Shown: piece by piece, positions 1 through 32,358 of the stretch
Layout: the number at the start of each line of letters is the position of its first letter
Numbering within the stretch: position 1 is the stretch's first letter
NCBI GenBank assembly: GCA_023458615.1
Contig: JAEWYV010000282.1
Location: forward strand, 1 to 32,358
Length of the DNA stretch: 32,358 nt
Reading direction: 5' to 3'
From: Bacillota bacterium
GTDB taxonomy: Bacteria; Bacillota; Clostridia; Christensenellales; CAG-138
Notes under the pieces: generated by a model
Databases searched by the model: none
Seen by the model: the letters and a program-made list of their open reading frames with translations, nothing else
Told to the model about the DNA's origin: nothing
Position numbers and translations under genes: made by a program

Positions 1-315
1 AGTGCCGACAAGGTTATTCCAGAGCGAAGATGGTATCTTTTCTAACTATCATAACCGATTGTTACTGTAAATTACAAACAAACATCAGAGAGTGGTTTGC
101 AATCGATTTTGAATTTACATTTGGTAACCCCGCTTTATCAATTTCAAAAGCTGCTATATAACGTCATTAGACTAGCCAAATTTGATATTCGATTCTCCTT
201 TCATGATACCTCGTATGTAGGCAGAGGAAAATATCACGAGGTGTGCAATCCGTAGACATTTTTTGAAAATCCGTATGCTAGAATGAGAAAAATCAATCTG
301 GAAAGCGGATGTTAT

Positions 316-2088
316 ATGAGAAAAAGATTGCTTCAAATTGTGTTTATCACTGCCGTGCTGCTGCTGTTTTCAAGCTGCGGCCCCAAATCGCAGACGACGG
401 AAGCAGCCGCTTCTAACGACTCTGCCACCACTACAAGCGCGAATCAGCCTGCTGAAACCGCGGCACAGGAGAAATGGCCCGTTTATTTAAAGGCATCCGA
501 ACTGGAGTTGCAGCCGGATCGATTTGTGCCGCTGGCGGATATAGGCACGTTTAACCGGCAGATTATCACTCAAGAGCTGCTGCAAAAACCGAGCAAGCTG
601 CCGGAGGCGACCGTCTCCAACATTCCGTATTGGACGGGCTTTGTCTGCGAAAACATGGGCAGCTTCAATTTTATTGACCCTCGTTGGGCGGAGCTGACAA
701 GTGGCGGAGCGCATTTTTATGAGGACAATGTAAAGGTTGTCGCGGATGAGGGGTTCAACTGCCTGCGCGTGGTCTACAGCCTGTCCTATCTGTCCAGTCC
801 GGACGATCCGATGCTGATCAACGAAGCCAAGCTGGAGTGCTTGGATCAGCTGATTGCCTGGGGAATAAAGTATGATGTGCACATTATGCTCAGCATCATG
901 GGACTGCCGGGAAAAGCAACGGGTCTGAGCGAAGAGCAGCGTAGCATTTATGGAAACGATGCGTTATATCAGGAAAATGTGATGTTCTCACAGGAGCTGT
1001 TTACGAACGATGCCATGGCGCAGCTTTACCGGCAGTATATGGAAATGCTGGTGACGCGCTATCAAGAAATACCAAGCCGCAATTTTAGCATCGAACTGCT
1101 CGCGGAACCCAGCGTGCCCGATGCCAGCGTAGCGCGTTACGAGGAGGTTTTGCTGCCCATCGTGCAGTCGCTCCATTCGATTGACCCGAACCGAATTTTG
1201 ATTGCCAACGACGTTTCAAAGATGATCCCCGAGCAACTCGCTGCCGCTGGTTGTGCGCTGTCGCTGCATACGCATATTTACGCGGTGAATGGTGAGCAGA
1301 TCAAGGACGCGCTCGGAATTGAATATGACACGCATTGGCCCATGGAGTATTTCCCGTCCTTTGTCGGCAGCCCGGATCGGAAACCCATGACGCTCGTGAG
1401 TGAAAACGGATTTGACGCGGATGCCATTGAAATCTACTTTGGCTATGGCGATATGCGGATTCAGGCGGACGGAAAAACGATTCTGGAAACCGGAATGCAC
1501 GACATCTGGGCGAACAACGACCCCAAGAGCGGCTGGGAGACCGCGCAGATTCCGCAGGGGACAAAGGAAATTACGATTGGCTCGCTCAACCACGCATCCG
1601 CATTCTATGCGGTTCGGCTGATGCAGGGCGGCAAGGCGATGGTTACGCTGGTATCCCACGAGATGTTCCAGGCGGAGTCGGAAACGGATCCCATGCCGAC
1701 AATCCGCATCAATCCGGATGGTACGACGGAGAACATCGACAATCCGAAGCACGTGCTGGACGCGGCCTACCTGCAGGCAAGATTTCTGCAATCGTGGATC
1801 GATTGCGCAAAGAAATACAGCGTCGGCTTTTTACTCACCGAGGTGGGCACGGATACGCGCGACCTGACGCAGGAGCAATATGCGGCGTATGAGGGAACAT
1901 GGCTGCAACTGCTGAAAGACAATCACATTCCGTGGATGTATAACTGCCTGCACGGGGTTTTTGCGCCGCAGGGTTCCATTGAGGGCGATGGACAATATCT
2001 TTGCGGCTATCAGGACGTCGAACAGGTGCCGGGTACGCCGTTTGAGAAGAACAGGGGAATCTTCGATCTGCTAAAATTATATAAGTAA
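316..2088 (+). CDS. Secreted lipoprotein, clan GH-A (GH5-like cellulase-superfamily) glycoside hydrolase with a large internal insertion
   Basis: The longest ORF is 283..2088. I prefer the ATG at 316 for two reasons. MRKRLLQIVFITAVLLLFSSC is a canonical lipoprotein signal with a lipobox Cys, and a TGnTAGAAT extended -10 (276..284) overlaps the ATG at 283. (beta/alpha)8 landmarks are GFNCLRV (Arg), ELLAEP (acid/base Glu), LHTHIY (His-x-Tyr), LLTEVG (nucleophile Glu) and a late Trp (IPWMY). Confidence 0.8.
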   Translation: MRKRLLQIVFITAVLLLFSSCGPKSQTTEAAASNDSATTTSANQPAETAAQEKWPVYLKASELELQPDRFVPLADIGTFNRQIITQELLQKPSKLPEATVSNIPYWTGFVCENMGSFNFIDPRWAELTSGGAHFYEDNVKVVADEGFNCLRVVYSLSYLSSPDDPMLINEAKLECLDQLIAWGIKYDVHIMLSIMGLPGKATGLSEEQRSIYGNDALYQENVMFSQELFTNDAMAQLYRQYMEMLVTRYQEIPSRNFSIELLAEPSVPDASVARYEEVLLPIVQSLHSIDPNRILIANDVSKMIPEQLAAAGCALSLHTHIYAVNGEQIKDALGIEYDTHWPMEYFPSFVGSPDRKPMTLVSENGFDADAIEIYFGYGDMRIQADGKTILETGMHDIWANNDPKSGWETAQIPQGTKEITIGSLNHASAFYAVRLMQGGKAMVTLVSHEMFQAESETDPMPTIRINPDGTTENIDNPKHVLDAAYLQARFLQSWIDCAKKYSVGFLLTEVGTDTRDLTQEQYAAYEGTWLQLLKDNHIPWMYNCLHGVFAPQGSIEGDGQYLCGYQDVEQVPGTPFEKNRGIFDLLKLYK

Positions 2089-2126
2089 GCATTGAATCGA
2101 AGGCTTCTTCATGGTACATAAAAAAA

Positions 2127-2170
2127 GAGGCTGCTCTGTGGCGATTGTGCAATCGCCGCAGAGCAGCCTC
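2127..2170. terminator. Strong GC-rich stem-loop, probably a bidirectional rho-independent terminator
   Basis: GAGGCTGCTCTGTGGCGATTG pairs with CAATCGCCGCAGAGCAGCCTC over about 20 bp with one G-U pair. An A7 run lies 5' (a U-tract for the minus strand) and TTATGGTATTTGTT lies 3' (a weaker U-tract for the plus strand). It sits 39 nt after the GH5-like stop. Confidence 0.8.
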
Positions 2171-2648
2171 TTATGGTATTTGTTCGGGGCAACGGATCAA
2201 TCGCGATAATCCTTAAGAATACAGAGCCGAACTGGACTAAGGCAACGCTATTTAGCGGACAGCCTCTTCGGGCGCTTTTCGAGGATTGATCTCGATATGG
2301 CAATGTTCTCGCTGGATATAGTGCTTGTTACAGACGACGGGGATTGTTTCGTTCGGCAAAAAGAGATCCTCGCGAATCAGCATATAATGGATATGAAGCA
2401 GCAGATTACTCAAAGCACACTCCGAATTGTGGGTGATACATCTTTCGATCACCTGCTAAAGATCGGCAGTAGATCGATCATGACTTCCAGACCGACGGAG
2501 AGGCAAAGGGGATGTTCGCCGATGCTGATTGCTTCGCGGTTTTTTTGGTACGCCCATGTGCGTTGTGGCATGGAGCGGGTGAGCAGACTTCCGATTCCGC
2601 CGGGGCTTTGGGGATAGATGACCCGGCACTGGAATGCCAAGTCTAATA

Positions 2649-2662
2649 CGAACAAATGTACG
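2649..2662 (+). promoter_or_regulatory. Candidate LexA (Cheo/SOS) box
   Basis: CGAACAAATGTACG differs at one position from the Gram-positive LexA consensus CGAACRNRYGTTYG (GAAC-N4-GTAC instead of GTTC). It directly abuts the -35 of the polymerase promoter. Confidence 0.55.
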
Positions 2663-2692
2663 TTGACAAAAGGAATACGCCAAGTGTACAAT
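2663..2692 (+). promoter_or_regulatory. Sigma-A type promoter for the Y-family polymerase operon
   Basis: TTGACA (2663..2668), an 18-nt spacer, then TACAAT (2687..2692). This is about 130 nt upstream of the ATG at 2822. Confidence 0.6.
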
Positions 2693-2821
2693 GCGATTAC
2701 GAGATGTAGCCGCACTTACGATCGGACGGGTGGATTGAGCGCCATCATCGTACGGCGCGTATCATCCAACCTGCGGCGGGCGGTACGCCGCTCAGTATTG
2801 CTGGACAGCTGGAGAAGAAGC

Positions 2822-4345
2822 ATGAAGAATAGAAGCTATATCGCAATCGACTTAAAATCATTCTATGCTTCGGTCGAGTGTGTGGAACGGGGGCTCGACC
2901 CCTTAACCGCGAACCTTGTCGTTGCGGATATCGGCCGCACTGAAAAAACGATCTGCCTTGCCGTTTCCCCGTCTATGAAGGCATACGGCATTTCCGGCAG
3001 AGCGAGGTTGTTCGAGGTTGTGCAGAAGGTGCGGGAGGTGAATGCCGTGCGGCAGCGTTCAGCCCCGAAACAGGTCTTTACGGGTACTTCCTGCGACGAT
3101 CTGGAATTGAAGGCCTCGCCGCATCTCGCGTTGGACTACATTGTCGCACAGCCAAGAATGGCGCTCTATATCGAATACAGCACGCGGGCTTACAATATCT
3201 ATTTAAAATATATCGCGCCTGAAGATATTCATGTCTACTCCATTGACGAGGTATTCATTGACGCAACCAACTATTTGGAGGCCCATCATCTCTCGGTCTA
3301 CGAGCTTGCCAAGCAGATGGTTCTGGATGTGCTGAATACAATCGGGATTACGGCAACAGCGGGAATCGGCACGAATCTCTACCTGAGCAAGGTCGCGATG
3401 GACATTCAGGCAAAGCACACCTTACCGGACAGTTGCGGTATGCGCATTGCCGAATTGGACGAGATGCGCTATCGTCGCCTTCTATGGTCCCATCGACCCC
3501 TGCGGGATTTTTGGCGCATCGGGGCTGGCTACGCAAAGAAGCTCGAAGAATACGGTCTCTTCACGATGGGGGATATTGCGCGGTGCTCGCTCGGGAAAAT
3601 GTCCGACTATTACAACGAGGCCTTATTGTACAAACTCTTTGGCATCAATGCCGAACTATTGATCGACCATGCGTGGGGATGGGAACCATGCACGATTGCC
3701 GATATCAAAGCGTATAAGCCGAGCACCAACTGCATATGCTCTGGACAGGTGCTGCATGAGGCCTATTCCGCTGACAAAGCGAAACTCATCGTGCGCGAAA
3801 TGGCAGACCAATTGGCACTCGATTTGGTGGATAGACGGCTTGTGACCGACCAAATCGTCCTGACGGTTGGATACGATATTGAAAACCTGACAGACGTACG
3901 GATACGAAACGCATATCATGGAGCGATTGAGGTTGACCACTACGGGCGCTCGACGCCGAAGGCGGCGCACGGAACGGTAAATCTTGGCAGGCGAACCTCT
4001 TCTGCAAAGCTGATTCTGGATGCCGTCACGGAACTGTTTGAACGCACCGTTGACAAGAACCTTTTGGTCAGAAGGGTCAATATCTCGGCGAATCGTGTTG
4101 TCGACGAGGCGACAATGCAAAAGGTAGGCGGCTTTGAACAGCTTGATTTATTTACGGACTATGCGGCTGTGGGGATGAAAAAAGAAGCCGAGGAAACAGA
4201 GCTTGCACGAGAGAAAAGGATGCAACGGGCTATGCTCGAGATCAAGAAAAAGCATGGCAAGAACGCCATTTTACGGGGTATGAATCTGAGGGAAGGCGCG
4301 ACAACGATTGACCGCAACAGCCAGATCGGGGGTCATAAGGCATGA
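2822..4345 (+). CDS. Y-family (ImpB/MucB/SamB, UmuC/UvrX-like) translesion DNA polymerase
   Basis: From the ATG at 2822 the protein reads MKNRSYIAIDLKSFYASVECVERGLDP..., the classic Y-family N-terminus with the catalytic Asp in IDLKSFYASVE, followed by YSIDEVFID. A GGAGAAG ribosome-binding site precedes 2822. The track ORF starts at 2618, but that extension is Arg/Cys-rich and overlaps the promoter. Confidence 0.9.
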   Translation: MKNRSYIAIDLKSFYASVECVERGLDPLTANLVVADIGRTEKTICLAVSPSMKAYGISGRARLFEVVQKVREVNAVRQRSAPKQVFTGTSCDDLELKASPHLALDYIVAQPRMALYIEYSTRAYNIYLKYIAPEDIHVYSIDEVFIDATNYLEAHHLSVYELAKQMVLDVLNTIGITATAGIGTNLYLSKVAMDIQAKHTLPDSCGMRIAELDEMRYRRLLWSHRPLRDFWRIGAGYAKKLEEYGLFTMGDIARCSLGKMSDYYNEALLYKLFGINAELLIDHAWGWEPCTIADIKAYKPSTNCICSGQVLHEAYSADKAKLIVREMADQLALDLVDRRLVTDQIVLTVGYDIENLTDVRIRNAYHGAIEVDHYGRSTPKAAHGTVNLGRRTSSAKLILDAVTELFERTVDKNLLVRRVNISANRVVDEATMQKVGGFEQLDLFTDYAAVGMKKEAEETELAREKRMQRAMLEIKKKHGKNAILRGMNLREGATTIDRNSQIGGHKA

Positions 4346-4809
4346 CGGAACCATATGACGACATCATCCATCTGCCGCACCATGTCTCTGCGACGCGTGC
4401 GCACATGCCGGTTATGGATCGGGCGGCGCAGTTTTCCCCTTTCGCCGCGCTGGCCGGTTATGCCAACGCCATCAGCGAAACCGCGCGGCTGACGAGCGAA
4501 CGGATAGAGCTGGACGAATGCATCAAGAGCGCGTTGAGCGACCGGATGCAGGTGATTGTGGAGCGGATAAAGGAGCACCCCGAGATTGCAATTACCTACT
4601 TTCAGCCGGATACAAAAAAGGACGGCGGCGCTTATAGGACTGTTATCGACACGGTTAAAAGGATAGATAGTTCGGAGCGGGTGGTCATTCTGTCCAGCGC
4701 CGGTGCGGTCATTCCCTTTGATGAAATCATTGGAATCGATGGACAGATCTTTGAGCGATATGCGGATGCTATTGCCGCAGGTGGTTTTGATTTACCTTCT
4801 GAGTGCTAG
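4342..4809 (+). CDS. YolD-like protein (accessory partner of Gram-positive Y-family polymerases)
   Basis: An ATGA start/stop overlap with the polymerase gene indicates translational coupling. The motif MPVMDRAAQFSPFAALAGY is typical of the YolD-like family, and polymerase/YolD pairing is known from B. subtilis uvrX-yolD and yqjW-yqjX. Confidence 0.8.
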   Translation: MTEPYDDIIHLPHHVSATRAHMPVMDRAAQFSPFAALAGYANAISETARLTSERIELDECIKSALSDRMQVIVERIKEHPEIAITYFQPDTKKDGGAYRTVIDTVKRIDSSERVVILSSAGAVIPFDEIIGIDGQIFERYADAIAAGGFDLPSEC

Positions 4810-4931
4810 CCGTTCCTCGTAGGAATTTCTTAATAAGCCGGGTATTCCAGTCAACTGCAAAATAAGATTATAAAAGAATAGACGGAGATACGCTGCTGAA
4901 AAAATAACTGGATCGGTAACGCATTTTATTC

Positions 4932-4959
4932 TTGACAAATTTCAGCGCTGTGATATTCT
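4932..4959 (+). promoter_or_regulatory. Promoter of the LacI-family regulator gene
   Basis: TTGACA (4932..4937), a 16-nt spacer, then the extended -10 TGaTATTCT (4951..4959). Confidence 0.55.
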
Positions 4960-4965
4960 CATATT

Positions 4966-4979
4966 TGTAACCGCTACCA
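4966..4979 (+). promoter_or_regulatory. cre-like / LacI-family operator
   Basis: TGTAACCGCTACCA matches the cre/LacI operator pattern TGWAANCGNTNWCA at all but one position. It lies just downstream of the -10 and 22 nt before the lacI-family ATG. Confidence 0.5.
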
Positions 4980-5000
4980 ATTTTTACTTGGAGATGCATC

Positions 5001-6008
5001 ATGAGCGTAACGATTGACGATGTTGCCAAACACGCCGGGGTATCCACCGCGACGGTCTCTCGTTATCTCAATCATAGCCCGTTGATTGCAAAAAAGTCGG
5101 CGGAAAAGGTGCAGCGCAGCATGGATGCGCTCAACTATCAGCCAAGCTTTGTAGCGCGGAGCCTTGCAAACCACAGCACATCGACCATCGCATTTGTTAT
5201 TGACAGCACCAACACGGAAACATATGGGAACGACTATTTTCTGCGCATCCAATACGGAATGGAAGCCGCGCTTGGCAGACAGGGATATTACCTGTTGATT
5301 ATCAGTATTTCAAATGACAAGACCGGCGAACACAACCTAAGAAAGCTTGTGATGGAGCGCCGTGTTGAGGGAATCATTCTGCCGATGGCGCTCGCGAAAA
5401 GATCCATTCTCGCGATGCTGCGGGAAGCGGAGCTTCCGTTCGTTGTCATCGGAAAAAGTCAGAATCGGGACTACAATTGGATTGATCTGGACAACGAGAT
5501 GGGCGGCAGACTGGCGACGCAAAAGTTGATTGATAGCGGCAGCAAACGCCTTGCTTTTGTCAGTTCATCGCTCGACAAATCGTTTGTGAAGGAGCGCTTG
5601 ACGGGCTACTCTGCGGCTCTGGAACAATCCGGATTACGCTATGACGAGCGGCTGGTGTTTCTCGGCTGCATGTCGGCAGAGGATGGCGCGATGTCCGTTA
5701 CACGGATTCTATCGGAGGGGCTGGACGTTGATGGCATTGTTTGCACAGACAATGCGGTAGCCTTTGGCGTGGTGCGCGCGCTGCAACAGGCGAATATCGC
5801 CGTTCCAGAACAAATTCAAGTGATTACATTTGACAATACACCCATCAGCGAACTTTCCACGCCGAAACTGAGCGCCGTGGACATCGATGTGTTTCAGCTT
5901 GGCCGTCAGGCTGCAAATATTCTGCTCTCCTCCATTGAGGACGCCACAAACTCTGTTCAGAACAGCCTCATCCAGGTTGCCATCGTTCTGCGCGAAAGCA
6001 CGCGATAA
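5001..6008 (+). CDS. LacI-family transcriptional regulator
   Basis: The N-terminal helix-turn-helix is MSVTIDDVAKHAGVSTATVSRYLN. The rest is a periplasmic-binding-protein-like sugar-binding core. A GGAG ribosome-binding site lies 7 nt upstream. Confidence 0.93.
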   Translation: MSVTIDDVAKHAGVSTATVSRYLNHSPLIAKKSAEKVQRSMDALNYQPSFVARSLANHSTSTIAFVIDSTNTETYGNDYFLRIQYGMEAALGRQGYYLLIISISNDKTGEHNLRKLVMERRVEGIILPMALAKRSILAMLREAELPFVVIGKSQNRDYNWIDLDNEMGGRLATQKLIDSGSKRLAFVSSSLDKSFVKERLTGYSAALEQSGLRYDERLVFLGCMSAEDGAMSVTRILSEGLDVDGIVCTDNAVAFGVVRALQQANIAVPEQIQVITFDNTPISELSTPKLSAVDIDVFQLGRQAANILLSSIEDATNSVQNSLIQVAIVLRESTR

Positions 6009-6045
6009 ACCGTAATTTCATCAGGCGGATTGTTCCGCCTATTCT

Positions 6046-6073
6046 TTCACAATAAAATGTAAGCGATTACAAT
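6046..6073 (+). promoter_or_regulatory. Promoter of the alpha-glucoside ABC/GH13 operon with an overlapping cre/LacI operator
   Basis: TTCACA (6046..6051), a 16-nt spacer, then TACAAT (6068..6073). The 14-mer TGTAAGCGATTACA (6058..6071) fits TGWAANCGNTNWCA perfectly, with 6 of 7 palindromic pairs, and covers the spacer and -10. Confidence 0.6.
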
Positions 6074-6132
6074 TATTTTTCACCGTTGCTCGAGAGACGG
6101 TGATAAAATGAAAAATAACCAGGAGGAAGAGA

Positions 6133-7443
6133 ATGAATATGTCTTTGAAAAAAAGCCTTGCTCTGCTGGCGGCACTCATCATGGTGCTATCGGCACTGAC
6201 GGCATGCGCGGGCACAGCCACGCCCGCAACGGAAGCAACCGCAACGGAAGCGCCTGCTGCAACCGCAGAAGCGACGGCAACCGAAGCGCCCGCCGAGCCG
6301 GAAACGATTGTGTTTTGGCACACCTATAGCGAAGGCGAAGAGCAGATCTTTTTAAACGAGATCGTTCCCGCTTTTGAAGCGGCGAACCCCGGCATCAAGG
6401 TGGATGCGGTTCGCATGCCGGTGGACGGCCTGCAGCAGCAGGTGATCACCGCGGCCTCCGGCGACGCGGCACCCGATGTGATGCGTATGGACATCACCTG
6501 GGTTTCCCAGCTTGGTAAACTCGGCGCTCTGGAACCCCTTTCTTCGTATGACGGGTTCTCTGCGATCAAAGACAACGCCTTGACCGCACCCATGGAGACC
6601 AACTACAGCGCGGGGGATTATTACGGCCTGCCGCTGAACACCAACACGACCGCCGCCGTCTGGAATATGGACTTCCTCAAGGCGTGCGGCCTGAGTGAAC
6701 CGCCGAAGACGCTGGACGAATTGGTTGCTCTGGCGAAGCAGTACAACGACCCCGCCAACGAGAAGTGGGTCTTTACGATTGCCGGAACCTACACCTGGGC
6801 GATGCTGCCGTACTTCTGGTCCCTCGGCGGTAACCTGACCAGCGATGATTACACGGTTGCAACAGGATATCTCAACAGCGATGCTTCCGTTGCGGCGTTG
6901 GATACCATTGCTTCCTGGTACAAGGATGGCGTAATCAGCCCTGCGATCATCGGAGAACAGCCGGATGCATGGGGCGGCATGAGCGCGGGTAACTATGCCA
7001 TGATCTCCGAAGGCCCCTGGTTCTTTAGCTCCAATACGACAACATTTGCCAGCCAGGCGACCGCAATGCCGGCGGGAACCGCGGGCGGGATCTCCGTCGT
7101 TGGCGGCGAAGATATCGTCATGTTTGCAGGCTCCGCGCATAAGACCGCCGCGTGGAAGTTCATGCAGTATATGCTCAGCGACGAAGCACAGCTCGCCATG
7201 ACCAAAGCCGGTATGATCCCGGTGGTTAAGAGCGCAATGGACAAGGTGGACACCAGCGCTTCTCCGTATCTTGCGGCATATTTGGAACAGCTCAAGACCG
7301 CAAAACCGCGCACACCAAACGCCAACTGGGGACAGATCGACACGATCCTTGGTCAGGCATTTGAAACCGTGATCCGCGGCGAAGCGACCGCAAAGGACGC
7401 ACTGGACGCCGCCGCAGCCCAGATTGATCCTCTGCTGAAATAA
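6133..7443 (+). CDS. CUT1-family ABC transporter solute-binding lipoprotein (maltodextrin/alpha-glucoside type)
   Basis: An AGGAGG ribosome-binding site lies 6 nt upstream. The signal peptide plus lipobox is LSALTAC, followed by an ATEATATEAPA low-complexity linker and then a family-1 extracellular solute-binding fold. The operon context is GH13 enzymes. Confidence 0.9.
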   Translation: MNMSLKKSLALLAALIMVLSALTACAGTATPATEATATEAPAATAEATATEAPAEPETIVFWHTYSEGEEQIFLNEIVPAFEAANPGIKVDAVRMPVDGLQQQVITAASGDAAPDVMRMDITWVSQLGKLGALEPLSSYDGFSAIKDNALTAPMETNYSAGDYYGLPLNTNTTAAVWNMDFLKACGLSEPPKTLDELVALAKQYNDPANEKWVFTIAGTYTWAMLPYFWSLGGNLTSDDYTVATGYLNSDASVAALDTIASWYKDGVISPAIIGEQPDAWGGMSAGNYAMISEGPWFFSSNTTTFASQATAMPAGTAGGISVVGGEDIVMFAGSAHKTAAWKFMQYMLSDEAQLAMTKAGMIPVVKSAMDKVDTSASPYLAAYLEQLKTAKPRTPNANWGQIDTILGQAFETVIRGEATAKDALDAAAAQIDPLLK

Positions 7444-7460
7444 GGGAATAGAGTGAACTG

Positions 7461-7500
7461 GATACAGCGGGGATGCTAAACTCTGCGTCCCCGCTGTATC
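7461..7500 (+). other. Intercistronic 13-bp perfect stem-loop without a U-tract (mRNA stabiliser or partial terminator after the binding-protein gene)
   Basis: GATACAGCGGGGA (7461..7473) pairs with TCCCCGCTGTATC (7488..7500) around a 14-nt loop. GATGAAG follows, so there is no T run. Confidence 0.6.
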
Positions 7501-7559
7501 GATGAAGAACCATCACAAACGGGTTTTGCAGGGAACCGCAGGACGAGGAGGAACCGCCA

Positions 7560-8474
7560 TTGCAAGCATACAACAAGCACAACAGCAGATTTGCTCTCGG
7601 AGTCAGGCAATGGCTTCAGGTTCTCCCGTTCATCGGCGGCGGACTGATACTGATGTGTCTGTTTGTGCTGTATCCGCTGCTTCGCAACATTCAGATCAGT
7701 CTGAATGCGTACAACATCATCAAGAACCAGACAGGGGCATTTCTCGGGCTTTCGAACTATGTAAAGCTTTTTAAGGACGGAAACTGGCTGCTGGCGCTGC
7801 GCAACACCTCACTCTACGCGCTGGTAACGGTTCCCGGGCAAATGCTGTTGGGACTGATATTGGCAAGCCTCATCAACGCCGCAAACAAGGGGCAGACCGC
7901 GTTTAAGGTGATCACCTATATTCCGGTCATCACATCATGGGTCGTTGTGTCTCTGGTGTTCAAGTATATCTTCGCTTCCGGCAACGGCGGGCTGATCAAC
8001 TATGCGCTGATGCAGCTCGGCATCATTCAGACCCCGATCGCATTTTTACAGAATGAATGGTCGGCAAACTTTGTTCTGTGGTTGTTCGGCATCTGGAAAG
8101 GCACAGGCTGGACGATGCTCATCTATCTGGCGGCGCTCCAGGGCGTCCCGAGACAGATCTATGAAGCGGCGCAGATCGACGGGGCAAACCGGATACAGAC
8201 CTTTTTCCGCATGACAATGCCGATGGTGCGAAACACATCCCTCTATCTGCTGACGGTATTGACCATCGGTGCGTTCGGGGCGTATATCCATGTGATGATG
8301 ATTACAAACGGCGCTCCCCTCGGGCGCACACAAGAGCTCATGAACTACATGTACACCACGGCGTTTACCAACTTTGACTTTTCCTATGCTGCCGCGCAGT
8401 CGGTGATGATGGGCGTCATCATATTCGCGCTCTCGTTTCTCCAGCGGAAGCTTGCGAAAGAGACGGTGAATTGA
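7560..8474 (+). CDS. ABC sugar transporter permease (MalF/BPD_transp_1 type)
   Basis: A TTG start is preceded by GAGGAGG at 8 nt. The protein is multi-pass hydrophobic with an EAA-like loop (YEAAQIDGANRIQTFFRMTMP). Confidence 0.88.
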   Translation: MQAYNKHNSRFALGVRQWLQVLPFIGGGLILMCLFVLYPLLRNIQISLNAYNIIKNQTGAFLGLSNYVKLFKDGNWLLALRNTSLYALVTVPGQMLLGLILASLINAANKGQTAFKVITYIPVITSWVVVSLVFKYIFASGNGGLINYALMQLGIIQTPIAFLQNEWSANFVLWLFGIWKGTGWTMLIYLAALQGVPRQIYEAAQIDGANRIQTFFRMTMPMVRNTSLYLLTVLTIGAFGAYIHVMMITNGAPLGRTQELMNYMYTTAFTNFDFSYAAAQSVMMGVIIFALSFLQRKLAKETVN

Positions 8475-8475
8475 C

Positions 8476-9330
8476 ATGCAAATACAACGGATCAAGCGCT
8501 CGCATAGAACCGGTGGGCAGCTGCCCGTCTATCTTGGGCTTTGCCTGTTTTCCGCCATTGCGCTATTGCCGTTTCTCTATATGCTGGCAACGGCGATGAC
8601 GCCGCACTCGTTTTCAATGCCGTATCCGCCGATTTTGTTTCCTAAGAGTCTCTATCTGGAGAACTTCGTGATCGCGTGGAAGTCCAATCATTTTGGCGCA
8701 TATTTTCTCAACAGCGTGTTGGTGTCTTTGATTGCAACGAGCCTGATCGTCGTGATCTCAACCATGTCCGCCTACGGGTTTGCGCGGATGCAGTTTCCGG
8801 GCAGGGAGTTTTTCTTCAACCTGTTTCTCTTTAGCATGATGGTGCCGCCGATTACCAATCTCGTTGCCCAGTTTACGCTCATGCAGTCGCTCAAGTTGGT
8901 CGATCGCTTCTGGGGATTGGTCATCATCTATACCGGAACCGGAATCGCGGCGAACACCTATTTTCTGCGCAACTTTTTCTTGAGTTTTCCGCGCGAACTG
9001 GAGGAGGCGATGACCGTAGATGGCGGCGGCAGGTTTACGATTTATTGGCACCTGATTCTGCCGCTGAGCAAGCCCGCGATTGCGACATTTGGCATCCTCG
9101 CATTCTCCAATGTTTGGGATGAGTTCCTGCTTGCGCTTACGCTGATCAAATCGCCGCAAAACAGGACACTCCCCATCGCGATCAAACTCTTTGAGGGACA
9201 GCATGTCAGCGACTGGAGCCTGATCTTTGCCGCGTCCCTGATTGCGGTCGTCCCGATTTTACTGATTTATATCGTGTTTCAGAAGTATCTGATCAAGGGC
9301 GGAGCGCTTGACGGAACTTTGAAGGAATAG
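8476..9330 (+). CDS. ABC sugar transporter permease (MalG type)
   Basis: It starts 2 nt after the upstream stop. The EAA loop is LEEAMTVDGGGRFTIYWHLILPLSKP, and six hydrophobic segments are visible. Confidence 0.9.
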   Translation: MQIQRIKRSHRTGGQLPVYLGLCLFSAIALLPFLYMLATAMTPHSFSMPYPPILFPKSLYLENFVIAWKSNHFGAYFLNSVLVSLIATSLIVVISTMSAYGFARMQFPGREFFFNLFLFSMMVPPITNLVAQFTLMQSLKLVDRFWGLVIIYTGTGIAANTYFLRNFFLSFPRELEEAMTVDGGGRFTIYWHLILPLSKPAIATFGILAFSNVWDEFLLALTLIKSPQNRTLPIAIKLFEGQHVSDWSLIFAASLIAVVPILLIYIVFQKYLIKGGALDGTLKE

Positions 9331-9341
9331 GCAGGTACTCT

Positions 9342-10946
9342 TTGATCAAGAATTTGCATGTGACCCATTTTCCGCTGGCTCCTTGGCAGGTGGTAGAGCC
9401 GGATCGTACGCTGCGGCTTGTGCTGCGCGTGGCAAGCGGCATGATTCAGCGCGTCGAATGCCTGAACTGCGATCCGTGTGATACAGAACTGGATGCAAGC
9501 GGTGCAATGCTGCCGCGTTTGGAAGCTATTGAAGTCCCGCTGACATACAACGATTCGGAGTTTGAATATTACGTGCTCAAAAAGCGGATGGAAACACATA
9601 AACTACGCTATCATTTTGTGTTGTATTCGCTGGAAGGCACGTTTGTGCTGGATGAGCGTGGCGTCACGCAGTCCGCTGAGGAGCGCTTGATTCGCCCGTT
9701 TTTTGTCAGCTTTGTGTTTGATGATGCCCCGCAACCTGCGCCTGCCTGGGCGAAGGATATGATCTGGTACCAAATCTTCCCGGACCGCTTTCGTAGGGGT
9801 GCCGGCAAGGCAAATTGGAACAGCGATCCGATTACGGATCGCAACGCATATTTCGGCGGAGATTTAAAGGGCATTCGGGATGCGATTCCCTACCTAAAGA
9901 AACTGGGCGTGACGGGTGTCTACCTCAATCCAATCTTCGCAGCCGGCAGCGTTCACCGCTATGATACGATTGACTATCGCGCGATCGATCCCGGACTCGG
10001 CACGGAGGAGGATTTTGTACGCCTCTGCGATGCGCTGCATGAGAACGGCATGCGCATTATGCTCGACGGCGTGTTTAATCACGGTTCCTGGAAATCTTTG
10101 GAGTTTCAAGATGTTGCGGAGCGCTCCGTCGCGTCGCCATACTTGGATTGGTTTAAGGTGACGGATCCGGACGCGGTAAAATCATTCGTTTCGGGTGGGT
10201 ACGTTGGACGCTCTCCCTATAACACATTTGCATTTGCGCCGGATATGCCCAAATGGAACACGCAAAATCCGGCGGTGGCGGAACACTTGATGGAAGCTGC
10301 CGAATACTGGACGAAACGCTGCGCGGTGGATGCATGGCGCCTGGATGTGCCGGATGAAATTCACCCTTCGTTTTTGCGGGAGTTTCATGCGCGCATGAAA
10401 CAACTTAACCCTAACCTGTATATCATCGGTGAGATTTGGAGCGATCCGACACGATGGATGTCGGAAGGATTGTTCGATGGGGTGATGAACTACCCGGTTT
10501 ATTTTGCGATTCGCGATTTCTTTCTTCTCCGTTCAATCGACGCGGTGCAATTTTGCGATCGTTTGACACGGTATTTTGCGCTTACGCCGGAATCCTGGCA
10601 GGAGGGAATGTTTCAATTCTGCAGCACCCATGATATCCCGCGTATTCTATGGTATGCAAAGGGGAATCGGAAGTCGGTTATGAATTGCTATCAAATGTCG
10701 TCATTGTTTCCGGGCGGTATTTCGGTTTATTATGGTGATGAGCAACTACTCTCAGGTGGATTTGATCCAGATAATCGGCGTTGTATGCCCTGGAATCGCG
10801 TGGGGCGAGAGCCATTTGCCGCAGAGTTGTTTGAACAGATTCATTTGCTCAGGAGAGGTCGCGCAAAATCAATTTCCCCGATCAACGACGATTCAATCGA
10901 AATACGCTTGCAGGGCGGGCAACTGCCTGTCTGCATGTCGCGATAA
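9342..10946 (+). CDS. GH13 alpha-glycosidase, neopullulanase/cyclomaltodextrinase subfamily, intracellular
   Basis: All four GH13 conserved regions are present: DGVFNH, DAWRLDVPDE, GEIW and CSTHDIPR. The neopullulanase-type marker MPKWN (consensus MPKLN) is also present. There is no signal peptide. The start is uncertain: TTG at 9342 or in-frame GTG at 9360. Confidence 0.88.
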   Translation: MIKNLHVTHFPLAPWQVVEPDRTLRLVLRVASGMIQRVECLNCDPCDTELDASGAMLPRLEAIEVPLTYNDSEFEYYVLKKRMETHKLRYHFVLYSLEGTFVLDERGVTQSAEERLIRPFFVSFVFDDAPQPAPAWAKDMIWYQIFPDRFRRGAGKANWNSDPITDRNAYFGGDLKGIRDAIPYLKKLGVTGVYLNPIFAAGSVHRYDTIDYRAIDPGLGTEEDFVRLCDALHENGMRIMLDGVFNHGSWKSLEFQDVAERSVASPYLDWFKVTDPDAVKSFVSGGYVGRSPYNTFAFAPDMPKWNTQNPAVAEHLMEAAEYWTKRCAVDAWRLDVPDEIHPSFLREFHARMKQLNPNLYIIGEIWSDPTRWMSEGLFDGVMNYPVYFAIRDFFLLRSIDAVQFCDRLTRYFALTPESWQEGMFQFCSTHDIPRILWYAKGNRKSVMNCYQMSSLFPGGISVYYGDEQLLSGGFDPDNRRCMPWNRVGREPFAAELFEQIHLLRRGRAKSISPINDDSIEIRLQGGQLPVCMSR

Positions 10947-10964
10947 AACAGGGAGCAATTGGCA

Positions 10965-12629
10965 ATGAAACAGGCATGGTGGAAAGAGCGGGTGTTTTAT
11001 CAAATCTACCCGCGCAGCTTTCTGGACACGAATGGAGACGGCATCGGCGATCTCAGAGGCATCATCGAAAAATTGGACTATCTCAAGTCCCTTGGCATCG
11101 GCGCAATCTGGCTCTGCCCGGTATATGATTCGCCAAACGACGACAACGGCTACGATATCCGCGACTATGAGAACATCATGGCGGAGTTCGGCACGTTGGC
11201 GGATTTCGACGCGCTGCTGGAAGGGCTTCACGCACGCGATATCAAACTCGTGATGGATCTCGTGGTCAATCACAGCTCGGATGAGCACGCATGGTTTAGG
11301 GAATCCCGCAAGGCGAAGGATAACCCGTACCGTGACTACTATATCTGGCGTGATGGAAAAGACGGCGGCACGCCGAACAACTGGGCTTCTTTTTTTGCGC
11401 CATCCGCGTGGAAGTTGGACGAGGCGACGGGACAGTATTATCTCCATCTGTTTTCCGAAAAACAGCCCGATTTAAACTGGGAAAATCCCGCAGTCCGGCA
11501 GGAAGTCTATGATATGGTTAACCGATGGTTCGACCGCGGTGTGGACGGATTTCGCATGGACGTGATCAACTGCATCGCAAAGGATGCGGGCCTGCCGGAC
11601 GGCGCAGGTAAATCGAATGCCGCCGGTTACACACTCGCGGTGGAACGCTTTGCCAACCGGCCAAAGTTCTATGAATATTTGCGTGAACTCAGGAAGAATT
11701 GCTATGCGGGCAGGGATTGCCTGTGCCTCGCCGAGGCTCCGTTTACATCGCCGGAGGAAGGCGCGCGGATGCTTGATGAAGAGGCGGGTATATTTGACCT
11801 GATTTTTCCGTTTGATTTGATGGAGATTGACGATGGTCCGAATGGGAAATACGATCCGGTTCCTTGGACACTCCGGCAATTCAAAGTAGTGATCAACCGC
11901 TGGCAGACTGCCACCGAACATGGCTGGGGCAGCTTATTTTGGTCGAATCATGATCAGGCACGCGCGGTGTCGCGCTTTGGCAGCATGGAAACGGAGGAGC
12001 TTCGCATCCGCTCGGCAAAGATGCTTGCCGTTGCCATGTACCTTCTGCGGGGTACACCATTTGTCTATCAGGGCGAAGAACTCGGTATGACGAACACTCC
12101 GTTTCCCGATGAATCGGCGATTCGCGATATCGAGGGCATCAACGCTCTCAATGAGGCGCGCATCACGGGGCGTCTTGCTCAAACATGGAAGGGAATTCTG
12201 CACAAAGGTCGTGATCATGCGCGGACGCCGATGCAGTGGAGCGCGGCAAGGAGCGCGGGCTTTGCAGTGGGCGCGCCGTGGATCATGATAAACCCGAATT
12301 ACAACGTGATCAATGTGGAGGCGGAAGAACAGGATCCGGACTCGGTACTTTCTTTCTATAAAACGCTGATTGCGCTGCGAAACGGCAGCAAAACGCTGCA
12401 ATATGGATCGTATGTTCCACTCTGGACGGAGCATGGGCAGATTTTCGCGTATCAGCGCGAGCTGGGCGACGAAACGGTTACCGTTGTTTGCAATATGCAT
12501 AACGGCGAGGTTGATTTGCCTGAAATACCGACGGGAGAAGTCATACTGTCCAATTTGACCAGGAACAACAGCGGGACAATGCTTCCATATGAGGCACTTG
12601 TTATATCATGTAAAAGTGGGTGTATTTAA
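10965..12629 (+). CDS. GH13_31 oligo-1,6-glucosidase / alpha-glucosidase
   Basis: The N-terminus MKQAWWKERVFYQIYPRSFLDTNGDGIGDLRGIIEKLDYLKSLG matches oligo-1,6-glucosidases such as B. subtilis MalL. The QPDLN marker, DLVVNHSSDEH, GFRMDVI and NHDQ are present. The ATG at 10965 has a GGGAG ribosome-binding site at 9 nt. The track ORF begins at an in-frame TTG at 10959. Confidence 0.93.
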   Translation: MKQAWWKERVFYQIYPRSFLDTNGDGIGDLRGIIEKLDYLKSLGIGAIWLCPVYDSPNDDNGYDIRDYENIMAEFGTLADFDALLEGLHARDIKLVMDLVVNHSSDEHAWFRESRKAKDNPYRDYYIWRDGKDGGTPNNWASFFAPSAWKLDEATGQYYLHLFSEKQPDLNWENPAVRQEVYDMVNRWFDRGVDGFRMDVINCIAKDAGLPDGAGKSNAAGYTLAVERFANRPKFYEYLRELRKNCYAGRDCLCLAEAPFTSPEEGARMLDEEAGIFDLIFPFDLMEIDDGPNGKYDPVPWTLRQFKVVINRWQTATEHGWGSLFWSNHDQARAVSRFGSMETEELRIRSAKMLAVAMYLLRGTPFVYQGEELGMTNTPFPDESAIRDIEGINALNEARITGRLAQTWKGILHKGRDHARTPMQWSAARSAGFAVGAPWIMINPNYNVINVEAEEQDPDSVLSFYKTLIALRNGSKTLQYGSYVPLWTEHGQIFAYQRELGDETVTVVCNMHNGEVDLPEIPTGEVILSNLTRNNSGTMLPYEALVISCKSGCI

Positions 12630-12722
12630 GGGCGTAAGATGAAGCCGGAACGAGGGATGTTGCTCTGCTGTGCGGACGGAGTCCGTGGTGACTCCTCTGC
12701 CCGCGCTCTACGTAGAAAAATC

Positions 12723-12764
12723 AAAAAGCTTGTCGTCGGCAAAATGCGTGCGACAAGCTTTTTT
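12723..12764. terminator. Bidirectional rho-independent terminator between convergent operons
   Basis: AAGCTTGTCG (12726..12735) pairs with CGACAAGCTT (12751..12760) as a perfect 10-bp stem. An A5 run lies 5' and a T run 3', so it works on both strands. Confidence 0.8.
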
Positions 12765-12809
12765 GATTTAGCTTAGACATGCCGTATCAATCGATGGCAG
12801 CAGAGGGTG

Positions 12810-14108
12810 TTACGCCTGATAGGGCAGCTTCTTTCCCAGTACCGCTTCATACATAGCCAGAAGATTTTCCGGCGGCACTTTGGCGACGACATTGTGGATG
12901 CTGGCGAACACATATCCGCCTCCTTGGTTGAGAATCTCAACGCGCTGTTGCACCTCTTTGCGCACCTCTTCCGGTGTTCCAAAGGGGAGCGTTCTCTGCG
13001 TATCCACGCCGCCGCCCCAGAACACGAATTTGTCCCCATATTTCTCCTTCAACGCCGCGGGTGAAAACCCGTCGCCGTGCTCAATGGCGCTGAACTGAAC
13101 CGGGTTGAGGCAGTCGATTCCGATCTGCGCAAAATCGTCCAACAGCGTATTGATGCGTCCGCAGGTGTGGTAGAAGGTTTTCCATGCGGTGTTCTGGTGA
13201 ATCCAGTTGTTGATCTGGCTATAGTATGGCTTGTAGAGCTGCCGGAATGTATCCAGACTGGTAAACGTTCCGTTCTGCGTGCCAAAATCTGTTCCGGAAA
13301 CCCAGATGACCTGTATGCGGTTCCCGACGGCCTGCCGATAGATCTCCAGATTCTTCAGCATAATCTCGGTCTGATATGAGAAAATCTCGTTGATATAGTC
13401 CGGGTAGAGCACATGCGCGAGGAGCCACTCTTCCACCTTTCGGATGCCTTTGGGGTGTTTGACGGATGGACCCGGCACCATTGCGACGTCGCCAAGACCC
13501 GCGCCGCCCAAGACGCCCATCACCGCATAATCGGTCCCTTCGAACAACTCATGCGACTTTGTCTCCCAATACCGCGCTTCTTCATCCGTCGCGAGGGCAA
13601 AGTCGTCGCGAAAATCCTCCAAAGGCGTCAATTGATCCTCGTCCAAGTCCATATCAAACGCTTCGTCAAAATGATCGATCGAATCGAAGAAGGAACCGTT
13701 TGCCGGCATGCAGACGCTTGGCTTGACGCTGCGATCTCCCTGGGGATACACCAGCGTGTCGCCGTTCTCGCGCACGTCATAGGTAAACTTGGAGCCCATG
13801 AATACCGGCGTTCCGTCACCCAACTGCCACTTGGTCTGATGATCGTTTTGATAGCCCAGCATATTGCCCGTGTTCCAAAGGCCGATGACGTCCCCGCCGA
13901 CCGCGCGCCGCAGATCATCCTCCACTTCGCCGAGCATTTGAAACGGCTCCAGCACGTTAAGGCGATGCTCGTCCAGCCCCAGCGCCTTGCGGAACTTGTA
14001 CATGGTGCTGACATTCATGCCGGTTTGACCGTTGCTGCCAAGGTCGATGGGGCAGCGATCCGGCTGCTGATGGTTCAGCGCAGCAATTACTCGTTCTCTC
14101 GAATTCAT
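12810..14108 (-). CDS. URO-D/MtaA-superfamily protein, paralog C (not a bona fide HemE)
   Basis: From the ATG at 14108 the N-terminus is MNSRERVIAALNHQQPDRCPID, matching paralog B (MNSRERTLLALHHEQPDRPPVS), and it is preceded by a GAGG ribosome-binding site. The track ORF extends to a TTG at 14138. Motifs are YHTCG and a C-terminal LPFGTPEEV...GGGYVFASIHNV..PPENL typical of the uroporphyrinogen decarboxylase / methylcobamide methyltransferase fold. Confidence 0.8.
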   Translation of the reverse strand: MNSRERVIAALNHQQPDRCPIDLGSNGQTGMNVSTMYKFRKALGLDEHRLNVLEPFQMLGEVEDDLRRAVGGDVIGLWNTGNMLGYQNDHQTKWQLGDGTPVFMGSKFTYDVRENGDTLVYPQGDRSVKPSVCMPANGSFFDSIDHFDEAFDMDLDEDQLTPLEDFRDDFALATDEEARYWETKSHELFEGTDYAVMGVLGGAGLGDVAMVPGPSVKHPKGIRKVEEWLLAHVLYPDYINEIFSYQTEIMLKNLEIYRQAVGNRIQVIWVSGTDFGTQNGTFTSLDTFRQLYKPYYSQINNWIHQNTAWKTFYHTCGRINTLLDDFAQIGIDCLNPVQFSAIEHGDGFSPAALKEKYGDKFVFWGGGVDTQRTLPFGTPEEVRKEVQQRVEILNQGGGYVFASIHNVVAKVPPENLLAMYEAVLGKKLPYQA

Positions 14109-14204
14109 TGGATACCTCGCTTTATCGTTCTTTTTCAAATTTGTGCTTACTGAATGTTGTTTTTGCGGCGAACAACATAGCAGAGTGGCGATTGATCCGT
14201 TATG

Positions 14205-15248
14205 CTACGCGTTTTTTCCCAATGCCGCCGCGTAAAACGCCTTGATGTTTTCCATGCTGGTGTCGGACTGGATGTGGTGCGCGGGGGAAAGGATGTAACC
14301 GCCTCCTGCACCGAGCCGCTGCTGATAGTCCCGAACGGTACTGGTCACCTGCTCCGCCGTTCCAAACGGCAGCAGCATCTGCACATCGACCGCGCCAAAA
14401 AGCGTGAGCTTATCCCCGTAACGCTGCTTGATGAGATATGGATCCATCGACAGCGGCTGAATGGGATTGATGACATCCAGCCCGATCTCGATGAAATCGT
14501 CGAATGTATCCTGACAGTTCCCGCAGGAGTGATACGCGATAAAGATATTCGGGTTGCGCTTTTTAAACGCGGCGAATATTTTCGCGTATCGCGTTTTAAA
14601 ATACTTGCGCCACATGGGCAGGGACATCATCATGTTTCGCTGTGTTGCGATGTCGTCGCCAAGCCAGATCATGTCTGCGCCCGCGTCAATCATATGCAGT
14701 CCCGCTTTGAGCGGAAACTCCATGATCTTATCAAACATCTCATTTGCATAGTCCTCATCGGCGATCATGTCCATCAGCGTCGCCTCGATCCCGTGCAGAT
14801 ACCATGCGGTCTCAAATATGGAGCATTGGCAGGAGCCGATGATGAACTTTTCAGCGCCGTAACGGCGGACGTTCTCCCGCAGGGGCTGATATTGGCTTTG
14901 TTCGTCGGGATCGGGAATTTGGTATGCCGCGAGTTTTGCGCCGTCTTCATCATGCATCAGCGCTCCGCCGATGATCTCGGTATAGGCGCCCGTTTCGTTG
15001 CGCACGTTTTGCCATTCCACGCCAAACTTACAGGTGTATGTTCCGGTTGGATAGAGATAGTAACTCATCTCCATTCCAACCGCTGTTTTGATCAAATCAT
15101 TTCCCATCACATAGCCAAGGTCCTCGCCATCGCCGCCAAATTCCGCGCGCAGCATGGCGGCGACCTCCGGCGTATAGGTTGCGGAAACCGGCGGGCGGTC
15201 AGGCTGCTCGTGATGCAACGCCAGTAAGGTTCTTTCTCTCGAGTTCAT
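14205..15248 (-). CDS. URO-D/MtaA-superfamily protein, paralog B
   Basis: Motifs are MNSRERTLLALHHEQPDRPPV, WLGDDIATQRNMMMSLPMWRKYF, YHSCGNC and LLPFGTAEQV...GGGYILSPAHHIQSDTSMENIKAFY. An ATGA overlap joins it to the upstream epimerase-fold gene. The antisense 341-aa ORF has no recognisable features. Confidence 0.85.
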   Translation of the reverse strand: MNSRERTLLALHHEQPDRPPVSATYTPEVAAMLRAEFGGDGEDLGYVMGNDLIKTAVGMEMSYYLYPTGTYTCKFGVEWQNVRNETGAYTEIIGGALMHDEDGAKLAAYQIPDPDEQSQYQPLRENVRRYGAEKFIIGSCQCSIFETAWYLHGIEATLMDMIADEDYANEMFDKIMEFPLKAGLHMIDAGADMIWLGDDIATQRNMMMSLPMWRKYFKTRYAKIFAAFKKRNPNIFIAYHSCGNCQDTFDDFIEIGLDVINPIQPLSMDPYLIKQRYGDKLTLFGAVDVQMLLPFGTAEQVTSTVRDYQQRLGAGGGYILSPAHHIQSDTSMENIKAFYAAALGKNA

Positions 15249-16159
15249 TGTGCTTTTACTCCTTCAAACGATAGGATCACTCCGAAATGGTTTGTTGCGT
15301 GCGGCTCGATTTTGCTGATTCGCCCGCTGTTGTGTGCGCGCGCTTGCGTGTCGTAAGCCCCGGTGCAGGGTTCGGGTGCGACGCAATTCATCTCTACGCC
15401 TTCGTCCACCCAAACACCGAGATAGGGCGCGTTGATGCCGAGGAGGGATATGATTGTTCCGTCCGCATAAATGATGTGGGAACGGTTTTCTTCGCGCTCG
15501 TTTTCCACATAGTATTTACTCTGGCATCGATTGGACGGGGCAAGACCGCTTAGATCGCGCAGGTCATTTGAAATTGGCCAGCCGTGCTTCTGCCCGTCCT
15601 CGCCCAGATATCGCTGTCCGCCAAAGACATTGACAATCTGCGTTACGTTTGGAAGATCCAGACGCGTGCCTTCCTCCAACACAAAGAGCGGATGCGCGGC
15701 CCAGATAAATTCATAGGCATGCTCAGACAGGTTCGTCAGCGTGTAATTTAGCATGATGTTGGAGCCGCTTACCTGCACTTGTTTTTCCAGGCGGTAGGGG
15801 AGAACAACCCCTAAGATGGAGAGCCGCACACCAGTATCCGTGATTTCGCCGTCCCAACTTGCCGACCAAACCTCGCCATGATCAGGGAGCGGGGTTCCGT
15901 CAAAGGCACCGCCAACGTATAATCCGGCTGAAATATTGGGGAACATGTCGTCAAATCCAGAGAATTCGCCTTGCGTAAAGCTGTCTCCATGCTGAGAAAT
16001 GCGATAAAGATCGGAACTGGTGTTTTGCACGAGGTATTCCTTGTCTTGAAACCGGATGCTCTGCAGCTTGGCACCGTAATTGGATAAAATGACGGAAAGT
16101 TCGCCGTCCTGAAGAAGATATGCTTCTATGCCTTTATAGGTTGTTTTCAGCGCGCTCAT
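15245..16159 (-). CDS. Aldose 1-epimerase (galactose mutarotase-fold, LacX/YphB-like) family protein
   Basis: Motifs are SNYGAKLQSIRF, PDHGEVW, AAHPLF and YLGVWVDEG...CVAPEPCTG, which parallel LacX-type mutarotase-like proteins. The start overlaps the upstream stop by 1 nt (TGATG). Confidence 0.75.
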   Translation of the reverse strand: MSALKTTYKGIEAYLLQDGELSVILSNYGAKLQSIRFQDKEYLVQNTSSDLYRISQHGDSFTQGEFSGFDDMFPNISAGLYVGGAFDGTPLPDHGEVWSASWDGEITDTGVRLSILGVVLPYRLEKQVQVSGSNIMLNYTLTNLSEHAYEFIWAAHPLFVLEEGTRLDLPNVTQIVNVFGGQRYLGEDGQKHGWPISNDLRDLSGLAPSNRCQSKYYVENEREENRSHIIYADGTIISLLGINAPYLGVWVDEGVEMNCVAPEPCTGAYDTQARAHNSGRISKIEPHATNHFGVILSFEGVKAQ

Positions 16160-17331
16160 CAGTATTTGCCGTAGCGCAGAGCTGTGTCCACAAACGCTTT
16201 GATATTCTCGATCGGGGTACCATATTCAAAGAAGTCCGCGTTTTGAATGATGTTACAGCCCTTCATCTTGGCGGCGAGCGCCGTTCTACGCGTTGCCTCA
16301 ACAACATCCTCCACCGTTCCTTTTTGAATGATGTTTACCTGATCTACGCCGCAATGCATGATGTAATCCCCGTTGATGACATCCACGGCATGCTCTAGAT
16401 TTGTGTCTCCGAGCGGCGGCGGAGAGAAGGGCTCTACAATGCGGCTCCCCAACTCTTTATAGGAATCGATAAGCGACATGATTTGACCGCAGTTGTGATA
16501 GATGCAGGGCTTACCCTCACTCTGGAAGAGCTCGATATACGCCTTTTCATAAGGAAGGGCATATTTGTCATAATTCTTCTTGCCCATGAACCCGCCGGGG
16601 ACATTGCCGCCGATGAAGTAGGCATCAAGCTCCGTATCCATATAGGCGCGGATATAATCGTTGAAGCGCGTGAGTGAAAAGCGCATCAACTTTTCATAAT
16701 ACTCTTCATCAAAGAGAAACAGGGAGTACAACTCATCCAGTTCAATTAGATGAGACGCGTTGTTAAACGGGCCATAGGGCACCCAAGCGCCAACGACGCC
16801 ATCCCCGCCGACATATTGCTTCATACGCTTGACCCGGTCACGAATGGACTGCGCAAACTCGTCGCTCATGTCCGGCTCATGCGCCATGACGACGTCGAGA
16901 TCCTGCTCGCACTGCACCGGCTTTTTTGTGCAGGCAAACATGAGCGTTCTATCATATAAACGATTGATGGAAAATTCCTGCGTCAGCGTGCCATCCGGCG
17001 TCTTGATGGTTGATGCGATTACGTGGGTTGAGCCGCTTTGGCGCTCGGTGGAGCTCACCTGCCAGTTTTTTGTGCTCTTTGAAATATTGACGCCGCCAAA
17101 TAGGACGTGCTGCGGGAGTGCCTCGTCAAATAAAATGCGTAAAAACACATCCGCGCCCATTTCGCGCTGGAAATCGACCGATGCTTTTTGCAGTGCGTCG
17201 TATTCGTCCTCCGCCAGTTCGGGGTGCAGCTGATTGAGCAAATGACCCTGATCCTGAATAAAGAGGCATACCGGAATACGATCTGTTCTGACCTTTGCAA
17301 ACGTACTTAGAATACGATCTCTGCTGTCCAT
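16159..17331 (-). CDS. URO-D/MtaA-superfamily protein, paralog A (most divergent)
   Basis: Motifs are an N-terminal MDSRDRILSTFAKVRTDRIPV, YHNCGQ and a C-terminal GTVEDV...GTPIENIKAFVD. A strong GGAAGGAG ribosome-binding site lies at 17339..17346. It is the first gene of the minus-strand operon. Confidence 0.75.
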   Translation of the reverse strand: MDSRDRILSTFAKVRTDRIPVCLFIQDQGHLLNQLHPELAEDEYDALQKASVDFQREMGADVFLRILFDEALPQHVLFGGVNISKSTKNWQVSSTERQSGSTHVIASTIKTPDGTLTQEFSINRLYDRTLMFACTKKPVQCEQDLDVVMAHEPDMSDEFAQSIRDRVKRMKQYVGGDGVVGAWVPYGPFNNASHLIELDELYSLFLFDEEYYEKLMRFSLTRFNDYIRAYMDTELDAYFIGGNVPGGFMGKKNYDKYALPYEKAYIELFQSEGKPCIYHNCGQIMSLIDSYKELGSRIVEPFSPPPLGDTNLEHAVDVINGDYIMHCGVDQVNIIQKGTVEDVVEATRRTALAAKMKGCNIIQNADFFEYGTPIENIKAFVDTALRYGKY

Positions 17332-17452
17332 CGTGCATCTCCTTCCATTTATAGTGGTAGAATATCAAAGCCGGATTCCACGGTGAATCAAAAGTATTGA
17401 CATTTCTATGGGTAATATTAACTGGTTTTCAGCGTTTCAAAATTTACGTCAA

Positions 17453-17466
17453 TAACTTATAAGTTA
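17453..17466. promoter_or_regulatory. Perfect 14-bp palindrome in the divergent control region (candidate operator)
   Basis: TAACTTATAAGTTA is its own reverse complement. It is located between the divergent URO-D-like operon (start 17331) and the ABC importer operon (start 17564). Confidence 0.35.
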
Positions 17467-17563
17467 CCGCTAATTCCTCTTATTTTCGTACTCCAGCAGA
17501 GGCAATAAAATAAATCCAAGTCCAATCCATAAGCCAATCAAAGCATTTCGGAGGCTTTCAGCT

Positions 17564-19072
17564 ATGCAGCCTTTTCTAGAGTTCAGGAATATATCTATGC
17601 AATTTCCCGGTGTCAAAGCGCTCGATTCGGTCGGTTTTACCGTCAATCGCGGAGAGGTTGTTGCCTTTGTAGGCGAGAACGGCGCGGGGAAATCGACCTT
17701 GCTAAAGATATTAAATGGCGACTATCAGCCCACATCCGGAGAAATCTATATGATGGGAAATCGGGTTTGTTACGCAAACCCGGACGAGGCTATCAAGGCG
17801 GGCATCAGCGTGATCTATCAGGAACGGCAGCTTGCCCAGTATCTATCCGTCGCCGAAAACATCTTTCTAGGGCGTATCCCGACGCAGCATGGGTTTATCA
17901 ACTACAAACTGCTCAACGCCAAGGCACAGGCAATTATCGACGAATTCGGTCTTCCGCTCTCGCCAAGCGTCCATGTCAAAAACATCTCGGTGGCCTATCA
18001 GCAGATGGTAGAGATCATGAAGGCGTATGCGCGGGAAGCGGACATCTATTGCTTCGACGAACCAACGGCTCCCTTGACCGAATCGGAAATCAAGGTGCTG
18101 TTTGAGATTATTCGCAAGTTAAAGAGTCAGGGGAAAGCCATTATCTATATCTCCCATCGGCTCAGTGAAATGTTTCAGATCACCGACCGCGCGATCATCC
18201 TCAAGGACGGAAAGTTCGTAGCGGAGCGGTGCACCGCAGAGACAAACGAATCCGAATTGGTTAGTTTGATGGTGGGGCGCGATATCGGAGACGCATTCCT
18301 GCATCTCAATCGCAATCAGGAGATGGGCGAGACGGTGCTGGAGCTATCCGGCGTTACAACAGACAAACTCAAGGACGTTTCACTAACAGTACGTGCGGGC
18401 GAAATCGTCGGCCTTTCGGGGCTGGCTGGCGCTGGGAGAACGGAGATTGCGCGTGCCATCTTCGGCGCGGACAAGATCAAAAAAGGCAGCATGAAACTCT
18501 GTGGACGACCCTACGTTCCGCGCTCTCCAAAGCACGCCATGCGCATGGGCGTTGCACTTGCGCCGGAGGATCGAAAACTCGAAGGATTGTCCCTGATGCA
18601 GTGCGTGCGCGAGAATGTTACGCTGGCGGTCGTACCGCAATATACGGTTGCCGGGTTTATCAACTTTAAGCGGGATCGCTCGCTGGCAAAACAACTGATT
18701 CATGAGTTTAATATCAAAACCCCGTCTCCGGAGCAGACGGTCATCAACCTCTCCGGCGGTAATCAGCAGAAAATCATCCTCGCCAGATGGATGGCGATGG
18801 AGCCGAAGCTGATCATCTTTGACGAGCCGACCAAGGGAATTGACGTTGGCGCGAAGAGCGAAATCTATCGCATGATATGCAGCATTGCACACAGAGGGAT
18901 TGCCGTGCTGTTCATCAGCTCCGAACTTCCGGAGGTAATCGGATTATCCGATCGCATCATCGTGCTCAAGGACGGTCAGGTGACCGCGGATATTCAACAA
19001 AAAGATGCAACAGAGCGAGGAATCCTATCCTATGCAATGCTGGATCACACAAAAACGGAGGGAACACATTGA
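17564..19072 (+). CDS. CUT2-family sugar ABC transporter ATPase with two fused nucleotide-binding domains (RbsA/AraG/XylG type)
   Basis: Walker A motifs are GENGAGKST and GLAGAGRTE. The first signature is degenerate (VAYQQMVEI) and the second canonical (LSGGNQQK). Walker B motifs are CFDEPT and IFDEPT. A GGAGG ribosome-binding site lies at 17550..17554. Confidence 0.93.
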   Translation: MQPFLEFRNISMQFPGVKALDSVGFTVNRGEVVAFVGENGAGKSTLLKILNGDYQPTSGEIYMMGNRVCYANPDEAIKAGISVIYQERQLAQYLSVAENIFLGRIPTQHGFINYKLLNAKAQAIIDEFGLPLSPSVHVKNISVAYQQMVEIMKAYAREADIYCFDEPTAPLTESEIKVLFEIIRKLKSQGKAIIYISHRLSEMFQITDRAIILKDGKFVAERCTAETNESELVSLMVGRDIGDAFLHLNRNQEMGETVLELSGVTTDKLKDVSLTVRAGEIVGLSGLAGAGRTEIARAIFGADKIKKGSMKLCGRPYVPRSPKHAMRMGVALAPEDRKLEGLSLMQCVRENVTLAVVPQYTVAGFINFKRDRSLAKQLIHEFNIKTPSPEQTVINLSGGNQQKIILARWMAMEPKLIIFDEPTKGIDVGAKSEIYRMICSIAHRGIAVLFISSELPEVIGLSDRIIVLKDGQVTADIQQKDATERGILSYAMLDHTKTEGTH

Positions 19073-20055
19073 TGAGTAAGTCAAAGGAAGCTGGGTCGCA
19101 AAGCAAATTTGGCATTGCGATCAAGAAAATCCTGCGCGGGGACAATCTGGGTCTGCTGGTGGCGTTAATTGCCGTCGTAGCCATCTTTTCGCTCTTAAAT
19201 CCAAACTACTTTACAGCGCGCAACCTTAGAAATGTGTTTACCGCCGGTTCGCTAAGCGGATTGATCTGCGTTGGTGAGGCGATGCTCCTCATCGGCGGGC
19301 TGATGGACCTCTCGCCTGGCTCTACGGCAGCATTCTCCGGTGTGGTTGCCGCCATCCTGCTCCGTGCGAATGTGAATGTCGGCGTGGTGTTGGTTGTGAT
19401 TCTTGCCATCGGCGTTGTCGTTGGCGCAATCAATGCCTTCTTCACCACGCAGATGAAGATCAGTGCATTTATTGTTACGCTGGCTTCCCAGCAGATTATT
19501 CGCGGATTTTGTTATATCATATCCAACGGGGAAAGCATTCTGATTACCAATCCATTCTTTCTCTCGCTGGGCACGGCAAAGGTTCTCGGCATCCCGTTCC
19601 CGATTCTGTTCATGGTATTGATGTTTGTCGTGTTCTATGTTGTTCTAACGCGGATGCAACTCGGGAGGAACATCTATACCGTCGGCGGAAACGCAGTTGC
19701 GGCACGACTTGCTGGCATTTCCAATAAATCGACGACGTACATCCTATTTATCATCATGAGTGTGCTTGCGTCTTTGGGCGGCGCGATTCTTGCCTCACGC
19801 ATGAACACCGGGCAACCGCAAGCCTGTGTCGGGTTGGAGTTTGATGGAATCACCGCGGCGATCCTCGGCGGCGTTGCGATGAGTGGCGGCAGTGGTTCAC
19901 TGCTGGGTGCATTCGTCGGCCTGCTGATTCTGCAGGGATTCAATACGGGGCTTACCATCATCAACGTCCAGTCGTTCTGGCAATACGTTGCAAAGGGCGC
20001 ACTGCTGCTCATCGCTCTCTCGTTTGACTATTTCCGCGCAAAGCGGCGCGCGTAA
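19072..20055 (+). CDS. CUT2-family sugar ABC permease (RbsC/AraH type, BPD_transp_2)
   Basis: The ATG at 19072 overlaps the ATPase stop by 1 nt (TGATG). MSKSKEAGSQSKFGIAIKKILRGDNLG is followed by about 9 to 10 hydrophobic helices. The track ORF start at 18877 lies inside the ATPase gene and its extension is Arg-rich nonsense. Confidence 0.9.
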   Translation: MSKSKEAGSQSKFGIAIKKILRGDNLGLLVALIAVVAIFSLLNPNYFTARNLRNVFTAGSLSGLICVGEAMLLIGGLMDLSPGSTAAFSGVVAAILLRANVNVGVVLVVILAIGVVVGAINAFFTTQMKISAFIVTLASQQIIRGFCYIISNGESILITNPFFLSLGTAKVLGIPFPILFMVLMFVVFYVVLTRMQLGRNIYTVGGNAVAARLAGISNKSTTYILFIIMSVLASLGGAILASRMNTGQPQACVGLEFDGITAAILGGVAMSGGSGSLLGAFVGLLILQGFNTGLTIINVQSFWQYVAKGALLLIALSFDYFRAKRRA

Positions 20056-20114
20056 CACCGAATTAGAAAGGTGCTTGAACATCTTTTTAATAATATAGCT
20101 ATGGAGGAACGCAA

Positions 20115-21179
20115 ATGAAAAAACTACTGACACTCTCTCTGGTTTTGATTCTGGCACTGAGCATGTTTACCGCCTGCCAGCCGCAAGCCCCTGCAACGGA
20201 CACGCAAGCGGCTGTGGAAGCCACGGCAGCGCCGGAAGCGGCCGCGGAAACCGCCGCCCCCGCACCGGCAGAAAAGATCGTCATTGCCGGTATCTATAAG
20301 TCCGGCGACCAACAGTGGTTCATTGGCGAAGGCGCAGCGGCAGCCGCCAAGTGCAAAGAGATGGGCGCATCTGACTTTATGTATATCGACGTAAAGCTGG
20401 ATCCGGATCTTTATCTGCAGGCGATTGACAATGCCATTACGCAGGGTGTCGCCGGCATCTTGACCTGCCCGCCGGATCAGAAGCTCTCCGGTGTTGTGGT
20501 TCAGAAGTGCAAGGAAGCCGGAATTCCGGTTGTTGCATGCGACGATGCGCTGATGGATGAATCCGGCAATCTGATTGCTCCCTATGTTGGCATCGATGCG
20601 CTCGCCATTGGCAAAGCCTGCGGCGAATGGGCAGCCAACTATGCCAAAGAGAACGGCATGACGGGCGAAGACACCGGCGTTCTGCTTCTCGCGGCGGATA
20701 CCATCTCCTCCTGCGTGCCCAGAACGGATGGCGCAAAAGAAGTTTGGATGACGAATTTCCCGGATTGGCCCGAAGCCCGTATGTGGCGCGTAGACTACAC
20801 CGGCCCGCAGGATGAAGCGTTTGACCAGGCAGCGGCAACCTTCACGGCACACCCGGAAATCAAGCACTGGGTCATCATGGCCATCAACGATGAAGGCGCG
20901 GCCGGCGCAACCAGAGCGCTGGAGCAGGCCGGCTTGGATAAGGACGCCGTCGTCGTTGGCATCGGCGGATACCTTGCCAAGCTGGAGTTCAAGAAGGATG
21001 GCGGCTCCGCATTTAAGGCGACTGCGTTCATCAACTATGTTGACGTTGGCTCCATGTCTGCCGAGAATCTGATGAACAGCATCCTCCAGGGCACCGAGAT
21101 CGGCATGGATACAAGAACACCCGCCGTCATGGTTACCGCAGAGAACTATGTGGACATCATGAAGGATCAGGCGAACTAA
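20115..21179 (+). CDS. CUT2-family monosaccharide-binding lipoprotein (Peripla_BP type I, AraF-like)
   Basis: A GGAGG ribosome-binding site lies 7 nt upstream. The lipobox is LSMFTAC, followed by an Ala/Pro/Glu/Thr linker. The core resembles my recollection of E. coli AraF (for example HPEIKHWVIMAINDEGAAGATRALEQAG and ILTCPPDQKLSGVVV), but this was not verified by alignment. Confidence 0.85.
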   Translation: MKKLLTLSLVLILALSMFTACQPQAPATDTQAAVEATAAPEAAAETAAPAPAEKIVIAGIYKSGDQQWFIGEGAAAAAKCKEMGASDFMYIDVKLDPDLYLQAIDNAITQGVAGILTCPPDQKLSGVVVQKCKEAGIPVVACDDALMDESGNLIAPYVGIDALAIGKACGEWAANYAKENGMTGEDTGVLLLAADTISSCVPRTDGAKEVWMTNFPDWPEARMWRVDYTGPQDEAFDQAAATFTAHPEIKHWVIMAINDEGAAGATRALEQAGLDKDAVVVGIGGYLAKLEFKKDGGSAFKATAFINYVDVGSMSAENLMNSILQGTEIGMDTRTPAVMVTAENYVDIMKDQAN

Positions 21180-21220
21180 CGAGAAAAAACCATTCCTGCG
21201 AGCGAAGCGCAGATGAGAAA

Positions 21221-21265
21221 ACCTCCCGTCGTGTTTGATTGCGGCGGGAGGTTTGTTTTTTCTTT
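21221..21265 (+). terminator. Rho-independent terminator of the ABC importer operon
   Basis: ACCTCCCGTCG pairs with CGGCGGGAGGT as an 11-bp stem with one G-U pair, followed by TTGTTTTTTCTTTTG. It may also stop the convergent response-regulator transcript. Confidence 0.85.
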
Positions 21266-21333
21266 TGAGTGTTGTTTGATTCACATTTGAGGGCCGATTT
21301 TGCCTGTATTTGTGTAAACAGAAGCACGGATTT

Positions 21334-22911
21334 CTACTCGTCGATTGCCTGCTGATAGCCGCCTCTTCGGTCGTTAAGCCCGTCCATCGCCCGCTTCCGA
21401 TAGTCGGTTGGCGATAATCCGGTTACCTTTTTAAAGATCAGAGAAAAGTATTGATAGGAGGAGAAACCGACGAGTTCTGCCACCTCATATAGCTTTTGAT
21501 GCGTGTTTGCCAGCAGGTGTTTGGCGCGCTCAATTCGGACATTCTCGATATAGTGGGCGATGTTTTCGCCCATTTTTTCTTTGAACAACCGGCAAAGATA
21601 ACTTTTGTGCATGTGAAGGCTATCCGCAATGTAAGAGAGCGAGATGTCGTTCATATACTCCATCTCAATGATACGAAGCGCCGAAGAGATGACGTCCTGC
21701 TTACTATCCGTTGTGGAGGAGATGAATTTGACAATCATGGATTTAAAGAACTGCGCCATCATCTCGTTGGATTCCATGCTGTTGACATCGTCAAGGTTGC
21801 AGGGCAATTCGCTGAAGATCTCCTCAAACGTATAGCCGCTTTGCTGAGAGAGAGAGATCACCGTTGACCAGAGCGAGGAATTGATATAGCGATAGTAGTT
21901 CATATCGATGAAGCCGGATGAAAACTCGATGGAATAGAGTTTGTCGATGAGCCCGATCACCGTTGGATTTGCGCTGGTCCAGAGTTTCTTGACGCGGCTT
22001 AACAGGTAATTGATCCTGTCAAAGTCAACCATATCGCGCTTGGGTAGGATGCAGTTGTACAATATGGTCTTCTCCGGACCTTCCGTAATGCGCATCTCTA
22101 CCGCTTTGCGAGCCTCGTGGCATGCAATCGGCAGATCGGTGATGCTCTTCACGGGATCGGAGACGCCGATTGTGATGTTTCCGATGCCAAACTCCTCCGC
22201 TTTGGGTCGAATGGCGCCTGAGGTAGCATAGGTTACGCTCATGAAGTACATCAGGGAATAGGTCTCGCTTGTTTCAAAGAGCATGTAGATAAACCCGTTA
22301 CCGTCATGATAGTAGCACAGGCAATTCACGCTTTTGGCAAATGCCGCAAGACGGCTGTTGACGACTTCGGCCCCTTCGCGGTAGCACATATTTTCATAAT
22401 CGTCCGGTGAAACGAGGAACACGGAGACAAATTTATACTGCATTGGCTCAGAAGCGATGTCCTCGCCCAAAGCCGCGCTTTTGAGTAAGGTGTGCATCCG
22501 GCCGCCGCATGGCGGAGCGGACGCCGGAGTCTCTGTCTCAGCCCGAACCGCAACCAGTAACGCTTTGATCTCATTGTCCGTCATGAGATCTTTCACGATA
22601 TAATCCTGAACCCCGAGACGGATTGCTCTGCGCGCATACTCGAACTTTTCAAAGCAGGAGATAATCACGATTTTCTGCTGCGGTTTGATCTTTCGCACCC
22701 GTGCGATGAAATCCAGCCCGTCCATGATCGGCATGATGATATCTGTAAACACAATATCAAAGTGGTTGGCGATCATGAGGTTGAGTGCCTCTGCGCCGTT
22801 TGTGGCAAGCACCGGCTGCTCATAGTCCAGCGCAGTCCAATCAACGATGCGCTTAAACATCTCTCTGGAAGCGAATTCATCGTCAACAATCAGCGCCCTA
22901 AGTTTTTTCAT
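21334..22911 (-). CDS. Two-component response regulator, CheY receiver plus AraC-type HTH output (YesN-like)
   Basis: The receiver reads MKKLRALIVDDE...DIVFTDIIMPIMDG...KIVIISCF. The C-terminal AraC helix-turn-helix reads YLCRLFKEKMGENIAHYIENVRIERAKHLL...FSSYQYFSLIFKKVTGLSPTDYRK. A GGAGGA ribosome-binding site lies in the end of the kinase gene. Confidence 0.93.
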   Translation of the reverse strand: MKKLRALIVDDEFASREMFKRIVDWTALDYEQPVLATNGAEALNLMIANHFDIVFTDIIMPIMDGLDFIARVRKIKPQQKIVIISCFEKFEYARRAIRLGVQDYIVKDLMTDNEIKALLVAVRAETETPASAPPCGGRMHTLLKSAALGEDIASEPMQYKFVSVFLVSPDDYENMCYREGAEVVNSRLAAFAKSVNCLCYYHDGNGFIYMLFETSETYSLMYFMSVTYATSGAIRPKAEEFGIGNITIGVSDPVKSITDLPIACHEARKAVEMRITEGPEKTILYNCILPKRDMVDFDRINYLLSRVKKLWTSANPTVIGLIDKLYSIEFSSGFIDMNYYRYINSSLWSTVISLSQQSGYTFEEIFSELPCNLDDVNSMESNEMMAQFFKSMIVKFISSTTDSKQDVISSALRIIEMEYMNDISLSYIADSLHMHKSYLCRLFKEKMGENIAHYIENVRIERAKHLLANTHQKLYEVAELVGFSSYQYFSLIFKKVTGLSPTDYRKRAMDGLNDRRGGYQQAIDE

Positions 22912-24663
22912 TTATTCCTCCATTTTCGCAGGCAGCGAGAAACGAACTGTGGTTCCAAATCCATATTTGCTTTCAATTTGCAAACCGGATGCTTCTCCGT
23001 AGCATAAAATCAAGCGGTCGTTGATATTCTTCAAACCGATGCTGTTGAATTTCTTCTCCTGCTTCAGAAGATTATCCAGCATATCCTCGGCGATGCCCTG
23101 TCCGTTATCCGAAATGGAAACCGTGAGCAGCCCATCGGCGCAAACCGCCGCAACCGAGATTGCAATTTTTTGTCCGCCCGGCAGCATGCCGTGAAACAGG
23201 GAGTTTTCGACCAACGGTTGCAGCAGCAGTTTCGGCAGCATACAGACGAGCGCCTGTTTATCCGCTTCAATGGAAAGCTCAAACATATCCTTATATCGAT
23301 ATTTCATGAGATGGGCATACGCTTTTAGGATGGAGAATTCCTCCATCAGCGGGATTTCCTCATGCGTGTTACTCAACGTTGCGCGGAGCAACCGGGTGAG
23401 GGACTGGAGGAATCCTTGAATTTTATCTACGCTTCCCTCTACTGCCAGATAGTTGATGACGTTGAGCGTGTTGTAGAGAAAATGCGGATTGATCTGTTGC
23501 TGCAAGGAGAGCAACTGATAGCGAAGCGCGGCAATTTCCGCCAGCTTACGCTCATCCTGCTCCTGACAAATGGTTTGGATATTCGCTTCGATGCTGTCGA
23601 TCATCTTGTTAAAGCCGTGCTCCAGCGTTACAATTTCGTTGGTTTGCCCGCTGATATCCACCTTTGCCGGAATGGTTCCTTCGTCAAAAATATGCATTGC
23701 AGCGCAGAGCTTTTGAATGGGGTTTGAGATGCGGCGAGAGATAAAGAACGAGAGCAAAATGACGATCGCAATGCCCACAATGCCAACCACGATGATAAAG
23801 CCGACGAGGTTGGAGGCGCTTTCATATATGGTTTGCGTTGAGAGTACCCCAACCAGATGCCAGTCCGGGTAGGAGGGGATGTTGCTATGAAAAAAGGTGT
23901 TGCTCGGTGTGCGATCCACCATGGTGGAATAGTTGGAATCGCACATTGAGATGACATGCTTCAAGACGGGTTCCGATTTGTCATATCCATTATTGCTGTA
24001 AACGACATTTCCATTTCCGTCTATGATATAGAAATAGTCCAGCTGTTTGTTGGCAAACGCCGTTCTGTCCTGAAAAAGCGAATCTTTTTCAATTGTGATG
24101 ACGATGGTACCATATGGGATCAGACTGGGCTTATCGCGCATACGAAAATAGTAGTTGATGCGCGTCATATAGTTTGTATTGTCACCATTATAGTAAGGGT
24201 AGGAATGCGGACTGGAAAATTGCTCTTCGCGGTTCACCTCGCTGAAGGCATCATAGCCGGTGTATTGTAGCATGCGGCTATAATCGGCCTCTACGAACGC
24301 AGGATTGAGCACCTTTCGATCCGGGGTAACAAACATAACAGAGCGCATGCCATACAGATAGATTCTGCGGAGGGCGGCTTCCGCAGGTTCTGATAGTGTG
24401 CCGTTCTTCACAGATTCCGTTATCTCGCTATTCTGGCGGATTAACTGTGTTACTTTGCGAATATCGTCCATGCGATTCTCGATGGAATTTGAAATAAACT
24501 CCATGGAGGAGCGCGTAACATCGATCTTTTGGCTGATAAAATATTCGGAAAACAGGATAGCGACCGCTGCGACAATGCCGGTCATCATGAGCACAAGCAG
24601 CGACGAATAGGAAATCGTCAACTGCGTGTTGATTGTGTTTAATCGCTTCAACCTATTTTGCAA
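22912..24663 (-). CDS. Sensor histidine kinase, YesM/LytS-type (two TM segments flanking a sensor domain of about 250 aa, then HAMP, His_kinase and HATPase_c)
   Basis: The hallmark motif is QQINPHFLYNTLNVINYLA, with LVENSLFHGM...DNGQGI in the ATPase domain. The TM helices are LLVLMMTGIVAAVAILF and FIIVVGIVGIAIVILLSFFI. The longest ORF reaches a TTG at 24684. I prefer the TTG at 24663 because AAGGGAG lies 8 nt upstream, so the start is uncertain by 21 nt. Confidence 0.88.
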   Translation of the reverse strand: MQNRLKRLNTINTQLTISYSSLLVLMMTGIVAAVAILFSEYFISQKIDVTRSSMEFISNSIENRMDDIRKVTQLIRQNSEITESVKNGTLSEPAEAALRRIYLYGMRSVMFVTPDRKVLNPAFVEADYSRMLQYTGYDAFSEVNREEQFSSPHSYPYYNGDNTNYMTRINYYFRMRDKPSLIPYGTIVITIEKDSLFQDRTAFANKQLDYFYIIDGNGNVVYSNNGYDKSEPVLKHVISMCDSNYSTMVDRTPSNTFFHSNIPSYPDWHLVGVLSTQTIYESASNLVGFIIVVGIVGIAIVILLSFFISRRISNPIQKLCAAMHIFDEGTIPAKVDISGQTNEIVTLEHGFNKMIDSIEANIQTICQEQDERKLAEIAALRYQLLSLQQQINPHFLYNTLNVINYLAVEGSVDKIQGFLQSLTRLLRATLSNTHEEIPLMEEFSILKAYAHLMKYRYKDMFELSIEADKQALVCMLPKLLLQPLVENSLFHGMLPGGQKIAISVAAVCADGLLTVSISDNGQGIAEDMLDNLLKQEKKFNSIGLKNINDRLILCYGEASGLQIESKYGFGTTVRFSLPAKMEE

Positions 24664-25263
24664 AATTGGGTCTCCCTTATCCAAGCTGGCAGATCAACTG
24701 CTGAGCTTGTTCGCGATTTGATCGTTGATGTGTTTGTTTACGGACTCGGATTTGCAATTTTCGCACTGTTGATTTTTTATGCCTTGAATAGGAGATTCTG
24801 CTCTTTGTCTTCAAAAATTTTATCGGATGGCGTTACTGCTTCACTATAGAATAATACAACACTAATATATCGTACACCGCTTAGACCAACAATATAATCC
24901 ATTTGTCGGAATATAAGAAATATTGTCTTGATATACGAATCCGGATGGATGCGAATGGCATCATATTGAAAAGAAGTATGACATAGTTGACTTCTTCATG
25001 CGGTTAATCGAATGAGAATTGCGTAGAATAAAACAAATCGGATCTCTTCAACATGCAGCTGCTGAGGCCGCATGGCGCTGCATGCACCAAAGTACATTCG
25101 CGAAAAGGCGCAACATCACCAGATAATTGACAATATAACGCAAAAGAGTACAAGCCCTGTCTAAACAAGAGAGTCCTTTAGGGGCAAGAAGTAGGATGAC
25201 ACATGATGGTCTGAACACGGTGAAAGCAGCGACTTGAGGTGGATGCAGGCACCACAGGCTTTT

Positions 25264-25300
25264 AACGAAAAAGCAGACCACCCGGTTTGCGGGTGGTCTG
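25264..25300 (-). terminator. Rho-independent terminator downstream of the GH51 gene
   Basis: The plus strand shows CAGACCACCCG (25274..25284), loop GTTTG, then CGGGTGGTCTG (25290..25300), a perfect 11-bp stem. On the minus strand CTTTTTCGTT follows it. It lies about 185 nt after the GH51 stop. Confidence 0.8.
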
Positions 25301-25484
25301 TGTGCGGGATGGACTTGAATCAACGACCTCCTAGGTGTGGCATATATCTCGGCGAAATGTCGTTAGGAATGTACGATGATTATGCAAGATAATCTCCGAC
25401 CTGTACGGATCATTGAACATGTACTTTTTGATGATCAATAACGATTATATGTCGTCATTGATGGCAATCAACGTCAAATAAACA

Positions 25485-27002
25485 TCAGGTAGTGGGCTTC
25501 ATGTTCGAATTCTGTATTCGAACCATGTTCCATGAAAACTTTGGCAGGGTTACTGTGATTATATGACCGGAGCATGAAAAATCATTATTCCGGACGGGGA
25601 AAACCGGAGAATGGGTTGCGGTATTAACGGAATCAACTGCGAAGTCACAGAGGGAAACATACTCTGATACGGAGAATGAATCTGGATTCGAAAGAATAAT
25701 TTGACAATCCCGTTGATGCTCCATATCACGGTTTACGAAAAACAGAACGATCTCGTTTTCGTCCTGGGAGAGGATTGCGGCGCCATCGACGTAGGGGATA
25801 GCATCATCGATCGCGCAGGCGTAGGTTGGGGATTCAATCGAGATGCGTATCGAAGTGCCGCGTCCATACCGCGAGGCATACAAAAACGGGTAATAGATGG
25901 TTTGAACCCATGCTTTGCCGCTTGGCTCGGTCATGATCGGAGCAATTGTGTTAACGAGCTGCGCTAAGCACGCGATCTTGACTACGTCCGCGTTGCGCAG
26001 GAGCGCATTTATCATGCAACCAACCAGCAGTGCATCCGCTCCATCGTAGACCTCCTCTTCAATGGCGCGCGGAAACGTCCATTTCTCCGGCATAATGCCG
26101 TCCTTTTGAAAATGATACCAGACGTTCCATTCGTCGAACGAGAGAAATACATCGCGGTCACTGTTTCTTCTCGCCTTCTCTGCGCGGCAAAATTCTGCAA
26201 CTTCGCGGATAAATCCTTCCATCTCAATGCTGCGCGCCAGAAACGAGGGCACGTCGCCATCGTTATTCTGATAATATTGATGCAGAGAAAGATAATCGAT
26301 GTAAGGGTAACAGTGCGTTAGCACTGTTTTTTCCCATGTGCCGAATGTTGGCATGCTCCGATAAGAACTGCCACACGCGACCAATTCAATAGACGGATCA
26401 AGCCACTTCATCATCTTTGCGGTTTCGCAGGCGATTCTGCCATATTCCTCTGCGGTTCTTGCGCAGATCTGCCATGGGCCGTCCATTTCGTTGCCGAGGC
26501 ACCAGAGCTTCACATCGTACGGCTCAGCGTGTCCGTTGGCGCGACGAAGCTCGGCAAAGTGTGTCGGCAGGTTGCCATTGACATATTCCAAAAGGTCACA
26601 GGCACTCTGCGGCGTACCGGTTCCGAGATTGACTCCGAGCATGCCCTGAACACCGAGGCGCTCACACCACTGTAAAAAATCATCTGTACCAACCTGATTT
26701 GGCTCCAAGGCAGACCATGCAAGCTCCGGGCGCACTGGGCGCTTCTCCCTCGGGCCGATGCCGTCCTGCCAATCGTAGCCAGATAGGAAGTTGCCACCGG
26801 GGTAACGGATACAGGAAAGGTTTAGAGGTTGAATGAGTTCTATCACATCTTGACGAAACCCGAACGCATCCGCGCTCTCATGTTCCGGCTCATAAATGCC
26901 CGTATAGACCGCGCGGCCCATGTGCTCGATAAAAGAACTATAGATGCGATCGTCAATCTTGCCAACCTTTTTTTGCAGATCAATTTCGATACGTGTGCTC
27001 AT
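25485..27002 (-). CDS. abfA: GH51 alpha-L-arabinofuranosidase
   Basis: Motifs are DDRIYSSFIEHMGRAVYTGIYEP, IRYPGGNFLSGYDWQDGIGP, acid/base WCLGNEMDGPWQ and nucleophile FLSFDEWNVWY. Together these are the canonical AbfA/GH51 signature. An ATGA overlap joins it to the upstream LacI-family gene. Confidence 0.95.
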   Translation of the reverse strand: MSTRIEIDLQKKVGKIDDRIYSSFIEHMGRAVYTGIYEPEHESADAFGFRQDVIELIQPLNLSCIRYPGGNFLSGYDWQDGIGPREKRPVRPELAWSALEPNQVGTDDFLQWCERLGVQGMLGVNLGTGTPQSACDLLEYVNGNLPTHFAELRRANGHAEPYDVKLWCLGNEMDGPWQICARTAEEYGRIACETAKMMKWLDPSIELVACGSSYRSMPTFGTWEKTVLTHCYPYIDYLSLHQYYQNNDGDVPSFLARSIEMEGFIREVAEFCRAEKARRNSDRDVFLSFDEWNVWYHFQKDGIMPEKWTFPRAIEEEVYDGADALLVGCMINALLRNADVVKIACLAQLVNTIAPIMTEPSGKAWVQTIYYPFLYASRYGRGTSIRISIESPTYACAIDDAIPYVDGAAILSQDENEIVLFFVNRDMEHQRDCQIILSNPDSFSVSEYVSLCDFAVDSVNTATHSPVFPVRNNDFSCSGHIITVTLPKFSWNMVRIQNSNMKPTT

Positions 27003-28042
27003 GCATGTCTCCCTGAACCAAGCGAGGACTCGCGCTCAATGATGGAACACTCCAACAATATTTCGTGCTCGGCGGGCAAGCCTTTGCCGGAGAGAATATC
27101 CAGCATGATGTGCGCGGCCTTTTGGCCAATCTCGAAAAGGGGCAAGGCAACGGTAGAGAGCTGCGGACGGCACACGGTTGAAATCTCGCGGTTGTCGAAT
27201 CCGATTAACAGGATATCCTTGCCAACCTCAATTCCGTTTGCGTTACAGTAGTCTATCACGCCCGTCGCCATTAGGTCGTTATGCGCAAAGATTGCTGTTG
27301 CGCCGCTCTTAATCAACTGCTCGCCGAGCGTATACCCACAGTCACGCCCCCAATCTCCAACCAATGTCAGAGAAGGATTGTATGGGACTTTGTGCGCAAA
27401 AAGCGCCTCCTGATGCCCGCGCGTGCGATTGTAGGAATGGCTGCTGTCGGCTGGACCCGCGATCATGCCAATCACGCGCCCTCCCGCGCGGATCAATCGC
27501 TCCGTCGCTTCAAAAGCGGCTTTCTTGTCGTCGTAAATAACGGACGGGATGGAGGAATCCAGACTGGTGCAGTATGCGCAGACAAACTGCGGTTCTGGAT
27601 GATTGGAGAGCGAAACGACCACGTGGCTGTGGCAGCCGATATAGATAATGCCGTCTACCTGCTTAGAGAGCATTTCGTCCACGACGCCGTGTACAAGCTC
27701 TGTGCTCTCTTCCAAATCCTTAGGGCCGTTCCCGTAACGTTTGAAAAAGCGTAGGTTGCCTAATATATAGTGATATCCTGCTTCATCGCAGGCGGCTGCA
27801 ATGCCGTCCACGATTTCCGGTGCATTAAAAACGGTCAGATCTTCCGTCACAATGCCAAGCGTTTGGCTCCTGCCGCTCTTTAGGTAACGGGCGTTGAGAT
27901 TGGGGCGGTAGTTTAATTCGCGCGCGGCTTCCATCACCAACTGTCTGGTTTCGGCATTCACGCCGTGCTTATCGTTGAGCACCTTGCTCACGGTGGCTAT
28001 GGATACGCCGGTGCGTTCCGAGATCTCCCGAATCGTTGCCAT
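26999..28042 (-). CDS. LacI-family transcriptional regulator (arabinofuranoside locus)
   Basis: From the ATG at 28042 the helix-turn-helix reads MATIREISERTGVSIATVSKVLNDKHGV. The track ORF extension to 28261 covers the promoter region and has no regulator-like sequence. The gene is co-transcribed with abfA. Confidence 0.9.
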   Translation of the reverse strand: MATIREISERTGVSIATVSKVLNDKHGVNAETRQLVMEAARELNYRPNLNARYLKSGRSQTLGIVTEDLTVFNAPEIVDGIAAACDEAGYHYILGNLRFFKRYGNGPKDLEESTELVHGVVDEMLSKQVDGIIYIGCHSHVVVSLSNHPEPQFVCAYCTSLDSSIPSVIYDDKKAAFEATERLIRAGGRVIGMIAGPADSSHSYNRTRGHQEALFAHKVPYNPSLTLVGDWGRDCGYTLGEQLIKSGATAIFAHNDLMATGVIDYCNANGIEVGKDILLIGFDNREISTVCRPQLSTVALPLFEIGQKAAHIMLDILSGKGLPAEHEILLECSIIERESSLGSGRHA

Positions 28043-28081
28043 ACTCGCTTCTCTTTCCGTTCCAAACGACTCTAGATCGTT

Positions 28082-28110
28082 TTTATACTTACATGTTAAA
28101 CGTTGTACAA
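28082..28110 (-). promoter_or_regulatory. Candidate promoter of the lacI-abfA operon with an overlapping LacI-type operator (site A)
   Basis: The minus strand reads TTGTAC, 17 nt, then TATAAA. The operator-like 16-mer TGTTAAACGTTGTACA (28094..28109, 6 of 8 palindromic pairs, central AACGTT) overlaps the -35 and spacer. Confidence 0.4.
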
Positions 28111-28204
28111 TCGGAAAGCAAGCGGTTTTTAGGGTTTCCGCCTGTTTCACCATCGTTTCAAGGGCGAATCTTGAAAAATATTTTGCAAATTTCAGGGAAA
28201 GGGC

Positions 28205-28256
28205 TTTACAAACCATTTTCGAGTGCAGTATAGTAACGATATCAAAGAAAACGTTT
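28205..28256 (+). promoter_or_regulatory. Candidate GH127 promoter plus operator site B
   Basis: TTTACA (28205..28210), an 18-nt spacer, then TATAGT (28229..28234). GAAAACGTTT lies at 28247..28256, just downstream of the predicted transcription start. Confidence 0.45.
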
Positions 28257-28308
28257 AACACATTTCATCAAATATGCACTTAATTCAGTTCAATAATCGC
28301 TAAATAAC

Positions 28309-28318
28309 GAAAACGTTT
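28309..28318 (+). promoter_or_regulatory. Operator site C (GAAAACGTTT) in the GH127 leader
   Basis: This 10-mer is identical to those at 28247 and 30383. It ends 23 nt before the GH127 ATG. Confidence 0.45.
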
Positions 28319-28341
28319 AGCATGATAAGGAAGACCAGAGC

Positions 28342-30336
28342 ATGGCTAATAAACTGCGCCCGTCGAACATTCAGAAGATTGAAATTACGGATCCCTTGTT
28401 TGGGAGATATGTCTCTATGATTGCGGAGGCAATTCTTCCATATCAGTGGATGGCACTCAATGGAGGCGTCGACATCTCCGATTCGGATCAGTGGGAAGCG
28501 CTTAACGGTCGTGTCACGGACGAACGAGTTTCCAGCTGCATCGATAATTTTCGAATCGCTGCAGGGGAAAAACAGGGGGTGCATTCCGGCGCCGTGTTTC
28601 AGGATACGGACGCGTATAAGTGGCTGGAAGCCGCGGCGTACTGCATTCAAATTGGAAAAGGGGATAGCCTTCGGCAGAATGCGGATGAGCTGATTGCTCT
28701 GATCGAACACGCGCAGCAGCCGGATGGTTACCTCAACACGTTCTTTACCATTGCGGACCCCGCACATCGTTGGAAGAACCTCGCAGAAGGACATGAGCTC
28801 TATTGCGCGGGGCACCTGATCGAAGCAGCGGTGGCATACTATTACGCAACTGGAACGGATCAGTTGCTGGAAGTCGCAAAGCGCTTTGCTGACCTGATTG
28901 CAACTGTGTTCGGGCCAGAGGAAGGCAAATGCAAGGGGTATCCAGGTCATCAGGAAATTGAACTTGCACTCGTGAAGCTGTATCGCGTGACCCGTGAAAA
29001 CCGATATCTGGATCTGGCAAAATACTTTTTAAGTGAACGCGGAAAAGCGCCAAACTATCTGATTCAAGAGATGGAGACGACCAAGGATTTCCGGCTGTTT
29101 CCGGAGTTTTCTCATTATGACGCGGAGTATGCGCAGACGCATCTTTCGCCAATTGAACAGACAACGGCGGAAGGACATGCCGTTCGCGCTGTTTATATGT
29201 ATTCTGCGATGGCGGATCTTGCCAAGGAATGCGACGACGAAAAGATGAAGCAGGCCTGCAAGGCGCTATGGGATAACATTACGACTAAGCGGATGTACAT
29301 CACGGGAGGCATCGGCTCTTCGGGACTGCTTGAGCGATTTACAGTGGATTACGATCTGCCAAATGACCGCATGTATTGTGAATCCTGCGCTTCCATCGGA
29401 CTGATGATGTTTGGCCAACGAATGAATCTGCTGACGAGGGACGCTTCCTATTACGATGTTGTAGAACGCGCACTTTACAACACCGTTCTTGCAGGCATTT
29501 CGGCAAATGGGGATCGCTATTTTTATGTCAATCCGCTGGAGGTGTGGCCGGATAACTGCAAGCCTTCCACCTCGATGTCGCATGTAAAGCCTGTTCGTCA
29601 GGAATGGTTTTCCTGCGCTTGCTGCCCCCCGAATATCGCGCGGACACTGGCCTCTGTCGGTCAGTATATCTATTCGGAAGATGATAAATCCGTCTATATC
29701 AATCAATTTATCTCTTCCAAAATGCAAACGTCGATTGCGGGAACGGACATTGCGATCGGCCTGAATGCCAGCTACTTGAAAGACGGGTGCGTACGCATAA
29801 CGGTCGGCAGCTCCTCCGCTCATCCGTTCACGGTTCGTGTACGCATCCCGTCCTACCTGAAGAATTCCGCATTTCTGTTGGAGCAGACCGAAATCACGCC
29901 TGTAGTTGAAAACGGTTATGCGGTGCTCGCCGTCTCCCGCGCGGGAGAGCAAACATTTACACTGCGCGGACTGGTTGAGCCGGAATTCTTCGCCGCGAAT
30001 GACCAGGTACGCGCCGATATCGGCAAGCTAGCGCTTATGTTTGGCCCGTTTGTGTATTGTCTTGAGGAAGCCGACAATGGAAAGAACCTTGCAAATGTGT
30101 TCGTCAAACTGGATTCCGAAATTGAAAAGAAGATACCGCTGGCAGGGTTACCGGGCGACATGCCGATGCTCGGCTTAAACGGAGAACGGCTGATCCGCAC
30201 GACGGATCAAGCGGGCTCGCTCTATGCTGCGCCAAAGTTTGAAAAGACGAAGGCACCGCTGACTGCAATTCCGTATTGCCTCTGGTGCAATCGCGAACCG
30301 GGCGAGATGCTTGTTTGGATGAAGGCAAGTCTTTAA
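28342..30336 (+). CDS. GH127 beta-L-arabinofuranosidase (DUF1680, HypBA1-like)
   Basis: The size of 664 aa fits the family, and the N-terminus carries FGRY...PYQW. The Glu/Cys cluster YCESCAS and the CACCPPNIAR motif correspond to the Zn-Cys3-Glu site and Cys nucleophile described for Bifidobacterium HypBA1. An AAGGAAG ribosome-binding site is present. Confidence 0.92.
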   Translation: MANKLRPSNIQKIEITDPLFGRYVSMIAEAILPYQWMALNGGVDISDSDQWEALNGRVTDERVSSCIDNFRIAAGEKQGVHSGAVFQDTDAYKWLEAAAYCIQIGKGDSLRQNADELIALIEHAQQPDGYLNTFFTIADPAHRWKNLAEGHELYCAGHLIEAAVAYYYATGTDQLLEVAKRFADLIATVFGPEEGKCKGYPGHQEIELALVKLYRVTRENRYLDLAKYFLSERGKAPNYLIQEMETTKDFRLFPEFSHYDAEYAQTHLSPIEQTTAEGHAVRAVYMYSAMADLAKECDDEKMKQACKALWDNITTKRMYITGGIGSSGLLERFTVDYDLPNDRMYCESCASIGLMMFGQRMNLLTRDASYYDVVERALYNTVLAGISANGDRYFYVNPLEVWPDNCKPSTSMSHVKPVRQEWFSCACCPPNIARTLASVGQYIYSEDDKSVYINQFISSKMQTSIAGTDIAIGLNASYLKDGCVRITVGSSSAHPFTVRVRIPSYLKNSAFLLEQTEITPVVENGYAVLAVSRAGEQTFTLRGLVEPEFFAANDQVRADIGKLALMFGPFVYCLEEADNGKNLANVFVKLDSEIEKKIPLAGLPGDMPMLGLNGERLIRTTDQAGSLYAAPKFEKTKAPLTAIPYCLWCNREPGEMLVWMKASL

Positions 30337-30365
30337 GAATTAAAAATCACAAACACAAATCAGAT

Positions 30366-30394
30366 AGTACTTCTAGTACTTCGAAAACGTTTTC
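30366..30394 (+). promoter_or_regulatory. Composite operator-like element: AGTACTTC direct repeat plus a perfect 12-bp palindrome GAAAACGTTTTC
   Basis: AGTACTTC lies at 30366..30373 and again at 30375..30382, and each copy contains the AGTACT palindrome. The perfect palindrome GAAAACGTTTTC (30383..30394) follows immediately and contains the same 10-mer as sites B and C. Confidence 0.5.
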
Positions 30395-30402
30395 TATGTT
30401 TC

Positions 30403-30670
30403 TATCAGCGGCAGGAAGTTGCTGGGACGCTCATGTGTCTGCGGCATCGACCGCAGGCGCGCCAAAGGTCAGCTTTTCAGTTTATATCAGCGGCAGGAAG
30501 CTGCTATGATGCTCTTTTGTCTGCGGCATCGACCGCGGACACGCCAAAGATCGGATTTTTCGTTTCTATCAGCGGCAGGAAGTTGCTGGGACGCTCATGT
30601 GTCTGCGGCATCGACCGCAGGCGCACCAAAGTTCAGCTTTTCAGTTTATATCAGCGGCAGGAAGTTGCTG
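30403..30670 (+). repeat. Tandem array of 82-bp repeats: three full units plus a 22-bp partial fourth
   Basis: Units start at 30403, 30485, 30567 and 30649, each with TATCAGCGGCAGGAAG. Units 1 and 3 differ at 2 of 82 positions, and unit 2 differs from unit 1 at 15 of 82. Each unit contains the hairpin CTGCGG-CATCGA-CCGCAG. The partial fourth unit runs into TATAAT (30671..30676). Confidence 0.95.
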
Positions 30671-30702
30671 TATAATAAATAAAATAAGGAAGGGAATTGG
30701 AA

Positions 30703-32106
30703 ATGAAAACCAAGAAGTTACTTGCTCTGCTGCTTTGTGCCATGATGGTTTCCGCCCTGTTCGCATGTGCACAACCCGCAGCCCCCACAACCAAAGAACC
30801 CGCCGCAGAAGCAACCGCAGCCCCGGCAGCGGAAGCGACCGAAGCAGCCCCCGCGGAGAAGATCACACTCACCTTCTCACTCTGGGGAGATCCTGCAGAG
30901 CAGGAAACGACACAGAAAGCACTCGACGTATATAATAATTCGCAGGACAAAGTATATGTCAAGGCGCTGCAGATTGGGCGTGACGAGTACAACGAAAAGC
31001 TCCAGACCATGGCAACCGCGGGCGAGATGCCGGATTGCGGCATGGTTGCGGAAGATACCGTGATCGCATGGGCAAGAGACGGCCTGCTGTCGGATGTGGA
31101 TATCTATGCCGGTCAGGAAAACCTGCCACTGGATTATCTTGCATTCAAGTACAATGGCAAGACCGTTGCGTACTCCTCTGCCAACGAAGTTCTCGCTCTG
31201 TGGTACAACAAAGCGATGTTTGACGCAGCGGGAATTCCCTATCCGTCCGCAACCCTTGATAACGCATGGACTTGGGATCAGTTTGTTGAAGTTGCGAAAA
31301 AGCTGACCATCGACGCCAACGGCAAGCACCCGGGGGAAGATGGATTTAACAAGGACAATATCGTTCAGTACGGCGCTTATGTGAACCAGTATACCTGGCA
31401 GCTTGAGGTATGGGCGCTCTCCAATGGTGGCAAGTTCTTCTCGCCGGATGGCAAGTCCATCGTATTTGACGATGCAGCAATCGAAGCAATTCAAAAGGTT
31501 GTTGACCTCCATTTGGTTGACAACGTAGCTCCGCTGAATGACGGCACGCAGGATAACGGCTTTGCAAGCTCTGTTGGAGCCGGCAACGTTGCAATGTGCA
31601 CCGAAGGCCAGTGGGCGACTGGATTCCGCGCGGGCTTGGACGGCATCGACTATGGTGTTGCCGTACTGCCCTACATGAAGGACAAAGTGACCATCGCGAC
31701 AGGCGGCCCGACGGGCGTGTTTGCCACGACGAAGTATCCGCAGGAAGCAGCCGATTTCCTCAGATGGTATAACAGCGAAGAGAATAACATCGGTACGATC
31801 ATGGCTGGCTGGTGGATGCCTACAAAGCAAAACTGGTATATCGACGAAACACTGCTTAAGTCCTGGGTGGACGATTGCGAACTCCGCGCGGCACTCCCGG
31901 CGGATGCCTATAAGACGGCTATCGTGGATGTTGCGTTGGATACCAATGTGACCCATCAGACCGCATGGTACTACACACCCAACACGTTTGAAGTGCTGAC
32001 AAAGACGCTGCAGCCAGCGCTTGTGGAAGCAATCAACGGCAGTAAGACGGTGAAGGAAGTCATTGACTCCGTTCGCGATGCAATGCAGGCGGCGCTCAGC
32101 AAATAA
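30703..32106 (+). CDS. CUT1-family ABC transporter solute-binding lipoprotein (arabino-oligosaccharide type by context)
   Basis: The ATG at 30703 has an AAGGAAGGG ribosome-binding site about 9 nt upstream. The track ORF begins at an in-frame TTG at 30697. The lipobox is SALFAC, followed by a PAAEATAAPAAEATEAAPAE linker and a family-1 solute-binding fold. Confidence 0.9.
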   Translation: MKTKKLLALLLCAMMVSALFACAQPAAPTTKEPAAEATAAPAAEATEAAPAEKITLTFSLWGDPAEQETTQKALDVYNNSQDKVYVKALQIGRDEYNEKLQTMATAGEMPDCGMVAEDTVIAWARDGLLSDVDIYAGQENLPLDYLAFKYNGKTVAYSSANEVLALWYNKAMFDAAGIPYPSATLDNAWTWDQFVEVAKKLTIDANGKHPGEDGFNKDNIVQYGAYVNQYTWQLEVWALSNGGKFFSPDGKSIVFDDAAIEAIQKVVDLHLVDNVAPLNDGTQDNGFASSVGAGNVAMCTEGQWATGFRAGLDGIDYGVAVLPYMKDKVTIATGGPTGVFATTKYPQEAADFLRWYNSEENNIGTIMAGWWMPTKQNWYIDETLLKSWVDDCELRAALPADAYKTAIVDVALDTNVTHQTAWYYTPNTFEVLTKTLQPALVEAINGSKTVKEVIDSVRDAMQAALSK

Positions 32107-32145
32107 TCAACGACAGACCCTTTGATAAGTAACCTATGTGGATAA

Positions 32146-32183
32146 GGGGCGCCTGAATAGCAGAATGCGTATGCGGGCGCCCC
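32146..32183 (+). other. Intercistronic GC stem-loop after the binding-protein gene
   Basis: GGGGCGCC (32146..32153) pairs with GGCGCCCC (32176..32183) around a 22-nt loop. GATGGTTTTATTCC follows, giving a weak U-tract. This is the same architecture as the hairpin at 7461..7500. Confidence 0.55.
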
Positions 32184-32220
32184 GATGGTTTTATTCCTTT
32201 AGGAGAGTGTGAAAATCGTC

Positions 32221-32358
32221 ATGAAAATCAAAACAAAAAGGGCAAACAATGCAGTCAAGGAACAACGCGCGGCATATCTGTTTCTAATTCCCGCGCTGCT
32301 TGGCTTGACATTTATCACCTATGTGCCCCTGCTCGCCGTTTTCGGCATCAGTTTAACC
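32221..32358 (+). CDS. ABC sugar transporter permease, N-terminal fragment running off the window
   Basis: MKIKTKRANNAVKEQRAAYLFLIPALLGLTFITYVPLLAVFGISL is a typical MalF/UgpA-type permease N-terminus. An AGGAG ribosome-binding site lies upstream. An in-frame GTG at 32209 is an alternative start. The ORF is absent from the track because it is truncated to under 60 aa. Confidence 0.75.
   Translation, partial: MKIKTKRANNAVKEQRAAYLFLIPALLGLTFITYVPLLAVFGISLT

Follow-up and report, generated by a model that had tools for sequence, protein, structure and literature searches.

MtaA and MtbA (4ay7) are the closest described relatives of the proteins considered here. The window, that is the whole stretch of 32,358 nucleotides analyzed, encodes three paralogues (A, B and C) of the URO-D superfamily, and B found in these TIM-barrel enzymes its best match by both sequence profile and structure, with the His-x-Cys of the zinc site in register. 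However, the identity is only about 20%, and the third ligand, Cys in MtaA/MtbA, is His here (Asp in A). Furthermore, the hosts here are bacteria without coenzyme M, no corrinoid protein is adjacent, and the genes are linked to a sugar importer.

In the bacterial three-component corrinoid O-demethylases, composed of an OdmB/VdmB-type methyltransferase I, a corrinoid protein, a methyltransferase II and an activase, a URO-D-superfamily methyltransferase likewise takes off an ether methyl group, and loci related to ours also contain a corrinoid protein and RACo. As judged from the descriptions of OdmB/VdmB, their substrates are phenyl methyl ethers and their genes are normally clustered with that of the corrinoid protein, whereas the paralogues here are accompanied by a two-component system, a protein of mutarotase fold (Epi) and an ABC importer of the AraF type.

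Several divergent MtaA-like paralogues per cluster are also found in the type 1 mlp clusters of anaerobic Firmicutes (Kountz & Balskus, PMC10418091), in which, as here, there is no folate methyltransferase and no assigned function. Unlike them, the window lacks both of their partners, its identity to MtaA is about 20%, and the setting of the mlp clusters suggests the metabolism of methyl-sulfur or methyl-selenium compounds rather than of sugars. For sugar O-demethylation, only the P450 6-O-methyl-D-galactose demethylase of marine Bacteroidota (PMC6292453) was found in the literature searched. It would be an aerobic functional counterpart, but it is O2-dependent, yields formaldehyde and is unrelated in fold and mechanism. 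The same literature contained no characterized equivalent of the cassette described below, in agreement with the sequence-only reading, which knew of no pathway with this gene set.

Gene block and conserved surroundings

The ORF coordinates and independent gene calls on public contigs with identical DNA agreed on four packed minus-strand genes: A (16159..17331, 390 aa), Epi (15245..16159, 304 aa), B (14205..15248, 347 aa) and C (12810..14108, 432 aa when counted from the ATG with GAGG just before it). The coordinates bore out the overlaps noticed earlier, of 1 nt between A and Epi and 4 nt between Epi and B, and gave a 96-nt spacer between B and C. The "fixed stoichiometry" by translational coupling that had been deduced from these overlaps is a weak proposal, as the A/Epi and Epi/B junctions are absent from locus L003 and as B-like and C-like genes can also stand alone.

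A divergent, AT-rich intergenic region of 232 nt (17332..17563), presumed to hold the promoters and operator, separates A from the importer genes; no convincing sigma-70 site was found in it by pattern scan. On the plus strand follow an AraG-like CUT2 ABC ATPase with two ABC_tran domains (17564..19072), a CUT2 permease (BPD_transp_2, PF02653, 2e-30) of 327 aa, called identically in the public contig (19072..20055), and a substrate-binding lipoprotein (SBP, 20115..21179). Back on the minus strand, Pfam recognized a YesN-type response regulator with receiver and AraC HTH domains (21334..22911) and a YesM-type sensor histidine kinase with dCache, HAMP, His_kinase and HATPase domains (22912..24684; 583 aa in the public call).

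That these genes belong with the four-gene block was corroborated by comparison with other genomes. The nine-gene unit, in the order HK-RR-SBP-permease-ATPase<>A-Epi-B-(D)-C, is kept in L007 (74-89% identity) and in L003/L004 (47-80%), with different outer flanks. A core of two-component system, CUT2 ABC, B, C and a third B-like paralogue was found in L012, L013, L019, L015/L027 (human gut) and L026, and the YesN gene is kept alongside the cassette in L007, L003, L012, L013, L015 and L019. Other Clostridia carry the cassette between different flanks, and B and C are its conserved core. Among 90 distinct B loci, B and C are paired in 21; in the 41 long loci (at least 8 kb), CUT2 ABC genes lie alongside B in 22. 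Besides the CUT2 ABC and HK/RR genes, a Pfam scan of all large ORFs of the window identified GH5, two GH13, GH51 and GH127 enzymes, two LacI regulators and two CUT1 ABC sets. Glycoside hydrolases are indeed neighbours, as had been remarked, but GH51 and GH127 are not conserved with the cassette.

Fold and predicted metal site of the proteins

All three paralogues matched PF01208 (E values of 3e-17 for A, 8e-31 for B and 1e-17 for C). B and C have 14 of 21 N-terminal residues in common and are 33% identical across their C-terminal 206 residues; the identity between A and B is 24%. The YH(N/S/T)CG motif and the C-terminal G-T-x-E-(E/D)-V...EN(I/L) block were found in A, B and C. Paralogue A is rare and divergent, with only 32 representative clusters at E<=1e-30 among 1.84 billion, while at least 5986 homologues of C were retrieved, the top 120 of which are all at least 61% identical to it.

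The profile of the B family matched MtaA (4ay7) at 9e-11, as against 0.0095 for UROD. With the model of B (pLDDT 93.9), Foldseek retrieved MtaA (E 7e-17, TM 0.75), then URODs (1e-12) and then MetE. B is closer to MtaA, a corrinoid:CoM methyltransferase, than to HemE, and much closer to it than to MetE. Alignment and profile comparison placed the His and Cys of YHxCG on the zinc ligands of MtaA, and H240, C242 and H324 of B are in register with its His/Cys/Cys set. The triad is kept in the B, C and B3 clades: position by position, it was conserved for B in 85/85, 79/85 and 83/83 sequences, and the C clade has H/C/H in 15/15. At the distal position, which had been noticed not to be Cys, B and C have His, whereas A has Asp (4/4 sequences). 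We know of no characterized enzyme with a His-Cys-His triad in which the distal residue is His and not Cys. The NCBIfam scores for MtaA/CmuA were far below the cut-offs (3-10 fold for MtaA/MtbA), and the best-matching homologues of B and of C included no fusion to a B12 domain; both results count against corrinoid-dependent methyltransferases.

For Epi, related to DUF4432/DUF5107, the PF01263 match stayed below the Pfam threshold (24.7 bits vs 27), but the mutarotase fold was confirmed by its model (pLDDT 95.7), which among PDB structures matched mutarotases best (TM 0.65-0.75). Profile matches to 3q1n and 3dcd were obtained at 1e-7, and D93-H94-G95-E96, H156 and E263 are invariant. In the mutarotase fold of Epi, the catalytic His/His/Glu are kept.

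Importer and sugar link

The best solved relatives of the SBP are L-arabinose-binding proteins (4kzk, 3e-28; the E. coli protein, 6e-27), ribose-binding proteins being matched at 1e-10. Seven sugar-contacting residues are kept (K10, W16, F17, D89, D90, R151 and N205). In contrast to E. coli AraFGH, the pocket differs at about five residues (E14Q, M108I, M204I, N232G and D235L). These changes are conserved across the cassette SBPs, with N232G and D235L/M in 12 of them, Moorella included. The ATPase has AraG as its best NCBIfam match, at 595 bits, below the equivalog cut-off of 689.

In Moorella, the operon comprises an AraR-like regulator, M24, X, B, C, Epi, SBP, ATPase, permease, an isomerase-like gene, a ribulokinase (757 bits in NCBIfam, cut-off 428) and an L-Ru5P 4-epimerase (339 bits, cut-off 251). 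B-like genes also adjoin GH2 in 9 loci and AraR-like regulators in 4. The link to sugars is real, and the earlier suggestion of a sugar or decorated sugar as the likely substrate gained support from the sugar contacts of the SBP and from the Moorella operon. Direct evidence for one specific methylated arabinose or galactose was not obtained in this analysis.

Possible corrinoid partners and competing explanations

A Pfam scan of the large ORFs and tblastn for corrinoid protein and RACo confirmed that the 32 kb contain no haem gene, corrinoid protein or activase, and no pterin-binding methyltransferase was found by the same two methods. Rfam gave no match in the window, so a B12 riboswitch is absent from it; none was found in seven cassette loci either, which counts against corrinoid dependence. 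From the missing partner, the sequence-only reading had deduced a non-cobalamin system. This deduction was not supported, since corrinoid proteins or RACo activases directly adjoin, in other loci, B orthologues of the sister clade (61-64% identical) and C orthologues (about 50%). Proteins with PF02310 and PF02607 are immediate neighbours of B, C or X in L024, L033, L079, L084 and L092, the last having permease-ATPase-X-CoP-C-B on one strand. RACo activases occur in L022 and L075, and in the tree the subclade with the window's B has L020, L021, L022 and L024 as its sister group. Co-occurrence with a corrinoid protein and activase, which had been named as the sign of a conventional methyltransferase system, was therefore seen in some orthologous loci, but a corrinoid protein, activase or pterin-binding methyltransferase lies nearby in only 8 of the 90 distinct B loci and in 3 of the 41 of at least 8 kb.

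In E. limosum, substrate-specific methyltransferases are documented whose genes lie apart from those of the corrinoid protein, second methyltransferase and activase that they have in common: MtyB, MtcB and MtpB share MtqC, MtqA and RamQ (PMC8604678). Unlike the paralogues, these MT1 proteins belong to the MttB superfamily, and their substrates are quaternary amines.

It is unlikely that the paralogues are, as first proposed, corrinoid-independent zinc enzymes acting directly on the imported sugar with Epi as partner, by chemistry that could be MetE-like direct alkyl transfer or a new URO-D-fold reaction (isomerization, ether cleavage). The absence of a corrinoid gene from the window and about 90% of the related loci and the lack of a B12 riboswitch favour such enzymes. 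So do the His-Cys-His site, unlike the His-Cys-Cys of MtaA, the position of the Moorella paralogues in line with Ara catabolic genes, and the cobalamin-independent MetE in the superfamily, also retrieved by Foldseek. However, in L092, L079 and L084 the operon of an orthologous X-C-B set also includes an inserted gene for a corrinoid protein, the B sister clade is accompanied by corrinoid protein or RACo, B is much nearer to MtaA than to MetE, and no domain for a second substrate (folate or thiol) is evident. Alternatively, corrinoid-dependent paralogues could serve a non-sugar donor (a methoxylated aromatic, methylated thiol or methylated amine), the sugar-type transporter and neighbours being coincidental or importing an aromatic or other ligand. 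Phenyl methyl ethers, thiols or halides are the substrates of all characterized non-HemE members of the superfamily that act on ethers (PMC10418091), and in L024 acetyl-CoA synthase adjoins B and a corrinoid protein. Nevertheless, the CUT2 ABC found with B in 22/41 long loci, the seven arabinose-binding-protein residues of the SBP, the catalytic residues retained in the fold of Epi, the ribulokinase and L-Ru5P epimerase ending the Moorella operon and the recurrent GH2 and AraR-like neighbours make a non-sugar donor quite unlikely, even if lignin methoxyls would abound in termite gut or sediment, which we take to be the origin of several loci's metagenomes.

HemE has an N-terminal RQAGR-type motif and no HxC metal motif. 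HemE-like cofactor-free decarboxylation, of a sugar acid (e.g. uronate to pentose) or a tetrapyrrole, is highly improbable: the UROD profile score is marginal (0.0095 vs 9e-11 for MtaA), the RQAGR-type motif cannot be read in the paralogues, the HxC metal motif that HemE lacks is present, no hem genes are nearby, and a uronate decarboxylated non-oxidatively has no electron sink. PF01208 membership, the alignment of the distal His with that of the HemE 'GHG' motif and the Ara theme, into which D-galacturonate decarboxylation to L-arabinose would fit, speak for it. The sequence-only view that the genes do not serve haem biosynthesis was supported.

We give a probability of about 0.5, for the explanation as a whole, to the four-gene block supplying the enzymes of a self-contained catabolic cassette of nine genes, the other half being the AraFGH-like importer and YesM/YesN. 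In it, B, C and probably A would be substrate-specific corrinoid-dependent methyltransferases that demethylate an O-methyl sugar of arabino/galacto type after its import, and the gene for the corrinoid protein would lie elsewhere. B-like and C-like genes that stand single, beside an AraC regulator only, count against it. For the zinc-assisted transfer of a methyl group to Co(I) from an aliphatic C-O bond, the methanol:corrinoid methyltransferase MtaB is a precedent. Also against the explanation, we know of no non-phenolic sugar ether that is demethylated in a corrinoid-dependent way, and we do not know hosts such as Hydrogenoanaerobacterium saccharovorans as methylotrophs.

In this corrinoid-dependent scheme, the YesM/YesN pair would turn on the importer, whose SBP, built like arabinose-binding protein, appears to have one pocket corner widened and more hydrophobic. 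The imported compound would most likely be a free monosaccharide of arabino or galacto configuration, substituted with O-methyl or another alkyl group of similarly small size. Of the paralogues, B, C and probably also A would be zinc-dependent methyltransferases of the MtaA/O-demethylase branch, in which the His-Cys-His site (His-Cys-Asp in A) may bind and polarize the substrate oxygen, the methyl group then being handed to a corrinoid protein in its Co(I) state. The genes for this protein, for its RACo-type activase and for the subsequent methyl acceptor step would lie at other places in the genome and may also serve other methyltransferases. Epi may interconvert anomers, either those of the substrate or those of the sugar left after demethylation, and the freed sugar would enter ordinary pentose/hexose catabolism, for which Moorella has the isomerase, ribulokinase and L-ribulose-5-P 4-epimerase in the same operon. 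As the cassette recurs in anaerobes and its relatives lie beside genes for B12 carriers, it probably strips methyl groups from an imported sugar.

Organization and conservation of the cassette

The four genes on the minus strand encoding the URO-D-superfamily paralogues A, B and C and the mutarotase-fold protein Epi are half of a nine-gene cassette. They are arranged in the order A (16159-17331, 390 aa), Epi (15245-16159, 304 aa), B (14205-15248, 347 aa) and C (12810-14108, 432 aa from an ATG with GAGG seven bases upstream). Identical gene calls for all four were found on public contigs carrying the same DNA, in agreement with the positions proposed by the sequence-only reading, and the overlaps of 1 nt at the A/Epi junction and 4 nt at the Epi/B junction were likewise found. 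The remaining genes are those of a divergent CUT2 ABC importer, comprising the ATPase (17564-19072), the permease (19072-20055) and the substrate-binding lipoprotein (20115-21179), and of a YesM/YesN two-component pair (21334-24684). An Rfam scan of the window gave zero matches, and promoter and terminator scans remained at chance level.

Gene-context tables of related loci were built from tblastn. The conservation of the A-Epi-B-C block together with an AraF-like importer, by which its linkage to sugar was to be judged, was observed: the nine genes occur in the same order in L007, a Bacillota MAG (63-89% identity to the window), and in L003/L004, an Oscillospiraceae MAG (47-80%). Since the outer neighbours in both are unlike those of the window, the flanking GH13, GH51 and GH127 genes are not cassette members, and GH51 and GH127 were rejected as a pointer to the substrate.

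A wider form of the cassette, made of the two-component system, the CUT2 ABC importer, B, C and a third B-like paralogue, is devoid of A and Epi; it is present in four loci (L012, L013, L019 and L026) and in a human-gut contig (L015/L027). An obligate A-Epi-B-C complex was rejected, as most B-C cassettes lack A and Epi, L007 and L001 have an additional fourth URO-D paralogue (D), and solitary B or C genes also occur.

Several variations were noted around the cassette. The 372-aa D lies between B and C at 11058-12176 in both of the closest relatives, L007 and L001; the window has no D, and its B-C spacer measures only 96 nt. In L001, A is shortened and the importer is missing. The copy of the Clostridia MAG SZUA-584 (L001/L008, 8350-9087), in which A is broken up in two pieces, of 74 aa and 160 aa, and which has neither importer nor two-component system, looks like a decaying cassette. 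In the window, an AT-rich gap of 800 bp (24685-25484, GC about 0.43) separates the histidine kinase gene from the GH51 gene. It contains no ORF longer than 91 aa, no Rfam match and no tRNA, and may mark the cassette boundary.

Outside the cassette, a gene at 2618-4345 encodes a Y-family DNA polymerase (IMS domains) that is extended at its N-terminus by about 70 residues. This gene is abutted or overlapped by two small ORFs giving no Pfam match (2297-2617, 106 aa, and 4342-4809, 155 aa), and the segment 2297-4809 could be a three-gene mutagenesis cassette. Upstream of GH51, the GTG call of a LacI-family ORF (26999-28261) places roughly 70 additional residues ahead of the HTH; the true start is probably an internal ATG (MATIREISERTG...).

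Enzyme class of the paralogues and of Epi

Upon Pfam search, A, B and C all scored over the cut-off for PF01208, the URO-D TIM-barrel family to which they had been assigned, and the motifs reported as common to the three were recovered by alignment. B and C have 14 of 21 N-terminal residues in common and are 33% identical across the C-terminal 206 residues; the identity between B and A is 24%. The B-family profile matched the corrinoid:CoM methyltransferase MtaA (4ay7) at 9e-11, whereas HemE/UROD was matched merely at 0.0095. The structural model of B (pLDDT 93.9) also had MtaA as its top match (E 7e-17, TM 0.75, 20% identity), followed by HemEs (TM about 0.7) and then MetE. A phmmer search of C against the PDB returned no useful match.

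Alignment with MtaA showed that the His and Cys of the YHxCG motif map onto the zinc ligands of this enzyme, and that His324 of B is aligned with its distal Cys. As the sequence-only reading had stated, this distal position is not Cys; it is His in B and C and Asp in A. The triad is conserved at 85/85, 79/85 and 83/83 in the B clade and at 15/15 for each of the three positions in the C clade. It is conserved as well in the clade of B3, another URO-D-like orthogroup, and D199, Q203, N261, Q264 and Q290 are common to B, B3 and C. The corresponding residues are His-Cys-Asp in A, His-Cys-Tyr in D and His-Asp-Ser in X, a further orthogroup of the related loci.

The NCBIfam MtaA/CmuA models gave scores far under their cut-offs (TIGR01463, 235.4 bits: A 54.6, B 72.4, C 41.6; NF004889, 244 bits: A 59.5, B 82.6, C 42.7). 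A, B and C are thus regarded as new subfamilies and not as MtaA orthologues. An identity with HemE, and with it a role in haem biosynthesis, was rejected in line with the earlier proposal: the B profile prefers MtaA, the HxC motif is present and conserved, and neither the window nor the cassette loci contain hem genes. At the N-terminus, EQPDRPPV is found in place of the RQAGR-type motif of HemE.

A tree of 133 URO-D-like proteins taken from 100 loci resolved A, B, C, D, X and B3 as clean orthogroups. A is rare, since just 32 of 1.84 billion representative clusters reach E<=1e-30, and at least 1256 homologues of B and at least 5986 of C were counted. These B and C homologues originate from human-gut metagenome contigs, MAGs with chicken-gut names and environmental metagenomes, and all are annotated merely as "uroporphyrinogen decarboxylase family". 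In one related locus (L031, 4299-8480), B3-like and B-like genes are followed by a glycyl-radical enzyme gene (PFL-like and Gly_radical), with a CUT2 ABC set upstream.

For Epi, the aldose-1-epimerase fold was supported by the model, and the match to PF01263 remained below the gathering score (24.7 bits against 27); homologues of Epi show weak DUF4432 or DUF5107 matches in place of PF01263. As phmmer against the PDB provided no useful match, Epi was compared by means of a profile and a structural model. The Epi family profile matched 3q1n and 3dcd, and the model (pLDDT 95.7) had galactose-mutarotase-like proteins as top Foldseek matches (3k25, 3dcd, 4bze, 3nre and 1l7k; E 1e-14 to 1e-10, TM 0.65-0.75). 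H94, H156 and E263, invariant among 35 homologues, coincide in the alignment with three motifs of 3q1n and 3dcd (HG, HP and EP), and we take them to correspond to H96, H170 and E304 of GalM. In the aerobic Cohnella endophytica (L017, 5443-10957), an Epi homologue (35% identical) adjoins a three-component oxygenase; the neighbours are a fatty-acid-desaturase-like protein, a Rieske ferredoxin, a flavin reductase, an aldo-keto reductase and a creatininase-family protein, next to which are GH43 and an AraR-like regulator. This set could be an aerobic, oxidative route for the same sugar.

Proposed corrinoid dependence

The sequence-only reading had found the 32 kb to be without genes for haem synthesis, a corrinoid protein, MT1 or an activase and had set a classical cobalamin system aside. 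For the window itself the observation stood: a Pfam search of every large ORF, and tblastn with the corrinoid proteins and RACo activases of related loci as queries, revealed none of these genes, so that the corrinoid protein and the RACo/Ram activase of a clustered three-component O-demethylase are both absent. The dismissal of a cobalamin system, by contrast, was in part contradicted on the terms which that reading itself had set, since some orthologues adjoin corrinoid proteins or RACo.

A metagenome scan with the B alignment retrieved 80 loci, and in 5 of them a small protein with both B12-binding domains (PF02310 and PF02607) is encoded directly beside B, C or X. Besides L079 and L084, these are L024, whose B is 61% identical to that of the window and where acetyl-CoA synthase is adjacent; L033, which also has an AraF-like binding protein; and L092, in which permease, ATPase, X, corrinoid protein, C and B follow one another on one strand. 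A RACo-type activase was found in two loci: L022, which has a CUT2 ABC set and a B 64% identical to that of the window, and L075, which also encodes a corrinoid protein (C 60%, B 55% identical). The subclade containing the window's B has L020, L021, L022 and L024 as its sister group in the tree.

Such associations concern a minority of loci: a corrinoid protein or RACo is near B in 8 of 90 distinct loci, and in 3 of the 41 that are at least 8 kb long. Rfam revealed no B12 riboswitch either in the window or in any of seven cassette loci, and none of the top B and C homologues is fused to a B12 domain. These observations are consistent with the less probable alternative that the paralogues of the window work without a corrinoid. 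The contexts of the orthologues argue against it, and two precedents point the same way. In Eubacterium limosum, substrate-specific methyltransferases are encoded away from the shared corrinoid protein, second methyltransferase and activase (PMC8604678), and MtaA-like multi-paralogue clusters of unknown function are known (PMC10418091). On the basis of these contexts and precedents, the window is read as encoding a corrinoid-dependent system whose carrier would be encoded elsewhere.

Probable imported sugar and proposed pathway

The best solved relatives of the binding protein are L-arabinose-binding proteins (4kzk, 3e-28; 1abe/6abp, 6e-27), ribose-binding proteins reaching only 1e-10. It was aligned with the E. 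coli L-arabinose-binding protein (ABP) and 12 cassette binding proteins, including that of Moorella thermoacetica. ABP residues K10, W16, F17, D89, D90, R151 and N205 are kept in the cassette proteins; E14 is consistently changed to Q, M108 to I/L, M204 to I/P, N232 to G and D235 to L/M. All these residues presumably contact the sugar in ABP. With E14Q, M108I, M204I, N232G and D235L, the arabinose-contacting set of the window protein is incomplete. This pattern suggests that the ligand has the shape of arabinose or galactose and bears an additional non-polar group. The ATPase, too, falls short of the AraFGH system, with a score of 595 bits against AraG (cut-off 689).

In M. thermoacetica, the paralogues belong to one co-directional cluster with importer and Ara catabolic genes. 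In order, it comprises an AraR-like regulator, an M24 hydrolase-like protein, X, B (50% identity with its counterpart in the window), a distant C, an Epi homologue (39% identical), a CUT2 ABC importer, an isomerase-like protein, ribulokinase (757 bits, cut-off 428) and L-ribulose-5-P 4-epimerase (339 bits, cut-off 251). B-like genes also adjoin GH2 genes in nine loci and AraR-like regulators in four. The cultured Hydrogenoanaerobacterium saccharovorans (L098, 1-11053) combines in one locus a B homologue (55%), close orthologues of the window's transporter genes (62-68%), an Epi-like gene of the DUF4432 type and a 1104-aa DUF5107-TPR protein.

A second, ribose-binding-protein-like CUT2 binding protein accompanies B-like genes in L022, L031, L084, L085 and L087; L022 and L084 also carry RACo or a corrinoid protein. 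As this type is devoid of the arabinose-binding residues, B-family proteins may be used for several different imported compounds.

From these comparisons we infer the division of steps among the paralogues, the metal, the substrate and the acceptor. The two-component system would induce the importer and the operon, and an O-methyl or similarly substituted arabino/galacto-type monosaccharide would be imported. B and C, and perhaps A, would bind this substrate at the His-Cys-His (Asp) metal site and transfer its methyl group to the Co(I) form of a corrinoid protein whose gene lies elsewhere; Epi would equilibrate the anomers, and the freed sugar would enter central catabolism. The zinc-dependent methanol:corrinoid methyltransferase is a precedent for methyl removal from an aliphatic C-O bond, and O-methyl sugars such as 4-O-methyl-glucuronate, 2-O-methyl-fucose, 2-O-methyl-xylose, 3-O-methyl-galactose and 6-O-methyl-galactose occur in plant, algal and microbial glycans.

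By analogy, the cassette may work like a corrinoid O-demethylase or an MtaA-type system. It nevertheless falls outside HemE, the MtaA/CmuA family, the clustered three-component O-demethylases and the mlp clusters; from the Type 1 mlp cluster, as defined in PMC10418091, it differs by its 20% identity to MtaA and by having no corrinoid protein or activase. A literature search returned no description of a pathway with this gene set, as had been anticipated. URO-D-family proteins were nowhere linked to sugar importers in it, and the sole sugar demethylation found was the aerobic P450 route, the 6-O-methyl-galactose demethylase, of which the cassette would be the anoxic counterpart. The most far-reaching proposal, that the cassette encodes the first anaerobic enzyme system to remove methyl ethers from free sugars, is improbable in our judgement; in its boldest form, the His-Cys-His URO-D paralogues and Epi would together perform new, corrinoid-free chemistry on an arabino/galacto-type sugar.

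The B and C families, which are very common among anaerobes of guts and sediments, are annotated by their fold alone; two cultured hosts, M. thermoacetica and H. saccharovorans, make them accessible to experiments. If these proteins are sugar demethylases, thousands of genes would be re-annotated, gut and sediment one-carbon metabolism would gain a new source of methyl groups, and corrinoid methyltransferase chemistry would extend to aliphatic ethers.

What the first reader, a model, noticed from the sequence alone, without database searches (positions are those of the whole stretch)
30366..30676. 82-bp tandem repeat array (about 3.3 copies, in an A-B-A pattern) between the GH127 gene and the binding-protein gene, ending in a TATAAT box
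Seen in sequence:
- Units begin at 30403, 30485, 30567 and 30649.
- Units 1 and 3 are 80/82 identical. Unit 2 is 67/82 identical to unit 1. This suggests a recent duplication of a 164-bp double unit.
- The invariant cores are TATCAGCGGCAGGAAG and TGTCTGCGGCATCGACCGC.
- Each unit carries the hairpin CTGCGG-CATCGA-CCGCAG. In unit 2 the A-to-G change in the 3' arm converts a U-A pair to U-G rather than breaking it, which is compatible with selection on RNA structure.
- Units 1 and 3 contain the palindrome GGCGCGCC or a near copy.
- The truncated fourth unit fuses to TATAAT (30671..30676), 27 nt upstream of the ATG at 30703.
- The array is preceded by the AGTACTTC x2 plus GAAAACGTTTTC operator-like element.
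- I see no terminator after the GH127 gene, so the array may also be transcribed as a 360-nt intercistronic RNA.

It is not a CRISPR array because there are no unique spacers, and it is not a coding repeat because the ORFs across it are frame-independent echoes of the repeat. I do not recognise it as a known riboswitch, REP or RAT element.

Possibilities are iterated binding sites for an activator or repressor spaced about 8 helical turns apart, an RNA processing or stability module, or a copy-number-variable tuner of transporter expression.
Basis: seen in the sequence. Interest (0 to 1): 0.6.

Follow-up and report, generated by a model that had tools for sequence, protein, structure and literature searches.

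The report
Amplified leader hairpin repeat before transporter
The 82-bp repeat is real: it is a species-variable tandem amplification of the hairpin/promoter segment in front of a sugar-transporter binding-protein gene, most likely a cis-acting RNA leader module that tunes expression, which makes it a modest variant of known regulatory minisatellites.

Summary
Observation confirmed. The array is 82 bp x 3.3 copies at 30398-30670, with an A-B-A pattern (80/82 and 67/82 identity). It is non-coding, has no Rfam match, and occurs only at this locus.

Homologous arrays (81-83 bp, 2.0-3.3 copies) sit at the same GH127->SBP junction in 4 other Christensenellaceae species. Close relatives have a single copy. 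Distant orthologues have only a short spacer holding a conserved hairpin, TTTATAC...GTATAAT.

Each unit is the 5' half of that hairpin/promoter (HP1, AGGAA loop), then an extended -10-like motif, then a 9-bp GC hairpin (HP2). The internal units are under purifying selection. The HP2 5' arm is 100 % identical, against 61 % at neutral four-fold sites and 46 % in the loop. All stem changes are wobble-compatible on the + strand only (fold z -4.35 versus -0.53).

Rejected: CsrA sponge (CsrA absent in 40/40 genomes), CRISPR, terminator, operator array, coding repeat, dispersed element.

Best reading (about 0.5): a + strand-transcribed leader/intercistronic hairpin array that adjusts SBP-operon mRNA fate, with copy number as an evolvable knob. 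The same genome has at least 8 other promoter-proximal minisatellites.

The parts
28342..30336 (+). GH127 beta-L-arabinofuranosidase gene, upstream cistron
   Evidence: Pfam PF07944/PF20737/PF20736, E 2.7e-108. No terminator-like site follows it.
28247..28320 (.). Two LacI-type operators (GAAAACGTTT at 28247 and 28309) in the LacI/GH127 divergent control region
   Evidence: Pattern search. AAAACGTTT lies before GH127 in all 8 species examined.
30365..30382 (+). TAGTACTTC x2 direct repeat (contains the AGTACT palindromes)
   Evidence: TRF. Predicted weak hairpin. Not conserved in relatives.
30383..30394 (.). Third LacI-type operator, perfect palindrome GAAAACGTTTTC, abutting unit 1
   Evidence: The same operator-promoter junction is seen in single-copy metagenomic alleles L146/L148 and in G022.
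30398..30670 (+). 82-bp tandem array, 3.3 copies (units at 30403, 30485, 30567; partial unit from 30649)
   Evidence: TRF score 420. Identities 80/82 and 67/82. Covariance-model hits of 89-92 bits per unit.
30406..30424 (+). HP1 copy 1 (CAGCGGC-AGGAA-GUUGCUG). Further copies at 30488-30506, 30570-30588 and 30652-30670 (terminal).
   Evidence: Fold -9.4 kcal/mol, z -3.8. Loop and stem 81-82 % identical between species versus 61 % neutral.
30436..30459 (+). HP2 copy 1 (UGUCUGCGG-CAUCGA-CCGCAGGCG). Further copies at 30518-30541 and 30600-30623.
   Evidence: Fold -15 to -17 kcal/mol, z -3.9 to -5.5. 97 % of cells paired. 5' arm 100 % identical and loop 46 % identical between species.
30481..30510 (+). 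Good sigma-70-like promoter inside unit 2 (TTTATA-18-TGc-TATGAT). The predicted start is flush with HP2 of unit 2.
   Evidence: consensus match only.
30645..30676 (+). Ancestral terminal element. TTTATA (30645-30650) pairs with TATAAT (30671-30676) around HP1. It is both a candidate -10 promoter and a conserved hairpin.
   Evidence: Identical in 9 or more species. The hairpin is conserved in distant orthologues with compensatory inner-stem changes.
30686..30694 (+). Shine-Dalgarno AAGGAAGGG. It shares AGGAAG with the HP1 loop.
   Evidence: Sequence. Invariant in 9 species.
30703..32106 (+). Lipoprotein solute-binding protein gene (SBP_bac_1), first gene of a CUT1 ABC operon
   Evidence: Pfam PF01547, E 2.4e-27. 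In G035 it is followed by two permeases and a DUF624 gene.
30645..30780 (+). Island of 95-100 % nucleotide identity across species (promoter/hairpin, leader, first 26 codons)
   Evidence: Four-fold sites are 0.95 identical here versus 0.61 in the rest of the gene. No significant fold explains it.

Best explanation
The array is a cis-regulatory minisatellite. It arose by tandem amplification of the 5' half of the hairpin/promoter element that precedes the SBP gene in this whole family, together with about 55 nt that carries a strong GC hairpin (HP2).

It is transcribed on the + strand. Transcription would come from read-through from the LacI-controlled GH127 promoter (no terminator intervenes), from promoter copies inside the units, or from both. 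Window unit 2 has a good promoter. Units in the other species keep an extended -10-like TGnRATGCT motif 4-5 nt before HP2.

In the RNA, each unit presents two hairpins: HP1, with an SD-like AGGAA(G) loop, and HP2. These would act as processing barriers or 5'/intercistronic stabilisers. They would set how much SBP-operon mRNA survives relative to GH127. The number of units, which changes easily by recombination between repeats, would then work as an evolvable gain control.

Shown:
- the anatomy of the unit;
- homology of the arrays across species;
- purifying selection on the hairpin stems;
- + strand specificity of the pairing;
- restriction to one locus;
- rapid gain and loss.

Inferred:
- that the array is transcribed;
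- that the hairpins affect mRNA stability or processing;
- that copy number changes expression.
For: - Homology: arrays of 81-83 bp x 2.0-3.3 copies lie at the same GH127->SBP junction in G035, G022, G015 and G024. Two of these are single-contig chromosomes.
- Common ending: all arrays end in the same TATATCAGCnGCAGGAAGTTGCTG|TATAAT...SD segment, which is also present as a single copy in 8 other alleles.
- Selection on internal units: between-species identity is 1.00 for the HP2 5' arm, 0.80 for the 3' arm and 0.82 for HP1. It is 0.46 for the HP2 loop and 0.43-0.50 for the flanks. Four-fold degenerate sites of the SBP gene are 0.61 identical.
- Pairing: all HP2 stem variation sits at partners of U (U-A <-> U-G). 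93.8 % of cells are paired versus 24-56 % in slid registers.
- Strand: the + strand folds at -126 kcal/mol, z -4.35. The - strand folds at -95 kcal/mol, z -0.53.
- Terminal hairpin: in distant orthologues it keeps pairing through double-sided changes (AA/UU -> GG/CC, A-U -> G-C, CAG/CUG) with loops of 4-15 nt.
- Read-through is possible: no terminator follows GH127.
- Geometry: the -10-like motif lies at a fixed 4-5 nt from the HP2 stem in all units, so a transcript started there would begin flush with the hairpin.
- Parallel case: array C1:7087-7223 (47 bp x 2.9, hairpin units) lies between an upstream gene and the SD of another SBP gene, with no room for a promoter. It is also copy-variable in the genus.
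Against:
- HP1 and HP2 show no double-compensatory covariation, only one-sided wobble-type changes. The shuffle control is uninformative.
- 11 of the 18 HP2 stem positions would tolerate a transition, so the wobble pattern alone is weak statistically.
- The terminal HP1 lies upstream of a perfect TATAAT. If that is the main promoter, the terminal HP1 is not in the main transcript.
- The HP1 loop is as conserved as its stem, which points to sequence-specific recognition by a partner that has not been identified.
- Close relatives do without the array, so it is dispensable.
- In G015 a MITE-like insertion separates GH127 from the array.
Confidence: 0.5

Rival explanations
1. Tandem promoter array acting mainly at the DNA level. 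Each unit is a working copy of the SBP promoter (-35-like TTTATA, HP1 as spacer, extended -10). The array simply multiplies transcription initiation, and the hairpins are incidental or serve only as 5' caps.
For: - Window unit 2 scores as a good promoter, TTTATA-18-TGcTATGAT.
- All internal units of G035, G022, G015 and G024 keep TGn + RATSMT with invariant A2 and T6.
- The unit is derived from the real promoter region.
Against: - Internal hexamers match only 2-3 of 6 positions (GATGCT, AATGCT, GACGCT), with 3/6 -35 elements.
- Between-species conservation of the -10-like linker (0.71) is barely above neutral (0.61), whereas the HP2 stem is invariant. Selection therefore targets the hairpin more than the promoter copy.
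Confidence: 0.2
2. Iterated DNA binding sites. HP1 and/or HP2 are palindromic operators for a transcription factor, and the repeats give cooperative or decoy binding.
For: - Both cores are inverted repeats.
- The HP1 loop sequence is conserved like a recognition site.
- HP1 occupies the promoter spacer in all single-copy alleles.
- Other arrays in this genome do multiply operator-like motifs.
Against: - The only dedicated regulator at the locus is LacI. Its operator, GAAAACGTTT, is different and is absent from the units.
- Neither core occurs at any other locus in 40 genomes, so no regulon exists.
- As DNA, HP1 is symmetric at only 5 of 7 positions.
- HP2 is imperfect as DNA (CTGCGG/CCGCGG) in half of the units, while pairing as RNA is kept.
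- HP2 arm spacing varies between 5 and 6 nt.
- The arms of the terminal inverted repeat are 10-18 nt apart in different orthologues.
Confidence: 0.1
3. Functionless by-product. This lineage readily makes tandem duplications of short intergenic segments. The array persists by drift, and its cores look conserved because of homogenisation with the selected terminal copy.
For: - The genome has at least 12 non-coding arrays of 45-150-bp units.
- Array presence is patchy on the SBP tree: sister taxa G015 and G017 differ, with 99/99 support.
- Units are homogenised within species (0.85 versus 0.69 identity).
- Edge units decay (G024 u1, G035 u1).
Against: HP2 has no selected terminal template, yet its 9-nt 5' arm is invariant in 12 units of 5 species whose neutral sites are only 61 % identical. 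Its loop and flanks, in the same units, have diverged to 43-50 % identity.
Confidence: 0.12
4. Independent trans-acting multi-hairpin RNA (CsrB/RsmZ-like sponge) that presents GGA loops.
For: The HP1 loop region reads CAGGAAG, which from memory is the same as the CsrB repeat consensus. There are three to four copies per array.
Against: - CsrA (PF02599) is absent from 40 of 40 genomes of the genus, and the positive controls rang.
- There is no terminator at the array's end. It runs directly into the SD of the SBP gene.
- Close relatives have a single copy.
Confidence: 0.03
5. Assembly artefact in this MAG (wrong copy number or a spurious duplication).
For: The genome is a fragmented MAG (307 contigs, 80 % complete), and reads could not be inspected.
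Against: - Homologous arrays occur in four other assemblies, including two single-contig chromosomes.
- The three units differ from each other at 2-16 positions, which lets an assembler place them.
Confidence: 0.03

Closest known systems
Intercistronic/5'-terminal stem-loop mRNA stabilisers and processing determinants in operons (own knowledge: REP hairpins in malE-malF; cggR-gapA and saePQRS RNase Y maturation; ermC/aprE 5' stem-loops; STAB-SD of cry3A)
   Same: - GC-rich hairpins sit in an untranslated stretch between two co-oriented cistrons, next to AU-rich single-stranded stretches.
- An SD-like sequence (AGGAAG) is displayed away from the start codon.
- The expected effect is differential abundance of the SBP segment.
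   Different: - The module here is tandemly amplified (2-3 units) and copy-variable between species.
- It is unique to one locus.
- It is derived from the promoter region itself.
- No cleavage or stability data exist for it.
MIRU-type intercistronic VNTRs of mycobacteria (own knowledge)
   Same: Tandem units of 46-101 bp lie in intergenic regions inside operons, oriented with transcription, with copy number varying between strains or species.
   Different: - MIRUs are one sequence family dispersed over about 40 loci, with small ORFs that overlap the flanking genes.
- This unit occurs at a single locus.
- It has no conserved ORF.
- It carries conserved hairpins.
Promoter-region VNTRs that modulate expression, e.g. 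the 8-bp clbR-clbB VNTR of E. coli (PMC7364221) and promoter repeats in Mycoplasma hyopneumoniae (PMC5179023). Both were seen only in the search listing and were not read.
   Same: A tandem repeat between a regulator's site and a promoter, with variable copy number.
   Different: - Those units are short (a few bp) and act by spacing or phase variation.
- Here the unit is 82 bp and carries its own structured elements and promoter copy.
CsrB/RsmZ protein-sponge RNAs
   Same: Repeated hairpins with GGA-containing loops (CAGGAAG).
   Different: - The genus has no CsrA.
- This is not a separate gene with its own terminator.
- The array is contiguous with an mRNA leader.
BOX/REP/ERIC/MITE-type dispersed intergenic repeats
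   Same: Modular, hairpin-forming, intergenic elements that may affect neighbouring gene expression.
   Different: This unit is not dispersed. Full units are found at one locus only, in 5 of 40 genomes.

Membership tests
CRISPR array | Short direct repeats separated by unique spacers of similar length | tested here: not met
   Units are contiguous 82-mers with no unique spacers.
CsrB/RsmZ-type sponge RNA | Multiple hairpins with GGA in the loop | tested here: met
   HP1 has an AGGAA pentaloop and is present 4 times in the window.
CsrB/RsmZ-type sponge RNA | CsrA/RsmA partner encoded in the genome | tested here: not met
   PF02599 is absent from 40 of 40 genomes of the genus. Controls in E. coli, B. 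subtilis and T. maritima were positive.
CsrB/RsmZ-type sponge RNA | Separate RNA gene with its own terminator | tested here: not met
   There is no terminator-like site. The array runs into the SD and ATG of the SBP gene.
Dispersed repeat families (REP/BIME, BOX, MITE, MIRU) | Many copies of the same unit at different loci of one genome | tested here: not met
   BLAST, pattern and covariance-model searches of the own genome, 40 genomes of the genus and 300 of the order find full units only at this locus.
Intrinsic terminator | GC-rich hairpin followed directly by a U tract | tested here: not met
   HP2 is followed by GC-rich or variable sequence. The nearest T-rich stretch is 13 nt or more away and is not conserved.
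RAT / PRD-antiterminator target | About 29-nt RAT hairpin overlapping a terminator, with a BglG/LicT-type protein in the operon | tested here: not met
   No terminator overlaps HP1 or HP2. The only CAT_RBD/PRD gene seen (G035) belongs to the next, PTS operon. Similarity to the RAT consensus was judged from memory only.
Known Rfam families (riboswitches, leaders, sRNAs) | Match to a curated covariance model | tested here: not met
   cmscan of 29800-31200 on both strands found no match up to E = 10.
LacI-operator array | The local repressor's operator motif inside each unit | tested here: not met
   AAAnCGnTT occurs at 28248, 28310 and 30384 but not inside 30398-30670.
Sigma-70 tandem promoters | -35 and -10 hexamers with 16-18 nt spacing in each unit | tested here: inconclusive
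   The terminal copy has a perfect TATAAT with a weak -35. Window unit 2 is good (TTTATA-18-TATGAT with TGn). The other units have only extended -10-like motifs matching 2-3 of 6 positions. Consensus matches are not activity.
5'-terminal stem-loop mRNA stabiliser | Hairpin within a few nt of the mapped 5' end, with a measurable effect on half-life | not testable with these tools
   This needs TSS or processing-site mapping and decay assays. Only the geometry is compatible: the -10-like motif lies 4-5 nt before the HP2 stem.
Sigma-54 promoter | GG-N10-GC (-24/-12) with conserved GG | tested here: not met
   HP1 reads GG-N9-GC, and the GG is AG in G022, G014, G015, G024 and G004. Judged by eye against the consensus from memory.
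Coding tandem repeat | Open frame conserved across homologous arrays | tested here: not met
   82 is not a multiple of 3. The arrays of G035, G022 and G024 carry 1-7 stops in each + frame.

The most novel reading that the evidence does not exclude
HP1 and HP2 units form a cis-acting multi-hairpin platform read by a loop-specific partner, either the 30S subunit through the SD-like AGGAAG or an unknown RNA-binding protein that replaces CsrA in this CsrA-less lineage. Christensenellaceae would then systematically evolve gene expression by amplifying and collapsing short regulatory modules genome-wide, including leader hairpins, operators and terminators. That would be a distinct, copy-number-based mode of regulatory evolution in bacteria.
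Probability: 0.15. Interest if true: 0.7.

Novelty: new variant of a known kind. Interest (0 to 1): 0.45.

Why it matters
If copy number sets SBP-operon output, this is a natural allelic series. Alleles with 0, 1, 2 and 3 extra units exist in closely related species. Such a series shows how bacteria can tune expression of a glycan-uptake system by expanding and collapsing a structured leader/promoter module, without changing any regulator.

The same 2-Mb genome holds at least eight other promoter-proximal minisatellites built from operators, terminators or leader hairpins. Modular amplification may therefore be a general route of regulatory evolution in this poorly studied, mostly uncultured family.

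In practice such arrays are also likely sites of assembly error and strain-level length polymorphism.

The underlying ingredients are all known: hairpin stabilisers, tandem promoters and regulatory VNTRs. A specialist would find this interesting but not astonishing.

Tried and rejected
- Rfam (evalue mode, E <= 10) on 29800-31200: nothing.
- CsrA sponge: rejected, because no CsrA occurs in 40 of 40 genomes.
- Dispersed element or regulon site: rejected by BLAST, pattern and covariance-model searches. The 20-26-bit hits outside the genus are at chance level.
- Terminator, RAT, sigma-54, CRISPR and coding repeat: each failed a defining feature (some by eye).
- Search for true covariation in HP1 and HP2: none, only one-sided changes, and the shuffle control was uninformative.
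- SBP tree to test for a single origin: poorly resolved. It shows only that array and single-copy states are interspersed. The first tree was distorted by the long G004 branch.
- Metagenome scan with the terminal junction: only 3 further alleles, all single-copy.
- RNA fold of the ultra-conserved island: not significant.
- First regex for the terminal palindrome was wrong. The corrected one still mis-anchored four rows, which I read by eye.
- A second literature search failed on syntax. The first returned only short-unit promoter VNTR examples.
- Origin of the 55-nt HP2 segment: unresolved. It is absent from single-copy alleles and from the rest of the genomes.
Full report
OBSERVATION

Tandem Repeats Finder reports a single array at 30398-30670 with period 82, 3.3 copies and score 420. 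The fourth unit matches for 22 nt and then runs into TATAAT (30671-30676), which lies 26 nt before the ATG at 30703. The cores, the CTGCGG-CATCGA-CCGCAG hairpin, GGCGCGCC, the TAGTACTTC x2 repeat and the GAAAACGTTTTC palindrome are all present. No terminator-like site follows the GH127 gene.

CONTEXT

The window comes from a Christensenellaceae/Christensenellales MAG of 2.0 Mb, 307 contigs and 80 % completeness. The locus reads as follows:
- LacI-family regulator (-)
- GH127 beta-L-arabinofuranosidase (+, 28342-30336)
- the array
- a lipoprotein solute-binding protein of a CUT1 ABC transporter (+, 30703-32106)

In the complete genome G035 the SBP gene is followed by two permeases and a DUF624 gene. 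After that comes an unrelated BglG/PTS unit. The LacI-type operator GAAAACGTTT lies twice in the LacI/GH127 control region (28247, 28309) and once directly against unit 1 (30383). AAAACGTTT precedes GH127 in all eight species examined, but an SBP-proximal operator exists only in some of them.

THE ARRAY IS CONSERVED AS AN ARRAY, AT ONE LOCUS ONLY

The unit is unique within its own genome. Homologous arrays lie at the same GH127->SBP junction in four other species of the genus:
- G035: 83 bp x 3.3
- G022: 81 bp x 2.4
- G015: 81 bp x 2.0
- G024: 82 bp x 3.1

G035 and G022 are single-contig chromosomes. A covariance model built from 12 internal units finds full units nowhere else in 40 genomes of the genus. 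In 300 genomes of the order it finds only chance-level hits. Pattern searches for either hairpin give only this locus plus generic GC hairpins or coding matches. Rfam gives nothing up to E = 10.

WHAT THE UNIT IS MADE OF

All five arrays end in the same sequence, TATATCAGCnGCAGGAAGTTGCTG|TATAATAAATAAA..AAGGAAGGGAATTGGAAATG. That terminal segment occurs as a single copy, with no array and no HP2, in these close relatives:
- G034, G030, G014, G017 and G004
- three metagenomic alleles

In two of the metagenomic alleles the operator sits 4 nt before TTTATA, exactly as at the window's unit 1.

More distant SBP orthologues (53-83 % identity) have only a short GH127-SBP spacer. It contains TTTATAC-N(10-18)-GTATAA(T/A) followed by the SD.

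Each repeat unit therefore has four parts:
- the 5' half of this ancestral element: the -35-like TTTATA plus HP1, CAGCGGC-AGGAA-GUUGCUG;
- an extended -10-like TGnRATGCT motif;
- HP2, UGUCUGCGG(C)-loop-(G)CCGCAGGCG;
- a variable tail.

The last partial unit plus TATAAT is the original element. It is not a fusion.

THE ANCESTRAL ELEMENT IS A HAIRPIN AS WELL AS A PROMOTER-LIKE SITE

TTTATAC and GTATAA are reverse complements. The three positions inside them pair in about 90 % of distinct orthologue sequences, against about 40 % in slid registers (with four mis-anchored rows corrected by eye). There are double-sided changes in three lineages:
- AA/UU -> GG/CC in the L033 group
- A-U -> G-C in the window's clade
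- a re-written CAG/CUG in L036

Loop lengths range from 4 to about 15 nt. The predicted hairpins fold at -9 to -14 kcal/mol with z about -4. The modal TTTATA-to-TATAAT spacing is 16-17 nt, which fits a sigma-70 promoter. In the window's clade the spacing is 20 nt, and elsewhere it is 12-15 nt. Both constraints seem to act on this element.

SELECTION ON THE INTERNAL UNITS

Four-fold degenerate sites of the SBP gene are only 61 % identical between the five array-bearing species (range 48-72 %). I use that figure as the neutral benchmark. Between-species identity within the internal units is as follows:

| Segment | Identity |
|---|---|
| HP2 5' arm | 100 % |
| HP2 3' arm | 80 % |
| HP1 stem | 82 % |
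| HP1 loop | 81 % |
| linker | 71 % |
| HP2 loop | 46 % |
| 5' flank | 43 % |
| 3' tail | 50 % |

HP2 has no copy in the selected terminal segment, so homogenisation against a functional template cannot explain its invariance. The hairpin stem itself is under purifying selection.

STRAND AND STRUCTURE

RNAalifold predicts both hairpins. In total, 93.8 % of cells form standard pairs, against 24-56 % in slid registers. All variable HP2 stem positions are the 3' partners of U and toggle between A and G, that is U-A <-> U-G. HP1 carries two G-U pairs. As a result the + strand RNA folds far better than chance (-126 kcal/mol, z -4.35), while the - strand does not (-95 kcal/mol, z -0.53).

As double-stranded DNA the palindromes are imperfect. 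HP1 is symmetric at 5 of 7 positions, and HP2 reads CTGCGG/CCGCGG in half of the units. This favours a + strand RNA role.

There are caveats. HP1 and HP2 show no double-compensatory change, and the shuffle control is uninformative. In addition, 11 of the 18 HP2 stem positions would tolerate a transition. The structural case is good but not proven.

DYNAMICS

Every unit's nearest neighbour is in its own array, with 0.85 identity within species against 0.69 between species. Edge units are the most decayed (G024 u1, G035 u1). On an SBP gene tree the array and single-copy states are interspersed. G015 (array) and G017 (single copy) are sisters with 99/99 support, and the tree needs 3-4 changes. 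The HP2 segment is clearly homologous in all arrays, so the simplest history is one origin followed by repeated collapse and re-expansion. Recombination between the repeated promoter halves would delete the array precisely and restore the single-copy allele (inference).

PROMOTER COPIES

The terminal element has a perfect TATAAT with a weak -35. Window unit 2 has a good promoter, TTTATA-18-TGcTATGAT (30481-30510). All internal units of the other four species keep TGn plus a 3/6 hexamer with invariant A2 and T6, always 4-5 nt before the HP2 stem. A transcript started there would begin flush with the hairpin. From my own knowledge, that is the geometry of protective 5' stem-loops in Firmicutes. 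These are consensus matches only.

REJECTED IDENTITIES

- CsrB-like sponge: the HP1 loop region CAGGAAG resembles a CsrA site, but CsrA is absent from all 40 genomes while the controls were positive.
- Terminator: no U tract follows the hairpin.
- Operator array: the LacI motif is absent from the units.
- Coding repeat: the other arrays have stops in all frames.
- CRISPR, RAT and sigma-54 also fail defining features (see the membership table).

GENOME-WIDE CONTEXT

TRF on the whole 2.0-Mb assembly finds at least 12 non-coding arrays with 45-150-bp units, and at least 8 of them end within about 90 nt of a gene start. They are built from recognisable regulatory modules:
- LacI/cre-like operators (C139, C274, and C15 in front of a LacI gene)
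- hairpin-plus-T-run terminators (C161, C183)
- in C1:7087-7223, a 47-bp x 2.9 array of GCCGAAAGGC hairpin units

The C1 array lies between an upstream co-oriented gene and the SD of another SBP gene, with no room for a promoter after the array. It is copy-variable in the genus too, with 1-2 units in relatives. The 82-bp array is thus one instance of a recurrent habit of this genome. The closest parallel is again a hairpin array in a transcribed SBP leader.

MOST LIKELY MECHANISM (confidence about 0.5)

The array is a + strand-transcribed leader/intercistronic module. Transcription would come from the LacI-controlled GH127 promoter by read-through, from promoter copies in the units, or from both. 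Each unit adds a strong GC hairpin and an SD-like-loop hairpin, separated by AU-rich single-stranded stretches. These would act as processing barriers and 5'/intercistronic stabilisers, or as 30S-binding 'STAB-SD'-like sites. They would set the abundance of the SBP-operon mRNA relative to GH127. Copy number, easily changed by recombination, would tune the effect.

The array also moves the strong terminal -10 about 246 bp away from operator O3. This could loosen LacI control of the transporter (inference).

Shown: anatomy, homology, selection on the stems, strand specificity, locus restriction and rapid turnover. Inferred: transcription, an effect on mRNA fate, and dose dependence.

Rivals and my weights:
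- a DNA-level tandem promoter array (0.2)
- a neutral by-product of a duplication-prone genome (0.12)
- iterated transcription-factor sites (0.1)
- a trans-acting sponge RNA (0.03)
- an assembly artefact affecting copy number only (0.03)

LIMITS

There is therefore no transcript evidence and no read-level check of the copy number in this MAG. The origin of the HP2 segment is unresolved. So is the cause of the 95-100 % identity island at 30645-30780, where four-fold sites are 0.95 identical against 0.61 elsewhere and no significant fold was found.

VERDICT

This is a real, conserved, selected and locus-specific regulatory minisatellite. It is a new variant of known kinds (regulatory VNTRs, leader/intercistronic hairpin stabilisers, tandem promoters) and not a new class. 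Interest is moderate.

Noticed in passing
window 30645-30780: Island of 95-100 % nucleotide identity across at least 9 species. It covers the promoter/hairpin, the leader, the SD and the first 26 codons (lipoprotein signal peptide MKTKKLLALLLCAMMVSALFAC). Four-fold sites are 0.95 identical here versus 0.61 in the rest of the gene. No significant RNA fold and no paralogous copy explains it.
   Followed up: partly
own genome: C1:7087-7223, C139:3149-3330, C274:6014-6159, C15:5576-5689, C161:3249-3486, C183:1382-1649, C287:587-779, C115:5800-6039, C228:1370-1528: At least 12 non-coding tandem arrays (45-150-bp units, 2-4 copies) in a 2-Mb draft genome, with at least 8 ending within about 90 nt of a gene start. 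Units carry operator-like palindromes, terminator-like hairpins or leader hairpins. This suggests a lineage-wide tendency to amplify short regulatory modules.
   Followed up: partly
own genome C1:7052-7300: A 47-bp x 2.9 array of GCCGAAAGGC (GNRA-loop) hairpin units lies between a 228-aa gene and the SD of a second SBP lipoprotein gene (CUT2-like operon). Relatives have 1-2 units.
   Followed up: partly
L018 (G015) 3413-3548: A 136-bp MITE-like insertion with 27-bp terminal inverted repeats (GCGGGCGGATAATATCCGCCCCTACAA) lies directly against the left edge of that species' array. It replaces the first HP1.
   Followed up: no
L143 (G017) 3321-3375 and 7230-7290: In G017 a second ABC operon (SBP, two permeases, DUF624) is inserted between GH127 and the SBP orthologue. 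Its SBP has its own HP1-type element (CAGCGGCAGGAAGCAGCTG + TATAGA), about 80 % identical to the terminal segment.
   Followed up: partly
L032, L042, L045, L058 (distant orthologues), about 10-45 nt before the SBP start: A second small inverted repeat, AATAC-GAGGAAAGAAG-GTATA, places the Shine-Dalgarno sequence in a hairpin loop just downstream of the main TTTATAC...GTATAAT hairpin.
   Followed up: no
window 26999-28261 (-): The LacI-family ORF as listed (420 aa from GTG) has its HTH only from residue 76, whereas the G035 orthologue is 347 aa with the HTH at residue 3. The true start is probably about 73 codons further in, which enlarges the divergent control region holding the two operators.
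   Followed up: no
window 30419-30682 (+): An 80-94-aa open frame runs through the array, which means the unit lacks stops in nearly all three + frames. It is not conserved in the other species, so it is a chance or compositional effect.
   Followed up: yes
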